64,000 nucleotides of DNA from Bdellovibrionales bacterium (lineage in GTDB: Bacteria > Pseudomonadota > Alphaproteobacteria > Micavibrionales > Micavibrionaceae): assembly GCA_037969035.1 (NCBI GenBank), contig JBBKWU010000021.1, forward strand, positions 43,178 through 107,177. Direction: 5' to 3'. How positions within the stretch are numbered: the stretch's first letter is position 1; the number at the start of each line of letters is the position of its first letter. Below are positions 1 to 64,000 of this stretch, piece after piece. The translations under genes were made by a program, and so were the position numbers. Below the pieces are notes generated by a model, which saw only the letters and a program-made list of their open reading frames with translations, did not search any database and had not been told where the DNA came from.

Positions 1-335
1 ACAACCCCGTTGTTCTACCGATTGACACAAACATTCAGGTTCTTGTCACAGCAGCAGACGTTCTGCACGCGTGGGCGGTTCCTGCGTTTGGCGTGAAGAC
101 AGATGCCGTACCTGGTCGCATAAATGAAACTTGGGTGCGTATTACAAAGCCCGGCGTTTACTACGGTCAATGTTCTGAGATTTGCGGGAAAGATCACGGC
201 TTTATGCCGATCGAAGTTCACGCCGTGACCAAAGAAGAGTTTCAAGAATGGTTAGAAACCGCAAAAGAAAAGTTTTCATCCAACACCAGTTTTGACGCAC
301 CAGTAAATTACGCCTTGCTAGACACCAGCAAATAA
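1..335 (+). CDS. coxB: cytochrome c oxidase subunit II, C-terminal part (5' end lies outside the window)
   Basis: The frame is open from the window edge. The translation ...DVLHAWAVPAFGVKTDAVPGRINETW...YYGQCSEICGKDHGFMPI carries the CuA motif C-x-E-x-C-G-x2-H-x2-M. It lies directly upstream of ctaD. Confidence 0.93.
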   Translation, partial: NPVVLPIDTNIQVLVTAADVLHAWAVPAFGVKTDAVPGRINETWVRITKPGVYYGQCSEICGKDHGFMPIEVHAVTKEEFQEWLETAKEKFSSNTSFDAPVNYALLDTSK

Positions 336-367
336 CAGGCACAACAACCCGATAAACAACCCGATAG

Positions 368-2008
<1,641 letters not shown>

Positions 2009-2027
2009 GCTGCATTCCTAATCATTC

Positions 2028-2063
2028 AAAAGCCCCTTGTGTAAAGCACGGGGCTTTTTTTTG
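2028..2063 (+). terminator. rho-independent terminator after ctaD
   Basis: The sequence aaaAGCCCCttgtgtaaagcacGGGGCTttttttt begins about 20 nt after the ctaD stop. It is a GC stem followed by a run of 8 T. Confidence 0.7.
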
Positions 2064-2139
2064 CCTGATGTCCACAAAAATGTAAAATAATATAATTACA
2101 CTATTGCATTCTATTTTGAAATTATGTTAGCTTTCATTT

Positions 2140-2523
2140 ATGGCTATATTAGAACCGATATTTAATGAAACTGTATGGACGCCCCTTTGGGCGGCGGAAG
2201 CAGACGCGCACGGTTCATCAACAGAGACAGGTGCCGCAGATCAAGGCACGGCCATCGAAACACCAGCCTTGCGCCCACCTGAAAATCCATTCCGTCAGCT
2301 TCTCAAGAAAATCGATGAGCTGAGCACAAGCGATAGCATCTATGATATCCGCAATGCGCTTTACATGGTTCACGGTGCGCTTGATGACAAACAATATAGC
2401 AGTGACCAAGAACATTTCGTGTTGTCTGACCGTTGGTTAGAACTGACAGAACGCTTAAACGCGCACCAAACAATGCAGGAGCCGCAACCAACACACCAAC
2501 CGCTTCAACGCTTTGCTATGTAA
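2140..2523 (+). CDS. hypothetical protein (127 aa, soluble, acidic)
   Basis: Longest ORF in the ctaD-ctaB gap. I recognise no motif and there is no clear Shine-Dalgarno sequence. Confidence 0.45.
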   Translation: MAILEPIFNETVWTPLWAAEADAHGSSTETGAADQGTAIETPALRPPENPFRQLLKKIDELSTSDSIYDIRNALYMVHGALDDKQYSSDQEHFVLSDRWLELTERLNAHQTMQEPQPTHQPLQRFAM

Positions 2524-2556
2524 TTCCGCAGTTGAATATAGAAGGATCTTTATTTT

Positions 2557-2967
2557 ATGAGCGCAAACACCGAAAAACCATCAACCCCGACCACATCCAC
2601 GGCCGACCCTAAATCGATCACAGATTTGTGGGCGTCTTATAAAAACGGTGGTGCGGATGCGTTGACGGCGCTCGACGAAATAAAACTCGCTCTCCACCAA
2701 AAACTAAATGACAACCCACAAGCCGCCGCCCTTGTTGCCTCACAGATCATCGGTGAGAGCGCAGAAGGCAGCGACAGCGAAAACATGGCCGTCGATGTGT
2801 TCAAACGCGCCGCTGCGTGTGTGGAGCTTCAAAACCCGATGACACTCGTCAACATGTTCCATGGTTGCGGACAGCGCATGAAGCCCGAGCAAGCCGAACG
2901 CATCACACGCGAGGCACGCAGCTTCCTAGGGCAAATATCGAACACCGCGCCTCGCATAAAACACTGA
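2557..2967 (+). CDS. hypothetical protein (136 aa)
   Basis: ORF with a weak aagga RBS about 10 nt upstream. It begins 33 nt after the previous ORF. I recognise no motif. Confidence 0.45.
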   Translation: MSANTEKPSTPTTSTADPKSITDLWASYKNGGADALTALDEIKLALHQKLNDNPQAAALVASQIIGESAEGSDSENMAVDVFKRAAACVELQNPMTLVNMFHGCGQRMKPEQAERITREARSFLGQISNTAPRIKH

Positions 2968-3009
2968 ATTAAACTTTCCTTTTTCGACAAACTCCGCTAA
3001 GACACTCTT

Positions 3010-3909
3010 ATGAGTGATATGTCCCTTGCTGAAGCCACAGAACAATTCAAAGAAGCACGCGTGCGTGATTACTTCGCGCTGCTCAAGCCGCGTGTGATGA
3101 GCCTTGTTGTCTTCACTGGATTTGCGGGCATGTGGGCGGCACCAAGCTTTAATATCATGCATCCGTTTTTGGCCTTTGTCGCCATGCTTTGCCTTGCCGT
3201 TGGGGCGGGGGCGGCGGGTGCCATGAATATGTGGTATGAGCGCGATATCGACGCCATTATGAACCGCACACGCGGACGGCCGATCCCGATGGGTAAGATC
3301 GAACCTGATGATGCTTTCAGCTTTGCGCTGTTTCTCTCTATTTTTTCTGTGATGATTATGGCGCTGGCGACCAATCTTGTCGCGGCGGCACTTCTTGCGG
3401 TGGCTAATCTGTTTTATGTGCTTGTTTACACCATGTGGCTCAAGCGCCGCACACCGCAAAACATCGTTATTGGTGGTGCGGCTGGTGCATTTCCGCCGAT
3501 GATTGGCTGGGCGGCGGTTACGGGTGATGTGACTTTGATGCCTATTTTGCTGTTTACCATTATCTTTCTTTGGACACCGCCGCATTTTTGGGCGCTATCA
3601 CTGTTTGCCAACGAAGATTATAAACGCGCGAAAATACCGATGATGACCGTCACTGCTGGCGAGAAAAGCACGAAACGCCAGATGCTGTTCTATACCTTGA
3701 TTTTGTTCCCTGTCACGCTTGCCCCTACTATTTTGGGCTTTGCGGGATATATTTATGGTGTGACCGCATTTTTCACAGGTCTGTTCTTTATATACACATC
3801 TATTCGGGTTATAATGGATGACAGTTTAAAGAGTGCCCGTTTAATGTTCGGCTACTCTGTGTTTTACCTTTTTGCTTTATTTTCAGGATTGATAATCGAT
3901 GCCACATAG
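3010..3909 (+). CDS. ctaB: protoheme IX farnesyltransferase (heme O synthase)
   Basis: 299 aa polytopic UbiA-type protein. Motifs: YFALLKPRVM, NMWYERDIDAIMNRTRGRPIP, PPHFWALS. It sits inside the cox cluster. Confidence 0.96.
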   Translation: MSDMSLAEATEQFKEARVRDYFALLKPRVMSLVVFTGFAGMWAAPSFNIMHPFLAFVAMLCLAVGAGAAGAMNMWYERDIDAIMNRTRGRPIPMGKIEPDDAFSFALFLSIFSVMIMALATNLVAAALLAVANLFYVLVYTMWLKRRTPQNIVIGGAAGAFPPMIGWAAVTGDVTLMPILLFTIIFLWTPPHFWALSLFANEDYKRAKIPMMTVTAGEKSTKRQMLFYTLILFPVTLAPTILGFAGYIYGVTAFFTGLFFIYTSIRVIMDDSLKSARLMFGYSVFYLFALFSGLIIDAT

Positions 3910-4267
3910 TGATCTTCATAAAAAGAAATTGTCTAAGAACCTTATCATGCTTGCTTTGATCATGGGCTTCATTGCCTTGATCTGGATGATCACGATGATC
4001 AAAATCGCCCAAGCCGAGGGCACAAGAGACCCGATGACTGCCACACACAGCGTTGACACAGTCACCAGCTATATCGATGAGCGCGAAGAACATATCGAAG
4101 GCAGCGACGAGAGACTTGAGCGTTGGTGGTATGATGATCTATCACAAAGCGTAAATGGCGATGATGATCGCACGACCAGACCAACACAAGTTCAAAACGA
4201 GCGTAAACTAAGAAACACGTTCAACCACAACCGTAGTACCGGTGGTATGGCAACTGTCACACAATAA
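3899..4267 (+). CDS. small single-pass membrane protein, function unknown
   Basis: It overlaps the ctaB stop by 11 nt. It has one N-proximal TM helix (LIMLALIMGFIALIWMITMI) followed by an acidic tail. It occupies the position of the small ORF commonly found between ctaB and ctaG in alphaproteobacteria. Confidence 0.55.
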   Translation: MPHSDLHKKKLSKNLIMLALIMGFIALIWMITMIKIAQAEGTRDPMTATHSVDTVTSYIDEREEHIEGSDERLERWWYDDLSQSVNGDDDRTTRPTQVQNERKLRNTFNHNRSTGGMATVTQ

Positions 4268-4289
4268 CCAGAATTGTTAGGCCGATATC

Positions 4290-4907
4290 ATGTCGGAACA
4301 AAAAAAATCAACAGAGACAACCAGACAAGATCTTCTTGCCGCGCGCAATCGTAAGACAGGCTTAACTGTCTTGGCTCTTGTGGTTGGTATGATCGGCATG
4401 GCCTATGCGTCTGTGCCGCTTTACAATATCTTTTGTCGTGTCACGGGCTTTGGTGGAACGACGCAAGTTGCCCTCGCTGAACCAGCGCAAAGCTATGATC
4501 GCATCATCAATGTTAAATTTGCCGCCAATACCGAACGTAATATGCCGTGGTCGTTTCACCCCGATATTCGTGATATCGATGCCCGAGTCGGCCAGAAAAA
4601 ATTAATCTCCTACAGCGCAAAAAATATGTCGTCACAACCAGTACAAGGCACGGCGGTGTATAACGTCACACCCGCCAAGGCTGGCAAGTATTTCAGCAAG
4701 ATCCAGTGCTTTTGCTTTACCGAACAAATCCTGCAACCCAATGAAAAACAGAACATGCCTGTTGTCTTTTTTATTGACCCTGCGATTATGGATGATAAAG
4801 GTATGGATGACGTAAAAACAATCACGCTGTCGTATACTTTTTTCAAATCAGACTCACAAGAGCTTGAACAAACGCTAGAAGGTTTTTACAATGAGCAGGT
4901 CAATTAG
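4290..4907 (+). CDS. ctaG: cytochrome c oxidase assembly protein CtaG/Cox11
   Basis: 205 aa. Motifs: SVPLYNIFCRVTGFGGTTQ and KIQCFCFTEQ (the Cox11 copper-binding CFCF motif). Confidence 0.95.
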   Translation: MSEQKKSTETTRQDLLAARNRKTGLTVLALVVGMIGMAYASVPLYNIFCRVTGFGGTTQVALAEPAQSYDRIINVKFAANTERNMPWSFHPDIRDIDARVGQKKLISYSAKNMSSQPVQGTAVYNVTPAKAGKYFSKIQCFCFTEQILQPNEKQNMPVVFFIDPAIMDDKGMDDVKTITLSYTFFKSDSQELEQTLEGFYNEQVN

Positions 4908-4966
4908 ACTGACCTGATTTTACAGACTAATTTTTAAGGCATATTTTTTAGAGCGAGTAACACACC

Positions 4967-5830
4967 ATGGCTAAATATCCAGAATACGGCACGACAGGAA
5001 AACCACACCCTTACCATATGGTAAGACCAAGCATTTGGCCTTTTCTCGGCGCAATTGCGGGCGGCCTTATGGCTGTTGGTGCTGTGTTTTACATGCATGA
5101 TGTTGAATTTGGTGGCTTCAAAGTCGGCCTCAAAGGCGTTATCCTTGGGCTGCTTGCTGTTCTGGCTGTGATGTTTTTCTGGTGGAAAGATGTGATTTTC
5201 GAAGCCGTCAGTGAAAAAGCACACACCCCTATCGCCAAAATCGGTATGCGCTATGGCATGGCATTGTTTATTAGCTCCGAAGTGATGTTTTTCGTTGCGT
5301 TCTTTTGGGCGTTCTTTAACGCTAGTTTATTCCCGCAAGAAGCCATCGGTTTTGTCTGGCCACCTGCGGGGATGGAAGTTATTGCACCGTTTGAAGTGCC
5401 GCTTTTGATGACGATGATTCTTTTGCTTTCGGGCTGTACTGTGACATGGGCGCACCATGCCATCATGGAAGGCCACCAAAAAGAGTTCATTAAAGCCCTC
5501 GGCCTGACTGTGTTCCTTGGTGCGTTCTTTATGTGCTTCCAGATATTTGAATATATGCACGCGCATTTCGGATTTTCCGACAACGTTTATACGTCTGCGT
5601 TCTTTATGGCCACAGGCTTCCACGGTTTCCACGTTTTGGTCGGTACGATCTTCCTGTTTGTCTGCTGGAAGCGTGCGAAAAAAGGCCACTTTACCAAAGA
5701 CAGCCATTTCGGGTTCGAAGCGGCGGCTTGGTACTGGCACTTTGTTGACGTGGTTTGGTTGTTCTTGTTTGTCTCCGTTTATTTCTGGGGCAATACAATC
5801 GGCACATCCGCCGTTGTCGTGACAGGTTAA
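4967..5830 (+). CDS. ctaE: cytochrome c oxidase subunit III
   Basis: 287 aa. Motifs: HPYHMVRPSIWP, FFWAFF, TGFHGFHVLVGT, AAAWYWHFVDVVWLFLF. Confidence 0.96.
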   Translation: MAKYPEYGTTGKPHPYHMVRPSIWPFLGAIAGGLMAVGAVFYMHDVEFGGFKVGLKGVILGLLAVLAVMFFWWKDVIFEAVSEKAHTPIAKIGMRYGMALFISSEVMFFVAFFWAFFNASLFPQEAIGFVWPPAGMEVIAPFEVPLLMTMILLLSGCTVTWAHHAIMEGHQKEFIKALGLTVFLGAFFMCFQIFEYMHAHFGFSDNVYTSAFFMATGFHGFHVLVGTIFLFVCWKRAKKGHFTKDSHFGFEAAAWYWHFVDVVWLFLFVSVYFWGNTIGTSAVVVTG

Positions 5831-5868
5831 GTACAGCACCAATCAACAAATAATAGTTTGCACGGAAA

Positions 5869-6255
5869 GTGACTAAAATAGTGGCACATCCGCTAATACC
5901 TGATTTCGAGCCCATCAAACTCGCCCTCTTCGGAAAATGCCCGAAATGTCGTGAGGGTACGATATTCCGCGAAGGCTTCACCCTTGATATCCGCGAGCAC
6001 TGCGAAAATTGTGGCCTTAATCTAGGCGAGCATGATTGCGGCGATGGCCCTGCGGTGTTTCTTATTTTCATTCTCGGCTTCTTGCTTGTTCCTGCCGCGC
6101 TGTATCTTGAATTTACGTTCTTCCCGCCTTTATGGGTTCATATGGTGCTTTGGGGCAGCATCGCCCTCGGCGCGACATTGGGTAGCTTACGACCGTTAAA
6201 AGCCTATATCATAGCTCTGCAATATAAACACGATGTCGGAGCGTTAAAAAAATGA
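5869..6255 (+). CDS. DUF983 family protein (zinc-ribbon plus 2 TM)
   Basis: GTG start. CPKCREG ... CENCG is followed by two TM helices. This is the usual partner downstream of ctaE in alphaproteobacterial cox clusters. Confidence 0.8.
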   Translation: MTKIVAHPLIPDFEPIKLALFGKCPKCREGTIFREGFTLDIREHCENCGLNLGEHDCGDGPAVFLIFILGFLLVPAALYLEFTFFPPLWVHMVLWGSIALGATLGSLRPLKAYIIALQYKHDVGALKK

Positions 6256-6947
6256 TGATGCCACGTTGGGCGACAATTTTTACATTACTGGGCGTCATGC
6301 TGCTTTGCGCGCTTGGCACGTGGCAGCTACAGCGCCTTTTTTATAAAACGACGCTCATCACGCAAATCACAAGCGAATTCACCCGAGACCCGATGCAGAC
6401 CGAGCTTGCCCCGGGAGTATTGCTGCAATCAAAAATGCATGGCGTGTTTTTTATTCGCGGCTATATCGAAGGTATTTTTCTGCATGATAAGGAAATCCTA
6501 ATCGGGCCGCGCGTGATGGATGGCAACGTTGGTTATCATGTCCTAACCCCTTTTGAGAGCGTGATGTCCGATGATACGATTTTGGTAAATCGTGGCTGGA
6601 TTCCGCAAAATTTACCGCGCAGCCAAATCAGCCGCCCTCCGCAAAGTATGATTATCACGGGGATTGCTACAAAACCATCCGCCCCCAACGGTTTCACACC
6701 CGATAATAATATACAAAAAGACGAATGGTTCTGGGTCGATACAAAGGCCATCGCGCAGAGTAAAAAACTACATAGCCTCATGCCCTACATTTTATACCAA
6801 GACGCGCAAAAAGGTGGTAAATGGCCGATCCCCGTCAGTGTCCCGTTCAAGGCTGACCACCACCATTTACAATATGCGTTGACGTGGTTCTCGTTGGCGC
6901 TCACGCTTCTCGGCGTTTATTATTTCCGCTTCATCCGCAGAAAGTAA
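6252..6947 (+). CDS. SURF1 family cytochrome oxidase biogenesis protein
   Basis: 4-nt overlap with the previous gene. It has N- and C-terminal TM helices. Motifs: GTWQLQRL, GYHVLTPF, VNRGWIP, HLQYALTWFSLA. Confidence 0.92.
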   Translation: MMMPRWATIFTLLGVMLLCALGTWQLQRLFYKTTLITQITSEFTRDPMQTELAPGVLLQSKMHGVFFIRGYIEGIFLHDKEILIGPRVMDGNVGYHVLTPFESVMSDDTILVNRGWIPQNLPRSQISRPPQSMIITGIATKPSAPNGFTPDNNIQKDEWFWVDTKAIAQSKKLHSLMPYILYQDAQKGGKWPIPVSVPFKADHHHLQYALTWFSLALTLLGVYYFRFIRRK

Positions 6948-6954
6948 CAAAGCC

Positions 6955-8028
6955 ATGATGTATTTTTCTCAAAACGTTTTACAAGACTATGCAACAGCTT
7001 TGCTTACCGCTGGTGGATACAACACGAGCGAATCCGAAAACACAGCCCACAGCCTTGTCCTATCCAACAGGAAAGGGCATGATTCCCATGGTATAATCCG
7101 TGTTCCCGAATACATCAAAGGGCTTCAAACAGGACACATAAACAGTAATGTTGACCTGATGATTATCAAGGACAGTGCCGCTGGTTGCGTAGCGGACGCA
7201 CAAAATGGTCTCGGACAAATTCAAATGCCGCGTTTGATTGATATACTGCTCGAAAAATTAAAAAATAGTGCTGTCGTCTGCGGTGCTGTTCGCAACTGTG
7301 GGCACACAGGACGCATTGGCGAATGGACAGAGATCATTTCTGCAGAAGGTTTTGCATCAATGTTAACTGTCAATGATAACGGTGCCCTCGCCTTTACAGC
7401 GCCACCAGGCGGGAAGGAAGGAAGAACCAGCACAAACCCAATGGCTTTTGCAATGCCATTGCCGAATGGAAAAATCTTTGCGTTAGATTTTGCAACCAGT
7501 GCCTCAGCTATCGGCAAAATTCGTCTAGCTCACCTTGAAGGAAAGACATGCCCCGAAGGCGTTATTCAAGATAGCGACGGTTTCCCGACAATCGACCCCT
7601 CTGTCATGTTCAACAATCCGCGTGGATCACTTCTACCCATGGGTGGGGAACAAGGATATAAAGGTTTCGGTCTATCAATGATGATTGATTGCCTCACGGC
7701 TGGTTTATCAGGTGGGTTTTCACCTCCTGCGCCTAAAGGTGAAAGAGATACGAGCAATGCTGTTCTTACTATCTGGAATCCCGATTTTTTTGCAGGTTTG
7801 TCACATATTGAGACTGAAACTGAAAAATATTGTGACCATGTCCGTCAGACGATGCCCATTAATCCAGCACATCCCGTACGCATTGCCGGTGATAGGTCAT
7901 CTGCTGAAATGAAAAAGCGCGAAAAAGAAGGCATTCCAATAGATAAAGGTACACTTGACCTGCTTGCACGTTATGCTGAAAAAAACGGGGTCGTAGTACC
8001 AAGAATTTTTAAAAACCAGTCAGCCTAG
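6955..8028 (+). CDS. Ldh_2 family (malate/L-lactate/ureidoglycolate-type) oxidoreductase
   Basis: 357 aa. GHDSHGIIRVPEYI and TNPMAFAMP are blocks typical of the Ldh_2 family. The substrate cannot be read from sequence. Confidence 0.8.
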   Translation: MMYFSQNVLQDYATALLTAGGYNTSESENTAHSLVLSNRKGHDSHGIIRVPEYIKGLQTGHINSNVDLMIIKDSAAGCVADAQNGLGQIQMPRLIDILLEKLKNSAVVCGAVRNCGHTGRIGEWTEIISAEGFASMLTVNDNGALAFTAPPGGKEGRTSTNPMAFAMPLPNGKIFALDFATSASAIGKIRLAHLEGKTCPEGVIQDSDGFPTIDPSVMFNNPRGSLLPMGGEQGYKGFGLSMMIDCLTAGLSGGFSPPAPKGERDTSNAVLTIWNPDFFAGLSHIETETEKYCDHVRQTMPINPAHPVRIAGDRSSAEMKKREKEGIPIDKGTLDLLARYAEKNGVVVPRIFKNQSA

Positions 8029-8031
8029 CTA

Positions 8032-9642
8032 TTAATTATAACGTCCGCCGTCGTCTTTACCGCTCATCGCTACATTTCTGCCGTTGATAACAGATTTAAA
8101 CTCGCTGTCGATCACGTTCATATAGTTTTTGAAGCTCGCGAGCTCTTGGCCTTGCAATGTTTCACCTTGTGGCAATTTCACGCCGCGCGGATTGACCTGA
8201 ACACCACCTTTGATGACTTCATAATGCAAATGCGGGCCTGTGGAGCGGCCTGTTGTGCCAACATAACCGATAATCTGCCCCTGCTTCACGCGCTTACCCG
8301 CGCCCAAGCCTTTGGCAAAGCCCTTCATATGGGCATAGGCGGTTTTAATTTCGGAGTTGTGGCGGATACGCGCATAATTACCGTAGGAGCTATAAGGCCC
8401 CATTTTCTCGATCGTGCCATCACCCGCCGCATAAATCGGTGTGCCGCGTGGTGCCGCGAAATCCAAGCCTTTATGCATTTTGTTATACCCCAACACAGGG
8501 TGGCGACGACTACCGAAGCCCGAAGATAAGCGCGCGCCGTTAATCGGTGTTTTCATCAACGCCTTACGAACGCTTTTGCCGTCTGTGGTGAAATAATCAA
8601 CATCGCCATTTTTCATTTCATAGCGGTACACGGGGATATCCTGCCCGTTTACGTTCAAACGTGCGTAAATGATATTGCCTGTTTTGACCACGTCACCGTC
8701 TTTGGTGCTCATTTCTTCGTACATAATTTCAACATGGTCGCCTTGGCGAATATCACGCTGGAAATCAACATCCCATGAATAAACACCAATTGTATCAGCA
8801 ATCACCGAAGCAGGAATTCCCGCCTCAAGCGCAGAACCATAAAGAGAGACCTTAATATCCGCACGGCCTGCGCGCAGGTTTTTCTCCAGTTCTTTTTCAA
8901 TCAACGAGGCTTTGAAATTACCGTCGTTATCTTTGCTAAGCTGAACCGATTTCACAGGGTCAATAACAATGTTTGTTTCCGCCAGCGTATATTTATCAAG
9001 CCCCACAGGATCAAGACGCACAGAAACTTTTTGCCCTGGGCGAATATCGCGCGGATCAAAAATATCTTTCATCGCTTCGATCACGGCATAGGCTTCGCTG
9101 CCGCTTACGCCTGTTTTTTGGAGAACACCCGCCATTGTATCGCCGCTACCGATTGTAACGTTTTTGTTTTGCGGCTGTGGCAGCGACGGTTTGCGCATAC
9201 TCGCCTTAACGATATGACCATCACCATTTTCACCCGCAGCAGGCTCAATGTCGTTTGCGGCTGCGCCGTAACGCTGCATCCGTTTTTGTGCTGTCTCTAA
9301 TTGCTCTTCGGGGGAACGTTCTGCGTTGCCGTCAATATCAGAAGCCATAATCACCATCTGCGGCAACGATATAGACTTCATATAAGACGCCATCGATCCT
9401 GTTAAAGAACCCGCGCCCATCAACAAAACAAAGGCAAGCACAGCCACAACAGGGAATTTATAACGCCAGCGCAAATGATTATGACGGGTTAAAATATGAC
9501 GATGACGGAACGGGGAATGATGAACAATCGCATGTATCATCTGTCTCGCATAATAACGCGAAGATACATAAGCCGTAGAGAGAGCGGATAAACATATCCG
9601 CGCCACCGCGTTAAATAGTCCTATTATTTCTTGCTGTGTCAT
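8032..9642 (-). CDS. M23 family peptidoglycan DD-metalloendopeptidase with N-terminal TM and an OapA/LysM-like region
   Basis: The C-terminus has HKGLDFAAPRGTPIYAAGDG ... GYVGTTGRSTGPHLHYEV, the M23 zinc motifs HxxxD and HxH. The start is uncertain: the track gives TTG at 9654, and I chose the ATG at 9642. Confidence 0.9.
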   Translation of the reverse strand: MTQQEIIGLFNAVARICLSALSTAYVSSRYYARQMIHAIVHHSPFRHRHILTRHNHLRWRYKFPVVAVLAFVLLMGAGSLTGSMASYMKSISLPQMVIMASDIDGNAERSPEEQLETAQKRMQRYGAAANDIEPAAGENGDGHIVKASMRKPSLPQPQNKNVTIGSGDTMAGVLQKTGVSGSEAYAVIEAMKDIFDPRDIRPGQKVSVRLDPVGLDKYTLAETNIVIDPVKSVQLSKDNDGNFKASLIEKELEKNLRAGRADIKVSLYGSALEAGIPASVIADTIGVYSWDVDFQRDIRQGDHVEIMYEEMSTKDGDVVKTGNIIYARLNVNGQDIPVYRYEMKNGDVDYFTTDGKSVRKALMKTPINGARLSSGFGSRRHPVLGYNKMHKGLDFAAPRGTPIYAAGDGTIEKMGPYSSYGNYARIRHNSEIKTAYAHMKGFAKGLGAGKRVKQGQIIGYVGTTGRSTGPHLHYEVIKGGVQVNPRGVKLPQGETLQGQELASFKNYMNVIDSEFKSVINGRNVAMSGKDDGGRYN

Positions 9643-9690
9643 TACGCTACACAATCACTCTTTATAATTTAAAACGGCTTCAATATTTTT

Positions 9691-10173
9691 CTAGCCGAAT
9701 GTTGTATCAATCGATTCCAACGCCGACTCCAGATCCTCTTTCGGATCGGAGAGCTTCTTATTTACATCAATCATGACAAAAATGCCAAGAATAAGAAAAA
9801 ATAATGCGTCTATCGCGCCACTGTTTTCTGCATCGGTCTCAATAAACCCTGGCAGTAAGCCCACCAACAAAATAATGCTGAACAAAAGAGAGTATAAAAG
9901 CACCAAAGAAAACGCAACGCGGCTATAGCCAGAAATCAAAACCCGTGCTGTTTCTTTGTCTATATCGATTTTAATATCCAAATCCAGCTTCGCATGACGC
10001 GTCATGCTCGCGGGTGAGCCTGTCGTACCCTGTACAGAAAAATCTTCATCGCCTTCAGAGATGGATTTAAGCTCAATTGTCTTTTCAAGGCTTTCAAGCA
10101 AAAGCTTTTTAACATCACCAACAGAAGCCTTACGCTTTAACTGTATTTTTTTGGATACGGACAGATGTTTCAT
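9691..10173 (-). CDS. hypothetical membrane protein (160 aa, 2 predicted TM)
   Basis: The ORF has hydrophobic segments FSLVLLYSLLFSIILLVGLL and ALFFLILGIFVMI. I recognise no family. Confidence 0.55.
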   Translation of the reverse strand: MKHLSVSKKIQLKRKASVGDVKKLLLESLEKTIELKSISEGDEDFSVQGTTGSPASMTRHAKLDLDIKIDIDKETARVLISGYSRVAFSLVLLYSLLFSIILLVGLLPGFIETDAENSGAIDALFFLILGIFVMIDVNKKLSDPKEDLESALESIDTTFG

Positions 10174-10237
10174 TTATATTTCTGACTTCCTGATATCTTG
10201 CGATACCTGCTTGATAGAAAATTATGACTGTGAATTC

Positions 10238-10756
10238 TTAGATACCGCACTCTTTGGAAATGGCATCATGTGCCGCGCCAGAACCGCTCAGGCTGAACGT
10301 GTCTGTGGTTAGTGTACCACGTTTGGATGTGCCTTTAACCACCATTTTGCTGCCCTTGCGAATCGAATCGGTGATTTTATTGTCTGTTGAGGCATCTGGT
10401 GCCCACGCTGTTTCATCTTGCGTGAACAATGTGTAAGTCGTCGAATCGATCTTCACCGTGGCATCACTGCCCGCTTTATACGGATAACCCGTGATATAGC
10501 TGAATACGTTCTTTGTACCTTCGGCAGGGCGGTGCGTTACAAGCGCGTAAATTTTACCGCGAGCTTTATAATCACCTTCGTCTTTGTCTGGCTCACTCGC
10601 CATATAACAAACCTTGTTACCGTCTTCGGTGAACACAAAAGCTGACCATTTACCGAATGTGCCGAGCTCCGTCGGATCAGCCGCCTGTGCGGGTGCTGCC
10701 GCAAATGACAGTGCCAGTCCCAAAAGACCGCTTAACATTATGATCCGTTTACTCAT
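10238..10756 (-). CDS. secreted IalB-like (invasion-associated locus B family) protein
   Basis: Signal peptide MSKRIIMLSGLLGLALSFAAAPAQA. The blocks FGKWSAFVF..GNKVCYMASEP ... VVKGTSKRGTLTTDTFSLSG ... EC resemble the conserved alphaproteobacterial IalB-family protein. The family call is from memory. Confidence 0.6.
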   Translation of the reverse strand: MSKRIIMLSGLLGLALSFAAAPAQAADPTELGTFGKWSAFVFTEDGNKVCYMASEPDKDEGDYKARGKIYALVTHRPAEGTKNVFSYITGYPYKAGSDATVKIDSTTYTLFTQDETAWAPDASTDNKITDSIRKGSKMVVKGTSKRGTLTTDTFSLSGSGAAHDAISKECGI

Positions 10757-10925
10757 ACCAAATCCTTTTTTATTCAATTGAATGGTCATCTATCACCTAT
10801 TTAAATTCTGCTACTCTTAACTATGAAATCGTCAAATATGAAATCGCGTCAATGAATCTTGACCCTAAGACTGTTTGACTGATTATACAATGCTCTGCCT
10901 TATCTTTTAAACAAAAAATAATTTT

Positions 10926-10951
10926 TGATCCATTTTGTGCATTTTAACGTA
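10926..10951 (+). promoter_or_regulatory. putative ECF (RpoE/ChrR, ECF11-type) autoregulated promoter
   Basis: TGATCC-16 nt-CGTA lies about 95 nt upstream of the sigma factor ATG. It matches the -35 TGATCC / -10 CGTA pattern I recall for RpoE-ChrR type sigma factors. Confidence 0.45.
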
Positions 10952-11044
10952 CCAATACCATACAAGGAGATTATTTTGTCATTTTCAGGGCAATCACAGC
11001 GTTTTTCACTTTACGAGCAAGAAAATAACTTGCTAAATGCCTAT

Positions 11045-11635
11045 ATGATGCAGAAAAACAGTGCACACATCACGGATTCCGCCAATAATACCCCCTCGCA
11101 CGAGGATATGATTGTTGCCATTGCGGAAAAACAAGACAAAGACTCCTTTGTTGAGCTCTTTGAATATTTTGCGCCGCGCCTGAAGTCATTTTTGATGCGC
11201 GGCGGCACGAATCCTGATTTAGCGGACGAGCTGGCGCAAGAAACCATGCTGTCCGTTTGGCAAAAGGCAGGCAGCTTCAACCCCGACCAAGCCCGCGCCA
11301 GCACATGGATATTCACCATTGCCCGTAATAAACGCATTGATGCCTTTCGCAAGGCAAAACGCCCCGAGCCTGATATCGATAATTTCGAGATCGAAGACAA
11401 ATCCATTGTCATGCCCGATATCCGTATCACAAGCGATGAACAAGCCGCCGCCTTATCAATGGCGTTAAAAAGCCTACCCGAGGAACAAGCATCCCTCATC
11501 CGTAAATCATATTTCGAGGAAAAAACACATATGGATATCGCCGCCGAAGAAAACATACCGCTCGGCACTGTGAAGTCCCGCATTCGCCTCGCCTTGGATA
11601 AATTACGTCATAGTTTAGGAGGGCTAGAGCGATGA
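11045..11635 (+). CDS. rpoE: ECF subfamily RNA polymerase sigma-70 factor
   Basis: Region 2 (LAQETMLSVWQKAGSF...STWIFTIARNKRID) and region 4 (SYFEEKTHMDIAAEENIPLGTVKSRIRLALDKL) are present. I chose the ATG at 11045 because the track's TTG at 10925 overlaps the putative promoter. Confidence 0.9.
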   Translation: MMQKNSAHITDSANNTPSHEDMIVAIAEKQDKDSFVELFEYFAPRLKSFLMRGGTNPDLADELAQETMLSVWQKAGSFNPDQARASTWIFTIARNKRIDAFRKAKRPEPDIDNFEIEDKSIVMPDIRITSDEQAAALSMALKSLPEEQASLIRKSYFEEKTHMDIAAEENIPLGTVKSRIRLALDKLRHSLGGLER

Positions 11636-12336
11636 GCGAGAACGCCAAAGATATTTCGCACGATCATCTGGCACATCTGATGATGGATTATGCTTCTGGT
11701 GCGCTGGACGAAGGCTTTGCCCTTGTGATGGCATCTTATGTCAGCCTTTCTCCTGCTGCGTGTGCACAATTAAGACAGCTCGAAAGCATTGGCGGTGCAT
11801 TGCTTTGTCAAGATTGCGAGCCCGAAGATATGAAAGAAGACAGCCTGCAAAATGTTATGGCTCGTCTTGATGATTATCTGGAACAAATCGAAAAAAGCAC
11901 CGCCGAAACCTTGGAACAAGCCCATATGAATGTCAAAATCGACGTTGATTGCTGTATTCCAAAACCAATCACGCAACACATCGCCGCGCAAATGCCTGCC
12001 GCGCCCAAATGGTCGCGCCTGCTACCGGGCATCGAAGTCATCAATATCCCACTCAGCAAAAGCTGCGCCAACCAGCTCAAACTTATAAAACTTGATCCTG
12101 CGACCACGACCCCTGCGCATACGCATCGCGGGCTTGAAATCACCTTGGTTTTGGATGGGGCGTTTACCGATGAAACAGGTTCATACCCTGCGGGGTCAAT
12201 TCTCGCGCATGATGAGCATGTGCATCACCAGCCCGTATCTTGCCCGAAACAAGGCTGCGTTTGCCTTATCGCAACCGACGCACCCCTGCGCTTCACGCAA
12301 GGCCTCATGCGACTTTTAAATCCGTTTTTGAAATAA
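11632..12336 (+). CDS. chrR: ChrR-like anti-sigma factor (N-terminal anti-sigma domain plus C-terminal cupin)
   Basis: 4-nt overlap with the sigma gene. The N-terminus resembles ChrR (LMMDYASGALDEGFALVMASYVSL). The C-terminal cupin has HTHRGLEITLVLDG...HDEHVHH. Confidence 0.8.
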   Translation: MSENAKDISHDHLAHLMMDYASGALDEGFALVMASYVSLSPAACAQLRQLESIGGALLCQDCEPEDMKEDSLQNVMARLDDYLEQIEKSTAETLEQAHMNVKIDVDCCIPKPITQHIAAQMPAAPKWSRLLPGIEVINIPLSKSCANQLKLIKLDPATTTPAHTHRGLEITLVLDGAFTDETGSYPAGSILAHDEHVHHQPVSCPKQGCVCLIATDAPLRFTQGLMRLLNPFLK

Positions 12337-12389
12337 TCCCACCGTCATTGCGAGAAGGGCAAAGCCCGACGCGGCAATCCAGTACTTTT

Positions 12390-12487
12390 GTCGTTTCGCT
12401 TTGGTTTGTGACAAGGCGCAAACAACGAAGCGTAGTAAAACTACGAGAGGCGTGCAGCAACGCTGTCACAAGGCAAATGGGAACGAC
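12390..12487. repeat. 98-nt imperfect palindromic intergenic repeat, copy 1
   Basis: Sequence gtcgtttcgcttt...ttgtgaca...cgtagtaaaaactacg...tgtcacaa...aaatgggaacgac. The outer arms and the apical hairpin cgtagt/actacg are self-complementary. A second copy lies at 14307-14404. The last base overlaps the stop codon of the methyltransferase gene. Confidence 0.8.
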
Positions 12488-13023
12488 TAAACGGTTCCCG
12501 TGCGCGAAATACGGCGCGGGCCTTGTACGTGCCCAATATGTTCTTCTGTCGGGCCGCCTGCGCGAATAGGTCTATCGGCAAAACGCCCCATAGACGTTAG
12601 GCGGTCATACATAACCAACGCCCCCGCAACCCCAACATTAATACAAAACTTCATCGGGATATGGACAATATGGTCGCATTTTTCTTGCAGCGCAGGTGAT
12701 AAGCTCCCCATTTCAGGGCCCAAAACATAAGCCGCGCGCGTTGGGTGACGGAATGTCGGCAGCTCAATCGAATCCTCAATGAACTCAATCCCCACCAATT
12801 GGCACCCTTTGGGTAATCGAAGCTCCGATACCTCGTTATATTGGTAATAGGGCACATGATCGAACGCGCCCGATGTATCGGTGGCGCGCACTTCCTGTAA
12901 ATCAAGACACGGATTAATCGCAAAGAAAAACTCCGCTCCAAACGCATGGGCTGAGCGCACGAGGTTGCCAACATTCCCCTCTTTGCTGATTTCCTCAACA
13001 CCAATCCCAAAATATCCACGCAT
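12487..13023 (-). CDS. TrmH/SpoU family RNA 2'-O-methyltransferase
   Basis: 178 aa. Motifs: RGYFGIGVEEISKEGNVGNLVRSAHAFG, YVLGPEMGSLS, IPMKFCINVGVAGALVMY (SPOUT knot motifs). Confidence 0.85.
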   Translation of the reverse strand: MRGYFGIGVEEISKEGNVGNLVRSAHAFGAEFFFAINPCLDLQEVRATDTSGAFDHVPYYQYNEVSELRLPKGCQLVGIEFIEDSIELPTFRHPTRAAYVLGPEMGSLSPALQEKCDHIVHIPMKFCINVGVAGALVMYDRLTSMGRFADRPIRAGGPTEEHIGHVQGPRRISRTGTV

Positions 13024-13053
13024 GTTTTATCCTTCCAATTTTCTTTCGTAGTC

Positions 13054-14268
13054 TTACCGTATAGCCTTCTCAAGCCGATCTAGTGCGTCATTTAATTTTT
13101 CTTCTGATACCGCGAAGCATAGCCGCATATAGCCTGCCCCAACTTTGCCAAAGGCGCAACCCGGTGCCAATGAAAGATTGGACTCATCAATTAAACGGCG
13201 TGCCAACTCTAAGCAGTTCGGATATTTTTCCACCCGAAAAAAGGCGTAGAACGTGGCATCGATTTTAGGCACATCAACACCCTCCATCGCGCCCAAACGC
13301 TGCATCACGGTGTCGCGGTTTTTGCGCCAGATATCGACTTGTGCGGTAATAAATTTCTCGCCCTGCCGCAAGGCTTCGATCGCGCCAAACTGGCTAAAGG
13401 TCGGCGGGCCCATATTATCGTACAGCGCAATATCGCGGATAATTTCTTCGGCAATCGGTGGGCCCACAAGCCACCCCAAACGCCACCCCGTCATCGCCCA
13501 GCTTTTGGAAAAGCTATTGACCACGAACACTTTATCATCGGGTTTTGCCACATCCAAAAAGCTTGGCGCACGTACAGCATCAAACACCGTACGTCCGTAA
13601 ACTTCGTCTGAAACGACCCAAATACCGCGCTCCCGCGCGAAATCGAGGGCTGTACGCATTTCATCTTCGCTCATCATCCAACCTGTCGGGTTGGACGGGC
13701 TTGTGATTAATATCGCTTTGGTTTTGGGTGTGCAGGCATCAAAGAGCTTCTGCATTTCGAGCTGCCAGCTTCCGTTGCTCCGCGTCAGCGGCACTTCGGT
13801 GCAATGCCCTTGCGCCAGTTCCACAGCACCCAGCAAGTTTTTCCAGATCGGCGTCACCGCCACAACCTCGTCGCCTTGGTCGAGCAATGCCGTTAACGCC
13901 AAATGCATCGCCGTTGTGCCTGAACCTGTCACGAAAATGCGGTCACGGCCGATATCAAGGCCAAACACGCGGCGGTAATAATCCGATAATTCCGTGCGCA
14001 AACTTTCCTGCCCCAACGCAGGGCCATAAAATGTTTTCCCGTCAACCAACGCTTGTTGCGCGGCTTCGCGGATAAAATCTGGTGTGGCAACGCTGCCTTC
14101 ACCTTGGGCGAGCGAAAGAATATTTTCCCGCCCCCGCGCATAACGCACAATTTCTGCGCCACGGTTCGGTGTTAAATTATCAACCACCGCGCGGAAATTC
14201 ATTCCCGCCACTTGTGTCGAAAGCGGTTCCGCGGTGAGGTCAGTCTCTAGATTTTCAATTTTTGTCAT
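13054..14268 (-). CDS. class I/II pyridoxal-phosphate-dependent aminotransferase (aspartate aminotransferase-like)
   Basis: 404 aa. Motifs: ITSPSNPTGW, VVSDEVY, NSFSKSWAMTGWRLGW (PLP lysine motif SxSK....G.R.G). Confidence 0.9.
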   Translation of the reverse strand: MTKIENLETDLTAEPLSTQVAGMNFRAVVDNLTPNRGAEIVRYARGRENILSLAQGEGSVATPDFIREAAQQALVDGKTFYGPALGQESLRTELSDYYRRVFGLDIGRDRIFVTGSGTTAMHLALTALLDQGDEVVAVTPIWKNLLGAVELAQGHCTEVPLTRSNGSWQLEMQKLFDACTPKTKAILITSPSNPTGWMMSEDEMRTALDFARERGIWVVSDEVYGRTVFDAVRAPSFLDVAKPDDKVFVVNSFSKSWAMTGWRLGWLVGPPIAEEIIRDIALYDNMGPPTFSQFGAIEALRQGEKFITAQVDIWRKNRDTVMQRLGAMEGVDVPKIDATFYAFFRVEKYPNCLELARRLIDESNLSLAPGCAFGKVGAGYMRLCFAVSEEKLNDALDRLEKAIR

Positions 14269-14306
14269 AATTTTATGTTATCCCAAACTTGTATAGTCCT
14301 TGTATA

Positions 14307-14404
14307 GTCGTTTCGCTTTATTTTTTGGCAAGGCGCGAACAACGAAGCGTAGTAAAGCTACGTGAGGCGTGAAGCAACGCTGCCAAAGAATAAATGGGAG
14401 CGGC
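14307..14404. repeat. 98-nt imperfect palindromic intergenic repeat, copy 2
   Basis: Same orientation as copy 1 and alignable over its whole length. The stem differences are compensatory: ttggca/tgccaa here versus tgtgaca/tgtcaca in copy 1. It lies 39 nt upstream of the aminotransferase start codon. Confidence 0.8.
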
Positions 14405-15030
14405 TAAACTAATCGATTTTTGGAAAAAAATCAAACCCTGCGCGGCAAAACCATTTATCGGCCTTGCTTGCATTTTATTTCAGAAGCGCTCTTGCGCGAT
14501 GTCAGGAAAATATAGCGCTAGCTAGCGCAAGACAGAACACACGCTACACAAAGTGCAAACGCGGCGATGAAAGTCGGCATGTTCATGGCTAAATCAAGCA
14601 TGCAGATTTTATAGCCATGCCCCGCCGCAAAAGCAAGAAAAAGAAATGCCACCCCCACAACAATGCGCCTAACACCCCTAATAACTAGTAATATGTCTGA
14701 GTTTACATTTAAATTAGCAATAAATTCCTAATTTATGCTGTGTTTGGTGTTTTCTTATGTTATGATGGAAATATCAACGGCGAAGCTATATCCAGAAAGG
14801 CTTTAAGCACTTTTGGGTGACAAACTTGCGAATAAAGTGAAGGACTCCGATTTACGTCGATAAATCAGTCTCTTACGTCGCAAAATAGCCAATACAACGG
14901 CTAAAGCGATAGCGACACGCCCGAACATGATCGTGGAAAACTTGCGAATAAACTGATGAAGCACAAATATCTGTTTGATTTCAGAGTATTAGAGACCACA
15001 GAAACCACAAATTTGGCTAATCTAACAAAT

Positions 15031-17025
15031 CTAGCTCTGTAGCTCTGGTAAATCCTTATACAGATCCAATGCTTCTGGGTTGGCCAGTGCTTCGGCATTC
15101 TTGATTTTGCGTCCGTGAATAACGTCACGTACAGCGAGTTCAGTGATTTTTCCTGATTTTGTCCGTGGGATATCGCTCACCGCGATGACTTTTGCGGGCA
15201 TATGACGTGGTGATGCGCCTGTGCGGATTGTAGTTTTGATTTGCTTGATAAGTTCCTCGCTCAGGGTTTCGCCGTCCTTGAGCGTGACGAACAATATCAC
15301 CCGTACATCACCATCCCAATCTTGGCCAACGGCAATGCTCTCCTTGACTTGCGGGATTTGTTCGACTTGGCGGTAAATCTCGGATGTGCCGATACGTACA
15401 CCGCCGGGGTTTAATGTCGCATCTGATCGGCCATGGATGATAAACCCATTATGCGCCGTGCGTTCAATCCAGTCGCCGTGGCACCAAATGTTATCGAACC
15501 GTCCGAAATAGGCGTCATGATATTTCTGTCCGTCTTCGTCATTCCAAAATGACACGGGCATACACGGAAACGGTTTTGTACAAACAAGCTCCCCCGACCC
15601 CGCGCCCGCAGGAATAGGTTTCCCCTCTTCATCAAACACATCCACCGCCATCCCAAGGCCTGCGCCCTGTATCTCACCGCGATAAACAGGTGACACAGGA
15701 TTACCAAGCACAAAGCAAGACACAATATCCGTCCCACCCGAGATCGAGGCAAGGTGTACGTCTTTCTTGATCGAGGCGTACACATAGTCAAAGCTCTCGT
15801 GAACCAGCGGTGATCCTGTCGATGTCATCGTCCGCATCGCGCACAAATCATGGGTTTCCATCGGTCTCAACTCATTAATCTTCAGCGCGTCGATATACTT
15901 CGCGCTCGTGCCAAACAATTTGCACTCATGCGCATCGGCAAAATCCCACAACACATTCCCATCTGGATAAAACGGTGATCCATCATAAAGCAACAACGTC
16001 GCGCCCGAGGCCAAGCCCGTCACAAGCCAGTTCCACATCATCCACCCGCAAGTGGTGAAATAGAACATGTGGTTGCCTTCTTTGATATCGCAATGCAGGC
16101 GGTGTTCTTTAACATGCTGGATCAACGTGCCGCCATGGCCGTGGACAATGCATTTGGGCACACCCGTTGTGCCGCTTGAGAACATAATGAATAGCGGGTG
16201 ATTGAAGTCAAAACGCTCGAACGTCATCAAATGCGGCTCATATCCGCCGACATATTGCTCATCTGTCATGGCATTCGTCAGACCGCTTAGATCGGGTTCA
16301 TCATTGACGAACGGGATCACGATTGTCTTTTGAAGCCCGTTAAGCGCGGGTTGAATGTCTTTGATCTTGCCGAGGCAATCAATGGTTTTACCGCCGTAGT
16401 AATAGCCGTCCACGCACACCAAAACCTTTGGTTCAATCTGCCCGAAGCGGTCAATCACGCCTTGCGCGCCAAAATCAGGCGAGGCCGATGACCAGATCGC
16501 ACCAAGAGAGGTCGCCGCCAGCATCGCAATGATAGTCTCAGGCATGTTGGGCATATAACCCGCAACGCGGTCACCCTTGACAATGCCTTGCGCTTTAAAC
16601 GCCTGCACCCACTGGCTGACGCGATCATACAATTCGATATGTTTGATTTCACGTTCTGCGCCTGTTTCGTCGCGGAAAATAATGGCAACTTGTTCATCAC
16701 GACGGCGGAGCATGTTTTCGGCATAGCTCACAGCACCCTGAGGAAAGAATTTCGCGCCCGGCATTTTATGCGCATCTTGCAGCACCACATCACCTTGTTC
16801 GCCGATAATGTCAAAAAAGCTCCAGAGCTTTGACCAGAAATCTTCGCTGTGATCGACCGACCATTGCCAAAACGCCTGATAATCATCAAAATCATGGCCA
16901 TTGTGGCGCATAAAGGCCGAGAGCTGGCTCAGCTTGCGTTCGGCACTATCAGGTGTCCATAAAAGTGCGGCGTCGTCATTGACGACATTGGCGACATCAT
17001 TCTCTGCGGTAATGGTTTGGCTCAT
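15031..17025 (-). CDS. acetoacetate-CoA ligase (acetoacetyl-CoA synthetase)
   Basis: About 664 aa acyl-CoA synthetase. It has the N-terminal LWTP...FW..W signature of acetoacetyl-CoA synthetases, the AMP motif FSSGTTGVPKCIVH, and PRTKSGKI. I chose the ATG at 17025 (MSQTITAEN); the track's ORF starts at 17055. Confidence 0.9.
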   Translation of the reverse strand: MSQTITAENDVANVVNDDAALLWTPDSAERKLSQLSAFMRHNGHDFDDYQAFWQWSVDHSEDFWSKLWSFFDIIGEQGDVVLQDAHKMPGAKFFPQGAVSYAENMLRRRDEQVAIIFRDETGAEREIKHIELYDRVSQWVQAFKAQGIVKGDRVAGYMPNMPETIIAMLAATSLGAIWSSASPDFGAQGVIDRFGQIEPKVLVCVDGYYYGGKTIDCLGKIKDIQPALNGLQKTIVIPFVNDEPDLSGLTNAMTDEQYVGGYEPHLMTFERFDFNHPLFIMFSSGTTGVPKCIVHGHGGTLIQHVKEHRLHCDIKEGNHMFYFTTCGWMMWNWLVTGLASGATLLLYDGSPFYPDGNVLWDFADAHECKLFGTSAKYIDALKINELRPMETHDLCAMRTMTSTGSPLVHESFDYVYASIKKDVHLASISGGTDIVSCFVLGNPVSPVYRGEIQGAGLGMAVDVFDEEGKPIPAGAGSGELVCTKPFPCMPVSFWNDEDGQKYHDAYFGRFDNIWCHGDWIERTAHNGFIIHGRSDATLNPGGVRIGTSEIYRQVEQIPQVKESIAVGQDWDGDVRVILFVTLKDGETLSEELIKQIKTTIRTGASPRHMPAKVIAVSDIPRTKSGKITELAVRDVIHGRKIKNAEALANPEALDLYKDLPELQS

Positions 17026-17164
17026 TTTGTCCTCTGTTCTTTGCATGCGTCTCAATCGGCAAGACTAGCCAAAGGGCGCGAATAATATTAAAGTCTTTTT
17101 TTACGCGATGAGTAAGCTAGATTAATAGAACGCTTGGAAAAGAAAAGAGTTTGAGGGCAAAACA

Positions 17165-19396
17165 TTGAAAAAAATTCACACCATGACACACTACGCAACC
17201 ACATTTCTTGTCACTCTATTACTGCTGACAACCTTTACAAACCAAGCCATAGCGCAGGATAAAGCAGCAGAAAAACATGTCCAAATCCGCCTTGTCCCTG
17301 AACGCACCGTCATTGCCCCGAATGACACAATTTGGATCGGAATCGAAGAAACTATTGATGATGGCTGGCACACCTATTGGGTGAATGCTGGTGATTCGGG
17401 TACGCCGACCAAGGCAGATTGGGATTTACCAACCGGTTTTGAAACATCCGAAATTTCATGGCCTGTGCCACATAAAATCAGCACGCCCCCGTTGACCAAT
17501 TACGGGTACGAGAAAAAAGTCACACTGCTGCAAACATTGACTGCGCCGTCTAAGCTGCCAGAAGGGCCTATCACCTTTAACGTCGATATCGAATTACTGG
17601 TGTGTAAGGAAATTTGTATCCCCGAATATAGCACTCACACGCTGACGTTTAATAACGGCACAGAAGAAGACAACACAGCCTATATCAACACCGCCTCCAA
17701 CGCGCTCTCCTACAGCGTGCCATGGTACGCGACATTCGGCGAAGCGGATGGTAAATTGGTTTTTGCAATGAGCCGCCCCGAAGCCACTTTCCTTTTTAAA
17801 TCAATCGATCAAAACCGCCCGATGGAATTTATACCCTATGACTGGGGTGTGGTGGATAATTCTGCGCCATCCAACGTTACAATTGAAGATGACACAATCA
17901 CCGTCAGACAAAAGCGCGGTGATCGCCCGTTACGTGCATTACAAAGCATGCGCGGCTTAATCGCCTATTACGATGAACATGGCAAATATAGCGCGTTTGA
18001 GATAACCGCAAATCCTGATTCCAACGCCACAAGCGCGACAGCACAGGCAAGCACTAAAATCTCCGCGAACAGTATTGAGACGATGAATGATAACGGTTAT
18101 GACGCGCCAGAAACAAAAAACACCGCACAAACCAATGCACAAGATATGTCCGTCCTACTCGCACTGCTTTTTGCATTTTTAGGCGGCATTATATTGAATT
18201 TAATGCCCTGCGTTTTCCCGATTTTATCGATGAAAGCACTGAGCCTTTGCAAGATGCATGGCAAGGAATTAAAGCACGCACGCCAACACGGCATATTTTA
18301 CACCGCAGGTATTCTTCTTACCTTCGGCGCGATTGCAGGAACATTGATGGTATTAAAAGCAGGTGGCGCACAAATTGGTTGGGGCTTTCAGCTTCAAAAC
18401 CCGTCCGTGATCTTGTTTTTGGCGTGGTTGTTATTTGTGATCGGGTTAAACCTCGCAGGATTTTTCAACCTGTCTGTGGTGCTATCCGATAGCAAAGCCG
18501 CGCAAAAAGACACGGCGATGGGGTCGTTTTTCACAGGTATCTTGGCGACATTGGTTGCCACACCGTGCACCGCACCGTTTATGGGGGTTGCGCTTGGCTT
18601 TGCGATTATACAGCCGCCTGTGATTGGGATGATGGTGTTTTTGATGTTAGGCCTTGGGCTTGCGCTGCCTTATCTTGCGCTGTGCTTCCTGCCTAAGCTA
18701 CGCGCCTTTTTGCCAAAACCTGGTGTTTGGATGGAACGTTTTAAAGAGTTCCTCGCCTTCCCGATGTTCCTCTCTGCGATTTGGTTGGTTTGGGTTTACA
18801 CGGGGCAAGCAGGCGATGATATCGCCATGATCAAGGCCTTGGGCGGTATGGTGCTTATTACCTTCGGTCTATGGCTTGTGAAGATCACACCGACCGCCAA
18901 AGGCACGAAAAAGACCGTTTGTGATCTCTTTGCTTTCCTCGTTTTGGTTTTGGTTTTGACGATATTCATGATTGATATGAAATCGCGCCAAGCCATGGAA
19001 GCCATCGATCAGCACATCGGCCAAGCCTCATTAGAAGAAGATTTTACAACCGCGCGTTACGAGGAGTTACTCGCAAGTGGTGAGCCTGTGTTTGTGAATA
19101 TGACCGCCGATTGGTGCATTACTTGTAAGGTGAACGAAGTTGTCGCGCTGAACACGCCTGCGACGAAGATGCTTTTTGCCGCGCAGAAAGTTCACTACGT
19201 CAAAGGTGACTGGACGAACCAGAATGCCGAAATTACAACTTATCTAGATAAATATGGACGAAATGGCGTCCCGCTCTATGTTTACTATGCCCCGATTGAT
19301 GACAGCACAGGACAAAGACCCGAACCCGTTGTCCTGCCGCAGATATTAACGCCCGGCATCTTAAAAGACACACTAACCAACCAAAACAACCCTTAA
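17165..19396 (+). CDS. dsbD: DsbD/ScsB-type thiol:disulfide interchange (protein-disulfide reductase) membrane protein
   Basis: It has a signal peptide and an N-terminal DsbD-alpha-like domain (ELLVCKEICIPE). The central TM core has LMPCVFPILS and TPCTAPF. The C-terminal thioredoxin fold has ADWCITCK. The TTG start is preceded by a gaggg RBS. Confidence 0.9.
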   Translation: MKKIHTMTHYATTFLVTLLLLTTFTNQAIAQDKAAEKHVQIRLVPERTVIAPNDTIWIGIEETIDDGWHTYWVNAGDSGTPTKADWDLPTGFETSEISWPVPHKISTPPLTNYGYEKKVTLLQTLTAPSKLPEGPITFNVDIELLVCKEICIPEYSTHTLTFNNGTEEDNTAYINTASNALSYSVPWYATFGEADGKLVFAMSRPEATFLFKSIDQNRPMEFIPYDWGVVDNSAPSNVTIEDDTITVRQKRGDRPLRALQSMRGLIAYYDEHGKYSAFEITANPDSNATSATAQASTKISANSIETMNDNGYDAPETKNTAQTNAQDMSVLLALLFAFLGGIILNLMPCVFPILSMKALSLCKMHGKELKHARQHGIFYTAGILLTFGAIAGTLMVLKAGGAQIGWGFQLQNPSVILFLAWLLFVIGLNLAGFFNLSVVLSDSKAAQKDTAMGSFFTGILATLVATPCTAPFMGVALGFAIIQPPVIGMMVFLMLGLGLALPYLALCFLPKLRAFLPKPGVWMERFKEFLAFPMFLSAIWLVWVYTGQAGDDIAMIKALGGMVLITFGLWLVKITPTAKGTKKTVCDLFAFLVLVLVLTIFMIDMKSRQAMEAIDQHIGQASLEEDFTTARYEELLASGEPVFVNMTADWCITCKVNEVVALNTPATKMLFAAQKVHYVKGDWTNQNAEITTYLDKYGRNGVPLYVYYAPIDDSTGQRPEPVVLPQILTPGILKDTLTNQNNP

Positions 19397-19425
19397 CCCT
19401 AACAAACACTATACAGGAGACTAAA

Positions 19426-20043
19426 ATGGTATCTTTACGTCAGACATTATTCACAGCACTCGCGCTGTTTTGCTTTGTCATCCCTGCGCATGCTGCGCCT
19501 GAGATTGGCAAGATTGCGCCTGAATTCACAGGCGTTGACAGCAACGGCACAACACATAACCTCAGCGATTTCCGCGGCAAAAAAGTTGTCTTGGAATGGA
19601 CAAACCATGGCTGCCCTTACGTACAAAAGCATTATGGCGCAGGCAACATGCAGAAATTACAACAAGCTGCCGCTGATAAAGACATCGTTTGGTTGACGAT
19701 TGCGTCTTCTCCCGATGGTGAGCAAGGCAACACAACCAACGAAGAAGCCAACGCATGGATGACAGAAGTCGGCGCACACCCAACAGCCCGCATCATGGAT
19801 GCGTCAGGTGAAGTTGCTAGACTATACGAAGCCAAAACAACGCCACACATGTTTGTGATCGACGAGCAAGGTCTTCTACAGTACATGGGCGCGATTGATG
19901 ACAACTCCAGCCCGAACCCAGACACAATCGACGGTGCGACAAACTATGTCACCGCCACGATTGAGAGCTTGGAAAAAGGCGAAGCCGTTGCAGAGCCTGT
20001 CACACGCCCTTATGGATGTTCTGTTAAATACAAAGCACTCTAA
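19426..20043 (+). CDS. secreted thioredoxin-fold (redoxin/AhpC-TSA-like) protein
   Basis: Signal peptide ...VIPAHAA. The redoxin-type block KVVLEWTNHGCPYVQKHY is present. It lies immediately downstream of dsbD. Confidence 0.75.
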   Translation: MVSLRQTLFTALALFCFVIPAHAAPEIGKIAPEFTGVDSNGTTHNLSDFRGKKVVLEWTNHGCPYVQKHYGAGNMQKLQQAAADKDIVWLTIASSPDGEQGNTTNEEANAWMTEVGAHPTARIMDASGEVARLYEAKTTPHMFVIDEQGLLQYMGAIDDNSSPNPDTIDGATNYVTATIESLEKGEAVAEPVTRPYGCSVKYKAL

Positions 20044-20208
20044 ATCAATATTAAGGCGTCCCTAACCAAATCTTAACGCTTTGTTAATAATTGGGGCGCC
20101 ATACTTACCCTACCAAACAGCAACTTGGTTGTTGAAAACACGATAACCATGTTGCTTTCCCCCCTACTGATAAATTATGGTATATATAGTCAATCCAGAT
20201 CGGGTCAC

Positions 20209-22221
20209 ATGTCCGTAAAGTCCAAGAAAACAACAGCCACCAAAAATTCCGTAGCCAAAAAAACGCTACAGGACGAAGCACGTTTTGTTTTGAACGAAGA
20301 TGGAAAATTCATTTTCGCGACCAAAGGCTTTATGGCACTCGCCAATGTCAGTGAAGACTCTGTGATCGATGTTCCCTTTTCGCGCTTCATGGAATTTGAT
20401 GAGCCTGATGACGCGCTGCGCACGCAAGGCTTGTTCGGTAACGCTGGTGGCTTACCGTATTACAAAGCCTTAATCGAAGGCCGCCACAAAGTTACATTAT
20501 TCGGCCACGCAGAATCTGCTCACATCCATATTCAATTCGACAAAGTGACGCTGCCAGACGGGCGCCGTTTTATCATTGGCTCCGAAGTGCCAGAAAACAG
20601 CCGCAAGAAAATCAAACCACTGGCGCTCGAAAGCATTCTTGGCACAACACAAGCTGAACAGAAAGCCGCCGCCAAAAAATCAACGCAAGACAACAAAAAG
20701 ATCACCGACCAAACGGATGAGGCCGAACTGCGCCACTTCCTGAACATGTCCAACGACATGGTTGCCATTTCACACCGCGATAGCACCTTCTCACGCGTTA
20801 ACCCGTGCTGGAACGACACGCTTGGTTATGTTGATGAAGAACTGTGCAAAATGACTTTCATGGATATGGTGCATGTAGATGACCGCGCCCATGTCCGCAA
20901 TTGTATCGTCGGATTGATGCATGACGACAGCCAAGAAGAACACATCATCGATTTCGAAGCCCGCGTGCACGCCAAAGACGGCGCAACGCACTGCGTCGAA
21001 TGGCGTCAAAAGCGCGTCGGCGATGTGATCTTCACCGTGGGACGCGACGTCACCGCGACAAAAGCCCACGAAGAAGCCCTTAAAAAGCAAGAACAGCAAC
21101 TCGCCGAAGCCCAATCCATCGGTCATATGGGACATTGGCATTGGCAAGTCGGTGCTGAACAAATCGAATGGTCGGACGAGATTTACAATATTTTCGGCGT
21201 CCCAAAGAACGAGTTCAACCCGTCTTTTGATAACGTCAACGCCATGCTTTATAAGCGCGATTTAGGTCGTTTGATGCAGGCCTTCCAACGCGCCATCATC
21301 GAAAAAAACAACTACGAGATGGAATTCCAAATCACCCGCCCAAGCGGCGAAGCCCGTTACATCCTTTGCGAAGGCAAATGCGAAATGGATGACGAAGGCG
21401 ACGTCATCGCGTTGTTTGGCATTATGCACGACATCACAGAACGCAAAATTTATGAGCACGATTTGTACCGCGCCAAAGAATCCGCCGAACGCGCCTATGC
21501 ATCAAAATCACAATTCCTCGCCAATATGAGCCACGAACTACGGACACCATTAAACGCCATCATCGGTTTTTCCGAAATGATGCAGCGTCAGTTATTAGGC
21601 CCAATCGGCACCGAAAAATATCTGGATTACATCGGCGGCATCCGCGAAAGTGGCGAACATTTGCTCGACCTTATCAGTGATATTTTGGACATGTCCAAAA
21701 TCGAGGCTGGCAAGTATGAGCTAGACCTAGAGGAATTCAACCTGTCCAAAATCATTCATTTGGCGGTTCATATGATGGAAGGCCGCGCCCTTGATGCCCA
21801 AGTTAAAATCCACCAAGAACTCGGCAACCCTGAACGCATGATTATTGCGGATCGCCGCGCCTTTATGCAGATTTTACTGAACTTACTCTCAAACGCTGTA
21901 AAATTCACCGACCCGCAGGGCGAAGTCACCCTGACCGTGACTGAGCGTGAAGATTATATCTCGATCAAGGTCAAAGACACAGGCATCGGCATTCCCGCGA
22001 ACAAGCTTAAATGCATCACCAACCCGTTCGAGCAAGCCGCAAGCCATTACACGCGTGAGCACGAAGGCACAGGGCTAGGCCTTGCTATCACCAAAGATTT
22101 AATCGAACTCCACGGCGGCACCTTACACATCGAATCAGCCGTCGGTGTCGGCACAATCGTGTCTGTACGTCTCCCGTACGACACGCACAAAGAAACCAAA
22201 AAGCGTGCTTTGAAATCCTAA
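20209..22221 (+). CDS. PAS domain-containing sensor histidine kinase (no adjacent response regulator)
   Basis: Two PAS/PAC-like repeats are present. The HisKA H-box is SHELRTPLNAIIGFSE. The HATPase blocks are LLNLLSNAVKFT, DTGIGI and GTGLGLAI. The start is uncertain, lying between 20125 and 20209. Confidence 0.9.
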   Translation: MSVKSKKTTATKNSVAKKTLQDEARFVLNEDGKFIFATKGFMALANVSEDSVIDVPFSRFMEFDEPDDALRTQGLFGNAGGLPYYKALIEGRHKVTLFGHAESAHIHIQFDKVTLPDGRRFIIGSEVPENSRKKIKPLALESILGTTQAEQKAAAKKSTQDNKKITDQTDEAELRHFLNMSNDMVAISHRDSTFSRVNPCWNDTLGYVDEELCKMTFMDMVHVDDRAHVRNCIVGLMHDDSQEEHIIDFEARVHAKDGATHCVEWRQKRVGDVIFTVGRDVTATKAHEEALKKQEQQLAEAQSIGHMGHWHWQVGAEQIEWSDEIYNIFGVPKNEFNPSFDNVNAMLYKRDLGRLMQAFQRAIIEKNNYEMEFQITRPSGEARYILCEGKCEMDDEGDVIALFGIMHDITERKIYEHDLYRAKESAERAYASKSQFLANMSHELRTPLNAIIGFSEMMQRQLLGPIGTEKYLDYIGGIRESGEHLLDLISDILDMSKIEAGKYELDLEEFNLSKIIHLAVHMMEGRALDAQVKIHQELGNPERMIIADRRAFMQILLNLLSNAVKFTDPQGEVTLTVTEREDYISIKVKDTGIGIPANKLKCITNPFEQAASHYTREHEGTGLGLAITKDLIELHGGTLHIESAVGVGTIVSVRLPYDTHKETKKRALKS

Positions 22222-22231
22222 GATTTACTGA

Positions 22232-22819
22232 TTATTTGAGGCTCGGTGCGATATCTTTTTGGCGCATGCGGAGATGAATTTGATCTAAATTTGTCAAAAT
22301 TGGCGTAATTTCCGTGCCATCTTTCAACATAATCGGGTCATCTTCCCATGTTTTGCCAATTGGTGTGCTATATTCCATACGTTTACGCAAAGCGGCCAAG
22401 GCTGCTGTGTGGCGCTCATCCAATGTGATGACCATATCAGGCCAATCTGGTTGAAATTCATTAAACGACAAATCATACATAATGACGCTGCCGTCGGTGG
22501 TTTTTCCCCAATTCACATCGTCGAAATGTTTAATACGTTGGATAGCCCGACCATAGTGATCTTCAATGGCTTCGGGAACAAATCGTCCTTCGGCAATGAA
22601 TTTACGGGCAGCATCTTCCTCCGCTTTATTTACTAAATCGTGAAAAGCAACGTCCCCCATCCCCGCATAAAACATCCATTGCAAGCGCAGATTAGATGGT
22701 GGCTTGCCGTTCTTATCCAACATGGAATATAGCTGCGGTCGCATCGCACCTGGTTCGTGCTGCGCTTTAATCCGTGACAAAAGGGTTTGTTCGGCGGCGT
22801 AATCGTTGGCTGTATTCAT
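22232..22819 (-). CDS. hypothetical protein (195 aa, soluble)
   Basis: A clean ORF with no competing frame. I recognise no family. Confidence 0.5.
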   Translation of the reverse strand: MNTANDYAAEQTLLSRIKAQHEPGAMRPQLYSMLDKNGKPPSNLRLQWMFYAGMGDVAFHDLVNKAEEDAARKFIAEGRFVPEAIEDHYGRAIQRIKHFDDVNWGKTTDGSVIMYDLSFNEFQPDWPDMVITLDERHTAALAALRKRMEYSTPIGKTWEDDPIMLKDGTEITPILTNLDQIHLRMRQKDIAPSLK

Positions 22820-22895
22820 GGTCGCTCTCCATTATTCACAATGAAGATTACAGCAAGAGCCGTTATTCTGTAAAGGAATACTTATGAGAGAAAGC

Positions 22896-23855
22896 TTAAT
22901 CCTGTGCGGCCAAGGAGCCTGCGTTCCAGTGGGTGCGGAAGTTTTTCTGGGTTTGTTTTTCGTCTTCTAAACACGCGCGCAGGCCTGATTTGAAATCAGG
23001 GTGGAAGAGTTTTATGCCAAGCTCGCGCTTGATTTTCTCGTTGCTGGTACGTTTATTGTCGAGGTAAAAGCTCTGCGCGATGGGTGGTAAATTCGCATCT
23101 TCAAACATCACAACAGGCGGCGGTTCAATGCCGAGCAATTCACACGCATAGGTGATGACTTCGTGGCTGGGTGCGGCTTCATCGTCGCTGATGTTATAGA
23201 CAGCACCCGGATCAGGGTCGAGCATCGAGGCGAGCAAACATTGCGTGATATCATCAACATGAACGCGGCTAAAGACTTGGCCTTCCTTGACGATGCGGCG
23301 CGCAATCCCCGCACGTACAGTATCAAGCGCACTGCGCCCTGCGCCGTAAATCCCCGCAATGCGGAAGGTGTGGATTGGCAAGCCTCTGGTGCGGCCTAAT
23401 GTACGCCATTGTTCTTCGGCCTTGGCACGTCGTGAGCCGCGTTGCGATGTGGGGCGCACTTCGGATAGTTCATCCACCAGTTCGCCATCACGGTTGCCGT
23501 ACACAGCCGTAGAGGACAAATACCCGACCCATTTCAGGTTAGGTGCTTCCAAAATATCTTCGACATGCATTAAATATGTGGGATCGCCATTATCATTCGG
23601 CGGCGTGGAAATCAGAATATGGGTGACGTCTTTAAGGAAATGGTGCGGATCAACAAGTGGTTTTTCGTAGTCGAATAAGAAGGCCTTAATCCCTTGTTCT
23701 TTCATCATGGCACGTTTGTTTTTATCGCGCGTTGTGCCTGCGATGCGCCAATCGCCGCGCTTTTGCAGCTCATGCCCTAAATAGTCACAGCAATAGCCAT
23801 AACCAAAGCAAAATAGTGAATTTTTATGATCTGAATTAGATTCCAACGCCGTCAC
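22896..23855 (-). CDS. SDR-type NAD(P)-dependent epimerase/dehydratase family protein
   Basis: 319 aa. It has an N-terminal Rossmann-like region LFCFGYGYC, then YLSSTAVYG and the extended-SDR-like block FRIAGIYGAGR. Confidence 0.75.
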   Translation of the reverse strand: MTALESNSDHKNSLFCFGYGYCCDYLGHELQKRGDWRIAGTTRDKNKRAMMKEQGIKAFLFDYEKPLVDPHHFLKDVTHILISTPPNDNGDPTYLMHVEDILEAPNLKWVGYLSSTAVYGNRDGELVDELSEVRPTSQRGSRRAKAEEQWRTLGRTRGLPIHTFRIAGIYGAGRSALDTVRAGIARRIVKEGQVFSRVHVDDITQCLLASMLDPDPGAVYNISDDEAAPSHEVITYACELLGIEPPPVVMFEDANLPPIAQSFYLDNKRTSNEKIKRELGIKLFHPDFKSGLRACLEDEKQTQKNFRTHWNAGSLAAQD

Positions 23856-23890
23856 ACCCTTTAATTTATATCTTGATTACGCACGTCCGT

Positions 23891-24559
23891 CTAAAAATCG
23901 ACGTCCTCGTAATGTTGAACAGGGGTGAAGCCCGGTATGCGGTCATCCAAAAGCGGCTGGAAGCTCGGGCGGGATTTAACGCGGGCGTACCAATCACGCG
24001 CGGCTTGGTGTTCGTCCCATGGCACGTCACCGATATAATCAATCGCGGATAAATGCGCCGCAGCAGCAATATCAGCCAGCGAGAAATGATCGCCCGCAAG
24101 CCATTTACGTTTTTCGGTCAGAAAGCCGATATAATCAAGATGGTAATGAATATTGGCGTGCCCTGCGCGAATTGATGGGCCGTGCGGCTCACCAAGCTTT
24201 AGGAAACGCTTCATCAATTTTTCACCTACAAGGTTATCAGTCACCTCGCGGTTGAATTTCACATCAAACCAGCTCACCAAACGGCGTGTTTCGGCGCGTT
24301 GCACAGGATCAACACCGAGCAAATTAACCTCGGGGTACACCTCGTCCAGATATTCGCAGATAACTTGGGAATTCGCCAACGTCGTGCCATCAGGCTCAAT
24401 CAGAACAGGGACATCGCCAGCCGGATTTAACGCCAAAAACTCAGTCCGACGTTCCCATATTTTTTCAATTTTAAGGTCAAAATCCAGTTTCTTCTCCGAA
24501 AGGGTCACACGAACCTTACGGGAAAACGGATGTAGCCATAAATGGAATAATGTTCTCAT
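23891..24559 (-). CDS. glutathione S-transferase family protein
   Basis: 222 aa. The N-terminal thioredoxin-like GST domain has LWLHPFSRKVRV...VPVL. The C-terminal helical domain has LAGDHFSLADIAAA. Confidence 0.88.
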   Translation of the reverse strand: MRTLFHLWLHPFSRKVRVTLSEKKLDFDLKIEKIWERRTEFLALNPAGDVPVLIEPDGTTLANSQVICEYLDEVYPEVNLLGVDPVQRAETRRLVSWFDVKFNREVTDNLVGEKLMKRFLKLGEPHGPSIRAGHANIHYHLDYIGFLTEKRKWLAGDHFSLADIAAAAHLSAIDYIGDVPWDEHQAARDWYARVKSRPSFQPLLDDRIPGFTPVQHYEDVDF

Positions 24560-24661
24560 AACTTGACTCTACCTCAGACCGAACAAAAAAACACCCCTAA
24601 TTCTGCATATATTAGGTTTACGTGTTGTACGTATCAGCACACCCCCCATGGGCACCACTTC

Positions 24662-25891
24662 TTATTCCTCTTGCGCCTTCACGGAAACGCTTATTGTGAC
24701 TTCGTTTCCGACGGTTTCTGTATCCGCCCATTGCCCCGTACCGAGACTATACTCAAGACGGCGTATGGTCACGCTTCCCGTCATATTCGCAACATTATTA
24801 CCTTGGTCATCAGGTTCTATCACCAGCATGAACGGCAGATCAACAGGCAGCGACACATCTTTTATGCGCAACTCACCATGTGCAACATATTGATTTCCTT
24901 CATTTTTTTCGAATTTCGTTGCTGTAAAGACCGATTCCGGAAAAGATTCGGCATCAAACCACGCAGGAGCCACAATATATTCATCACGTTCGCTGCTACC
25001 GCTCTTTACGCTTGCGATTTCCACGCTGATTTCAACATGGCTTGCCGCCAGATTCTCAGGGTCAAACGCAATTATGCCGCCGAAACGCTCAAACGTGCCT
25101 TCGAAGGCGGTGCCCTCTACAGTTGCGTCGAAATTGATATAGCTTTGATCGGGAATGATCACCCATGACGGCACGATCTCTGCTTGTTGGTTATCTTCTT
25201 CAACGACCTGCGCAAGGGGCAATGGAGCGACGACCACGTCTTGTTGAATCGTAGGGGCGGTATCATCTTGCACCGCACCGTTTTTATAGCTATTGAGCGC
25301 AATTAACGCGCCGAAAATCACGAGCAACCCCACAAAAAGCACAATCGGGCGATCAGGCCACATGCGTTTAATCGTGGTATCTTTATCAATCATCAAATGC
25401 TTGAGCGCGCCCGCCACATGCAGCCCAATAATCCCCATCAGGCCATAGCTGGAAAATTCATGTACATTGCGCATCAATTTGAATACAGCTTCGTCCTTAC
25501 CCATAAGGGGCGGAACATTAAACAACCCGAAAAACGGGTGCGGAAATGCGGCGGCTGAGGTCATGAGCCACCCCGAAAGCGGCATCACAAAGATAAACAC
25601 GTACAGCAAAATATGAGTGATATGCGCCAGTGTAATTTCCCATTTTTTATGCGTGGGAAGGGCTTGTGGCTTTTTATTAGAGAAACGCCAAAGAACCCGC
25701 AGCACCGCAAGTAAAAACACAAGCGAGCCGAATGATTTATGAATGCCGTATAGTTGAAGCTTGAACGGGCTAAAGTCCAGATCGCTCATATAAAGCCCCA
25801 GAGCCAGCATCCCGAGAATAATAAAAGCCATCGCCCAATGAAATAATTTGGCAATGGCTCCGTATTTAGTTTGCGTGTTTTTAAGCTGCAA
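24662..25891 (-). CDS. fusion protein: cytochrome b561 (CybB/YceJ-like, 4 TM) plus C-terminal YceI-like domain
   Basis: The N-terminal ~190 aa have the His-bearing helices KLFHWAMAF, HKSFG, HILLYVFIFVMPLSGW and LHVAGALKH. After a linker comes a YceI-type beta-barrel block (YINFDATVEGTAFEGTF...HGELRIKDVS...). Confidence 0.8.
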   Translation of the reverse strand: MQLKNTQTKYGAIAKLFHWAMAFIILGMLALGLYMSDLDFSPFKLQLYGIHKSFGSLVFLLAVLRVLWRFSNKKPQALPTHKKWEITLAHITHILLYVFIFVMPLSGWLMTSAAAFPHPFFGLFNVPPLMGKDEAVFKLMRNVHEFSSYGLMGIIGLHVAGALKHLMIDKDTTIKRMWPDRPIVLFVGLLVIFGALIALNSYKNGAVQDDTAPTIQQDVVVAPLPLAQVVEEDNQQAEIVPSWVIIPDQSYINFDATVEGTAFEGTFERFGGIIAFDPENLAASHVEISVEIASVKSGSSERDEYIVAPAWFDAESFPESVFTATKFEKNEGNQYVAHGELRIKDVSLPVDLPFMLVIEPDDQGNNVANMTGSVTIRRLEYSLGTGQWADTETVGNEVTISVSVKAQEE

Positions 25892-25918
25892 CTCTATGGC
25901 TCTCTAATCTATCGCTCT

Positions 25919-26524
25919 CTATTTTTTCTCGATGCTTTCGCCTTTTTCAACGGCGTTGCCTTCGACTTCGATGCGCAATGTTACATCATCGCCAACAGCA
26001 GGAAGGCCATAATCCATGCCAAAATCAGAGCGTTTAATCACGCCCGTCACAGAAAAACCAGCAACCATTTTGCCGCTATACGGGTGAAAGTCAGATTTAT
26101 TGTGCGTCACGTTCAAAACAACAGGTTTGGTTACACCAAGCAATGTCAGATCGCCTGTGACTTTGGCGGTATCTTCGCCTGTTAGCTCAACATTGGTGCT
26201 TTTGAATGTCATGGTCGGGAATTCTTCAACGTTGAAAAAATCAGCGTTTTTCAAATGCGCATCCCATTTTTCATCGTCCATGTTAATGCTGGCCGTTTGA
26301 ATTGTGACATCCACGTTTGATTTTGACGGATCTTCGCGATCAATCACAAACGCGCCATCGAAATCCAAAAATTTTCCTGATGAGTTCGAGAACCCCAAAT
26401 GGTTCACAAAGAACAGAATTTGCGTATGCGCCTTATCAAACCCATATGTCTCTGTTTCTGTGTTGGCTTTGGCGGGTGCTGCGATTAAAAGCACGGCAAA
26501 AAAGGATAGTAAGAAACGTTTCAT
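25919..26524 (-). CDS. secreted YceI family (polyisoprenoid-binding) protein
   Basis: Signal peptide ...APAKA. Motifs: YGFDKAHTQILFFVNHLGFSNSSGKF and GDLTLLGVTKPVVL. Confidence 0.9.
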   Translation of the reverse strand: MKRFLLSFFAVLLIAAPAKANTETETYGFDKAHTQILFFVNHLGFSNSSGKFLDFDGAFVIDREDPSKSNVDVTIQTASINMDDEKWDAHLKNADFFNVEEFPTMTFKSTNVELTGEDTAKVTGDLTLLGVTKPVVLNVTHNKSDFHPYSGKMVAGFSVTGVIKRSDFGMDYGLPAVGDDVTLRIEVEGNAVEKGESIEKK

Positions 26525-26584
26525 TGAAAATTCTCCTGATAAAATTAAAACACCACAGATAAGATAGCCCCTTTACGGCAGCAA

Positions 26585-26794
26585 TCAATAGAAGAATTCC
26601 GTGAGAACATACATCGCGCTATACGCGCCAATAATGGCGGTAACCCAAGGGATTAAACCGAATTTCCACTTAAGCCCTTTATCTTGCAGCAAGTCTTTAT
26701 TGCTTTTATTTTTCAAGAAAAGTTGGATCAGGAAAAGTCCCAATGCAAAACCGCCGATAAATCCGATAATACTGATGACATAGACCATAGACAT
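26585..26794 (-). CDS. small membrane protein (69 aa, 2 TM)
   Basis: A short ORF with two clear hydrophobic helices. The family is unknown. Confidence 0.45.
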   Translation of the reverse strand: MSMVYVISIIGFIGGFALGLFLIQLFLKNKSNKDLLQDKGLKWKFGLIPWVTAIIGAYSAMYVLTEFFY

Positions 26795-26839
26795 GCTATT
26801 TTGTTTTAAAGTTTCACAACAAATACAGATTGTATCTTA

Positions 26840-27646
26840 ATGCCGTTTTTCCATCTTGTCATCCTTGCTCTTGTCCAAGGCATCACAGAATTTCTCCCCA
26901 TTAGCTCCAGCGGGCATCTGGTGCTAACGCATCATTTAATGGGTCAAAGCACAGGATGGGATCAAGATTTAACGATGGATATTGCCGTTCATATCGGCAC
27001 GTTACTCGCGGTTTTACTTTATTTTCGCAAAGATGTGTGCGGCATGATCTGCGGCATATCGAAAAACACCACAAGCATAAAAAACAGCATGGCATTTTAT
27101 ATCGTGGTGGCCTCTATCCCTGTCATTATCGCAGGATTTTTATTACATTTGTTACAGCCGAGCTTTGTTCGTTCCATTGAGGTCATGGCGTGGTGCACGC
27201 TGATCTTCGGTATCGTTTTATGGGTTGCTGACCGTTTCAAGCCACAAGAAAAAACATTGGATGAGATGAGCTGGAAACATGCTTTGTATATTGGCCTCGC
27301 GCAAATCCTCGCGCTTATCCCTGGCACCAGCCGTTCTGGCATCACCATGACCGCCGCGCGGTGGTTTGGGTACACACGTACAGAAGCCGCGCGCTTTTCA
27401 TTATTCCTTGCCATTGTCGCGATTAGTGGCGCGGGCGTTTTAGGGGGAATTGATGTTTTAAAATCGGAAAATACGCAGATCGGATTTGATATTTTAATCG
27501 CCATTGCGCTGTCATTTTTATCCGCCCTTGCTGCTATTCACGTGCTGTTAAAATGGCTTGAGAAATCGAGCTTCACCCCGTTTGCTATTTACCGCGTTAT
27601 ATTGGGTGTTGTTTTACTGTTTCTTGTTTATTCAGGGCAAATTTAG
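26840..27646 (+). CDS. uppP: undecaprenyl-diphosphate phosphatase
   Basis: 268 aa. BacA/UppP blocks: LVQGITEFLPISSSGHL and PGTSRSGITMTA. Confidence 0.95.
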   Translation: MPFFHLVILALVQGITEFLPISSSGHLVLTHHLMGQSTGWDQDLTMDIAVHIGTLLAVLLYFRKDVCGMICGISKNTTSIKNSMAFYIVVASIPVIIAGFLLHLLQPSFVRSIEVMAWCTLIFGIVLWVADRFKPQEKTLDEMSWKHALYIGLAQILALIPGTSRSGITMTAARWFGYTRTEAARFSLFLAIVAISGAGVLGGIDVLKSENTQIGFDILIAIALSFLSALAAIHVLLKWLEKSSFTPFAIYRVILGVVLLFLVYSGQI

Positions 27647-27682
27647 ATTAATTCAAAAATTCCAGAACAATGGATTTATACA

Positions 27683-28234
27683 TTATTTATAACGCATAAT
27701 AATGATACGAATATCACCATAAGTGCGGTCATCGCGCGGTTCAAAACCCGCAGGAGAATCAAGCGTCGCTCCCTTTTCACACTCCAAAACACAGAGCGCC
27801 CCATCGGCCAACCAGCCTTTTTCAGACAAAGTTTTCATCGCAATGGGCAATAAATTTTGGCGATAAGGCGGATCAAGAAAAAGTAGGTCTGCGGCATCAA
27901 GATGCAATGGCTTTTCACCAAGGCGCGTGACATCGTTATTCAATGTTGTTGTTTTATCCGTCAGGCCAAGCACGTCAATATTCGCGCGGCAAAACTGCAT
28001 CGATTCGCGCCCCTTATCGATAAACACCGCACCGCGTGCAAAACGCGATAAGGCCTCAAGCCCCAATGATCCCGTACCGCAAAAACCATCAAGCACGAAC
28101 GGCTCATCGGCCATCTCATACCCATTAATGATATTAAAAACTGCCTGCCGTACTTTATCTGTCGTCGGGCGAACATCTTTGCCATCGGGCACTTTAATCA
28201 CGCGACCGCGAAATTCACCGCCTGTTATTCTCAT
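27683..28234 (-). CDS. rsmD: 16S rRNA (guanine966-N2)-methyltransferase
   Basis: 183 aa. Motifs: MRITGGEFRGR, LDGFCGTGSLGLEALSR and FLDPPY (the DPPY motif). Confidence 0.92.
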   Translation of the reverse strand: MRITGGEFRGRVIKVPDGKDVRPTTDKVRQAVFNIINGYEMADEPFVLDGFCGTGSLGLEALSRFARGAVFIDKGRESMQFCRANIDVLGLTDKTTTLNNDVTRLGEKPLHLDAADLLFLDPPYRQNLLPIAMKTLSEKGWLADGALCVLECEKGATLDSPAGFEPRDDRTYGDIRIIIMRYK

Positions 28235-28998
28235 GTGCGGAAACCTTTTATGTTCATGTGTAACGCTTGCTCAGGCACTTCTATGACTTCGCCAACATTG
28301 AGATTATCCAACTGGAACGGCCCGTAAGAAATGCGGATCAAACGGTTTACCTTAAGCCCAAGGGCTTCCATGACGTTACGGATTTCGCGGTTTTTACCTT
28401 CTGTCAGCGTCATCGACAGCCACGCATTGCCGCCTTGTTGCTGCTCCAACACGGCATCAATTGAGCCATAACGTACACCATCAACCTCAATACCATTCTT
28501 AAGGCTATCAAGCCTGCCTTGCGTGACAGAGCCATAGGCGCGCACACGGTAACAACGTTTCCACCCCGTTGCCGGAAGCTCCAAATAACGTGATAACTCC
28601 CCATCATTGGTCAGGAGTAACAATCCTTCGGTATTCAAATCAAGCCGTCCGACACTAATCACGCGCGGTAAATTTTTAGGCAGGCGATCAAATACCGTAT
28701 CGCGCCCCATTTCATCACTGGCCGAGGTCACAAGCCCCGCAGGCTTATGATAAAGGAACAAACGCGTATTTTCTTTTTGCGGCAACGGCTTGCCATCGAC
28801 CACGATTTTGTCTTGCGGTGTGACCACACACGCAGGGCTATCAAGCGTTTCACCATTGACGCTCACACGGCCATCAGTAATCCAACGTTCCGCATCACGG
28901 CGCGAACAAAGCCCTGCACGCGCCATGACCTTGGCAATGCGCTCACCTTTTACGATGTTGCTGCTTTGATTATTCTGGTCTTTTTCGTCTTTTTTCAT
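28231..28998 (-). CDS. rluB: RluB/RsuA-family pseudouridine synthase (S4 domain plus catalytic domain)
   Basis: Motifs: RIAKVMARAGLCSRRDAERWI (S4 domain), VGRLDLNTEGLLLLTNDG (catalytic Asp) and KNREIR. I chose the ATG at 28998. The track's 316-aa form adds a Cys-rich, non-homologous-looking N-terminus. Confidence 0.9.
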   Translation of the reverse strand: MKKDEKDQNNQSSNIVKGERIAKVMARAGLCSRRDAERWITDGRVSVNGETLDSPACVVTPQDKIVVDGKPLPQKENTRLFLYHKPAGLVTSASDEMGRDTVFDRLPKNLPRVISVGRLDLNTEGLLLLTNDGELSRYLELPATGWKRCYRVRAYGSVTQGRLDSLKNGIEVDGVRYGSIDAVLEQQQGGNAWLSMTLTEGKNREIRNVMEALGLKVNRLIRISYGPFQLDNLNVGEVIEVPEQALHMNIKGFRT

Positions 28999-29010
28999 TA
29001 CATAGTCCTT

Positions 29011-29478
29011 ATGAACACTGACAAAGACTATACATACATGCGTGCCGCACTGGAAGAGGCAGAAAAAGCAAAAATGCAGGACGAAGTTCCGATTGGTGCT
29101 GTTTTGGTTGATATCGAGAGCGGTGACATTGCCGCACGCGCAGGAAATGCAACGATCACAAACGCAGATCCGACCGCGCACGCCGAAATCTTAGCCATTC
29201 GCGCGGTGTGCGATAAAGAACAATCACAACGTATTCCACGCTATGACCTGTATGTCACGCTTGAGCCTTGCACAATGTGCGCGGCCGCGATTAGCTTTGC
29301 CCGTATTCGCCGCATTGTGTTTGGGGCACCTGACGCAAAGGGCGGTGGCGTTGCGCATGGCAGCAGGTTTTATAACCAACCCACATGCCACCATAAACCA
29401 GATGTCACAGGAGGCATCATGGAAGAAGAATGCGCGCAGATATTAAAAGATTTTTTCAAATCCAAGCGTGAGAAATAA
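29011..29478 (+). CDS. tadA: tRNA adenosine(34) deaminase
   Basis: Motifs: EVPIGAVLV, PTAHAEILAIR and TLEPCTMCAAAI (the CDA zinc motif HAE...PCxxC). The start is ATG 29011 or 29038. The longer track ORF from 28747 is antisense overlap with rluB. Confidence 0.93.
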   Translation: MNTDKDYTYMRAALEEAEKAKMQDEVPIGAVLVDIESGDIAARAGNATITNADPTAHAEILAIRAVCDKEQSQRIPRYDLYVTLEPCTMCAAAISFARIRRIVFGAPDAKGGGVAHGSRFYNQPTCHHKPDVTGGIMEEECAQILKDFFKSKREK

Positions 29479-29481
29479 ACC

Positions 29482-30786
29482 CTACGCTGATTTTTTGATA
29501 AATTCCATCGCATCCGCAACGAGAAGCGGCTTAGCAAAGAAATAGCCCTGCGCCATATCACAGCCCAAAATATTTAGAATTTTGATATCGGCTTCTTGCT
29601 CAATCCCTTCGGCGATCACGCGGAGGTCAAAGTTTTTGGCAAGGCCGATAATCGCTTTCACAATATCAACGCTGCGGTCGCTTTCATGCATTTGCGCGAC
29701 AAAAGAACGATCAATTTTCAGATCATCAATCGCAAATTGGTGCAAATACCCAAGCGATGAATAGCCCGTTCCAAAATCATCAAGCGCGACAGAAAGGCCG
29801 AGTTCTTTAAACGCCGCCAATGCTTTTTGTGCTTGTTCAGGTTCACCGATCAATGCACTTTCTGTGATTTCAATTTTAATCTGCTCGGGCTTAATTCCTG
29901 CTCTTTTTATGATATCTTCAACCACACGTACAACATTGTACGTCCCAAAATTTATACCTGAAAAGTTGACGCTCAGGAAAAGCTCTCTTTTCGATATCTC
30001 ATTGATTTGCGGCAATAAATCACACGCTTTTTCAAGCATCATACGGTCAAGATGTTTCACAAGTCCTGTACGCTCTGCGATCGGGATGAAATCATCGGGA
30101 AAGATCATCCCTTTTTCAGGATGTTCCCAACGGATAAGTGCTTCAAACCCCGCAAGTTTGCGATCTGGCAATGTAAAAATAGGTTGTAGCACAGGAATAA
30201 ATTGCTCTTGCTCTAACCCTGCGCGAAGCTCTTGCTCTAACTGTAACTCTTTACGCGCAATCTCGCGCTGTGCGCCTGAATCAGAAAAACGCAGGACAGC
30301 ATCTGGCACTTGCCCCTTTTTATAAACCTTGCGGATAAAATCATCGAGGCTGCCTTGCTTGATTGATTCAGGCAGATGAATACGGGTGATGCGGTAACGT
30401 TCGACCAGCAAACTAATGAGCAGTGACACAATCGGGTCTAGCCCTTTGGTACGTTCATTCAGCGCATCACGCGGAATAACAAAAATTTCAGCTTCACCAT
30501 CGGTCACAGCGGTCGCCGTACGCGGTGAATTATCAATCAGCGCCAATTCGCCAAAAATTTCTTCCTCGCCCAGAACGCAAAGCAATTTATCTTCGCCACC
30601 TTCATCGTTACCGACAATATTGACCTTGCCCTTATCAATCAAAAACGCGCATTGGCGCATCTCGCCCTTTTGGAACAGCACCGTTCCCGCAGGAAAGACA
30701 TGCCGTTTGATATAGCTAGACCCTGCACGCGCGAGGATGGCATCTTGTGTTTCGGTCAATTGTTTGATTTTTGCGTCTTTTGTCAT
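29482..30786 (-). CDS. cyclic-nucleotide-binding domain plus EAL domain protein (putative c-di-GMP phosphodiesterase)
   Basis: The N-terminal cNMP-binding fold has FQKGEMRQCAFLIDKGKV...FGELALID..PRTATAV. The C-terminal EAL domain has FEALIRWEHPEKG, EITES, DDFGTGYSSL and KIDRSF. No GGDEF domain lies between them. Confidence 0.9.
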   Translation of the reverse strand: MTKDAKIKQLTETQDAILARAGSSYIKRHVFPAGTVLFQKGEMRQCAFLIDKGKVNIVGNDEGGEDKLLCVLGEEEIFGELALIDNSPRTATAVTDGEAEIFVIPRDALNERTKGLDPIVSLLISLLVERYRITRIHLPESIKQGSLDDFIRKVYKKGQVPDAVLRFSDSGAQREIARKELQLEQELRAGLEQEQFIPVLQPIFTLPDRKLAGFEALIRWEHPEKGMIFPDDFIPIAERTGLVKHLDRMMLEKACDLLPQINEISKRELFLSVNFSGINFGTYNVVRVVEDIIKRAGIKPEQIKIEITESALIGEPEQAQKALAAFKELGLSVALDDFGTGYSSLGYLHQFAIDDLKIDRSFVAQMHESDRSVDIVKAIIGLAKNFDLRVIAEGIEQEADIKILNILGCDMAQGYFFAKPLLVADAMEFIKKSA

Positions 30787-30863
30787 GGTGAGCTGTAATA
30801 TAATCCTGCGTTTACAAAAAGAAACTATAAAAGGTGATTAACAATCATTTGCACAGATAAATC

Positions 30864-32138
30864 TTACGCGGCACGCCAACCAATATCGCGGCGGCAAAAT
30901 CCATCCGGCCAATCCAGTTTATCAACGGCATTATATGCGTTTTTCTGTGCGTCTGCGACATTTTTTCCAAGCGCGGTCACGCCAAGGACACGGCCGCCTA
31001 TGCTGATATAATTACGCGCATCATCGCGGGCTGTGCCTGCATGGAAAACTTTTGTTTTCGGCTGAGAGTTTGCCTCATTCACGCCTTTTATCACTGTGTT
31101 TTTTGTGTAGCTCCCTGGGTAACCATTGGCCGCCATCACAACACACAGTGCTGTATCTTCGAACCAGCCGATATCGCCTGCCACTTCGGCAAGATCACCT
31201 TTGGCAGCCGCCATCAATAGCCGCGCGAGATCCGCATCAAGACGCATCATCAAGGCCTGACATTCGGGATCACCAAAGCGTACATTAAATTCCAACAATT
31301 TTGGCACGCCATCAACCACCATAATACCTGCGAATAACACGCCTGTATAAGGCATGCCATCCCGCGCCATGCCTTCAACAACGGGGGCAATAATGGTGGT
31401 TTCAATTTGCTTGCCCAGCTCTTCGGTCATCAAATTCGCAGGAGAATACGCGCCCATGCCGCCCGTATTGGGGCCTTTGTCACCATCAAACGCGCGTTTA
31501 TGATCTTGCGCAGAGGTGAGAGGCAGAACAGTTTTTCCGTCCGCGATGGCAAAATAACTAATTTCCTCACCATCCATAAATTCTTCGATCACGATTTCCG
31601 CGCCTGCATCACCAAAAGAAGCCCCCGACAGCATATCAGCGGCGGCTCTTTCGGCTTCTTCAACGGTTTGCGCAATAATCACGCCTTTTCCTGCTGCCAA
31701 ACCATCTGTTTTTACAACAATCGGCGCGCCATATTCGGCGATAAATTCTTTGGCTTTTTCAATGTCGGTGAAACGTCCATAGGCGGCGGTGGGGACATTA
31801 TATTTTGCGACCAAATCTTTCATAAAGGCTTTGGAGCCTTCGATTTGTGCGGCTTTCGCACTTGGGCCAAACACAGCAATTCCTTCATCACGCAAGCGAT
31901 CCGCAAGCCCTAAAACAAGCGGGCCTTCAGGGCCAACAACGACCAAATCAATATCTTTCTCTTTGGCAAAGGCGACAAGGCCATCAATGTCTTCGGCGGC
32001 GATATCAACGCAGTCAGCGCATTCATCAATGCCTGCATTCCCAGGGGCGCAATAAAGCGCGAAACAATCATCGGATTGTGCCAATCTCCATGCCAGTGCA
32101 TGTTCCCGTCCGCCGGAGCCCACCAATAAAATTTTCAT
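30864..32138 (-). CDS. purD: phosphoribosylamine-glycine ligase
   Basis: Motifs: MKILLVGSGGREHALAW, VVKTDGLAAGKGV, EEFMDGEE and NVRFGDPE. Confidence 0.97.
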   Translation of the reverse strand: MKILLVGSGGREHALAWRLAQSDDCFALYCAPGNAGIDECADCVDIAAEDIDGLVAFAKEKDIDLVVVGPEGPLVLGLADRLRDEGIAVFGPSAKAAQIEGSKAFMKDLVAKYNVPTAAYGRFTDIEKAKEFIAEYGAPIVVKTDGLAAGKGVIIAQTVEEAERAAADMLSGASFGDAGAEIVIEEFMDGEEISYFAIADGKTVLPLTSAQDHKRAFDGDKGPNTGGMGAYSPANLMTEELGKQIETTIIAPVVEGMARDGMPYTGVLFAGIMVVDGVPKLLEFNVRFGDPECQALMMRLDADLARLLMAAAKGDLAEVAGDIGWFEDTALCVVMAANGYPGSYTKNTVIKGVNEANSQPKTKVFHAGTARDDARNYISIGGRVLGVTALGKNVADAQKNAYNAVDKLDWPDGFCRRDIGWRAA

Positions 32139-32176
32139 GCGCAAAGCCCTCCTTAAATTCAGGCTCCATCATGCCT

Positions 32177-35100
32177 TTATTCAATGAGAGTGACAAGACT
32201 TGCGTTACCACCTTGGCGGGTTGTATCGGTTGAAACGACTTTTTCATGGGCAAAGCGCGGTAGATAATTGGGGCCGCCTGCTTTGGGGCCTGTTCCTGAA
32301 AGGCCAGAACCGCCGAACGGTTGAACACCGACAACCGCGCCAATCGTGGTGCGGTTTACGTACGCGTTCCCGACATCAAGGCGTTGTGTCACGTGACGAA
32401 CGGAGCTTGAAATACGGCTGTGAACACCGCATGTCAGGCCATAGCCTGTGGCATTAATTTGCGTGAGAATGTCCTCAAGACGATCGGACTTGTAACGTAC
32501 AACATGTAAAACAGGACCAAACACTTCGCGCTCTAACTGATCAATTGACTCGATCTCATAAGCAACAGGCGCGAAAAAACAACCCTTTGCGGCGCGTTCA
32601 TCACTCAAGGGAACTTCTGCGATTTTGCGCGCCATGCCTTCTAATTTTGTGACGTGATTTTGCAAGATCCCGCGCGCGGCATCATCGATAACAGGGCCCA
32701 GATCAGAGGAAAGCGCCATCGGGTCACCAATAACTTGCAACGCCATTGCCCCAGCCAACATTTCCATGATCTTATCGGCAACTTCATCCTGTACGCACAA
32801 AACGCGCAAGGCGGAGCAACGCTGCCCCGCGGAACCAAAGGCACTTGTGATGACATCATCGACAACTTGTTCGGACAGCGCTGATGAATCAACAATCATC
32901 GCGTTTTGCCCACCGGTTTCAGCAATTAACGGCACAATCGCGCCATTTTTTTCCGCCAAGGCACGGTTAATATGTTTTGCGGCTTCGGTTGAGCCTGTGA
33001 ACGCAACACCTGCGACATCTTTATGCGCGATCAGCGCCGCCCCAACGTGACCATCACCTGTAATAAGATGGAACACATCCGTAGGCACGCCTGCTTCGTG
33101 AATAAGTTCAGCCGTGCGCATCGCCACCAACGATGTTTGCTCGGCAGGTTTGGCAATAACCGCATTCCCCGCCATAAGCGCAGCAGTGACTTGCCCCACA
33201 AAAATCGCGAGCGGGAAATTCCACGGGCTGATGCAAACCCATGTGCCGCGACCATGCATGGTCAGAACATTATGTTCGCCCGTTGGCCCTGGCATGACTG
33301 TGCCTGCCGCGCTAAAATCATGACGTCCGCGCAGGGCGTAATAACGGCAAAAATCAACAGCTTCACGAATTTCACCCAGCGCATCTTCAATCGTTTTTCC
33401 TGCTTCACGAACACATAAGCCCATGAGCTCTTCTTTGTGCTGCTCCATCAAATCCGCAAATTTTTCAAGCGCTGCGGCTCTATCGTCTGCGGGTGTACGT
33501 GTCCAATTTTCAAACCCTTCATGCGCGAAGGAAAATGCCGTATCGATGGCTTTGTCATCGGCATCATAAACACGGCCAATTTCTTGTGTACTATCGGCTG
33601 GGTTTGTAATCACGCGCGGCGCACCGCTTTTCATCACTTGCCCGTTCACAAGAGGGGAAGCTTCGAAATCGCGCCCATCAACGGCTTTTTTCATATCCGC
33701 GATAAAGCCTGTAATCAGTGTTTCATCGGTTATATCAAAGCCTGCCGCATTCACACGGTTTGGATAAATATCGTGCGGCATCGGAATATGCGGATGGCGT
33801 TTTGTATTGTGATTAGCTGCCTTTTTCACAGGATCCGCCGCAATGGTTTCGGGCGGTGTGTTTGCATCTAAGATTTGATACACGAACGAGCTATTGGCAC
33901 CATTTTCCAACAAGCGACGAACAAGGTAAGGCAATAAATCTTCGTGTGATCCGCATGGTGCATACACCGTGACATTGGCAACATTGTCATTAATCACCAA
34001 ATCATGCAGCGTTTCACCCATACCGTGCAGGCGTTGAAATTCAAAATTATCACGATCATTCCCCGCCATTTCCATGATGGCGGCAACAGTTTGTGCGTTA
34101 TGGGTCGCAAACATCGGGTACAGATAATCACGCGAGGCGAGCAATTTTTCTGCACATGTTAAAAATGATAAATCTGTGTTCACTTTGCGCGAATACACAG
34201 GGTAATCAGACAATCCCAAGATTTGCGCCCGTTTAATTTCGGTATCCCAATAAGCCCCCTTCACAAGACGTACAGACAAACGGCGTTTTGTGGCATAAGC
34301 CATATCGGACAAGCGATTAATCAAGGCGTACGCCCGTTTTTGATAGGCCTGTACCGCCAAACCAAACCCTTTCCAATCCCCCAAAGAATCGTCTTTATAA
34401 ACAGCCTCAATAATTTCGAGAGAGATTTCCAAACGGTCGACTTCTTCGGCATCCACAGTGAGCGCAATTTTTTTCTCCGCCGCGAGTTGAGCCAAGGTCA
34501 AAAGTTTTTCTGTTAACGCAGACACGCAATGCTCACGCTGCGCGAATTCATAACGCGGATAAAGCGCGGAAAGTTTTACCGATATTCCAGGTGTACCCGC
34601 GCCTTCCAAATTTTTACCGATCTCATTAATCGCGTTTTTATAAACGGCGAAATAATGGTCGGCATCTTTCATCGTGCGCGCGCCTTCGCCAAGCATATCG
34701 TACGATACGCGATAGCCTTTTTTCTTATAGGCCTGCGCATTTTTAATGCCTTCTTCGATTGTACGCCCGAGCACAAATTGACGACCCATCATCCGCATCG
34801 CCTCAACCAATGCTTTGCGAATCACAGGCGCACCAACACGCGCGAGGGCACCACCCAATGTTTTCTTCGTGATCGACAGGCCAAAACCTGCGGCTTTTGT
34901 GAGGATATCACCGCCGCCATTGCTGCCTTGTTTACTCAGCCAATCCGCCGCCGCCATTTTGTCTTTTATAAGTAAATCAGCCGTATGCGTATCAGGAATA
35001 CGAAGCAACGCCTCCGCCAACGTCATCAACGCCAAACCTTCTTCGGACTGAAGACCAAATTGCTGTAAGAATGATTCGAGTTCCCCTGGCTTACGCTTTG

Positions 35101-35236
35101 TCTTACGAACGCGTTCTACCAAATCAATCGCCCGTGCTTCAACGCGTGCAGCGCGCTCATCATCCCAACTTAACGTTTCCAACATTATTTCAACGTTGGT
35201 TGCTTCATCTTCATAAAGGTGCGCGGATAGGCTCAT
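32177..35236 (-). CDS. putA: bifunctional proline dehydrogenase / L-glutamate gamma-semialdehyde dehydrogenase (no N-terminal DNA-binding domain)
   Basis: 1019 aa. The PRODH barrel blocks are SYDMLGE and VRLVKGAYWD. The ALDH blocks are ISPWNFPLAI and ETGGQNAMIVDSSA, with the catalytic Cys in SAGQRCSALR. Confidence 0.96.
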   Translation of the reverse strand: MSLSAHLYEDEATNVEIMLETLSWDDERAARVEARAIDLVERVRKTKRKPGELESFLQQFGLQSEEGLALMTLAEALLRIPDTHTADLLIKDKMAAADWLSKQGSNGGGDILTKAAGFGLSITKKTLGGALARVGAPVIRKALVEAMRMMGRQFVLGRTIEEGIKNAQAYKKKGYRVSYDMLGEGARTMKDADHYFAVYKNAINEIGKNLEGAGTPGISVKLSALYPRYEFAQREHCVSALTEKLLTLAQLAAEKKIALTVDAEEVDRLEISLEIIEAVYKDDSLGDWKGFGLAVQAYQKRAYALINRLSDMAYATKRRLSVRLVKGAYWDTEIKRAQILGLSDYPVYSRKVNTDLSFLTCAEKLLASRDYLYPMFATHNAQTVAAIMEMAGNDRDNFEFQRLHGMGETLHDLVINDNVANVTVYAPCGSHEDLLPYLVRRLLENGANSSFVYQILDANTPPETIAADPVKKAANHNTKRHPHIPMPHDIYPNRVNAAGFDITDETLITGFIADMKKAVDGRDFEASPLVNGQVMKSGAPRVITNPADSTQEIGRVYDADDKAIDTAFSFAHEGFENWTRTPADDRAAALEKFADLMEQHKEELMGLCVREAGKTIEDALGEIREAVDFCRYYALRGRHDFSAAGTVMPGPTGEHNVLTMHGRGTWVCISPWNFPLAIFVGQVTAALMAGNAVIAKPAEQTSLVAMRTAELIHEAGVPTDVFHLITGDGHVGAALIAHKDVAGVAFTGSTEAAKHINRALAEKNGAIVPLIAETGGQNAMIVDSSALSEQVVDDVITSAFGSAGQRCSALRVLCVQDEVADKIMEMLAGAMALQVIGDPMALSSDLGPVIDDAARGILQNHVTKLEGMARKIAEVPLSDERAAKGCFFAPVAYEIESIDQLEREVFGPVLHVVRYKSDRLEDILTQINATGYGLTCGVHSRISSSVRHVTQRLDVGNAYVNRTTIGAVVGVQPFGGSGLSGTGPKAGGPNYLPRFAHEKVVSTDTTRQGGNASLVTLIE

Positions 35237-35323
35237 TTTGATTCCCCGTTTTTATTGTATTTGAGAAGAATCTTATACCATGGTTCGCATTGCACAAACT
35301 AGAGGGATTAGAATTGACGTAAA

Positions 35324-36838
35324 TCAGGGTGTTCGTTTGAGGTTGTATCCATTTGCCGCGACTTCTTTTTCCGTCATCGTCATGGCAACCATCTGTTTTA
35401 AACGATCAACAAATTCAATGATATCTGCGGGCGGCAATGCAAATGTGGCACGCTTAAACATATCCTCTGCTTCAAGTCCTGTCCAATCCCCCGCAGCAAA
35501 ACTAACGTTAAAGCTCCGCATTAATCGTCCAATTTGAAGTTCGCTTTTGATTTTATATTCTTCTGAAACCTCTTCATTGTCGAAATAACGATCTTTAAGC
35601 TCACTAAAATCAAGCATGTGAAAAAACCCAGCTTGTGGTGATGTGATAACACGGACGCCATCAACACCCTTTTTTAAATGCTCCCTAGCTTGTTCGGTGC
35701 TCATACCTTTATGTGTCGCTATTAAATTCGCCATTTTCTTGCGCGCTCCAACTGTCGTTCCGACAAGAGCTTCACCACCATTAATCAACGCTTTCATAAA
35801 TTTTCCAGAAAATTCATGTTGATCATTCAATGATTTCAAATGTTTTTCGCGCATCACCTGATACGGCTGTTCATCGTTAAAATAGCCTGACATTGCTTCC
35901 ATCGCATACAGAGGTGGGAAATAGTTACTATCATGCATCACGCATTGTAATTCACGGACATCATTCCCTTCAGCGTAGATCAATCCTGCGCGAACACTTG
36001 CCATTCCCGCTTTTGATGGCCCGCACAACACGAAACTGTTTTTTTGTGATTGTTCATCAACACGGGCGAAACTAAATGGTTGTTCAGCGCCATCATATTC
36101 AAGCCCCCAATACACCATGTCATCAATAAACCTAATCCGTGCGGCAGGGCCGTCCCACGGATGTCTATGGTTCATACGCACACCCAAAAATTCGCCAAAA
36201 TCCAGTTCAGGTTGCTCTCTCTCTGCGCGTAAATACGCTCTGTCATCTTGCCAATATTGGTCGGAGTAATGATTAAAGATGCCTGCTAGTTTGCGCGTTT
36301 CTTCTTCGCCGCGAATAAGACCCAACGGGTTATGCGGGTTCGAATCGTAATAAGCGATAATACGTTTACCATCTGCGTGCAGCGCTTCAACCGTATCAAC
36401 GACCATTGCAGGGTTTAGCGCCCCTCCATTTTTCATCTCACGCGGAATATGCACAACTTCAATGCCTTCTTTTCGCGGTTGATTGAAAAACATGCCATAG
36501 GTTGGCGTAGGCATCAAAATAACGGGCTTTATTTTTCCATCATCAGGCAGACGTTTATTTTGTTTTTTCACATCATCGCCCAGATAGCGCATTATCATGC
36601 TAAAGGCTTGCGTTGTGCCGCCGCCTGTAAATAAAAGATCACAATTTGGTATGCCGCGCCACCCCGCAGATTTAAAGCCACGGGCTTCAAGGTAGTCTTG
36701 AACGGGTTTATAAAGATCCTTCAAATGCTCATCACCACCCATCATTGAATATTGGTGGTTACATTTCATGGCGCGCTCAAACGCGTCACGCGCCAGAAAA
36801 TCAAATGATTCCAGCGGATCGCCCAATGACATATCCAT
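35324..36838 (-). CDS. atypical long class I/II-fold PLP-dependent aminotransferase-like protein
   Basis: About 504 aa. NPHNPLG corresponds to the N-P-x-N-P-T-G block, and GPSKAGMASVRAG corresponds to the S-x-S-K...R-x-G PLP-lysine block. It has an additional ~110 aa C-terminal extension. The start is one of ATG 36838, ATG 36832 or TTG 36862. Confidence 0.65.
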   Translation of the reverse strand: MDMSLGDPLESFDFLARDAFERAMKCNHQYSMMGGDEHLKDLYKPVQDYLEARGFKSAGWRGIPNCDLLFTGGGTTQAFSMIMRYLGDDVKKQNKRLPDDGKIKPVILMPTPTYGMFFNQPRKEGIEVVHIPREMKNGGALNPAMVVDTVEALHADGKRIIAYYDSNPHNPLGLIRGEEETRKLAGIFNHYSDQYWQDDRAYLRAEREQPELDFGEFLGVRMNHRHPWDGPAARIRFIDDMVYWGLEYDGAEQPFSFARVDEQSQKNSFVLCGPSKAGMASVRAGLIYAEGNDVRELQCVMHDSNYFPPLYAMEAMSGYFNDEQPYQVMREKHLKSLNDQHEFSGKFMKALINGGEALVGTTVGARKKMANLIATHKGMSTEQAREHLKKGVDGVRVITSPQAGFFHMLDFSELKDRYFDNEEVSEEYKIKSELQIGRLMRSFNVSFAAGDWTGLEAEDMFKRATFALPPADIIEFVDRLKQMVAMTMTEKEVAANGYNLKRTP

Positions 36839-36965
36839 AAATTTTTTGTGTTCGTGAACCAACGAAAAGAACCTCTTTATCTTTGTGCGCCTTATGGTTT
36901 ATCTTTTGTGGCATAGTTATAACACAAAATATTTACATATTGCAAAGTAATTGGCGGCCGACAGA

Positions 36966-38393
36966 ATGACCGAAGCACAAGAACAGCCCGTAAAATCCAA
37001 CGTCCCCGAATTATCGGTGTCTGAGCTCGCCTTTTCGTTAAAGCGCACCTTAGAGGAAACGTTCGGACGTGTACGCGTACGGGGTGAGTTATCAGGCTTA
37101 AAGCTTGCCTCATCAGGCCACCTTTATGGCAGCATCAAGGACGAGAATGCGAATGTCGATATTGTGTGCTGGAAAGGCATGCTCAGCAAGCTATCCATAA
37201 AACCAGCAGATGGACTTGAGGTCATTTGCACGGGCAAGGTTTCGAGCTTCCCGAAGAGCTCCAAGTACCAGATTATTGTCGATTCGATTGAATTGGCGGG
37301 CGAAGGTGCTTTGCTGAAAATGCTGGAAGACCGCAAGAAGATGCTCGCCGCAGAAGGGCTTTTTGCACCTGAGCGTAAGAGAAGCCTGCCGTTTTTACCA
37401 CAGGTCATCGGCGTTGTGACATCCCCCACGGGGGCAGTCATCCGCGACATCATTCACCGCCTTAATGATCGTTTTCCGCGCCATGTTATTGTCTGGCCTG
37501 TGCCTGTGCAGGGTGATGGGGCGGCCGAAAAAATTGCCGCGGCGATTGACGGGTTTAATGCTCTTCCCGCAACAGGTGGCGCGATGCCGCGCCCTGATTT
37601 ATTAATTGTCGCACGCGGCGGTGGCTCGCTCGAGGATCTCATGGCGTTTAACGAGGAAGTCGTTGTGCGTGCTGTTGCAAACTGTACCATTCCGCTTATC
37701 TCTGCGGTTGGGCATGAGACCGATACAACGCTGATTGACTATGTATCGGATTTACGCGCCCCGACCCCGACGGGTGCAGCGGAAATGGCTGTGCCGCGCC
37801 GTGATGATTTGCGCTATACCATGGTCGAAAATCAAAAACGGATGATCGGCGGTATGCGCCGTATGATGGGTGAATTATCGCATAAACTGTCTGCGCAAGC
37901 GGCAAAGCTCGGCGACCCCGCGCAGATTTTAGAGTTGAAAAGTCAACAGCTTGACCATACAGGGCAAAAGCTCGGAAGCGCGTTCGAACGAGGATTATCC
38001 CAAAGACAAAACCGCATTCGAGAATTGGGTGCGATGTTAAAGCACCCCAAAAGCCAGATTGATGAAAAAACCCGCACACTTGCACTGCATGCGGCAAGCC
38101 TTAAACGGGTGGGTAATTCCGCTCTGAAAGACAAAGAACAAAATTTAAATTACGCCGCGAAAATGCTCAACTCGCTTTCTTATCAAAATGTTTTGAAGCG
38201 CGGTTATGTCGTTGTTCGTGATGCGGGCGGCAAAATCATCGGCGATGCGAAGCAAGCCATCAAAGAACAGAATATTATGCTCGAATTCAAAGATAATGAG
38301 AAAATAGCCGCCACAATCGGTGAAAACGCACCTAAAAATCCCATTTCTAAGAAAAAAACGCTTAAAGCCAAGGATCAAGGGCAACTTTTTTAG
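36966..38393 (+). CDS. xseA: exodeoxyribonuclease VII large subunit
   Basis: The OB-fold N-terminus has LSVSELAFSLKRTLEETFGRVRVRGELSG. The catalytic block is IGVVTSPTGAVIRDI...ARGGGSLEDLMAFN...VGHETDTTL. A coiled-coil tail follows. Confidence 0.95.
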   Translation: MTEAQEQPVKSNVPELSVSELAFSLKRTLEETFGRVRVRGELSGLKLASSGHLYGSIKDENANVDIVCWKGMLSKLSIKPADGLEVICTGKVSSFPKSSKYQIIVDSIELAGEGALLKMLEDRKKMLAAEGLFAPERKRSLPFLPQVIGVVTSPTGAVIRDIIHRLNDRFPRHVIVWPVPVQGDGAAEKIAAAIDGFNALPATGGAMPRPDLLIVARGGGSLEDLMAFNEEVVVRAVANCTIPLISAVGHETDTTLIDYVSDLRAPTPTGAAEMAVPRRDDLRYTMVENQKRMIGGMRRMMGELSHKLSAQAAKLGDPAQILELKSQQLDHTGQKLGSAFERGLSQRQNRIRELGAMLKHPKSQIDEKTRTLALHAASLKRVGNSALKDKEQNLNYAAKMLNSLSYQNVLKRGYVVVRDAGGKIIGDAKQAIKEQNIMLEFKDNEKIAATIGENAPKNPISKKKTLKAKDQGQLF

Positions 38394-38455
38394 CTTCACA
38401 AGCGCGATTATAGTATGATAGAAGAAGGCCATAACAGCAGTACGGAAAGAAATAC

Positions 38456-38959
38456 ATGCGCGTTACACTTGCAGAATTAATGGATAAACTAGGCGTCGGA
38501 TACGAAATGGGTCCTTACGAAACCATGCCTTGGTCACATTATGATTCAGAAAGCGGCATCACATGCAGCGCGGAAATTCGTATGGGTGCCGATGCCGATG
38601 AAGTCGATGGTGAAATACAAACCATGTATGACACACCACCCGAGGGCAAAGCATCATTCGAAAGCACTTGCACCTTGGTTGCCACCCCCAAAAGCGATAA
38701 AATGTGGGATATCGATACATTTACAATCCGCGGTGAAGCCTTCGAAGAAGATGCTTATGATCATTCTATCAAAGCCGCTAAGTTTTTCTCGGAAGTCGTT
38801 CGCGCGTTAATGGCCGGTGAAATTCCCGACATTGATGAATTGCTAGATGAAGCCTTCCGCAAGGGTGAGCGTTTTGCAGGAAGCGGTAGCGGCGGTAGCA
38901 AAGCCCCGAAACTTCGCGGCGCGCAACTTATGGGCATAAAAAAAGGCGGCGGCAGATAA
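38456..38959 (+). CDS. hypothetical protein (167 aa, acidic, Gly/Lys-rich C-terminus)
   Basis: A clean ORF. I recognise no family. Confidence 0.5.
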   Translation: MRVTLAELMDKLGVGYEMGPYETMPWSHYDSESGITCSAEIRMGADADEVDGEIQTMYDTPPEGKASFESTCTLVATPKSDKMWDIDTFTIRGEAFEEDAYDHSIKAAKFFSEVVRALMAGEIPDIDELLDEAFRKGERFAGSGSGGSKAPKLRGAQLMGIKKGGGR

Positions 38960-38996
38960 TTGCCGGCGCCTCGCGTTCTTAACATCACTGTTTTTA

Positions 38997-39983
38997 TTAG
39001 CCTGTATCTTCGGTAATCAACATACCGTAGCTTTTGGCGACTTCTATATGACCGCCTGCAATCGGTTTGGCTTCGGCCTCAAAATACCATTTTGGTCCTT
39101 CACGCACCAACGATCCGACTTCGATGGCTTTTGCGCCCGCCATATCCACATCCGCAATCTCAAAACAAAATATTTCCAAACCATCGGCGTTATTACCCAG
39201 TCGGAAATAAACACTGCGAACACTTTCAAGCGAGAACCCTTCGAGCTTTTCGTCATAGACAGAAAGAACAAAGCGAATTTTTTGAACATCGAACGGCACG
39301 CCGCGAAGATCAAGGAACATGCGTTCATCATCACCATCGCCTGCGCCTGTACGGCTATCTTCAAGAAGTTTAACCGCGCCATCACAAGCCATTTGATTAT
39401 TGTAAAAAACAAAATCGCCGTCTTCGCGCGTTTTCTCATCCTTGTTCAATAAGAACAGGCTGAGATCCACATCGACAGGCGCATTTTCAAATGAGCGTTG
39501 ATCCCAACCTGCGCCGACATAAACATCGTGAAGTGTGGGGTCGTGCGCAAGAAGGTCAAAATAGTCACCTTTTTTAATGAGCGTACGTTCGCCGATTTCT
39601 AAAAATTTTGAGTTCTTTTCTTCCTCTGCGTCAATGTCTTTTAAAAAGCGTGCTTCGGCGAGCTTGTTGGCGTCCATTGTTGCCGCAGCGTCTTTATCCT
39701 TATCACCCATGAGGTCATCAAGATTAGACGGCACAGCTCGTCCCGCGGGTGGCTCACCTTCCGCGTCTTTATTCTCTGCTGTTGCCTCAAGTGCAGGATC
39801 TTTTGGCATATCAGGTGCAGGGTTTGGCGCGGGGCTTGGTTCTGGATTCGATCTAAGGGGCGGCGGCGCAAGACTAGGCGTGCGCAAAGGATCCCCCTGA
39901 AGATCGATCGGCTTTATCGTATCATCGTCATCATCCCAAAATTTGTCGAACTTGCTTAGTTCATCGTCATCATCGCCACTCAT
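38997..39983 (-). CDS. TerD-domain protein with ~130 aa acidic/proline-rich N-terminal extension
   Basis: The C-terminal ~190 aa have YVGAGWD...VDVDLSLFLL...DFVFYNN...DSRTGAGDGDDERMFLDL...KIRFVLSVYD, the TerD beta-sandwich with its Ca-binding GDGDDE loop. Confidence 0.85.
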   Translation of the reverse strand: MSGDDDDELSKFDKFWDDDDDTIKPIDLQGDPLRTPSLAPPPLRSNPEPSPAPNPAPDMPKDPALEATAENKDAEGEPPAGRAVPSNLDDLMGDKDKDAAATMDANKLAEARFLKDIDAEEEKNSKFLEIGERTLIKKGDYFDLLAHDPTLHDVYVGAGWDQRSFENAPVDVDLSLFLLNKDEKTREDGDFVFYNNQMACDGAVKLLEDSRTGAGDGDDERMFLDLRGVPFDVQKIRFVLSVYDEKLEGFSLESVRSVYFRLGNNADGLEIFCFEIADVDMAGAKAIEVGSLVREGPKWYFEAEAKPIAGGHIEVAKSYGMLITEDTG

Positions 39984-39986
39984 GCG

Positions 39987-40985
39987 TTACATCCCCTTAT
40001 GCACTAAACTGAAACCGTATAGATATGTTGCCACCATATAAACAAGATACCCCAATAAAAACAGATACCCCAGCGGCTTTGTAACCTTTTTATAAAATAA
40101 CAGAATGATCGTAAACAAAGCACTAATGCCAAGCGTGACCCAAATATCAAGAGCCATCAATTGCGGTTCTAAATCACCCGTAACATATGGTTTTATCGCA
40201 CCCGTCACACCCAAAATCATCAAAATATTAAAAACGTTCGAGCCAATAATATTACCCACGACCAAATCACTTTGTCCACGACGTGCCGCGATAATACATG
40301 TGGTCAGTTCAGGCAAAGATGTTCCGATCGCAATAACGCTTAAACCGATCACAGCCTCAGGAACACCGAGCACCGTTGCGCTAACTTTCGCGCCGCGCAC
40401 CAAAAATTCAGCACCCAATGCAATGGCGGCTAGACCCAGCAGCAGATAAATCATGGCTGTACGGAAGCTCGCAAATTCTGGGTTTTCAACGTCCTCGACA
40501 GGGATATCCCCCTTACGCGACATATAATATTGCCACAGCACATAGGCCGCGAGCAAAACAACCATTGCAACCGCCATCAATTGTGAAATGCCGCCCCAAA
40601 CAAACAGCCCCACCAACAAAACAGTGGCAAACATCATCATCACCAAGTCACGCAGTAGCGCGCGTGGCACAACATGGATAGTGGCAATCGCCGCCGTGGC
40701 ACCAATCACCAACAAGATATTGGCGATATTTGACCCAATCACATTACCAACCGCAATCCCCGAAGATCCCGATAGATGCGCCGTAAGTGAAACCAAAAGC
40801 TCAGGAAAAGATGTTCCGAATGCCACAATCGTAAAACCAACAACAAGCGGTGAAATACCAAAATGTCGCGCGACAAAAACCGCACCGTCAATACACCAAT
40901 CACCACCCTTAATCAACATGATCATCCCAAAACCAAGACAACCGATGGCAAGCAAAAAGGCTTCTATCATTGTGAATTCCATCAT
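39987..40985 (-). CDS. CaCA family Na+/Ca2+ (K+-dependent type, YrbG-like) exchanger
   Basis: 332 aa with about 10 TM helices. Both alpha-repeats are present: FGTSFPELLVS...GNVIGSNIANILLVIG and IGTSLPELTT...GNIIGSNVFNILMILG. Confidence 0.92.
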   Translation of the reverse strand: MMEFTMIEAFLLAIGCLGFGMIMLIKGGDWCIDGAVFVARHFGISPLVVGFTIVAFGTSFPELLVSLTAHLSGSSGIAVGNVIGSNIANILLVIGATAAIATIHVVPRALLRDLVMMMFATVLLVGLFVWGGISQLMAVAMVVLLAAYVLWQYYMSRKGDIPVEDVENPEFASFRTAMIYLLLGLAAIALGAEFLVRGAKVSATVLGVPEAVIGLSVIAIGTSLPELTTCIIAARRGQSDLVVGNIIGSNVFNILMILGVTGAIKPYVTGDLEPQLMALDIWVTLGISALFTIILLFYKKVTKPLGYLFLLGYLVYMVATYLYGFSLVHKGM

Positions 40986-41034
40986 TAAGCGTACATACTC
41001 TTTGTTAGTAATTAATCATTTAAGTTGCCCGCTA

Positions 41035-41814
41035 TCAGGCTTGTGATTTTTGGCCGTCAGCCCATTCCAGACCAAACCCAAAGGCGCGATCCATTTCCGC
41101 ATGGCCAGGGTAGTACTCTGTGTAATTTGTGAGACGTACACCACCGCGCACTTGCTCTAACCCCGCAACAGCACACAATGAAAGCTCTGATTTATATGTA
41201 TGTAATTTTACGATCATCGGTTTTTCACCGGGCACACGAATTTGTATTTGCGGTTGAATTTCCGCCCAATTCACGGCACCTTCGTAAATATAAAGATAAA
41301 CCATAAGGCGCTTTATCTGTGGCCATTTTTTACCGTTAATCAAAATAATTTCATCTTCGCCATCATCATCGTCATCATCATCGCCCGTGCGATCATCATG
41401 CGAGAGTTTCATAAACGGCTCATCATTGTAATCACCAAAATGTTCACCAAAAGCTTGTATAGAACCGCGCTCGCCATTTTCAAGCTCGTACAGGCATCCT
41501 AAATCCAAATCAACGCCCTTAAATTTTTTCGGTTTCTTGGTTTTTTTGCCGAGTAGTTTATTTAAAAAGCCTGTGGGTTTCTCCTCGTCGCCATCATGGA
41601 TATTCTGCCATGCCGCGCCGATGCGGATTTCTTTGTAACCACCTTCTTGTGGTTGAATAATATCAACCTGTCCCGTTTCACCCAGATAATTATAGGAATT
41701 ATCGTCCGTATGGGACACATACCCCGCCGCGCCCAAAGCGCTACGGCCTGTAAAGCTTGAACGGCTTTTACTTGCTTCTGCTAATGAATCTACCGATGAT
41801 TTATCGCGTGACAT
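41035..41814 (-). CDS. divergent TerD-like domain protein with a poly-Asp insertion
   Basis: VDLDLGCLYELENGERGSIQAFGEHFG...LSHDDRTGDDDDDDDGEDEIILING...IKRLMVYLYIYEG matches the TerD-family pattern seen in the actinobacterial type (DLDLGC...GDDRTG...GE). The family call is from memory. Confidence 0.7.
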   Translation of the reverse strand: MSRDKSSVDSLAEASKSRSSFTGRSALGAAGYVSHTDDNSYNYLGETGQVDIIQPQEGGYKEIRIGAAWQNIHDGDEEKPTGFLNKLLGKKTKKPKKFKGVDLDLGCLYELENGERGSIQAFGEHFGDYNDEPFMKLSHDDRTGDDDDDDDGEDEIILINGKKWPQIKRLMVYLYIYEGAVNWAEIQPQIQIRVPGEKPMIVKLHTYKSELSLCAVAGLEQVRGGVRLTNYTEYYPGHAEMDRAFGFGLEWADGQKSQA

Positions 41815-41884
41815 GATTGATACCTCCTTCAGAATAAGAAAGATATCATTGAAGCCCCATAAAGGAAAGACAACTATTTAGATT

Positions 41885-42607
41885 TCATCGTGGCCCCAAG
41901 GCACCATCACGAACACGAAAAGGAGATGGGCCAACATATAAAGATTGGGTCAATTCCGTCAGAGCCGCATTTCGATATGTTTCCAGCCGATAACGCAGCA
42001 CCATATCATTTTGGTCAAGCTGCGCGCCGTGCTGCGTCACGTATTGAACGGCAAAATCATCCCATCCTTTATCAAGGGCTTCATTGACCTGATTACTATG
42101 CCGCGCATGTTCTTCATCAAACACCACGCCATGACGTAAAATCGACAACGCAATATGCTCCGACGGATACGCATAAATTGCTAAATACAGCATGTTTTCA
42201 GGGACAGGGCGGCCTTCTAGCTGACCAAGCAGCATATCAACATCCGCACCCAATTGACGTTCAATCGCCAAGGTCAAAAAATTTTCGATGCGCGCATCAG
42301 CATCAGACAAAGCCCCGTCACGATCTTTTTCCACCAATTGCCACCAACCTTTACGGTAAGCATCTTCCATTGCCGCACCATCGTCTTTTTCGGGTTCCGC
42401 ACCATAAAGATTGATGTATTTTTCAGCGAACGCACGGTTATCCGTCCTCAGGGCCCAGTCGATTATATGAGATTCAAATTGTTGTATCGTCCAAGATCCC
42501 GCAGAAGCCGCAACACCAAAAGCGACTAAAAGGCTTCCACAAATCGCCATTTCTCTCAACGGCAATTTAGATTTTGGTGGTTTTTTGCTGAAATCCAGCC
42601 GCGTCAC
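41885..42607 (-). CDS. hypothetical N-terminally membrane-anchored protein (240 aa)
   Basis: One TM helix (MAICGSLLVAFGVAASAG) is followed by a helical-looking soluble domain. It lies 70 nt upstream of, and co-directional with, the TerD-like gene. Confidence 0.5.
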   Translation of the reverse strand: MTRLDFSKKPPKSKLPLREMAICGSLLVAFGVAASAGSWTIQQFESHIIDWALRTDNRAFAEKYINLYGAEPEKDDGAAMEDAYRKGWWQLVEKDRDGALSDADARIENFLTLAIERQLGADVDMLLGQLEGRPVPENMLYLAIYAYPSEHIALSILRHGVVFDEEHARHSNQVNEALDKGWDDFAVQYVTQHGAQLDQNDMVLRYRLETYRNAALTELTQSLYVGPSPFRVRDGALGPR

Positions 42608-42802
42608 TTGAAGTCCCTGTCAATATTATGTCTTATTTAAATAACTTATAGCGGAACGCAGAATTGCTGTCAAAAATAAGTAGCGAGGGCGTGTTGATTT
42701 TTCGCTCTGATATTAGTGCGAACAGCTTTGATTGCTAAAGCTGTATGGTTTTGATATAAAAAAGCCGCATTTGATAACAAAGAATTCAGAAAGACAAAAA
42801 AT

Positions 42803-44482
42803 ATGGCTTCGTACGAATATATTTATGTGATGAACAACCTTTCCAAAAGCTTCTCCGGTGGGAAAAAGGTATTGGAAAATGTCACGCTCAGCTTTTACCC
42901 TGGCGCGAAAATCGGTGTTTTAGGCCCGAACGGCGCTGGTAAATCAACACTCCTTCGCATCATGGCCGGACAAGACAAGGATTACACAGGAGAAGCATGG
43001 TCAGCAGACAAAGCCCGTGTTGGTTACCTACCGCAGGAACCAAAGCTTGATGAGAGCAAAACAGTTGAAGAAAACGTGTTAGAAGGCCTTGCCCCGATCA
43101 AAGCCAAGGTTGAGCGTTTCAAAGAAGTTGCGGCCGAAATGGCTGATCCCGATGCTGATTTTGATGCATTGACCGAGGAAATGGGCACATTACAGGAAGA
43201 AATTGATGCGGCAGATGGTTGGGGCATTGACCGTGCTGTGCAAATGGCGATGGATGCGCTTCGTTGCCCACCGAGTGATGCGTCTGTTACAAATCTATCG
43301 GGTGGTGAGAAACGCCGTGTCGCACTTGCCAAGCTGCTACTTGAAAAACCTGATTTGCTCTTGCTTGACGAACCAACCAACCACTTGGACGCCGAGAGCG
43401 TTGCATGGCTTCAACGCCATTTAAATGATTACACAGGAACCGTTGTGATGGTCACGCATGATCGTTACTTCCTTGACAACGTCACAGGCTGGATTTTGGA
43501 GATCGACCGCGGCATTGGTATCCCTTATGAAGGCAACTATACAGCCTATCTACGGGCCAAGCACAAACGGATGTTGCAAGAATCTCGCGAAGAAAAATCA
43601 CGCCAAAAAACATTGGAGCGCGAACAAGAATGGATGGGGCAAACTCCACAAGGCCGCCGCAAGAAATCTCAGGCGCGGATCAATTCATACGACGAGCTAT
43701 TGCGCGAGTCACAACAGCAAACCGTACGCAACGCACAAATCGTCATCCCAACACCGCCACGCCTTGGTGATATTGTGATTAACGCTGAGGCTCTTTCGAA
43801 AGGTTATGATGATCGCTTGTTGATTGACGGCTTGGAATTCAAACTGCCACCGGGCGGTATTGTCGGTGTGATTGGCCCGAACGGTGCGGGTAAAACCACA
43901 TTGTTCCGCATGATTACAGAGCAAGAACAACCAGATAGCGGTACGCTCCGCATCGGTGAAACTGTGAAGCTTGGCTATGTTGATCAAAGCCGTGATTCAC
44001 TTGATCCGAACAAATCTGTTTGGGAGGAAATCTCTGACGGGATGGATGTTCTCAAACTCGGTAAAATCGATATGCAGAGCCGCGCATACGTTGCGGCCTT
44101 TAACTTCCGCAGTGATATGCAGCAACAAAAAGTCGGTAAGCTTTCTGGTGGTCAACGCAACCGTGTGCACCTTGCCAAAATGCTTAAAAGCGGCGCGAAT
44201 GTCTTGCTGCTCGATGAACCGACAAACGATTTGGATACAGAAACACTCTCCGCGCTTGAAGAGGCTCTTGAGCTGTTCCCTGGTTGCGCGGTGGTTATTT
44301 CTCACGACCGTGCATTTTTGGACCGTTTGGCCACCCATATTTTGGCATTCGAAGGCGATTCAAACGTGGTTTGGTTCGAAGGAAATTACGAAGATTATGA
44401 AAAAGATTATCGCCGCCGTACAGGTCAAGATGCAGGCACGCCAAGCCGCATCAAATACAAACCGTTGCGCAAAGCAGGCTAA
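42803..44482 (+). CDS. ettA: energy-dependent translational throttle ABC-F ATPase
   Basis: 559 aa. It has two ABC cassettes (GPNGAGKST twice, LSGGEKRR and LSGGQRNR, LLLDEPTNHLD and LLLDEPTNDLD). The EttA-type N-terminus YIYVMNNLSK is present. Confidence 0.96.
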   Translation: MASYEYIYVMNNLSKSFSGGKKVLENVTLSFYPGAKIGVLGPNGAGKSTLLRIMAGQDKDYTGEAWSADKARVGYLPQEPKLDESKTVEENVLEGLAPIKAKVERFKEVAAEMADPDADFDALTEEMGTLQEEIDAADGWGIDRAVQMAMDALRCPPSDASVTNLSGGEKRRVALAKLLLEKPDLLLLDEPTNHLDAESVAWLQRHLNDYTGTVVMVTHDRYFLDNVTGWILEIDRGIGIPYEGNYTAYLRAKHKRMLQESREEKSRQKTLEREQEWMGQTPQGRRKKSQARINSYDELLRESQQQTVRNAQIVIPTPPRLGDIVINAEALSKGYDDRLLIDGLEFKLPPGGIVGVIGPNGAGKTTLFRMITEQEQPDSGTLRIGETVKLGYVDQSRDSLDPNKSVWEEISDGMDVLKLGKIDMQSRAYVAAFNFRSDMQQQKVGKLSGGQRNRVHLAKMLKSGANVLLLDEPTNDLDTETLSALEEALELFPGCAVVISHDRAFLDRLATHILAFEGDSNVVWFEGNYEDYEKDYRRRTGQDAGTPSRIKYKPLRKAG

Positions 44483-44501
44483 GTCATTCAATTTTAAAGA
44501 T

Positions 44502-44541
44502 AAAAAATGTCGCTCGCATTATTGTGGCGCGGCATTTTTTA
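44502..44541 (+). terminator. probable rho-independent terminator after ettA
   Basis: aaaaaATGtCGC-13 nt loop-GCGcgGCATtttttt begins 20 nt after the stop codon. The stem is imperfect and is followed by a T-run. Confidence 0.55.
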
Positions 44542-44556
44542 TTGCCTAACGACCTG

Positions 44557-44593
44557 TTTAGATTGGAAAATTTAATCTAAAACGTGCTATAAT
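44557..44593 (+). promoter_or_regulatory. putative extended -10 promoter (TGcTATAAT) with an adjacent 8-bp inverted repeat, upstream of the paralogue array
   Basis: The inverted repeat is tttagatt-9 nt-aatctaaa (44557-44581). It is followed by tgcTATAAT (44585-44593), about 100 nt before the GTG at 44692. There is no good -35 element. Confidence 0.35.
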
Positions 44594-44691
44594 AAGTGAG
44601 ACGAATAATAAAACGGACTTTAATAAAATTTTATATAGTTTCCGTGTATGATATTGTTGGCGTGTAATATAAAAAAATCAGGTGTGAGTGA

Positions 44692-47439
44692 GTGCTGCAG
44701 GCAAATGACATTAAACCATATTTAAAGCCTAAAAAGGTTCTCGGCTATATGTTTATGCCGCGGATTATTCCGCGCATCAAAGAATTAGTCGGTAGTGGTT
44801 TTGGGTGGGTTGCCATGCTTATGGCGATCATCTATCAGTCTGTTCGCTTGTTACCGCCCGCACACCCTTATACGAACCCTGCCAATAAAGGGAAGTTCGG
44901 CATAAGGCATGTTATCGTCGAAGCTTGGGGCAATCTGACATTCAAACGCGCAAACATCGACCAAATCGTGATTTTCTGCCTGCTTCTTCTCGGATTCATT
45001 TTGCTCGGGTTTCAAATTGGGGGTCTGCTATTGGGTGCTATCATCCAGCCTGCTTTCGCTATTCCTGGCTTTCTAGGGCTTTTTGCAACGCCTAATCCAA
45101 CCAACGATATTGCTTTCATGATTTTGGATCAGGTGTTTGGGATTCCCAATCTATATAACTCCAAATTTGGCCCCACGGGCCCCGGCACCATTCCTTTGTT
45201 CCAACAAGGTCTGCATGTTTTATTCAGCTATTACAGCACGATGATTTTGATCGTTGCTGTGTTTGTTTTGCTGTATTACGTTGTCATCACGCTTGGTGAA
45301 ACAGCAACAACAGGTGTGCCGTTCGGGCGCAGATTTAACTCCATTTATGCACCATTACGCCTTGTGGTTGCTGTCGGCCTTTTGGTTCCCGTTAATTATG
45401 GCTTAAACACCGCGCAATACATTACGCTATTTGCCGCGAAGTACGGTTCTAGTTTTGCAACAAACGGGTGGATACTGTTCGCCAACAGCGTTGCAAACCC
45501 CTCTAGTACGCAAGACGAGTCACTGCTCGCGCGCCCAACCGTTCCTGACGTCAAACATATTGTAAAATTTATGATGCTTGTTCAAGCGTGTCGCGTGGCT
45601 TACGAGCGCTTATATGATGGCTCTAGCTATAATGGTCAAGTTATAACCATTGAACCATATTATGTGAGTTCACTTGCTCCAGCCCAAGTTGTTCCAGTAC
45701 CAATTACACCGGCGGACTGGCAAGCAGCGGTCACATACTACAACAACAGTGATATTATTATTCGTTTTGGTCATGAAGATGCCGCAGAATATCCGCTGGA
45801 AAAAAGTAATGTTTACCCATATTGCGGTGAGATCACGATTCATACCACATCGAATGATGGCATTGCTGGTGTAACAAATGCCGCCGAAGAAGTCCAATAC
45901 CGGTATCTATGGTTAATCCGCCAGCTTTATTTTAGCACCTTTTTTAGGGATTTCGGAGAGCGTGCCTTCAGGGTTAGCATAAAAATTGGCTCGACTCCAC
46001 TTGATCCTTGCGCGATCACCTTTGTGGGAGAGGTAAGCTGTACCACACCGACCGCACGCTTGCCGCCCGAAGAGTATAAAGTCAGTGCGTATGTTGGTAG
46101 AAATACCGCATTTTTAAATCAAGTTAAAAACGCTTATGATAATGCAAATAATGGAACGTATGCCACAGCATATACTGTGCCCCCAGCTTTACTGGACAGA
46201 GGATGGGGTGGGGCAGCGATCTGGTACAACCAAATTGCCGAATGGAACGGTGCATTTACAGCGGCGACACTTAACGTTCCAACACCAAGTAAACTGCCGT
46301 CCGTTATGGAAAAAGTTGCAAAGGAACGTGATTCAAACGATCAAACCGTTGAGTCGGGGCACCGCTATCGCCCTTATCTATCAAATAATCAAAAGGTGGA
46401 ATTTGACCTGGGTGGGGAACATGACATTGCGGTGATGTTGAATGAGTCCTACGAATACTGGGAAAAAAGCGATAGTAGTGAATGGACGGATATGCAAGAA
46501 TCCGGAAATATTATCATCGCGACACTCAGCCGTATTTTTGGCTTAAACGGCTTATTCGATATGCGTGACAACCCAGACACACACCCGCTCGCATCACTTG
46601 TGGCGGCGGGTAAAGGCATAATTGAGAGTGCCATTCGTAACCTTATGATTGGTCTTGGATTTGGGTTTGCTGGTGGTGTTGCTGGTGCATTTGACCCCCA
46701 TATTGGTGGATTTTTAGGTGCCGTTTCAGGCATGCTCGTTTCGTTTTCCACGATTGGTATCACAGTTGGGTTTGTGCTGTATTATATTTTACCGTTTATG
46801 CCATTCATGTATTTCTTCTTTGCCGTCGGCGGTTGGGTGAAATCCATTTTCGAAGCACTTGTCGGTGTTCCCCTATGGGCACTTGCGCACTTACGCATTG
46901 ATGGGAATGGTATTCCAGCAGACAATGCCTCTGCGGGTTACTTCCTGATTTTTGAAATTTTTGTAAGACCTATTTTAACCGTTTTCGGATTATTGGGCGG
47001 CATGGCCATTTTCACCGCTATGATGCGTGTCATGCACGATATTTTCCCGCTTGTCGTTGCCAACTTAACTGGTTTTGATGCCAGTCTTGACGATAAAACA
47101 GGCACGATTATGGGGATTGAATATAAGCGCGATATCATCGACGAATTTATGTTCACCATTATCTACACAATTGTGGCGTACATGATTGCGACATCAAGTT
47201 TTAAAATGATTGACCAAGTACCAAACAGCATCATGCGTTGGATGGGTGCAGGCATACAATCATTCAACGACCAACGCGATGACGCCGTCCCTGGACTTGT
47301 ACAATACGCGGGTATCGGTGGTTATGGTATGGCAAACCAAGTGACTGGTGCTTTGCAGCAAGGAGCAACAGGTGCGGGATCGGTTATAGGAACGGGCGGC
47401 AAGGCTTTATTTGGTCTTGGTACGCGCGCAGGCAAATAG
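44692..47439 (+). CDS. large polytopic membrane protein, paralogue 1 of 3 (possibly DotA/TraY-like; function unknown)
   Basis: 915 aa. GTG start with an aggtg RBS 7 nt upstream. The N-terminal (~4) and C-terminal (~5-6) hydrophobic helices flank a ~380 aa hydrophilic domain. It shares long motif blocks with the next two ORFs. Confidence 0.85.
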   Translation: MLQANDIKPYLKPKKVLGYMFMPRIIPRIKELVGSGFGWVAMLMAIIYQSVRLLPPAHPYTNPANKGKFGIRHVIVEAWGNLTFKRANIDQIVIFCLLLLGFILLGFQIGGLLLGAIIQPAFAIPGFLGLFATPNPTNDIAFMILDQVFGIPNLYNSKFGPTGPGTIPLFQQGLHVLFSYYSTMILIVAVFVLLYYVVITLGETATTGVPFGRRFNSIYAPLRLVVAVGLLVPVNYGLNTAQYITLFAAKYGSSFATNGWILFANSVANPSSTQDESLLARPTVPDVKHIVKFMMLVQACRVAYERLYDGSSYNGQVITIEPYYVSSLAPAQVVPVPITPADWQAAVTYYNNSDIIIRFGHEDAAEYPLEKSNVYPYCGEITIHTTSNDGIAGVTNAAEEVQYRYLWLIRQLYFSTFFRDFGERAFRVSIKIGSTPLDPCAITFVGEVSCTTPTARLPPEEYKVSAYVGRNTAFLNQVKNAYDNANNGTYATAYTVPPALLDRGWGGAAIWYNQIAEWNGAFTAATLNVPTPSKLPSVMEKVAKERDSNDQTVESGHRYRPYLSNNQKVEFDLGGEHDIAVMLNESYEYWEKSDSSEWTDMQESGNIIIATLSRIFGLNGLFDMRDNPDTHPLASLVAAGKGIIESAIRNLMIGLGFGFAGGVAGAFDPHIGGFLGAVSGMLVSFSTIGITVGFVLYYILPFMPFMYFFFAVGGWVKSIFEALVGVPLWALAHLRIDGNGIPADNASAGYFLIFEIFVRPILTVFGLLGGMAIFTAMMRVMHDIFPLVVANLTGFDASLDDKTGTIMGIEYKRDIIDEFMFTIIYTIVAYMIATSSFKMIDQVPNSIMRWMGAGIQSFNDQRDDAVPGLVQYAGIGGYGMANQVTGALQQGATGAGSVIGTGGKALFGLGTRAGK

Positions 47440-47506
47440 GCAGGGTCATAATTAACAATTAGTCATAACAATAGACAAATGAGACAAAACAAATAAAAGG
47501 CAAACT

Positions 47507-50368
47507 ATGTTTTTAATGTTAACCAAAGGACAAATTTTTCGCTACTTAGTGATGCCGGAGTTTCTTCCGCGCATTAAAGAGTTGTTTGGCTCAGGCTTTG
47601 GACACATTGCATTTTTTATTGCCCACATATACCGTGCAGCGCGCCTTCTTCCAAAGTTTCACCCTTATTTGAATCCTACGAATATTGGACGTTTTAACAT
47701 ACAAAACGTTATTAGTGAGGCCGCCAAAAATTTAAAATTCAAAAAAGACAACACGGATCAGATCATTATCTTTTTTATAATTCTGCTCGGTCTTGTTGTT
47801 CTTTTGGCGCAATGCGCGACCCTTGTATTGGGGTTGTTCTTTTTAAACTCTGCTCATGCAACAATACCGTTAAACTTTTTCCAATTTTTTCAAACAATCC
47901 AACCGCCCGACAATGATGTTGCCTTCGTACTTTTAGATATGGTGTTTGGTGTTCCTGACTTTTTCAACTCTTGTGTTTCCAAAGGTGTTGTATGCTTTGA
48001 AAAAGGTGCGAATAATATGGTCAGCGGATTACCTGGAAACGCGAACGCCACATACGATGCCTACTCTGACTACAACCGCTTGGTATCCGTTGGTGCCTAT
48101 CCGTTTCCGACCCCCTTCCATGAAGCATTGCGCAATATGATGCAGCTTTATAGCATCGGCCTTTTGGTCATCGCGATGCTTATCTTTATATATTTCATAA
48201 TCGCCATCGTTGCAGAAACTGCGCAAGAAGGTACACCGTTTGGCAGACGTTTCAACAAAGTTTGGGCGCCGCTACGTATGGTTATGGCACTCGGGTTATT
48301 GATCCCGATCACAAATGGTTTAAATAGTGCCCAATACATTGTGCTCTATGCTGCTAAATTCGGATCAAACTTTGCAACAAATGGCTGGGTTATATTCACA
48401 GACACCGTTGTCACAGGAACAAATACATTACTCGGCGATCAAAACGATCTGGTTGCTACACCGCGAACGCCCGAAGTTAACGCGCTAGTCGAATTCTTTA
48501 CGATCATGGCCACCTGTATCCGCGCTGAATTATTGGTCAATAGCCGAACGGTGCTGCCATGGCACGTTATTCCTAATAGTGGCACAGGACCAAACGTCCT
48601 CCCTGCGTTGCAGGGCACAACATTTGCGCAAGCTCTGGCATTTTACGAGAACAGAGATATCTTGATTGTATTTGGTGACCAAACAGTCAGAACCGATGGC
48701 AACGATGTATCCGCATCTTATCAGGGCGGTATTGCGCCCGTTTGTGGCTCCATTGTTTTACCGATACCGACGGTAAACCAAACAGATGGTCCGGGCGCAT
48801 GGCAGGTGACAGAACAATATTACGAGTTACTTTTAACCCCCTTATGGAATCAAGCTTTCACGGCGGGTGCCGCCTGTTCGGGCCCTGCCTGTCCTGTGCC
48901 TCCCGTCGGCTTCTGGAGTCCTACTGGAGGAACGCCAGGCTGGCTCAGAGAAATCGGTAGTAATATGGTTTTGAAATATATTCCCGATGCCGCGGATGGT
49001 ATGACACCGCCAACCGCGCTAACCTCAGATACCGTTGGCAATCCGACCATAGCCACCTTACAGGGCTTCATAGACATGTTCCAAACAAACCCCTTTGGTA
49101 TCGCTGGCATAACCCCCATAGAAACAATACTGGCAGACGCCGTCTTATTAACAGCAACCAGCGGCAATTGGACTTACGATCTCCAAGAACTTGGCTGGGG
49201 TGGTGCGGGTATTTGGTACAATAAGCTTGCCCAACTGAACGGTGCACTTGTCGCGTCGGCCTATAAACTTCCTTACATTAAAGAGTACCCAATACTCATG
49301 CAAGATGCCCATGCAAAACGGTTAGCTGCAAACGCATCCGTTATGGGATATGACCGTTTTAATCCTTATTTGGCAGAAGAAGAAACCGTCGAGACAAATC
49401 AGCCGGGTGATACAAACATACAAATAGCACTATATAATTCACAAGTAATTTGGAAAGATGTCTATACAAATGCATCAACGAACTTCTTTGTGGACTCGAT
49501 CATTGCTGTTTTTGGGCTCGATGGTCTTTTCAACATGGTTGACAACCCGACAATACACCCTCTGGCACAGTTGGTTGCCATCGGGAAAAGTCTTGTTGAA
49601 AGTTCGATCAGAAACCTTGGATTCTCCTTTATTGCCGGCGCCGTTGGTATCGCCGCGCAAGGCACGCCATTTGGCCCGCTCGCAGATGTTGCCAGCAGCT
49701 TTGCCTCAAGCATCGGCTTGATTGGTTTGGGCGTTGGGTTTGTTCTGTTTTACATTATCCCGTTCTTGCCGTTTATTTACTTCTTTTTTGCGGTTGGTGG
49801 ATGGGTCAAAGGTATTTTTGAAGCCATGGTTGGCGTGCCGTTATGGGCGTTGGCGCACATTCGTATCGACGGCAACGGACTACCGGGCGATGCGGCGATG
49901 GGTGGTTACTACCTCATTTTGGAAATTTTCCTGCGGCCGATATTGATCATCTTCGGATTAATCGCGAGTATTATCATTTTCTCAGCACAGGTAAAAGTTC
50001 TCAACGAAATATGGTCATTGGTTACAACCAACCTCAGCGGTTTTGATGATGCTAAGGCCAAAACTGTCGGTGCTGGTTTAACGGGTGCTGTCGAATATAT
50101 GCGCGGCCATGTCGACCGTTTCTTCTTTACAATTATATATGCCATCATTGTTTATCTTCTAGCGATGTCATCGTTCAAATTAGTGACACTGATCCCTAAT
50201 AACATTCTTCGCTGGATGGGAGCCAACGTACAGTCATTCGGTGACCAGAGCGATGATCCGGCACAAAACCTTGTTCGGAACACCATGTTGGGCAGTAACA
50301 TCGCTACCCAAAGCGTGGGTGGCTCAATCGGACGCTTGAAGGGTTCCCTGACTGGTGGCGGCGGTTAA
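47507..50368 (+). CDS. large polytopic membrane protein, paralogue 2 of 3
   Basis: 953 aa. ATG start with an aaagg RBS 6 nt upstream. It has the same architecture and motif blocks (GSGFG, PFGRRFN, GWGGAGIWYN, FFFAVGGWVKGIFEAMVGVPLWALAHIRIDGNGLP). Confidence 0.88.
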   Translation: MFLMLTKGQIFRYLVMPEFLPRIKELFGSGFGHIAFFIAHIYRAARLLPKFHPYLNPTNIGRFNIQNVISEAAKNLKFKKDNTDQIIIFFIILLGLVVLLAQCATLVLGLFFLNSAHATIPLNFFQFFQTIQPPDNDVAFVLLDMVFGVPDFFNSCVSKGVVCFEKGANNMVSGLPGNANATYDAYSDYNRLVSVGAYPFPTPFHEALRNMMQLYSIGLLVIAMLIFIYFIIAIVAETAQEGTPFGRRFNKVWAPLRMVMALGLLIPITNGLNSAQYIVLYAAKFGSNFATNGWVIFTDTVVTGTNTLLGDQNDLVATPRTPEVNALVEFFTIMATCIRAELLVNSRTVLPWHVIPNSGTGPNVLPALQGTTFAQALAFYENRDILIVFGDQTVRTDGNDVSASYQGGIAPVCGSIVLPIPTVNQTDGPGAWQVTEQYYELLLTPLWNQAFTAGAACSGPACPVPPVGFWSPTGGTPGWLREIGSNMVLKYIPDAADGMTPPTALTSDTVGNPTIATLQGFIDMFQTNPFGIAGITPIETILADAVLLTATSGNWTYDLQELGWGGAGIWYNKLAQLNGALVASAYKLPYIKEYPILMQDAHAKRLAANASVMGYDRFNPYLAEEETVETNQPGDTNIQIALYNSQVIWKDVYTNASTNFFVDSIIAVFGLDGLFNMVDNPTIHPLAQLVAIGKSLVESSIRNLGFSFIAGAVGIAAQGTPFGPLADVASSFASSIGLIGLGVGFVLFYIIPFLPFIYFFFAVGGWVKGIFEAMVGVPLWALAHIRIDGNGLPGDAAMGGYYLILEIFLRPILIIFGLIASIIIFSAQVKVLNEIWSLVTTNLSGFDDAKAKTVGAGLTGAVEYMRGHVDRFFFTIIYAIIVYLLAMSSFKLVTLIPNNILRWMGANVQSFGDQSDDPAQNLVRNTMLGSNIATQSVGGSIGRLKGSLTGGGG

Positions 50369-50412
50369 TTTATGAACACGACCATTAGTCAGCAACACAT
50401 AAGGGGTACATA

Positions 50413-52962
50413 TTGAACATCACAACCCGAAAAGCTCTTCGCACTGTTTTACTGCCCGGGATACTTCCTCGGGTACGTGATCTTTTTGGTTCTGGTTTCA
50501 GCTATCTGTCACTTTTTATTGCGCAGGTTTTTTTCGCGGTTCGTTTACTACCTGCTAATCACCCTTATCTCAATCACGCGAATACAGGGCGCTTTGGTAT
50601 CCGCCATGTGATCTCCGAAGCACGACGTAATTTGGTTTTCAAGTGGGATCGCTTGGACCAAATTATTGTATTTTTCCTGATTATTATCGGCATATTTATG
50701 TTGCTCGGGCAGTTTGCTTTATTAGTTTTTGCACTGTTTACACAGGCCGCGCACGCAAGCCTTGCCGCCTATTACGCTTCATTTTTTGTAACAGCACTCC
50801 CGAATAACGATATTGCATTTATGACACTGGACCGTGTTTTTGGAATACCTGGGATGTTTCAATCAAAAGTGGATGTTGCATCCTTTGATGGCCCCTTCCC
50901 AAGCCCGTTTCACACAGGTCTACATACTCTGTTGATGTTTTATAGTATCGGGATTTTTACCGTCGCAATTATCTTGATTTTATATTTTGCCATTACCATT
51001 GTTGGTGAAACAGCAGAGTCTGGAACCCCTTTCGGGAAGCGTTTTAATCCATGGTTCGGCTTGCGTTTTGTGATTGCTATTGCCGCTTTGGCACCCATTT
51101 ATATGGGGATGAGCCTTGGGCAATTAACAGTACTGAGGATGGCAAAATTAGGGTCAAGCGTTGCCACCAATGGCTGGATTTACTTTAATAACGCGCTCAC
51201 TGGTGAAACATTAGGCGGTACACCAGCACAGCTTGTCTCCATTCCAAATGAGCCAGACATCAACACCTTGATTGAATTTATGTCGGTTGTACAGACATGT
51301 AAGATTGCTGAAGATAAAATGCACAACCGTACAATTGAGGCGTATCTCGTCTATAATAACAATGCTGCCGCTCGGGCTTTTAGTGGCTCGACATTCATTC
51401 AAGCCCTTGCAGACTCAGGAAATAACAATTTCATTATACGGTTTGGGATAGAGAATGCCGTAGATTATCCACTTGAAAAAGGCAATGTTGCACCGATTTG
51501 TGGTGAATTAAACTTCCTTATTACCGACGCAGAAGAAGATGGTGCGATGTCACTTCAAAGTGACTACTATGACTTCATCGATACATTATGGACGGATGGC
51601 CTAATTTTTGCTAATGCCAACAACATGGCGTTACGTTTACTTCCAATGATGGACAAAGACCCGTTTGCGCTTATGCCGGACGCTGCCTATATCACGGCAC
51701 AACGATCATTATATATGGCAGACATAGCCAGCGCCATTTCAGCCGCCGTAACGGCGCAGATCGCAAGTGGTAAATGGGCTGCCAATACAACAGATCGCGG
51801 TTGGGCAGGAGCGGCCATTTGGTACAACCTAATCGCACAGCTCAATGGCGGCCTTATTGCTTCGGCGCGTAATCTCCCGACACCCGCACTTTATCCTGCC
51901 GTCATGGAACAAGTAAAAGAACAGCGCAAAGCGGCAGATGAGCAAGTCACACCCCATGAACGTTATAAACCTTATTTATCAGACGGAACCATGGTTGATT
52001 TTTATATGCCTGAAGATATGTACATCTCGGTTCTGCTATATTCCGCACAGGCTCTATGGTTTGATAAAGCTGAAATTGAGGCATCAGGCAATATTCTGAT
52101 TGATATGGTGAATATGATTTTCGGGACAAAGGGTATCTTTGACATCATAGAAAATACAAATATTCACCCCCTAGCGCAAATTGTCGCGATTGGTCGCGGT
52201 TTAATCGAAAGCGCGATCGTCAATTTAGGGTTTGCCTTTGGTGGCTTTGTGGCGGGCGGTCTTGGTAACATTTTTGGTGACTTCATTGGGGTCCTCGGTA
52301 AGGTGGTTGCTGGATTTTCAACAAAAATTGCGATGATCGGTCTATCTTTGGGCTTTATTCTTTTCTACGTCGTACCATTCATGCCCTTTCTCTACTTCTT
52401 CTTTGCCTTTGGCGGTTGGATCAAAAGCATATTTGAAGCGATCGTTGGTATCCCTTTATGGGCTTTGTCACTTATTAGGATAGACGGTGAAGGCATTCCC
52501 GGTCCCAACGGCATGAACGGCATATGGCTGGTTTTTGAGATATTTTTAAGACCCATTCTGATTATTTTCGGCTTTATTGCTGCGGTGGTGATCTTTTCCG
52601 CATTGGTAAAAACATTGCACGAAATATGGTATCTGGTGGTTACAAACTTGACAGGTAACGACATGGCAACGGTAACGCCTACTGGCCCAGGCAGTATTGC
52701 ATATTACAGGCATCCCATCGATCAATTCTTCTATACAATTTTGTACGCCATTGTTGTTTATGTGATCGGCATGTCATGTTTTAAACTAATTGATGCTATT
52801 CCAAACACCATGCTGCGCTGGATGGGTCAAAGCGTTCAGACATTCCAAGAATCAGATCGAAACCCTGCAGAAAGCATTGTACAGACTCTATTTGGCGGCA
52901 CACAGGCGGTTATGGGGCAAGCCTCAGGTGCCTTTGGTAGTTTACTGGGTCGAAACCGTTAA
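50413..52962 (+). CDS. large polytopic membrane protein, paralogue 3 of 3
   Basis: 849 aa. TTG start with an aagggg RBS 6 nt upstream. It has the same architecture and motif blocks (GSGFS, PFGKRFN, GWAGAAIWYN, FFFAFGGWIKSIFEAIVGIPLWALSLIRIDGEGIP). Confidence 0.85.
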   Translation: MNITTRKALRTVLLPGILPRVRDLFGSGFSYLSLFIAQVFFAVRLLPANHPYLNHANTGRFGIRHVISEARRNLVFKWDRLDQIIVFFLIIIGIFMLLGQFALLVFALFTQAAHASLAAYYASFFVTALPNNDIAFMTLDRVFGIPGMFQSKVDVASFDGPFPSPFHTGLHTLLMFYSIGIFTVAIILILYFAITIVGETAESGTPFGKRFNPWFGLRFVIAIAALAPIYMGMSLGQLTVLRMAKLGSSVATNGWIYFNNALTGETLGGTPAQLVSIPNEPDINTLIEFMSVVQTCKIAEDKMHNRTIEAYLVYNNNAAARAFSGSTFIQALADSGNNNFIIRFGIENAVDYPLEKGNVAPICGELNFLITDAEEDGAMSLQSDYYDFIDTLWTDGLIFANANNMALRLLPMMDKDPFALMPDAAYITAQRSLYMADIASAISAAVTAQIASGKWAANTTDRGWAGAAIWYNLIAQLNGGLIASARNLPTPALYPAVMEQVKEQRKAADEQVTPHERYKPYLSDGTMVDFYMPEDMYISVLLYSAQALWFDKAEIEASGNILIDMVNMIFGTKGIFDIIENTNIHPLAQIVAIGRGLIESAIVNLGFAFGGFVAGGLGNIFGDFIGVLGKVVAGFSTKIAMIGLSLGFILFYVVPFMPFLYFFFAFGGWIKSIFEAIVGIPLWALSLIRIDGEGIPGPNGMNGIWLVFEIFLRPILIIFGFIAAVVIFSALVKTLHEIWYLVVTNLTGNDMATVTPTGPGSIAYYRHPIDQFFYTILYAIVVYVIGMSCFKLIDAIPNTMLRWMGQSVQTFQESDRNPAESIVQTLFGGTQAVMGQASGAFGSLLGRNR

Positions 52963-53011
52963 CGCTTCTCCTGCGACCCAATCCGCAGCCACACAAAAAC
53001 ATACGGTAACA

Positions 53012-53056
53012 ATACAAAAAACCTGCATGGCGATGAGCGATGCAGGTTCATTTATT
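53012..53056. terminator. bidirectional hairpin terminator between paralogue 3 (+) and mlaC (-)
   Basis: A perfect 9-bp stem aacctgcat / atgcaggtt (53020-53028 and 53040-53048) has an 11-nt loop. On the minus strand it is followed by tttttgtatt, and on the plus strand by catttatt. Confidence 0.65.
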
Positions 53057-53081
53057 CAATATATTTCGCAGAGAACTGTAA

Positions 53082-53810
53082 TTACTTAGAAGTGCCTGCT
53101 GCCGCTTGCTGCCGCAAATGCTCAAGAAGAACATCGATGTTGCCGCCGCCACGCTGGATCACAGAGGAAAAGTCAGAACGCTGCGTTACCGACATGCTCA
53201 CCCCTTCAACCATCACATCAATCACCTGATAGCTTCCGTTCTTTTTGCGGACACGCCAGTCAATTTGCACTTCTGAGCCATTATCGGGCACTAAGAATGA
53301 GCTAACAATTGCATCCTTATCACCATCCTGACGCACGGAGCGCGTCTCAAATTTCTGCCCTTCATAATCATTAAACCGTGCTGTATACACCGTAACGATC
53401 ATTTTTTTGAACAGATCCATGTACTCTTTCTTTTGCGCGTCACTCGCGGTGCGCCAATAGCGACCGAGCGCAAAGCGCGCAATTGTATTCATATCAAAGC
53501 TATCTTCTAGCAAATCTTTAAACTTAGACGCCTTCGCATCAGTCGACAGTTTTTCATCAACCAAAAAGCCAAGGCCACGTTGAGCCATACTGTCGATAAA
53601 GCTCTTAGAACCTTCTCCCATATCCGTTTTATCGGCAACGAATTCGAGGTTACGATTTCCTGCGACAACAGCCGAAATCGCTGGATTTTCTAAGCTCATA
53701 AACGCAAATCCGACATCAACCGCACGGGCAGGAGAAACGCTAATCCCCGCCATTAAAGCAGAGACAGCAGAAACGGCCATAATTTTTTGAAATTGGAAAC
53801 GAAAAGGCAT
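53082..53810 (-). CDS. mlaC: MlaC/Ttg2D family periplasmic phospholipid-binding protein
   Basis: A signal peptide is present. Motifs: FDMNTIARFALGRYWRTASDAQKKEYMDLFKKMIVTVY ... YQVIDVMVEGVSM. The start is uncertain; candidates are 53810, 53780 and 53867. Confidence 0.88.
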   Translation of the reverse strand: MPFRFQFQKIMAVSAVSALMAGISVSPARAVDVGFAFMSLENPAISAVVAGNRNLEFVADKTDMGEGSKSFIDSMAQRGLGFLVDEKLSTDAKASKFKDLLEDSFDMNTIARFALGRYWRTASDAQKKEYMDLFKKMIVTVYTARFNDYEGQKFETRSVRQDGDKDAIVSSFLVPDNGSEVQIDWRVRKKNGSYQVIDVMVEGVSMSVTQRSDFSSVIQRGGGNIDVLLEHLRQQAAAGTSK

Positions 53811-53923
53811 AAACGAAAAATCCTTAATTAATCTATTCACCAGTGAATATAGTAAGCTTGGTTTCAATTACAATATTATTCTGTCAAAAACAAACAAATA
53901 ACACGCAACATCAGAACCCAATA

Positions 53924-54679
53924 TTATAGATCATCATAGTCAGGAATTTCCGGTGCATCATATTTGCTTGCATCGTGATCATTCACCAAAGCTTCGCGGT
54001 ATTGGTAATAGCTACTACGCATCGCAGCATAATAATCATACGAATTCGAACGCAAATCATCAAGCGTATCCAGAAGTTCTGTACGTGTATCAAGTGCTGT
54101 CATCCCCACGCGAGCATAATGCCAGCCTTCTTTCTCGATATTAAAGAGATAGATACGCAGAGGGTCTGCAAAGGAATCAACCAGTAAACCCGTTGAATCA
54201 CGCAATGAAGACGGCCCCATGAGCGGAATAACAACGTATGGCCCATGACCGACCCCCCAAACACCAAGTGTTTGGCCAAAATCTTCATGTTCGTATTCCA
54301 TACCTTCATAGCCAGCAACATCAAACAAGCCGCCAACACCGACGGTTGTATTAATCACAGCGCGTGCTGCCGTTTTTCCGGCGCCGCTCAAATCACCTTG
54401 CAAAACATCGTTTGCAAAGTTAACTGGTGATCTTAAATTCAAAAGAAAGTTATGTACGCCCTTACGTGCAGGCTCAGGAACCGCCGCTTTATATCCTTTA
54501 GCAACAGGTCTCAATATGGCTTGATCCAACGCATCATTTACCGCAAATACGCCACGGTTATAACTCTCAAACGGATCATAAATGCCGTTTTCTGTGGTTG
54601 TCTCTGCTGCTGTCGACGAACACGCCGCAAGCGCAAGGCAACAAACTGAAATCTGTAGTAATTTAGAAAAGCGCATCAT
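53924..54679 (-). CDS. mlaA: MlaA/VacJ family outer-membrane lipoprotein
   Basis: The lipobox is LALAAC. Motifs: DPFESYNRGVFAVNDALD, PVAKGYK, GVHNFLLNLRSPVNFANDVLQG and NTTVGVGGLFDVA. Confidence 0.93.
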   Translation of the reverse strand: MMRFSKLLQISVCCLALAACSSTAAETTTENGIYDPFESYNRGVFAVNDALDQAILRPVAKGYKAAVPEPARKGVHNFLLNLRSPVNFANDVLQGDLSGAGKTAARAVINTTVGVGGLFDVAGYEGMEYEHEDFGQTLGVWGVGHGPYVVIPLMGPSSLRDSTGLLVDSFADPLRIYLFNIEKEGWHYARVGMTALDTRTELLDTLDDLRSNSYDYYAAMRSSYYQYREALVNDHDASKYDAPEIPDYDDL

Positions 54680-54909
54680 AAAAGCTTCCTGTAAAATAAT
54701 AATCCGTTCATATATATTGAAAAAGCTTTAAACGCAAGCCCTCCCCTACCTATATTGAGTAAAGCAGTTTTTTCTTACTACTTCGTTAACAGAATGCATC
54801 TAAATTAACGTGCCAACATTCTGAAAAATATAAATAATTTATATACGCGATAGAATAATGGTTTGGAATTGAGACGAGGTCAATCCCGTATCTTGGGTTG
54901 ACCACAGCT

Positions 54910-56004
54910 TTAGCCATCTTCAAGGTTAAATATCACGGTAATACCGCATAATGTGGCAATAACAGCCGGCGACCAAGCCGCCAAAAAGACCGGTATTTGT
55001 TTAGATGCGCCCAAGGCCTGCAAAAAGCTCGACATGAAAAACACGACAAAGCCAATAAAAATGCCCGCGACAATCATTGTCAGCGTCCCACGCGTGCGCG
55101 GCGGACGAAGAGACACACACGCCGCCAACAATATCATAGCGACCAGCATTAAAGGCTGCGCGAGCAAGCTTTGAAAATGGATGCGAAGGCGCGTGGCATC
55201 AAAGCCTGTTGCCTCCATATTCCGAATAAAGCCGGGCAATCGCCAGAATGACATGGTATTCGGTGACGCAAAACTCTCTTCAATTTCATTGGCCGTTAGG
55301 GATGTTGGTAACGCCACAAGAGGAATATGACGAATTTTGTCGTTCTCATTCATATAAACATTTTCAAACGTCCACAGGCCATCCTTCAATGTTGCTTTTT
55401 CTGAATCCAGACGGCGAGCGAAATGATGCTCTGGATCATAAAACAGAACCATCACATCACCCAAAACCCAATCAGCCAGATTAATTTTTTCCGCATGCAA
55501 AATAGCGTAGCTGTTATCTTCTTCCGCCTGTCGCAGCCAAAAACCATCTTTAAAGAGTGTAATCGTACCCTTCTCTGATTTGATATGTTCATTTTCAAGC
55601 CGCTCATAATGCGACACAAACATCGCCCCCAGCGGATTAATCATGCTCATTTGCAATACGCCGACGCAAAGCCCCAACGCCATAACAGGCATTAAGAACT
55701 GCCAAACCGAAAACCCCGCAGACCGTACAACAATCAATTCATGGCGGCGCGTCAAATTCCAAAATGTGAACATAGCACTAAATAAAACAGCAAACGGGAC
55801 GACCATTTGCCCCACTTCGGGCAGCTTGAATAACCCCATTTGAAGAACGAGAGACAGCGACACACCTTCTGTTTTACCCGCACGGCGCAGGAGCTCAACC
55901 GTATCAAACATGTAAATAATCGAGAGCAACACCACAATCATAAAGACCAGATTTACAAAATAGCTGCGCGCCAGATAACGGCTTAATGTGAAAGAAAGCT
56001 TCAT
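54910..56004 (-). CDS. lptG: LPS export ABC transporter permease LptG
   Basis: 364 aa YjgP/YjgQ-type permease. The motif is LSRYLARSYF...ELIVVRSAGFSVWQ. There is a 4-nt overlap with lptF. Confidence 0.92.
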   Translation of the reverse strand: MKLSFTLSRYLARSYFVNLVFMIVVLLSIIYMFDTVELLRRAGKTEGVSLSLVLQMGLFKLPEVGQMVVPFAVLFSAMFTFWNLTRRHELIVVRSAGFSVWQFLMPVMALGLCVGVLQMSMINPLGAMFVSHYERLENEHIKSEKGTITLFKDGFWLRQAEEDNSYAILHAEKINLADWVLGDVMVLFYDPEHHFARRLDSEKATLKDGLWTFENVYMNENDKIRHIPLVALPTSLTANEIEESFASPNTMSFWRLPGFIRNMEATGFDATRLRIHFQSLLAQPLMLVAMILLAACVSLRPPRTRGTLTMIVAGIFIGFVVFFMSSFLQALGASKQIPVFLAAWSPAVIATLCGITVIFNLEDG

Positions 56005-57137
56005 GCGGTTTTCCGCCCCATTTTTAAAATATGCTTCACCCTGAAACCCTCGCCATAGCGGCTTAACAATAAAATACAGGTGCCCAAGGGGATAAAAACC
56101 AAAAGATACATCAAAACCAGCCCTATATTCTTATCATGCGCCATATTAAATGCTGCGAGATAAAGCGTTTGGATCAATACCGTGACCGCAATAGCAGTAA
56201 TCACCCGCCAACCTTGTCCACGCCGCTCCACCGCGCCAAGCAACATACAAGACAGTGACACAACTGTAAAAACAACAGCCAATAGCGGACTAACAAGACG
56301 CCTATGGATTTCAATCACAAAATCTCGTTTATACCGCATATCGCTGTCGTTTTCGGGATCAGGGTTCACGAGCTCCCATAAGGTGCGCTCATCAGGTTCT
56401 TTCCAGCGCGATTTAATCGCTGTCGCACCCTCAGGCAGGTCTATCGTATAACGATCAAAATCAAGTCTGTTTAAAACAGTGTTATCTTTCCCTAAATCCT
56501 GACGCGAGCCGTCAAACACAACCACTTGCTGACCTTCATCGGTGCTCACAATCACGCCGCTTTCCGCCAAAATAGTCACGGCTGATTTCGTTTCATCGCG
56601 ATTATCGTGAATCATAAGACCTTTGAGTTCACCATGCTCGGAGCGTTCCCGCACAAACACAGTCATACCAGGAATAACCGCATTAAAGACTCCCTCTTGA
56701 AACAAAAAGCTCGCATATTGTGCCTTCACAACCTGTCGTAGCTTTTGCATGTTGGCGAGCGCGGTGGGCGCAACCCACGAGGTCATCAACCACAATAAAA
56801 TAGCCACACCGATTGATAGCTGTATCGCAGGCCGCCCAAGCGACAAAGGGTTCGATCCAGAGGAACGCATAATCACAAGCTCGCTATCCATCACCATCTT
56901 GTTGTAAACGAACACCACCGAGGCCATAAGCGCAATCGGCAAGATAATCTCAAAGAAACGCGGCAAGGCAAGGAGCGTCAAAATCCAGAACATCGTACTC
57001 GACGCGCCTGAATCAATGACAAGCTCTAAAAACTTAAGGGATTGCGTCAGAAAAATGATAACAGCAAGCGTAACCGCCGTCAGTGACGTGGCAATAAAAA
57101 GGTTTTTCAGTAAATAGCGGTCAAAAACTTTCATCAC
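56001..57137 (-). CDS. lptF: LPS export ABC transporter permease LptF
   Basis: 378 aa. The motif is FDRYLLKNLF...SELVIMRSSGSNP. It is divergent from pepA, as is typical for alphaproteobacteria. Confidence 0.92.
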   Translation of the reverse strand: MMKVFDRYLLKNLFIATSLTAVTLAVIIFLTQSLKFLELVIDSGASSTMFWILTLLALPRFFEIILPIALMASVVFVYNKMVMDSELVIMRSSGSNPLSLGRPAIQLSIGVAILLWLMTSWVAPTALANMQKLRQVVKAQYASFLFQEGVFNAVIPGMTVFVRERSEHGELKGLMIHDNRDETKSAVTILAESGVIVSTDEGQQVVVFDGSRQDLGKDNTVLNRLDFDRYTIDLPEGATAIKSRWKEPDERTLWELVNPDPENDSDMRYKRDFVIEIHRRLVSPLLAVVFTVVSLSCMLLGAVERRGQGWRVITAIAVTVLIQTLYLAAFNMAHDKNIGLVLMYLLVFIPLGTCILLLSRYGEGFRVKHILKMGRKTA

Positions 57138-57239
57138 GGCTCAAAATTTCTTATTAGCTCTAGTGCTTTTCGCTGGAGCAGCATATATTGTTAGCATTAA
57201 AAAGAAAATGATTTACTGTTTTACCGAGGACGAAGCTTC

Positions 57240-58781
57240 ATGAATATCGATTTTACCTTTACTGAGTCACACACATCCAGTGCTGATGTTGCCATTTTAT
57301 GCGTTTACGCCAATAACCGCCTCAGCACATCTGCGGAACGACTGGATAAAGAAACAAATGGTGTCATTTCCGATATCCTTGCCCGTCAGAAGAAATTCAC
57401 TGGTAAAGCAGGACAAATATTATCCTTAAACGCGCCAAAAGACAGCGCGTATGGGCATTTCATCCTCGTTGGCTTTGGTGACGCGGACAAGCTGACAGCC
57501 TTATGCTACGAAACAGCAGGCGGCTCGGTTTTCCCGACTTTAAAATCACTCAGCGCAGAAAAAGCTGTGCTGTTCATTGATGATGAAGCCACACGTGAAA
57601 AGGTAACAAGCGGGTTAGCGACAGCTCATATGGTTACAGGAATCGCCTTACGCTCTTACAATTTCAGCAAATATAAACAACAAAACAAAGATGACGAAGA
57701 ATGCAGCAGCAACAACCTTTCCGAGGTGATTGCCGTCACATCCGCAAAAGACGCCGTTAAAGCAGCAGAGAGTGCCTTTGTGAATTTAAAAGCCAGCGCA
57801 GAAGGTACATTTTTGGCACGCGATCTTATGAACGAGCCACCGAATTTTCTTTACCCTGAAAGCTTCGCGCAAAGAATCAAAGACGAAATGAAGCCGCTCG
57901 GCGTGAAAGTCGAAGTGATCGACCATAAGAAAATGGAAAAACTGGGTATGGGCGCGGCACTCGCCGTTGGTAAAGGCTCAGAACGTCCACCGTGCATGGT
58001 TGTCATGCATTGGGATGGTGCTGGCAAAAAATCAGAAAATGCGCCTCTCGCCTTTGTTGGCAAGGGTGTCACGTTCGACACAGGCGGTATTTCGATCAAG
58101 CCTGCTGGCGGCATGGATGAAATGAAGATGGATATGGGCGGCGCAGCCGCCGTGTGCGGCCTCATGAAAACACTCGCGAGCCGTAAAGCCAAAGTCAATG
58201 TCGTTGCCATTGTCGGTTTGGCTGAAAACATGCCATCGCACAACGCGTACAGACCAGGCGATGTTGTGACATCGATGTCTGGAAAAACCATTGAAGTGCT
58301 TAACACAGACGCCGAAGGCCGCCTTGTTCTGGCCGATGCGCTTACATACATACAGAACACGTACAATCCAGAACTTGTGATTGATTTGGCAACATTGACG
58401 GGTGCGATCTTGGTTGCCCTCGGCATGGAATATTCAGGCGCCTTTATTAATGACAATGAGATGTGGGCAAACCTTGAAGATGCGAGCAAAAACACAGGTG
58501 AAAAACTTTGGCGCATGCCGCTTGATGAAGCTTACCGCAAGCAAATGGATGGAAACATCGCAGACCTTAACAACCTTGGTAACGAGGGGCGTTTTGGCGG
58601 TGCTTGCACAGCCGCAGGCTTTTTGGAGTGCTTCATTGATAAAGATCGCAAATGGGCGCATTTGGATATTGCAGGCACAATGGCGTGGAAAAAAGATAAA
58701 CCCACCGTTCCCAAAGGCCCTGTCGGGTTTGGCGTACGCGTTTTAAATAAATTCATAGCCGATCATTATGAGCAAAAATAG
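57240..58781 (+). CDS. pepA: leucyl aminopeptidase (M17)
   Basis: Motifs: FVGKGVTFDTGGISIKP, NTDAEGRLVLADAL and LATLTGA. Confidence 0.96.
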   Translation: MNIDFTFTESHTSSADVAILCVYANNRLSTSAERLDKETNGVISDILARQKKFTGKAGQILSLNAPKDSAYGHFILVGFGDADKLTALCYETAGGSVFPTLKSLSAEKAVLFIDDEATREKVTSGLATAHMVTGIALRSYNFSKYKQQNKDDEECSSNNLSEVIAVTSAKDAVKAAESAFVNLKASAEGTFLARDLMNEPPNFLYPESFAQRIKDEMKPLGVKVEVIDHKKMEKLGMGAALAVGKGSERPPCMVVMHWDGAGKKSENAPLAFVGKGVTFDTGGISIKPAGGMDEMKMDMGGAAAVCGLMKTLASRKAKVNVVAIVGLAENMPSHNAYRPGDVVTSMSGKTIEVLNTDAEGRLVLADALTYIQNTYNPELVIDLATLTGAILVALGMEYSGAFINDNEMWANLEDASKNTGEKLWRMPLDEAYRKQMDGNIADLNNLGNEGRFGGACTAAGFLECFIDKDRKWAHLDIAGTMAWKKDKPTVPKGPVGFGVRVLNKFIADHYEQK

Positions 58782-59745
58782 CCTATCCGCGGTTACGGAT
58801 AAATATGCTTATAAAATCACCAATCATGTCGCGCAGTTAAGTGAGAACAGCGATGCTGTCGCACGGCAATACATGCCTGACACGCAAGAGCTGAAAACCA
58901 CACCAGATGAGCTATTAGATCCGATCGGTGATGACGCGCACAGCCCCGTTAAAGGCATTGTTCATCGCTATCCCGATCGTGTGCTGCTAAAGCCCGTTCA
59001 TGCTTGCGCTGTATATTGCCGTTTTTGTTTTCGCCGCGAAATGGTCGGGCCGAACAAGGGGTTTTTAAGCGCAGAAGAACTCGATACCGCGCTCGATTAC
59101 ATCCGCGCACGCCCCGATATTTGGGAAGTCATTTTAACGGGTGGTGATCCGTTAATCCTTAGCCCGCGCCGTTTGCATGCTTTATTTGAGAAATTAAACG
59201 CGATAGATCATGTGAAAATCATCCGTATTCACACGCGCTTACCACTAGTTGACCCCGCAAAAATCAACGATGCGTTATGCGCGGCACTTGATAGCATCAG
59301 CGCAGAAAAAGCGCTTTATATTGCCCTGCACGTCAATCATGCCGATGAATTAACGGATAGTGTACGTGCCGCCATAGGCGCACTAAATAATTGTAAATGC
59401 ACACTTATTTCACAATCTGTACTTCTTAAAGACATTAATGATAACGTACAGGCGTTATCCGATTTATTCCGCGCATTGGTCACTCTCCACGTGAAGCCTT
59501 ATTACCTTCACCACCCCGACAAAGCCCCTGGCACATCGCATTTTCGAGTGTCCATTACGAAGGGGCAGGCATTGATGAAGGAATTGCGCGGTAATCTTTC
59601 AGGACTGTGCCAACCGACTTATATGTTGGATATCCCGCAAGGGTTTGGCAAAGTTCCGCTCACCCCGTGTTATATACACGGCACAAACACCGAAAACGAA
59701 TATACGGTTGAAGATCCGCACGGAACATTGCACGATTACATATAA
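58768..59745 (+). CDS. KamA family radical SAM protein (lysine 2,3-aminomutase / EpmB-like)
   Basis: 325 aa. The radical SAM cluster is CAVYCRFCFRRE. Other motifs: ILTGGDPL, RIHTR and YYLHHPD. It overlaps pepA by 14 nt and holC by 1 nt. Confidence 0.88.
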   Translation: MSKNSLSAVTDKYAYKITNHVAQLSENSDAVARQYMPDTQELKTTPDELLDPIGDDAHSPVKGIVHRYPDRVLLKPVHACAVYCRFCFRREMVGPNKGFLSAEELDTALDYIRARPDIWEVILTGGDPLILSPRRLHALFEKLNAIDHVKIIRIHTRLPLVDPAKINDALCAALDSISAEKALYIALHVNHADELTDSVRAAIGALNNCKCTLISQSVLLKDINDNVQALSDLFRALVTLHVKPYYLHHPDKAPGTSHFRVSITKGQALMKELRGNLSGLCQPTYMLDIPQGFGKVPLTPCYIHGTNTENEYTVEDPHGTLHDYI

Positions 59746-60194
59746 TGACCGCGATTCGATTTTATCATTTAGAGCAAAAAACGCTGGATCAGGCCTTGCC
59801 TGAAATTCTGGGAAAAGCCCTATCTGGCGATCATAAAATTGTCGTCAAAACAGGTGAAGAATCACAACTGCAGCGCTTAAACGACCATTTATGGACATAC
59901 ACCGCCGATAGTTTCCTGCCGCATGGCACGAAAAAAGAAGGTTTTGCCGAAAATCAACCCATATGGCTTACCGCCAAGGATGAAAACCCCAATGGTGCGG
60001 ATGTTCTTATTCTCACCGATGGCGCGACATCCGAATCCGTGGCCGATTTCAATCTATGCTGTGAAATGTTAGACGGGCGCAACCCCGAAGCGGTTAGTGC
60101 CGCACGCGGACGTTGGAAAGCGTATAAAGAGCAAGGCTTTGAAATTAGCTATTGGCAGCAAGACGAAAATGGCCGCTGGCAAAACAAGGCATAA
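59745..60194 (+). CDS. holC: DNA polymerase III subunit chi
   Basis: 149 aa. The motif is RFYHL....L....P.IL.KAL......VV ... LN..LWTY...SFLPHG. The conserved pepA-holC linkage is present. Confidence 0.88.
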   Translation: MTAIRFYHLEQKTLDQALPEILGKALSGDHKIVVKTGEESQLQRLNDHLWTYTADSFLPHGTKKEGFAENQPIWLTAKDENPNGADVLILTDGATSESVADFNLCCEMLDGRNPEAVSAARGRWKAYKEQGFEISYWQQDENGRWQNKA

Positions 60195-60254
60195 AAAAAG
60201 CGCAAACATCACGGTTCGCACCTTCTCAAAATTATATATCAAACACTGAATAAT

Positions 60255-60896
60255 CTAGTGATTAAGATTATCTTCCAACGCTTCAGGCTCTTTCACAGAT
60301 TCTTTAGCAGGCTCTGTAATCTCTGAGATTTCGAGCTCTTTGGCTTCTTCAAGAATGGCTGTCTCACTTGGCAGCGCGACAGGGCTGTCCGATAATGTTC
60401 TAAGCCATGCAATCATTGCCGCACGATCTTCCGGCTTTTTCAGGCCGATATAGTTCATTTTTGTGCCTTCCATCGCCTTTTTCGGCTTCCAAAGGAATTT
60501 GTTCAGCATCAAGTAATCCCATTGACCGCCGTGATCCGCAACAACACCAGAATAAGAAAAGCCAGCTTTTTTACCAATGCCGCGGTTCATAATGTTCCAC
60601 AAATTCGGGCCCGTTGCATCAGGACCACCTTTATTAAAACTATGGCATGCCGCGCAAGCGCGAGAAAGTTTTTCGCCATGCGCAACATCAACGCCAGCAA
60701 TCATCGCCAAAATAGGCTCTGGCATTGCTTCTTTGGTGGCGCCGCCTGCGCTGCCTTCCATTCCTTCAATCGGGTAAGCAAACTCGTGCAGGTCATGCAC
60801 ATCCGTTGTCTCTTTGGCTATAAAACCAGAAAGGCTTGCCACAATACCAGCAATCAATAAAGCTGCGAAAATCTTGTTAAATTCCATACCGCCCAT
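60255..60896 (-). CDS. membrane-anchored c-type cytochrome (CycM-like) with an acidic C-terminal tail
   Basis: An N-terminal TM helix (IFAALLIAGIVASL) is present. The haem motif is CAACHS, and there is a distal Met block (GTKMNYIGL). Confidence 0.88.
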   Translation of the reverse strand: MGGMEFNKIFAALLIAGIVASLSGFIAKETTDVHDLHEFAYPIEGMEGSAGGATKEAMPEPILAMIAGVDVAHGEKLSRACAACHSFNKGGPDATGPNLWNIMNRGIGKKAGFSYSGVVADHGGQWDYLMLNKFLWKPKKAMEGTKMNYIGLKKPEDRAAMIAWLRTLSDSPVALPSETAILEEAKELEISEITEPAKESVKEPEALEDNLNH

Positions 60897-61127
60897 GGGA
60901 CTATCCTGCTTGTTAGAAAATTACGCTTAATCTTAAAAACACAAAACTATATCAATCCCCATCTATAAGGACAAGGATCATGCAAAGGGATACCCCGTTT
61001 TTTTTAGCGCGGCAAGTATCCTTTTAAAATTCCGCTTAAAAATGAGCCTAAAAAGCGCAATTTATTGATTTTTCATCGATAAAATGCTTTTTATACAGAC
61101 GTTACAATTACAAAAAATTACAAAAGG

Positions 61128-62006
61128 ATGACGAGCGTGAGCCATAAAATTTCATTCCAAGGCTTTGCCGGTGCTTATTCGGATATGGCATGCCGCGCCA
61201 TGTTCCCCAATTATGAGACAGTGCCATGTCACGCGTTTGAAGATGCCTTTACTGCTGTGCGCGAAGGCGAGGCCGATTATGCGATGATCCCGATTGATAA
61301 TACACTGGCGGGGCGCGTGGCGGACGTGCATCACCTGATCCCTAAGGGCAGCCTTTATATCATTGGTGAACATTATGAACCCATCCGTCATGCCTTACTC
61401 GGCATTAAGGGCACAAAAATCGACGATTTAAAGCATGTTCACAGCCACATACATGCCATACCGCAATGCCGTAAATTGGTGAAAGAGCGCGGCTTAATCT
61501 CACACGTTCATGCCGACACAGCAGGCGCGGCGCGTGAAATTGCAGAAAAAGGCGATAAACAGCATGGCGCGATTGCGTCGACGCTGGCTGCTGAAATTTA
61601 CGGACTGGATATCTTGCAAAACGATATACAAGACGCCGATCACAACACAACACGCTTTTTGGTGCTTTCGCGCGAACAAATCATGCCGCCCATTGATGCG
61701 AACGTCATGACCAGCCTGATCTTCCAGACACGTAACATTCCCGCCGCGCTTTATAAGGCCTTAGGCGGTTTTGCCACAAACGGCCTTAGCATGAGCAAGC
61801 TCGAAAGCTATGTCGGCGCAGGGTTTAAAGTGGCGCAGTTCTTCTGCGATGTTGACGGCCATCCCGAGCGCGACAATTTCAAACTAGCACTTGAGGAGTT
61901 GCAATTTTTTGCCGATGACGTCAGGATATTGGGAACATATAAAAAACATCCATCAAGAGATGACACAGGGAACAATAATAATGAAATGGATCAAAATTCC
62001 AGATGA
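61128..62006 (+). CDS. pheA: prephenate dehydratase (PDT plus ACT domains, no chorismate mutase domain)
   Basis: Motifs: ISFQGFAGAYSD, AMIPIDNTLAGRV, TRFLVL, and an ACT-like C-terminus. The GTG at 61137 has a better RBS (aagga, 8 nt spacing) than the ATG at 61128. Confidence 0.93.
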   Translation: MTSVSHKISFQGFAGAYSDMACRAMFPNYETVPCHAFEDAFTAVREGEADYAMIPIDNTLAGRVADVHHLIPKGSLYIIGEHYEPIRHALLGIKGTKIDDLKHVHSHIHAIPQCRKLVKERGLISHVHADTAGAAREIAEKGDKQHGAIASTLAAEIYGLDILQNDIQDADHNTTRFLVLSREQIMPPIDANVMTSLIFQTRNIPAALYKALGGFATNGLSMSKLESYVGAGFKVAQFFCDVDGHPERDNFKLALEELQFFADDVRILGTYKKHPSRDDTGNNNNEMDQNSR

Positions 62007-62604
62007 ACTAATGGTGGAAGCCAATGGTTTTGCGTGGCAAGAAACGCTCGAAAAAAACGATGAAACCAAAACCAAAGATTTTCATCTGCGCTACAACTAC
62101 AGCGTGACACGCAAAAATTTATGCGTCGATGTCATTGAAGATTTACCAGACGGCACATCAAAAATCATTCTGATGACGGGTATATACGAAGAACCGCAAA
62201 ACATGCATTTGGCTGTGGCGGCGATCGAAAGAATATTTCCTGAATCGCAAATGGTGCGGGAGAAAGAATTTTCCAAACTTTCTGAGCTTCTGGCCTTATA
62301 CCGTGGTAGCTACAACAAACTGCCTGAAGAGTATTTCAACCGCTATAAAGAAGATTTAACCGATTCTTTTGCAGCCCTATATGCCGTTTATAAATATGCC
62401 CAAAAACATAAAGATGACGGCTCATCCGTCAGTGAAAAATTCAAAAATGTGGTCGAAGTTGACTTTAAATCCGGAAAAAAAGCTGACAAACCCGATATTG
62501 ATCTGGTAAAAAAGGTGCGTGGTGCTATCAAAACTGCAAACGATAACGATAGCCCTCTTAAACACACATTTGGTTTATTAAAACCGCAATCAAAGGATAT
62601 TTAA
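61981..62604 (+). CDS. hypothetical protein (207 aa, Lys/Glu-rich)
   Basis: The ATG at 61981 is preceded by aggga. It overlaps the pheA 3' end by 26 nt. I recognise no family. Confidence 0.5.
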   Translation: MKWIKIPDELMVEANGFAWQETLEKNDETKTKDFHLRYNYSVTRKNLCVDVIEDLPDGTSKIILMTGIYEEPQNMHLAVAAIERIFPESQMVREKEFSKLSELLALYRGSYNKLPEEYFNRYKEDLTDSFAALYAVYKYAQKHKDDGSSVSEKFKNVVEVDFKSGKKADKPDIDLVKKVRGAIKTANDNDSPLKHTFGLLKPQSKDI

Positions 62605-62790
62605 ATGCCTACTCATACAGAACTAGCCTCACGACTTCTTCGTGACGCCGCCGCTTTTTTCCGCACCGTCGGAGAACAAAACGAGCCGTTAAAAGTGCAA
62701 ATGGAAGAAAACGCCGATGTTTTCGAACAGGTTGCTGGCCTCTTAGAAACCGACCCAAATGGCACGTTGCCTGAAGACGACGAAGAGTAG
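62605..62790 (+). CDS. small acidic hypothetical protein (61 aa)
   Basis: Its start codon directly abuts the stop codon of the preceding ORF (taaATG). I recognise no family. Confidence 0.4.
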   Translation: MPTHTELASRLLRDAAAFFRTVGEQNEPLKVQMEENADVFEQVAGLLETDPNGTLPEDDEE

Positions 62791-62933
62791 ACCGGTAAAA
62801 ACCGCGATTAAACTCCCGATGTAATATCGCCTTGTCTTTATGTCCACAGCCCATTACAATGGTCTGTACATCAACTGCGCTTTGATTCTCCTGCATTCTC
62901 AGCATTATTTTATGGTTCTATAGAAAAATCCCC

Positions 62934-64000
62934 ATGGCACGTTATTCCAAAGTTGTAAAAAATAAATCTAAGAAAAAAAACCGTTTTCTACCGGAAACGG
63001 CGCATGTCTTTTTGGCGCGGCGTATAATTGACGCGGCTGCCGTTGTGTTTTTTGTGCTGGGTGCGGCCATTTTACTTTCTATCGCAAGCTACCATCACAC
63101 TGATCCCTCCGCCAATACAGCAAGCGCCGCGAGTGGTGCAGAGATCGGTAACTGGCTCGGTGTTCCGGGGGCTTATATCGCAGATTTTCTGCTGCAAACC
63201 ATTGGTTTGGGCGGGTTGATTTTCGGTATTGTTTTTACTGTTTGGGGCTTTCGCATTTATAAACGTCAATCACTCTCACCGTTATGGTTGCGGGTTATTG
63301 CGCTTGTTGTATCCGCATTCGCGGCATCCATTGCGGCAGCAAAAATTTCATCTGGCGGTTGGTTACTTGCCCCTTATATGGGCGGCAGTGGCGGGATAAT
63401 TTCATTACAGATGTTGGTACGCTTTGCGCCTGAAATCGGATCGCTTTCGCCTTATACGCTAATTGCTTGCATAGCAGGGCTAATAAGCCTCGCGGGCTTG
63501 TTTTTCGCCATCGCGATCCGTAAGGAAGAATACAAAGCCTTTGGCGCGCTTATTGTCGCTGGCGTATACACGGCCTTTGACGCGTCAAGCGCAGCCGTCA
63601 ACGCCTTTATTGATTGGGTGCGCCATTATGGTGATCCTGATTATGAATTGCCCCAGCGCGCCGCGAAAATCAAAAAAGAGCCCAAAGCGCCAAAGGCACC
63701 CAAGGTCGCAAAAATTCGTAAACAGCCTGCCATGTCCGATGATGATATAGACGACATCGATGACGAGCCTGTATTCGAAGCCCCACAACGCGTTGCGCCG
63801 CCTGTTTCGAGCAACATTAATGTGATCAAACCAAAAGCCGCCCCACAAACACCAAAGAAAACCCACCAAAGCAGCTTTGCGCTCGAGGATAGCGGCGAAT
63901 GGGAGCTTCCAACGATTGATTTGCTGGAAGAACCACCAAAAGAAGATGCCTCGCTCCAGCTCGATGAAAACGCGCTGCGTCAAAATGCCGAGCTCTTGAA
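62934..64000 (+). CDS. ftsK: DNA translocase FtsK, N-terminal part (3' end lies outside the window)
   Basis: This frame is not in the ORF track because it runs off the window end. An ATG at 62934 is followed by 4 TM helices (AAVVFFVLGAAILLSIASY, IADFLLQTIGLGGLIFGIVF, ...), a Lys/Pro-rich linker, and WELPTIDLLEEPP...LRQNAELL, which is typical of FtsK. Confidence 0.88.
   Translation, partial: MARYSKVVKNKSKKKNRFLPETAHVFLARRIIDAAAVVFFVLGAAILLSIASYHHTDPSANTASAASGAEIGNWLGVPGAYIADFLLQTIGLGGLIFGIVFTVWGFRIYKRQSLSPLWLRVIALVVSAFAASIAAAKISSGGWLLAPYMGGSGGIISLQMLVRFAPEIGSLSPYTLIACIAGLISLAGLFFAIAIRKEEYKAFGALIVAGVYTAFDASSAAVNAFIDWVRHYGDPDYELPQRAAKIKKEPKAPKAPKVAKIRKQPAMSDDDIDDIDDEPVFEAPQRVAPPVSSNINVIKPKAAPQTPKKTHQSSFALEDSGEWELPTIDLLEEPPKEDASLQLDENALRQNAELL

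What the first reader, a model, noticed from the sequence alone, without database searches (positions are those of the whole stretch)
38997..42607. TerD-like / CaCA Na+-Ca2+ exchanger / TerD apparent operon: a putative Ca2+ buffering-efflux module without other ter genes
On the minus strand, a 259-aa TerD-like gene (41814-41035) is followed after 49 nt by a YrbG-type CaCA exchanger (40985-39987). After 3 more nt comes a 328-aa TerD-domain protein (39983-38997). A membrane-anchored hypothetical gene lies 70 nt upstream (42607-41885). TerD domains are established Ca2+-binding beta-sandwiches, with Ca sites formed by the G-D-x-x-T-G-x-G-D-G-D-D-E type loop. That loop is readable in both proteins, as DSRTGAGDGDDE and DDRTGDDDDDDDGEDE. 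Classical ter loci combine TerD with TerA/B/C/Z/E, and none of these is present here. Instead two TerD proteins sandwich a Ca2+ transporter. One TerD also carries a ~130-aa acidic and Pro-rich disordered N-terminus (MSGDDDDELSKFDKFWDDDDD ... PPPLRSNPEPSPAPNPAPD). This points to a dedicated Ca2+ sensing, buffering and export unit rather than tellurite resistance.
Basis: partly seen in the sequence, partly recalled or inferred. Interest (0 to 1): 0.6.

Follow-up and report, generated by a model that had tools for sequence, protein, structure and literature searches.

The report
Ter operon with calcium exchanger replacing TerC
A predatory Micavibrio-group bacterium carries a stripped-down 'tellurite-resistance' (Ter) operon in which a dedicated sodium/calcium exchanger sits where the membrane protein TerC normally sits, which gives a testable clue that Ter proteins work with divalent-cation export.

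Summary
The 328-aa protein is a canonical Ca-loop TerD. The 332-aa protein is an NCX/YrbG-type CaCA exchanger that keeps 11 of 12 NCX_Mj ion ligands.

The 259-aa protein has a TerD fold, but it is specifically a short TerA-type paralog (37% identity, E 6e-40, to the C-terminal domain of Klebsiella TerA). The claim 'no other ter genes' is therefore wrong. The 240-aa upstream ORF is an orphan and not part of the unit.

- **Linkage is selected.** All 68 TerD/TerA-linked exchangers form one clade (100/100) apart from unlinked paralogs.
- **The exchanger occupies the TerC slot.** One alphaproteobacterium (G579) has TerZ-TerA-TerB-CaCA-TerD-TerE, with the exchanger exactly there. A second, unrelated CaCA lineage was recruited into another TerC-less Ter cluster (G531).
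- **The two transporters are complementary.** Across the order, 40 of 41 genomes have the linked CaCA or TerC.
- **The exchanger is dispensable.** The TerA-TerD pair is the constant core; about 30% of loci lack the exchanger.

Best reading: a reduced Ter system whose membrane cation transporter is a Ca2+/Na+ exchanger. Ca2+ transport and protein contacts are inferred. This is a new variant of a known kind.

The parts
41035..41814 (-). Short TerA-type TerD-fold protein, 259 aa. It has a single beta-sandwich domain (about residues 40-250), a conserved N-terminal segment and a C-terminal EYYPGHAEMDRAFGFGLEW motif.
   Evidence: tblastn hits only annotated terA in classical ter operons, one place per record. 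BLASTP of residues 99-256 against K. pneumoniae TerA residues 231-383 gives 37% identity, E 6e-40. The AlphaFold model has pLDDT 76, and Foldseek finds only TerD structures. hhalign against TerD gives 87% probability. The family has more than 1250 clusters.
41350..41400 (-). Acidic loop HDDRTGDDDDDDDGEDE of the TerA-type protein (residues 139-155). This is the family's 13-residue GDERTGDAEGEDE loop plus a fixed 4-Asp insertion.
   Evidence: Alignment A1 and loop tabulation. The loop aligns to the TerD Ca loop in BLASTP and hhalign and to the GDDRTGEALDGE loop of TerA.
41823..41829 (-). Shine-Dalgarno AAGGAGG, 8 nt upstream of the ATG of the TerA-type gene.
   Evidence: Read from the sequence.
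39987..40985 (-). NCX/YrbG-type CaCA (Ca2+/Na+) exchanger, 332 aa, belonging to a dedicated Ter-linked clade.
   Evidence: Pfam Na_Ca_ex x2, E 1.5e-60, and TIGR00367 above its cut-off. Match to NCX_Mj 3v5u, E 7e-42. 11 of 12 ion ligands are identical and D240 is replaced by N253; this is invariant in 68 linked orthologs. The linked clade has 100/100 support.
40800..40817 (-). Alpha-1 repeat signature GTSFPE (residues 57-62; includes T58, S59 and E62, equivalent to NCX_Mj T50, S51 and E54).
   Evidence: Alignment to NCX_Mj; conservation.
40308..40325 (-). Alpha-2 repeat signature GTSLPE (residues 221-226; includes T222, S223 and E226, equivalent to NCX_Mj T209, S210 and E213).
   Evidence: Alignment to NCX_Mj; conservation.
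39992..39998 (-). Shine-Dalgarno AAGGGGA for the TerD gene. It lies inside the last codons of the exchanger gene, and the stop-to-start gap is 3 nt.
   Evidence: Read from the sequence. The CaCA-to-TerD gap has a median of 21 nt in 65 modules.
38997..39983 (-). Canonical TerD, 328 aa. The TerD domain spans residues 136-322, preceded by a lineage-specific N-terminal extension.
   Evidence: PF02342, E 1e-43. Match to K. pneumoniae TerD 2kxt, E 1e-33. In the AlphaFold model the domain has pLDDT above 90.
39579..39983 (-). N-terminal extension of TerD (residues 1-135). It comprises a conserved acidic motif (D/E-rich, (L/F)xxF, D/E-rich, (I/V)(K/R)PI(D/E)), a Pro/Ala-rich unstructured linker, and a predicted helix at residues 105-125.
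   Evidence: Comparison of orthologs shows the pre-domain length varies from 25 to 185 aa, and the motif is shared by the window's subclade, including loci without the exchanger. Composition. AlphaFold model.
39324..39362 (-). Canonical 13-residue TerD Ca2+-binding loop EDSRTGAGDGDDE (residues 208-220).
   Evidence: Aligned to GDNRTGEGDGDDE of the Ca2+-binding K. pneumoniae TerD. D209, G213, A214, G215, G217, D218, D219 and E220 are invariant in 35 orthologs; R211 is nearly invariant.
38940..38965 (-). Terminator-like hairpin CGGCAATTATCTGCCG followed by a T-run, 32 nt after the TerD stop codon.
   Evidence: Consensus scan. No comparable site lies between the three genes.

Best explanation
The locus is a three-gene operon (41814 to 38997, minus strand) and a reduced Ter stress-response system. 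It encodes a short TerA-type TerD-fold protein, a dedicated NCX/YrbG-type Ca2+/Na+ exchanger, and a canonical Ca2+-loop TerD.

The exchanger occupies the position that TerB-TerC hold in classical terZABCDE operons. It belongs to a CaCA lineage found only next to Ter genes.

Proposed mechanism:
- The exchanger moves Ca2+ (most likely out of the cell) against Na+ across the inner membrane.
- The two cytoplasmic TerD-fold proteins bind Ca2+ through their acidic loops.
- They act as the cytosolic sensing, buffering or regulatory partners of the membrane transporter. This is the role they are presumed to play beside TerC (a metal-efflux protein) in classical Ter systems.

Shown here: gene content, homology, fold, ligand conservation, conserved tight linkage, a dedicated exchanger clade, in-situ replacement of TerC, and TerC/CaCA complementarity.

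Inferred: Ca2+ as the substrate, the direction of transport, and physical or regulatory contact between the TerD-fold proteins and the exchanger.
For: 1. Identity of the parts.
- TerD.
- CaCA with 11 of 12 NCX_Mj ligands, invariant in 68 orthologs.
- TerA-type protein.

2. Operon structure.
- Shine-Dalgarno sites, a 3-nt gap and a single downstream terminator-like site.
- Median gaps of 48 and 21 nt in 65 modules.

3. Linkage.
- 49 of 71 named Micavibrio-type loci have TerA-CaCA-TerD.
- In the order, 20 of 39 CaCA genes lie next to TerD or TerA, in four arrangements (A-B-C, C-A-B, B-C alone, A-B-HAD-C).

4. Dedicated clade.
- All 68 linked exchangers form one clade (100/100). The 13 unlinked paralogs from the same genomes fall outside it.

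5. TerC slot.
- G579 has TerY-PP2C-kinase-TerZ-TerA-TerB-CaCA-TerD-TerE-PRTase.
- G199 has TerA-TerB-CaCA-TerD-TerD, whereas G067 has TerZ-TerB-TerA-TerC-TerD-TerD.
- The G579 exchanger lies inside the linked clade.

6. Independent second recruitment.
- G531 has TerD-TerD-PRTase-HAD-StiP-CaCA-TerB and no TerC in the genome. Its CaCA is only 25% identical to the window's.

7. Complementarity.
- TerC is present in 20 of 21 genomes without the linked CaCA, against 7 of 20 with it (Fisher p 5e-5). 40 of 41 genomes have at least one.

8. Literature.
- TerD binds Ca2+, and a Streptomyces TerD gene affects Ca homeostasis (Pan 2011 and Daigle 2015, as summarised in PMC8123226).
- TerC proteins have Mn efflux and metalation activity, and meeF is co-operonic with TerD paralogs (PMC10550928, PMC12096827).
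Against:
- The exchanger is dispensable for the pair. 20 of 71 loci lack it, including cultured M. aeruginosavorus, and 7 of 41 genomes have no CaCA at all.
- The complementarity test is not corrected for phylogeny and is not significant within the window's own family (p 0.13).
- The TerC genes in this order are not adjacent to TerD genes, so they may be ordinary Mn exporters.
- The substrate of YrbG-type exchangers is poorly established. The characterised TerC substrate is Mn2+, not Ca2+.
- The TerA-type protein's loop is modified by a 4-Asp insertion, and its metal binding is untested.
- This genome also holds two other CaCA genes and a TerC gene.
Confidence: 0.62

Rival explanations
1. The architecture is as described, but the transported and sensed ion is another divalent cation (Mn2+, or Zn2+/Cd2+-type), matching the known substrate of the displaced TerC.
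For: TerC-family proteins have Mn efflux and metalation activity (PMC10550928, PMC12096827). The exchanger sits in the TerC slot. Ca2+ transport by YrbG-type proteins has not been firmly demonstrated (own knowledge).
Against: The ligand set is that of a Na+/Ca2+ exchanger: 11 of 12 NCX_Mj residues, with D240N as in eukaryotic NCX (the eukaryotic state is from memory). The solved TerD structure binds Ca2+ through the very loop conserved here (Pan 2011).
Confidence: 0.14
2. The TerA-type/TerD pair performs a Ter stress function that is unrelated to ion transport, and the exchanger is a neighbour kept by inherited gene order.
For: The pair persists without the exchanger in 20 of 71 loci and in genomes with no CaCA. 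Much flanking synteny (ettA, xseA, putA) is also conserved in the family.
Against: - The linkage survives in loci that have lost the flanks and in other orders.
- It occurs in four gene orders.
- The linked exchangers form a clade that is never seen unlinked in this sample.
- A second CaCA lineage joined a Ter cluster independently.
- Presence is complementary with TerC.
Confidence: 0.1
3. The exchanger runs mainly in Ca2+-entry mode, and the TerD-fold proteins transduce a Ca2+ signal (for example on prey contact) instead of supporting efflux or buffering.
For: NCX-type exchangers are reversible (established knowledge). The hosts are epibiotic predators with Ca-dependent RTX-type secreted proteins (PMC3189940). 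The TerD carries a long, flexible extension with a docking-like motif.
Against: No effector or output domain is linked to the module. The replaced partner, TerC, is an exporter. There is no evidence on ion gradients in these organisms.
Confidence: 0.08
4. The module is an anti-phage or anti-colicin defence unit, like the phenotypes reported for plasmid ter operons.
For: Classical ter operons are reported to give phage and colicin resistance (PMC8123226). The full G579 cluster carries the TerY-PP2C-kinase triad.
Against: None of the module's proteins hits PADLOC. The module sits in a conserved housekeeping neighbourhood, not a defence island. It is near-universal in a family with small genomes.
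Confidence: 0.04

Closest known systems
Classical terZABCDE(F) tellurite-resistance / Ter stress operon (IncHI2 and Klebsiella plasmids; locus L157)
   Same: A TerA-type paralog lies upstream and a TerD-type paralog downstream of a membrane cation-transporter gene. Both paralogs are cytoplasmic beta-sandwich proteins with acidic loops.
   Different: - TerC (and TerB) are replaced by an NCX-type CaCA exchanger.
- TerZ and TerE are absent.
- TerA is reduced to one domain (259 aa against 383 aa).
- The module is chromosomal, in a housekeeping neighbourhood of a predatory alphaproteobacterium.
- TerD carries a long disordered N-terminal extension.
Bacillus subtilis yceCDE-meeF(yceF) operon
   Same: Several TerD paralogs are co-operonic with a membrane metal transporter (PMC10550928).
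   Different: The transporter there is TerC-family (MeeF), with Mn efflux and exoenzyme-metalation activity. Here it is a CaCA exchanger with Na+/Ca2+ ligands.
NCX_Mj (Methanocaldococcus jannaschii, PDB 3v5u) and the YrbG branch of CaCA
   Same: Full-length alignment (E 7e-42), two GTSxPE alpha-repeats, 11 of 12 ion-coordinating residues, and a short cytoplasmic loop. The protein passes TIGR00367.
   Different: D240 is Asn in every Ter-linked member. The gene is embedded in a Ter operon. The linked members form a separate clade from the housekeeping YrbG-like paralog of the same genomes.
Ca2+-binding domains CBD1/CBD2 (Calx-beta) of eukaryotic NCX
   Same: This is an analogy only. In both cases Ca2+-binding beta-sandwich modules with acidic loops are associated with an NCX-type exchanger.
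   Different: The folds are unrelated. CBD1/CBD2 are fused in cis within the large cytoplasmic loop, whereas the TerD-fold proteins here are separate polypeptides. No interaction has been shown.
Streptomyces coelicolor TerD-domain protein SCO2368 (Tdd8)
   Same: A TerD-domain protein tied experimentally to calcium homeostasis (Daigle 2015, as cited in PMC8123226).
   Different: It is a stand-alone gene in an actinomycete, and no transporter linkage was described in what I could read.

Membership tests
TerD domain family (Pfam PF02342): 328-aa protein | Score above the Pfam gathering threshold over the whole domain | tested here: met
   149.5 bits against a cut-off of 25.3, covering 183 of 187 profile positions.
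TerD domain family (Pfam PF02342): 328-aa protein | 13-residue Ca2+-binding loop GDN(R/L)TG(E/A)GDGDDE | tested here: met
   EDSRTGAGDGDDE aligns to GDNRTGEGDGDDE of 2kxt. The acidic positions are invariant in 35 orthologs. Ca2+ binding itself was not tested.
TerD domain family (Pfam PF02342): 259-aa protein | Score above the Pfam gathering threshold | tested here: not met
   The window's protein has no hit. Some orthologs reach 26-31 bits over roughly the first 115-120 of the 187 profile positions.
TerD fold: 259-aa protein | Beta-sandwich superimposable on solved TerD structures | tested here: met
   Foldseek against 3ibz, 2kxt and 2qz7: E 1e-6 to 1e-5, probability 1.0, target-normalised TM-score 0.53-0.61. 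The next unrelated hit has E 0.2. hhalign gives 87%. The protein hits phrog_5698, as the TerD does.
TerA (classical ter operon) | Specific sequence similarity to TerA, as opposed to TerD, TerE or TerZ | tested here: met
   There is one matching place per plasmid record, annotated terA wherever the feature carries a gene name. 37% identity, E 6e-40 to TerA residues 231-383.
TerA (classical ter operon) | Two-part architecture of about 385 aa | tested here: not met
   The protein is 259 aa with a single domain. Only the C-terminal domain of TerA is matched. Outgroup homologs of 387-397 aa keep the long form.
Classical Ter system | TerC membrane protein encoded in the cluster | tested here: not met
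   There is no TerC at the locus. The only TerC-family gene of the genome is on contig C15.
Classical Ter system | TerB encoded in the cluster | tested here: not met
   No ORF of the locus hits PF05099. TerB is present in the G579, G199 and G531 versions.
Classical Ter system | Two or more TerD-fold paralogs in one operon | tested here: met
   A TerA-type and a TerD-type protein are present.
CaCA superfamily, YrbG/NCX branch | Two Na_Ca_ex alpha-repeats and a curated family score | tested here: met
   PF01699 in two stretches, E 1.5e-60. TIGR00367 at 232 bits against a cut-off of 179.65.
CaCA superfamily, YrbG/NCX branch | Ion-coordinating residues of NCX_Mj (A47, T50, S51, E54, S77, N81, A206, T209, S210, E213, S236, D240) | tested here: met
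   11 of 12 are identical, and D240 is replaced by N253. The residue list for NCX_Mj is from memory of Liao et al. 2012.
CaCA superfamily, YrbG/NCX branch | Na+-coupled Ca2+ transport activity | not testable with these tools
   This needs vesicle or proteoliposome assays.

The most novel reading that the evidence does not exclude
TerD-fold proteins (the TerA, TerD, TerE and TerZ types) may be trans-acting Ca2+-sensing partners of membrane divalent-cation exporters, and TerC and CaCA exchangers may be interchangeable as that exporter. If so, the core biochemical activity of all Ter 'tellurite-resistance' systems would be control of cytosolic divalent-cation (Ca2+) efflux. The Micavibrio three-gene module would be the minimal natural form of that machine.
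Probability: 0.3. Interest if true: 0.8.

Novelty: new variant of a known kind. Interest (0 to 1): 0.62.

Why it matters
Ter operons have been known for about thirty years. They are widespread on plasmids of enterobacteria and in many chromosomes, yet they still lack an agreed mechanism.

Two facts have stood side by side without a link: TerD binds Ca2+, and TerC-family proteins move metal ions. This study adds four observations:
- a dedicated Na+/Ca2+-type exchanger lineage sits in the TerC slot;
- this happened at least twice independently;
- the linked exchanger and TerC are present in a complementary pattern;
- the same lineage runs from full Ter clusters down to a three-gene module.

Together these are comparative evidence that the membrane partner of TerD-fold proteins is a divalent-cation transporter, and that Ca2+ is a plausible currency.

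The finding turns the question into simple experiments: transport assays with and without the two soluble proteins, and swapping terC for the exchanger in a cloned ter operon in a laboratory strain. It also gives a compact system for studying bacterial Ca2+ homeostasis, which remains poorly understood.

Tried and rejected
- **Direct searches with the 259-aa protein.** Pfam, NCBIfam and PDB sequence searches found nothing useful. Its identity came only from homolog names, fold search, profile comparison and tblastn against annotated plasmids.
- **hhalign of the TerA-type family against TerD.** It aligned the Ca loop and flanking strands but probably misplaced the DLDLG strand. I did not rely on its column-by-column alignment.
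- **The 240-aa upstream ORF.** It has no homolog in 40 relatives or 80 related loci and no family hit, so I rejected it as part of the unit.
- **Known RNA regulators (for example the Mn riboswitch that precedes TerC genes).** Rfam returned only sub-threshold chance hits.
- **Defence-system membership.** There were no PADLOC hits.
- **Literature.** The Aravind-lab Ter survey (PMC4104200) and Daigle 2015 (PMC4325092) are not held. Six full-text searches found no paper linking TerD with a CaCA exchanger. This does not prove that none exists. The Micavibrio genome paper does not mention these genes.
- **The idea that CaCA-less loci moved the exchanger elsewhere.** I rejected it because the CaCA genes elsewhere in those genomes belong to the unlinked paralog clade.
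- **The poly-Asp tract as a slippage-variable repeat.** I considered this and rejected it. The insertion has a fixed 4-residue length across the subclade.

Full report
**Observation**

The gaps between them are 70, 49 and 3 nt. The quoted loop and N-terminal strings are present.

- **328-aa protein.** It is a clear TerD (PF02342, E 1e-43, residues 136-319). It aligns end to end with the Ca2+-binding TerD of Klebsiella pneumoniae (2kxt, E 1e-33). Its loop EDSRTGAGDGDDE lies opposite GDNRTGEGDGDDE of that structure.
- **332-aa protein.** It is a CaCA exchanger with two Na_Ca_ex repeats and passes NCBI's calcium/sodium antiporter model TIGR00367.
- **259-aa protein.** It has no Pfam, NCBIfam or PDB sequence hit of its own. 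Against the 328-aa protein, BLASTP aligns only the loop region (E 0.02).

**What the 259-aa protein is**

It belongs to a family of more than 1250 sequence clusters that sources name 'TerA' or 'TerD family'. An AlphaFold model built from 48 homologs (pLDDT 76, pTM 0.73) matches only TerD structures in the PDB: 3ibz, 2kxt and 2qz7, plus one integrative-model chain (9a6r_B), all at probability 1.0. The next unrelated hit has E 0.2. Profile-profile comparison with TerD gives 87% probability, E 4e-6. The protein and the 328-aa TerD hit the same phage family, phrog_5698.

More specifically, it is TerA-like:
- tblastn against 72,556 plasmids finds one place per record, annotated terA wherever the feature carries a gene name (other rows read 'TerD family protein' or carry no annotation).
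- BLASTP against K. pneumoniae TerA gives 37% identity, E 6e-40, over residues 99-256 against TerA residues 231-383.
- This alignment includes the DLDLG strand, the GDDRTG loop and the terminal EMDRAFGxG...W motif.

It is therefore a short, single-domain TerA-type paralog. TerB, TerC, TerZ and TerE are indeed absent from the locus.

In most of the family the loop is a 13-residue GDERTGDAEGEDE, the same length as the TerD motif. The window's subclade carries a fixed four-Asp insertion in it.

**The exchanger**

It aligns over its whole length with NCX_Mj (E 7e-42). Of the twelve ion-coordinating positions of NCX_Mj (list from memory of Liao et al. 2012), eleven are identical. D240 is replaced by Asn. 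This pattern is invariant in all 68 Ter-linked orthologs examined. From memory, Asn is also the state in eukaryotic NCX. This is the signature of a Na+/Ca2+ exchanger, but transport has not been tested.

**Operon**

- A strong Shine-Dalgarno site (AAGGAGG) precedes the first gene.
- The Shine-Dalgarno site of the TerD gene lies within the last codons of the exchanger gene.
- One terminator-like hairpin with a T-run follows the TerD stop codon.
- No comparable site separates the three genes.
- Across 65 distinct orthologous modules the median gaps are 48 nt and 21 nt.
- No Rfam family matches the region.

**Who has it**

A scan of 185,579 species genomes with the family alignment gave 213 loci. 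The best 80 are all Micavibrio or Micavibrionaceae-type alphaproteobacteria, including cultured M. aeruginosavorus. Among the 71 loci with enough downstream sequence:

| Arrangement | Loci |
|---|---|
| TerA-type, CaCA, TerD | 49 |
| TerA-type, TerD | 20 |
| TerA-type alone | 2 |

M. aeruginosavorus has the pair without the exchanger. The 240-aa upstream ORF has no homolog in any of the 80 loci or in 40 related genomes. It is an orphan inserted between ettA and the module.

In 41 genomes of the order:
- The TerA-type gene is present in 32 genomes and linked to a canonical TerD in 29 of them.
- 20 of 39 CaCA genes lie on the same strand within 1.5 kb of a TerD-fold gene.
- Four arrangements occur, including TerD-TerA-CaCA and CaCA-TerD without TerA.
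- Seven genomes keep the pair but have no CaCA at all.

**Is the linkage more than inherited synteny?**

In the window's family the flanks (ettA, xseA, putA) are conserved too. I therefore examined more distant genomes and built a tree of the exchangers. All 68 exchangers adjacent to TerD-fold genes form one clade with 100/100 support and a long stem. All 13 unlinked CaCA paralogs from the same genomes fall outside it, including this genome's second YrbG-like gene. So a dedicated Ter-linked CaCA lineage exists. Genomes with the pair alone have lost it; the gene has not moved elsewhere.

**The link to classical Ter systems**

Outside the order, the TerA-type hits lead to a graded series:

| Genome | Gene order |
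|---|---|
| G067 | TerZ-TerB-TerA-TerC-TerD-TerD (classical) |
| G579 | TerY(vWA)-PP2C-kinase-TerZ-TerA-TerB-CaCA-TerD-TerE-PRTase |
| G199 | short TerA-TerB-CaCA-TerD-TerD |
| G184 | short TerA-CaCA-HAD-TerD |
| Micavibrionales | short TerA-CaCA-TerD, or short TerA-TerD |

In G579 the exchanger sits exactly in the TerC slot. The G579 exchanger lies inside the Ter-linked clade, sister to that of G199.

A separate case is G531, in another class:
- Its cluster reads TerD-TerD-PRTase-HAD-StiP-CaCA-TerB.
- The genome has no TerC.
- Its exchanger is only 25% identical to the window's and has NCKX-like repeats.

This is an independent recruitment.

**Quantitative context**

In an even sample of 400 genomes of the phylum, 50 besides the window's own carry TerD. 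TerC lies within 1.5 kb of a TerD in 19 of these genomes, and a CaCA in 1. Within 5 kb the counts are 21 and 3. The CaCA variant is thus rare overall but dominant in this order.

Within the order, TerC and the linked CaCA are complementary:
- TerC is present in 20 of 21 genomes lacking the linked CaCA, and in 7 of 20 genomes that have it (Fisher p 5e-5).
- 40 of 41 genomes have at least one of the two.
- The three families with mixed states (f3, f5, f7) are perfectly complementary.

Two caveats apply. The test ignores phylogeny, and it is not significant within the window's own family (p 0.13). Also, the TerC genes of this order are not next to TerD genes. This genome holds both transporters, plus two further CaCA genes and a second TerD that lies beside gatB, unknown genes and prkA.

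**The TerD extension**

- The N-terminal 135 residues are acidic and Pro-rich.
- In the AlphaFold model, residues 1-104 are unstructured, a helix spans 105-125, and the TerD domain has pLDDT above 90.
- Orthologs vary from 25 to 185 residues before the domain.
- The window's subclade shares an N-terminal motif: acidic, (L/F)xxF, acidic, (I/V)(K/R)PI(D/E). The rest is a variable linker.
- The motif also occurs where the exchanger is absent, so it is not specific to the exchanger.

**Interpretation**

Established knowledge:
- TerD binds Ca2+, and a Streptomyces TerD gene affects Ca homeostasis (Pan 2011 and Daigle 2015, as summarised in PMC8123226).
- TerC-family proteins have metal (Mn) efflux and metalation activity.
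- B. subtilis meeF is co-operonic with TerD paralogs (PMC10550928, PMC12096827).

The best-supported reading is a reduced Ter system in which a Na+/Ca2+-type exchanger has displaced TerC as the membrane cation transporter. The two cytoplasmic TerD-fold proteins would be its Ca2+-binding partners. Because the pair persists without the exchanger, it is the constant core and the exchanger is an exchangeable module.

Still inferred: the substrate, the direction of transport, and any physical coupling.

Rival readings are listed with their tests: another divalent cation, mere synteny, Ca2+ entry for signalling, and phage defence. PADLOC gives no support for defence.

**Novelty**

Six full-text searches found no paper describing TerD with a CaCA exchanger. 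A 2026 phage paper reports TerD genes and a Ca-ATPase in the same genomes without linking them (PMC12880540). The main comparative survey of Ter systems (PMC4104200) could not be read, so prior mention cannot be excluded.

Earlier notes of this scan report TerD-CaCA pairs in other genomes. I treated them as leads. I confirmed the pattern independently and added four points: the TerA identity, the TerC-slot series, the dedicated clade, and the complementarity.

I rate the finding a new variant of a known kind, with interest about 0.6.

Noticed in passing
window 41885-42607 (-): A 240-aa ORF with an N-terminal hydrophobic anchor lies between ettA and the module. It is an orphan with no homolog in 40 related genomes or 80 related loci, and no family hit. 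In relatives, ettA is directly divergent from the TerA-type gene.
   Followed up: yes
window 38456-38959 (+): A 167-aa protein without any family hit lies convergent to the TerD gene. It is conserved at this position in most Micavibrionaceae loci and, at 23-28% identity, in three other families of the order, with or without the exchanger. Its function is unknown, and it shares the terminator region with the module.
   Followed up: partly
window 41350-41400 (-): The poly-Asp run in the TerA-type loop is a fixed 4-residue insertion relative to the family's 13-residue loop. Its length is the same in all subclade members aligned (with D/H/A/I substitutions), so it does not look like a slippage-variable tract.
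   Followed up: partly
own genome: G000 C12:227464-228417, C8:59252-60298, C26:99387-99950, C15:315-878: The genome has two further CaCA genes (a YrbG-like paralog of the unlinked clade and a divergent 418-426-aa type). It also has a second, divergent TerD beside gatB, unknown genes and prkA, and one unlinked TerC-family gene.
   Followed up: partly
L159 (G531:C14:30000-43000): A genome of another class has a Ter cluster reading TerD-TerD-PRTase_2/TRSP-HAD-StiP/PELOTA-CaCA(383 aa, NCKX-like repeats)-TerB. The genome has no TerC. This is an independent recruitment of a different CaCA lineage.
   Followed up: partly
L125 (G001:C53) 2296-3171 (+): In one relative the space between the TerA-type gene and TerD holds, on the opposite strand, a 291-aa protein with a signal-peptide-like N-terminus where the exchanger would be. 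That genome has neither a CaCA nor a TerC, the only such case among 41.
   Followed up: no
L019 (G184) 8562-9149 (+): A HAD-family hydrolase sits between the Ter-linked exchanger and TerD. HAD genes also flank the Klebsiella ter locus (L157) and the G531 cluster.
   Followed up: no
window 44692-50368 (+): Tandem membrane proteins of about 900 aa without Pfam hits lie beyond ettA. They are conserved next to the module in most related loci. An earlier report of this scan treats them as DotA-like.
   Followed up: no
record titles of L027-L106: Public records label the same lineage variously as Micavibrio, Alphaproteobacteria, Rhodospirillales, Pseudobdellovibrionaceae or Bdellovibrionales. Taxonomy labels of these MAGs are inconsistent.
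   Followed up: no

What the first reader, a model, noticed from the sequence alone, without database searches (positions are those of the whole stretch)
44692..52962. Tandem triplet of ~100-kDa polytopic membrane proteins (DotA/TraY-like?) with no secretion-system partners
Three co-directional ORFs of 915, 953 and 849 aa are separated by gaps of 67 and 44 nt. Each has its own purine-rich RBS. They are unmistakable paralogues of one another. Shared blocks readable by eye include: an N-terminal LPR(I/V)+(E/D)L(V/F)GSGF ... RLLP..HPY.N..N.G+F.I..VI.EA..NL.FK....DQI; ND(I/V)AF..LD.VFG(I/V)P; GET(A).(T/E/S)G.PFG(R/K)RFN ... LR.V.A...L.P; AK.GS..ATNGW; GW(G/A)GA(A/G)IWYN; HPLA.(L/I)VA.G+.(I/L)(I/V)ES(A/S)I.NL; PF(M/L)PF.YFFFA.GGW(V/I)K.IFEA.VG(V/I)PLWAL...RIDG(N/E)G(I/L)P; and RWMG..VQ.F followed by a Gly-rich tail. 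Hydrophobic helices cluster at both ends. The layout and the N-proximal blocks remind me of DotA/TraY (type IVB secretion / IncI conjugation), but this is recollection, not a search result. Nowhere in the 44 kb upstream or 11 kb downstream is there any other dot/icm, tra or virB gene, coupling ATPase, relaxase, integrase or transposase. The neighbours are housekeeping genes (ettA; mlaC, mlaA, lptG, lptF). I cannot assign a function to a chromosomal, triplicated, apparently stand-alone set of such proteins. It is the best candidate in this window for an undescribed membrane system, possibly a hetero-oligomeric envelope channel or scaffold.
Basis: partly seen in the sequence, partly recalled or inferred. 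Interest (0 to 1): 0.85.

Follow-up and report, generated by a model that had tools for sequence, protein, structure and literature searches.

The report
Stand-alone triple DotA-like membrane operon
Three tandem genes encode ancient copies of DotA, the central channel protein of type IVB secretion machines, kept as a self-contained chromosomal unit across the Micavibrio group of bacteria (which includes bacteria-eating predators) with no sign of the rest of the machine, which makes it a concrete candidate for an undescribed envelope channel.

Summary
ORFs 44692-47439, 47507-50368 and 50413-52962 encode 915-, 953- and 849-aa paralogues (~42% identical). All three pass the curated DotA/TraY cutoff (230-248 bits vs 100). 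An AlphaFold model (pLDDT 84.6) matches only Legionella DotA in the PDB. The array is not peculiar to this genome. All 79 Micavibrio-like loci examined carry it, including cultured M. aeruginosavorus, nearly always as three co-directional genes whose slots are ancient orthologous lineages. It sits in at least 8 unrelated neighbourhoods, and nothing else is conserved beside it except a newly found promoter/operator-like element (palindrome ATAAAATTTTAT) that moves with it. No T4SS partner lies in the 64-kb window or within 10 kb in any locus. The M. aeruginosavorus ARL-13 genome paper reports no T4SS, and its RNA-seq shows the triplet transcribed and attack-phase biased. Compared with plasmid DotA/TraY (21-23% identity, single copy, embedded in transfer genes), these proteins add a conserved basic ~85-residue N-terminal region of unknown fold. 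Best reading: an autonomous DotA-derived inner-membrane/periplasmic chamber built from three paralogues. Its function is unproven, but it may serve predator-prey contact. Main caveat: genome-wide absence of T4SS rests on literature, not on my own scan.

The parts
44616..44660 (+). Conserved promoter/operator-like element that travels with the array. The palindrome ATAAAATTTTAT lies at 44623-44634. TAAAAT is followed after 17 nt by a -10-like TATGAT at 44647-44652.
   Evidence: It was found de novo as over-represented 8-mers upstream of gene 1 and sits at a fixed distance from the gene. The 12-mer occurs 23 times in 1.63 Mb, 21 of them at this position. With the sequence-only model R1, every hit at E<0.01 lies directly upstream of a DotA-like gene (36 loci before gene 1, 3 before gene 3) and there are none elsewhere; the window copy scores 29.4 bits, E 1.4e-6. 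There is no Rfam match and no consensus RNA structure.
44564..44593 (+). Best sigma-70-like consensus match in the ettA/gene-1 spacer (TGGAAA-18-TATAAT with TG). It is an alternative or additional promoter and is not known to be conserved.
   Evidence: The number of promoter-like sites in the region does not exceed the shuffles, so this is weak evidence.
44692..47439 (+). Gene 1: DotA/TraY-family paralogue, 915 aa (array position 1).
   Evidence: ORF. TIGR04346 scores 248.2 bits against a cutoff of 100, covering profile positions 5-656 of 656. The AF2 model has pLDDT 84.6. The fold hit is DotA 9ngy at E 5.3e-13. The sequence is identical to P0002, found on a 159,928-bp NCBI contig.
44692..45060 (+). 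Clade-specific N-terminal module of gene 1 (residues 1-123): a conserved basic region of ~85 aa, then hydrophobic TM0 ending in a conserved PAxA (signal-peptidase-like) motif.
   Evidence: The TIGR04346 match starts only at residue 144, and plasmid DotA/TraY alignments start at residues 109-138. The signal peptide of the B. gladioli protein aligns with the end of TM0. P23, P27, R28, G36, F37, H58, Y60, D90, Q91 and A123 are invariant. The module has no Pfam, PDB-sequence or fold match. The first 85 residues contain 11 K+R against 2 D+E.
47507..50368 (+). Gene 2: DotA/TraY-family paralogue, 953 aa (array position 2), with two extra insertions in the periplasmic domain.
   Evidence: TIGR04346 scores 241.6 bits. 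The alignment is A1.
50413..52962 (+). Gene 3: DotA/TraY-family paralogue, 849 aa (array position 3).
   Evidence: TIGR04346 scores 230.5 bits. The sequence is P0001, on the same 159,928-bp contig.
53020..53048 (.). Hairpin between the convergent gene 3 and mlaC: a 9-bp stem (AACCTGCAT / ATGCAGGTT), an 11-nt loop, an A-run on the left and T-rich sequence on the right. It is the probable bidirectional terminator marking the end of the operon.
   Evidence: Read directly from the sequence. The scan tool did not list it because the loop is longer than 8 nt.

Best explanation
The region is a single operon of three ancient paralogues of DotA/TraY. DotA is the VirB6-class subunit that forms the pentameric inner-membrane/periplasmic 'protochannel' chamber at the centre of type IVB secretion machines. 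In Micavibrio-like Alphaproteobacteria the triplet is a self-contained chromosomal module with its own conserved promoter/operator element, it is inherited vertically, and it is not linked to any other T4SS gene.

Shown: family membership; fold; triplication with fixed slot order; lineage-wide conservation; absence of partners within 10 kb in 79 loci; transcription in M. aeruginosavorus.

Inferred, step 1: each protein inserts in the inner membrane with a basic N-terminal region in the cytoplasm. TM0 is the counterpart of DotA's signal peptide (either a signal-anchor or cleaved at PAxA). A TM1-TM2 hairpin, a disulfide-bonded periplasmic domain and a bundle of very long hydrophobic helices (up to 64 residues) follow, as in DotA.

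Inferred, step 2: the subunits oligomerise through the highly conserved helix bundle into a DotA-like ring or chamber. I favour co-assembly of the three paralogues over three separate rings at about 60:40.

Inferred, step 3: the chamber works without a canonical T4SS as a gated conduit across the inner membrane and periplasm. Because it is already made in the attack phase, it may serve the contact-dependent transfer that epibiotic predation needs.

My confidence by step: DotA-family triad module ~0.98; independent of a T4SS ~0.75; DotA-like oligomeric chamber ~0.6; role in prey contact ~0.3.
For: Family: TIGR04346 scores 230-248 bits against a cutoff of 100 for all three proteins. The only PDB sequence hit is DotA 9ngy/9nh0, and it shares the core motifs (E in IFEA/VIEA, FLRP, RW.G, E-G..G loop). 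The only significant fold hit is DotA in the DotA-IcmX protochannel: E 5.3e-13, 923 aligned columns, TM 0.44-0.46, from a confident model.

DotA architecture: signal peptide, TM1-2, a disulfide-rich extended domain and five long hydrophobic helices that form a pentameric chamber, according to Yue et al. 2025. The same layout appears here, and cysteine counts in the middle domain are mostly even.

Module: DotA-like genes are present in 79 of 79 loci. 57 loci have exactly three full-length copies and 6 have four; the rest are cut by contig ends. The nearest relative of a protein sits in the same slot of another genome in 169 of 171 cases. There are at least 8 unrelated neighbourhoods, and the recurrent neighbours are all housekeeping genes.

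No partners: 22 proteins that flank DotA/TraY on a T4BSS plasmid give no tblastn hit in 1.63 Mb, whereas that plasmid's DotA/TraY hits all 79 loci.

Own regulation: a conserved upstream element is found only before DotA-like genes.

Selection: 118 residues are conserved in at least 90% of sequences across all three slots, 78 of them in membrane helices. Divergence is like that of the flanking lptFG and pepA genes.

Expression: ARL-13 genes GMV_198/197/196 have attack/attachment indices of 3.6/2.8, 4.8/1.7 and 11.9/3.9, while the neighbouring housekeeping genes are ~0 in attack phase.

No T4SS: stated for ARL-13, and its complete ORF table has no such annotation.
Against: I could not scan any complete Micavibrio-like genome for Dot/Icm, Tra or VirB genes. 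Absence rests on a 2011 paper and its annotation, which could miss divergent components.

In Legionella, DotA needs DotG and IcmX to assemble, so an autonomous DotA-like complex has no precedent. No route across the outer membrane has been identified.

No oligomer was modelled. No slot-specific fixed residues were found, so nothing directly shows hetero-oligomerisation.

The TM-score to DotA is moderate (0.44-0.46) and identity is 15%.

I matched GMV_196-198 to the array by synteny and gene length against strain HCB189 (L008), not by sequence. The RNA-seq indices are low and I saw no replicate information.

Not all members of the order are known to be predators (one Micavibrionales MAG was proposed to be photoheterotrophic), so the link to predation is weak.
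Confidence: 0.5

Rival explanations
1. The three proteins are the VirB6-class subunits of a complete but dispersed type IV secretion system encoded elsewhere in the genome, as in Rickettsia. There, five tandem extended-VirB6 paralogues (RvhB6a-e) serve a scattered rvh T4SS.
For: Tandem paralogues of the channel subunit inside a working, scattered T4SS have a precedent (RvhB6a-e, 674-1154 aa). DotA in Legionella cannot assemble without DotG and IcmX. No whole Micavibrio-like genome was scanned here. The ARL-13 annotation dates from 2011 and is rich in 'hypothetical' proteins.
Against: The ARL-13 authors found no type III or IV system. The complete ARL-13 ORF table has no conjugal, VirB, VirD4 or type IV secretion entry; its only T2SS/T4P-family ATPase seen sits in a Tad/Flp pilus cluster. 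No T4BSS protein is detectable within 10 kb of 79 arrays or in the 64-kb window. In canonical systems the partners do flank DotA/TraY.
Confidence: 0.15
2. The three paralogues do not co-assemble. Each forms its own homo-oligomeric DotA-like chamber, and the chambers differ in their variable periplasmic domains, and therefore in partner or cargo specificity or in timing.
For: All three keep the same universally conserved residues and no slot-specific fixed residues exist, so each looks individually competent. The periplasmic domain is the most variable part (mean conservation 0.34) and differs in length between slots (medians 409, 371 and 372 aa). Some lineages have a second copy of the promoter element in front of gene 3, and gene 3 is expressed more highly in ARL-13, which hints at partly separate regulation. 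Four-copy arrays exist.
Against: The copy number is held at three and the slot order is fixed across the lineage. The genes are packed tightly in one operon with 44-67-nt gaps. The putative ring-forming helix bundle is nearly identical among paralogues. All of this is what co-assembly predicts. None of it is decisive.
Confidence: 0.25
3. The triplet is an envelope-lipid or LPS trafficking device that works with the adjacent Mla (mlaC, mlaA) and Lpt (lptG, lptF) genes. It would use the hydrophobic lumen of a DotA-like chamber to move lipids between membranes.
For: mlaC, mlaA and lptFG lie directly downstream in 46-47 of 79 loci. The DotA-IcmX channel has a hydrophobic interior. T4BSS machines have recently been linked to lipid mixing.
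Against: The mla and lpt genes are on the opposite strand, convergent with the array. The adjacency is lost in at least 8 other contexts while the array stays intact. In Legionella, lipid mixing needs DotG and does not need DotA. In ARL-13 the mlaA and lptFG-sized genes follow the housekeeping (attachment-phase) pattern, unlike the triplet.
Confidence: 0.07
4. The genes are a decaying remnant of an integrated conjugative element or plasmid, with no present function.
For: DotA/TraY genes are overwhelmingly plasmid-borne (3,831 plasmid records, 3,209 of them conjugative). ARL-13 carries several integrase-bearing islands.
Against: The ORFs are intact in 79 loci. 118 residues are at least 90% conserved. 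Slot orthology reaches across the whole lineage and divergence matches that of housekeeping genes. GC content is normal and there is no integrase or transposase nearby. The genes are transcribed. The array has a dedicated conserved upstream element.
Confidence: 0.01

Closest known systems
DotA (Legionella/Coxiella Dot/Icm T4BSS) and TraY (IncI-type conjugation): NCBIfam TIGR04346, the 'VirB6-equivalent' DotA_B6
   Same: Family HMM passed over its full length. The overall fold is the same. The order of elements is the same: TM1-TM2, a large Cys-containing periplasmic domain, then a bundle of long hydrophobic helices and a cytoplasmic tail. The core motifs in the helix bundle are shared.
   Different: Identity is only 15-23%. 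The DotA equivalog model is not met (134-162 bits against a cutoff of 500). There are three ancient paralogues instead of one gene. The location is chromosomal, in housekeeping synteny, not a plasmid or island. No IcmX, DotG, DotB, DotO, DotL or DotC/D lies nearby, whereas these do flank plasmid DotA/TraY. A conserved basic ~85-aa N-terminal region of unknown fold is added. The periplasmic domain is shorter (~360-410 aa against ~530 aa in DotA). The array has a dedicated upstream element.
Rickettsiales rvh T4SS tandem extended-VirB6 paralogues (RvhB6a-e)
   Same: Several tandem, large (674-1154 aa), anciently diverged paralogues of the T4SS inner-membrane channel subunit, retained across an alphaproteobacterial lineage whose cultured members depend on intimate contact with other cells.
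   Different: The Rvh proteins carry the VirB6/TrbL domain and belong to a type IVA system whose other parts (RvhB3, B4, B8-B11, D4) are present in the genome. Here Pfam detects no TrbL/VirB6 domain, the family is the type IVB DotA/TraY family, and no other T4SS part has been found.
VirB6/TrwI of minimal T4ASS (R388 stalk, PDB 7o3v)
   Same: Functional analogue of DotA: a pentameric central platform anchored by N-proximal helices, with the bulk of the protein in the periplasm. It appears as a weak background hit in the fold search (E 0.5-2.6).
   Different: No significant sequence or fold match. VirB6 is about 300 aa and lacks the large periplasmic domain. It works with VirB5 and pilin, and nothing equivalent is found here.
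Lone DotA/TraY genes on small mobilisable plasmids (e.g. B. gladioli 26.7-kb MOBP plasmid, Xanthomonas 19-kb plasmid)
   Same: These are also DotA/TraY-family genes with no visible T4SS machinery on the same replicon. So 'orphan' family members do exist.
   Different: They are single-copy, plasmid-borne, next to a relaxase, 723 aa long, with an ordinary signal peptide and no N-terminal extension. They presumably exploit a helper plasmid's T4SS.

Membership tests
DotA/TraY family (NCBIfam TIGR04346, subfamily model) | Whole-protein HMM score at or above the curated cutoff (100 bits) | tested here: met
   248.2, 241.6 and 230.5 bits.
DotA/TraY family (NCBIfam TIGR04346, subfamily model) | Match spans the whole model (polytopic N-terminal hairpin, middle domain, C-terminal helix bundle) | tested here: met
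   Profile positions 5-656 of 656 in protein 1 and 25-656 in protein 3. Protein 2 matches in two stretches split by its insertions.
DotA/TraY family (NCBIfam TIGR04346, subfamily model) | Fold of solved DotA (PDB 9ngy) | tested here: met
   Foldseek E 5.3e-13, probability 1.00, 923 aligned columns, TM 0.44/0.46. It is the only hit with E <= 0.001. The model has pLDDT 84.6.
T4SS_DotA equivalog (NCBIfam NF033886: the DotA of Dot/Icm systems) | Score at or above the equivalog cutoff (500 bits) | tested here: not met
   136, 161.6 and 134.2 bits, and only the C-terminal ~230 residues align.
Type IVB secretion / I-type conjugation system (as a system) | Partner genes (DotB/TraJ, DotC/TraI, DotD/TraH, coupling protein, IcmX/TraW, etc.) clustered with dotA/traY | tested here: not met
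   None in the 64-kb window. 22 partner or neighbour proteins from a T4BSS plasmid give no hit in 1.63 Mb around 79 arrays. The positive control shows them next to plasmid DotA/TraY.
Type IVB secretion / I-type conjugation system (as a system) | Partner genes present anywhere in the same genome | not testable with these tools
   No complete Micavibrio-like genome could be read. Indirect evidence: the ARL-13 paper reports no type III or IV system, and its complete ORF table has no such annotation.
Type IVB secretion / I-type conjugation system (as a system) | Single dotA/traY gene on a plasmid, ICE or pathogenicity island | tested here: not met
   Three or four tandem copies in 63 complete arrays. 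Housekeeping synteny, normal GC, and no integrase or relaxase. Plasmid homologues are single-copy.
VirB6/TrbL (Pfam TrbL family; T4ASS) | Pfam domain hit or significant fold match to VirB6/TrwI | tested here: not met
   Pfam returns 0 families at E <= 1 for all three proteins. TrwI 7o3v chains appear only at E 0.5-2.6 with probability 0.2-0.4.
Rickettsiales rvh-type tandem extended VirB6 | Tandem paralogous channel subunits | tested here: met
Rickettsiales rvh-type tandem extended VirB6 | VirB6/TrbL domain, and co-occurrence with VirB3/4/8-11/D4 genes | tested here: not met
   No TrbL domain. No VirB-like genes locally. The genome-wide part could not be tested.

The most novel reading that the evidence does not exclude
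The triad is an autonomous, minimal envelope-crossing machine derived from the T4BSS central channel. It would be a hetero-oligomeric DotA-like chamber that works without ATPases, coupling protein or outer-membrane core complex, and it would be the long-sought conduit through which epibiotic predators such as Micavibrio inject into, or drain, their prey. It would be pre-assembled in attack-phase cells and controlled by a dedicated regulator that binds the ATAAAATTTTAT palindrome.
Probability: 0.12. Interest if true: 0.9.

Novelty: new variant of a known kind. Interest (0 to 1): 0.7.

Why it matters
There are two reasons.

First, for secretion biology. DotA/VirB6-class proteins are known only as parts of 12- to 27-component T4SS machines, and Legionella DotA cannot even assemble without DotG and IcmX. 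A whole bacterial lineage keeps three DotA paralogues under strong selection, with their own promoter element and no other T4SS gene in sight. That implies either an autonomous activity of this protein class or an unrecognised partner machine. Either answer would change how the T4SS channel core is understood and how it evolved.

Second, for predator biology. How epibiotic predators such as Micavibrio breach prey and extract its contents is an open question. The ARL-13 authors could only speculate about haemolysins. GMV_196-198 and their orthologues are a specific, lineage-wide, attack-phase-expressed and genetically tractable candidate. They turn that question into deletion, localisation and cryo-ET experiments.

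Tried and rejected
Dead ends and failed look-ups:
- The exact-sequence look-up of protein 2 found nothing.
- The cluster look-up gave no accession or organism name for the source contig.
- R64 (AP005147) is not in the plasmid collection.
- The ISME J paper comparing epibiotic and periplasmic predators is not held.
- A second plasmid tblastn, with protein 2, added nothing beyond.

Analyses that did not give what I hoped:
- UPGMA at low cluster numbers did not separate the three slots. Nearest-neighbour and NJ analyses were needed. The NJ tree gives large pure clades (38, 27 and 34 of 57), not three perfectly monophyletic groups.
- A search for slot-specific fixed residues found none, so I cannot argue sub-functionalisation from signature residues.
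- The N-terminal module has no Pfam, PDB-sequence or fold relative. My idea that it might resemble VirB3 or another small T4SS subunit has no support.
- CtrA, sigma-54 and sigma-28 sites are not convincingly enriched upstream of the arrays. sigma-54 and sigma-28 sites are absent. Full CtrA boxes occur in 6 of 62 loci against 2.3 +/- 1.5 in shuffles, whose maximum was also 6. I found no link to a known swarmer or flagellar regulon.
- An RNA-element reading of the leader is rejected: no Rfam hit and no consensus structure.

Interpretations considered and rejected:
- The mla/lpt adjacency as a functional link, because of the convergent orientation and the loss of adjacency in at least 8 contexts.
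- A relic of a mobile element (conservation, expression).
- A multimer prediction of the three proteins could not be attempted with the single-chain tool.


Full report
OBSERVATION

All are on the + strand, separated by 67 and 44 nt, and each is preceded by a Shine-Dalgarno-like motif. The rest of the 64-kb window is ordinary alphaproteobacterial housekeeping: cytochrome oxidase genes, an ECF sigma factor with ChrR, FzlA, a DivJ-like kinase, PutA, XseA, a TerD-CaCA-TerD cluster, EttA, then MlaC, MlaA, LptG, LptF, PepA, HolC and PheA. There is no T4SS, relaxase, integrase or transposase gene, and GC content across the region is normal.

WHAT THE PROTEINS ARE

- Pfam finds nothing. NCBIfam TIGR04346 (DotA/TraY family) is passed by all three proteins (248, 242 and 230 bits against a cutoff of 100), over essentially the whole model. 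The narrower Dot/Icm DotA equivalog NF033886 is not met (134-162 bits against 500).
- A profile of the three proteins finds one solved protein, Legionella DotA (9ngy/9nh0). The matches are confined to the membrane segments and share the core motifs.
- An AlphaFold model of protein 1, built on 118 homologues, is confident (pLDDT 84.6, pTM 0.78). Its only significant structural neighbour is DotA in the in-situ DotA-IcmX protochannel (E 5.3e-13, 923 columns, TM 0.44-0.46). VirB6/TrwI appears only as weak background.
- According to Yue et al. 2025, DotA has a signal peptide, TM1-TM2, a large disulfide-rich periplasmic domain and five long hydrophobic helices. It forms a pentameric hollow chamber under an IcmX pentamer and needs the DotG cage to assemble. 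A 2025 review classes DotA as the VirB6 equivalent.
- The window proteins have the same order of elements. These are a TM1-TM2 hairpin with a short basic loop (GxPFGRRFN), an acidic middle domain with mostly even numbers of cysteines, helices of up to 64 residues, and a Gly-rich tail.

WHAT IS DIFFERENT AT THE PROTEIN LEVEL

- Plasmid DotA/TraY proteins are only 21-23% identical. Each record holds essentially one copy (3,850 places in 3,831 records), and 3,209 of the 3,831 plasmids are predicted conjugative.
- Their alignments begin at window residues 109-138. The signal peptide of a B. gladioli plasmid protein (…MPAFA|DG) aligns with the end of the window protein's first strongly hydrophobic helix (…QPAFA|IP).
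- So TM0 (about residues 90-118) corresponds to DotA's signal peptide. The conserved PAxA (A123 invariant) may be a signal-peptidase site.
- What is truly clade-specific is the conserved, basic ~85-residue region in front of TM0, with P23, P27, R28, G36, F37, H58, Y60, D90 and Q91 invariant. It has no Pfam, PDB-sequence or fold relative.

WHERE ELSE IT OCCURS

- A profile search finds hundreds of near-full-length relatives. The few that carry names are MAGs called Micavibrio, Rhodospirillales, Alphaproteobacteria or 'Bdellovibrionales'. NCBI's legacy taxonomy files Micavibrio under Bdellovibrionales/Pseudobdellovibrionaceae, which explains those labels.
- An exhaustive representative search gives 1,784 clusters at E <= 1e-30.
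- A scan of species-representative genomes returned 75 loci. Nearly all are Micavibrio-like, and they include the complete chromosome of cultured M. aeruginosavorus HCB189.
- In my census of 78 loci plus the window, every locus has the array. 57 have exactly three full-length co-directional copies and 6 have four; the rest are cut by contig ends.
- The slots are old lineages. The nearest relative of a protein is the same-slot protein of another genome in 169 of 171 cases. Among the ten nearest neighbours, 99%, 82% and 86% share the slot for positions 1, 2 and 3.
- Paralogues within a genome are 34-53% identical. Divergence between genomes (53-56% to the nearest) is like that of the neighbouring lptFG and pepA genes. 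This fits vertical inheritance under purifying selection.
- 118 residues are at least 90% conserved across all slots, 78 of them in membrane helices. The periplasmic domain is the most variable part.

CONTEXT

- The commonest neighbourhood is the one in the window: ettA upstream in 56 loci; mlaC, mlaA and lptFG downstream and convergent in 46-47 loci.
- The array also sits in at least 8 unrelated contexts. The recurrent neighbours there are housekeeping genes: Tag glycosylase, TetR, RNR small subunit, M48 peptidase, MltA, EarP and EF-P. Nothing but the array is conserved.
- As a positive control, the best plasmid hit has its DotA/TraY gene among DotD/TraH, a DotC-like protein, a DotB-type ATPase, a coupling protein and a lytic transglycosylase. 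Of 23 proteins from that region, only DotA/TraY finds anything in the 1.63 Mb of Micavibrio-like DNA, and it hits all 79 loci.

A NEW PART OF THE MODULE

I tested the regions upstream of gene 1 for known promoter classes. sigma-54 and sigma-28 sites are absent and CtrA boxes are not convincingly enriched. An AT-rich palindromic word, however, was strongly over-represented.
- It belongs to a ~45-nt element with consensus AAATTTAATAAAATTTTATCTAT…TA..AT, at a fixed distance from the gene.
- The 12-mer ATAAAATTTTAT occurs 23 times in 1.63 Mb, 21 of them at this position.
- With a sequence-only model, every hit at E < 0.01 lies on the coding strand directly upstream of a DotA-like gene. That is 36 loci before gene 1, including loci from different genomic contexts and two loci not used for training.
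- In M. aeruginosavorus L008, L041 and L059 a second copy lies before gene 3.
- The window copy is at 44616-44660. TAAAAT is followed after 17 nt by TATGAT, which is promoter geometry with the palindrome at the -35 position.
- It is not a known RNA and has no consensus structure.
- I read it as a dedicated promoter/operator, which implies an unidentified regulator.
- A hairpin at 53020-48 closes the operon.

EXPRESSION AND T4SS STATUS IN THE CULTURED PREDATOR

- In the ARL-13 RNA-seq table, GMV_198, 197 and 196 are 'putative membrane proteins' of 2742, 2763 and 2694 nt. They lie between an ettA-sized ABC gene plus an M50 peptidase on one side and Ttg2 (mlaC) and vacJ (mlaA) on the other. Their attack/attachment indices are 3.6/2.8, 4.8/1.7 and 11.9/3.9.
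- Their housekeeping neighbours are ~0 in attack phase and up in attachment phase.
- I equated these genes with the array by synteny and length against strain HCB189, not by sequence.
- The higher value for the third gene fits the extra promoter element before gene 3 in M. aeruginosavorus.
[quoted passage not shown] Its 'ICEs' are small integrase/mobilisation islands.
- Its ORF table is complete in the stored text. It contains no conjugal, VirB, VirD4 or type IV secretion entry; the T2SS/T4P-type ATPase belongs to a Tad/Flp cluster.
- No open-access paper in the library mentions both Micavibrio and DotA.

HOW IT MOST LIKELY WORKS

Shown: a DotA-family fold; three fixed paralogous slots; a self-contained module with its own upstream element; no local T4SS genes; transcription in a predator.

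Inferred:
1. Inner-membrane insertion with the N-terminus in the cytoplasm, following the positive-inside rule.
2. Oligomerisation through the nearly invariant helix bundle into a DotA-like chamber.
3. Probable co-assembly of the three paralogues. The evidence is the fixed copy number and order and the tight operon, but there are no slot-specific signature residues, so this is only a 60:40 preference over three separate rings.
4. Operation independent of a canonical T4SS, possibly as a pre-assembled, contact-gated conduit in attack-phase cells.

The outer-membrane route, the energy source and the cargo are unknown.

COMPARISON AND NOVELTY

The proteins are members of the DotA/TraY family, and public annotation pipelines already label them so. 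They are not Dot/Icm DotA equivalogs, and the locus fails the tests for being part of a T4BSS as far as these could be run. The nearest precedent for tandem paralogues of the channel subunit is Rickettsia RvhB6a-e, but those serve a complete T4ASS. Lone DotA/TraY genes also occur on small mobilisable plasmids, but they are single-copy and lack the N-terminal region.

I rate this a new variant of a known kind. Interest: 0.7.

Noticed in passing
window 44616-44660; L008:15669-15700; L041:12747-12788; L059:3522-3549; 33 further loci: A conserved ~45-nt promoter/operator-like element with the palindrome ATAAAATTTTAT lies upstream of gene 1 of the array. It occurs in at least 36 genomes from different genomic contexts, and a second copy precedes gene 3 in some lineages, including M. 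aeruginosavorus. It is found nowhere else in 1.6 Mb. It implies a dedicated, unidentified regulator.
   Followed up: yes
L079 (NZ_CP022211.1, B. gladioli 26.7-kb plasmid) 9989-12160; also H4/H5 (Xanthomonas 19-kb plasmid): Small MOBP-relaxase 'mobilizable' plasmids carry a lone DotA/TraY gene, and no other T4SS gene is annotated on the replicon. This is a different kind of orphan family member, which perhaps exploits a helper plasmid's machine.
   Followed up: partly
L051 (JBQDYD010000001.1, 563-kb contig titled 'Alcanivorax sp. MAG10'): This contig carries the DotA-like array in the typical Micavibrio-like ettA/mla/lpt synteny. The MAG is probably mislabelled or mis-binned.
   Followed up: no
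window 38997-41814 (- strand) and 38 loci: A TerD-domain protein, a CaCA Ca2+/Na+ antiporter and a second TerD-like protein form a conserved cluster just upstream of ettA in many Micavibrio-like genomes. Together with a conserved 167-aa ORF that has no family match (38456-38959, found in 27 loci), this may be a calcium or stress module.
   Followed up: no
L051:440-5227 (cluster of 11 loci); L002/L047:13267-18609: Very large proteins lie near the array in some lineages. One is a ~1,600-1,760-aa protein with no Pfam domain, upstream of tag-DUF3137-ettA in 11 loci. The other is a 1,727-1,780-aa protein with a weak Lcl_C hit, directly downstream of the array in one lineage. They may be surface or adhesin proteins.
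   Followed up: partly
L050, L073, L076, L078 (e.g. L078:13008-14201): An MltA-type lytic transglycosylase lies immediately downstream of the array and co-directional with it in one sublineage (4 loci). T4SSs usually include a peptidoglycan hydrolase, but this one is a housekeeping type and the adjacency is not general.
   Followed up: no
L005, L007, L015, L025, L010, L066: Six loci have four tandem copies. By best match the patterns are ABBC, AABC, ACCC and BABB, so extra copies arise by duplication of different members while three remains the norm.
   Followed up: partly
ARL-13 table, GMV_199 (PMC3189940, Additional file 4): In M. aeruginosavorus an M50-family peptidase gene sits between ettA and the array and is also attack-phase biased (3.2/0.7). 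The same table shows an attack-phase Tad/Flp pilus cluster (GMV_530-538), with the pilin among the most highly expressed genes.
   Followed up: no
window 10238-10789 (- strand): An IalB (invasion-associated locus B) family protein is encoded next to a 160-aa ORF with no family match.
   Followed up: no
window 44500-44540: An imperfect hairpin (AAAAAATGTCGC … GCGGCATTTTTT) lies directly after the ettA stop codon. It is probably the ettA terminator, which would separate ettA from the array's own promoter region.
   Followed up: no
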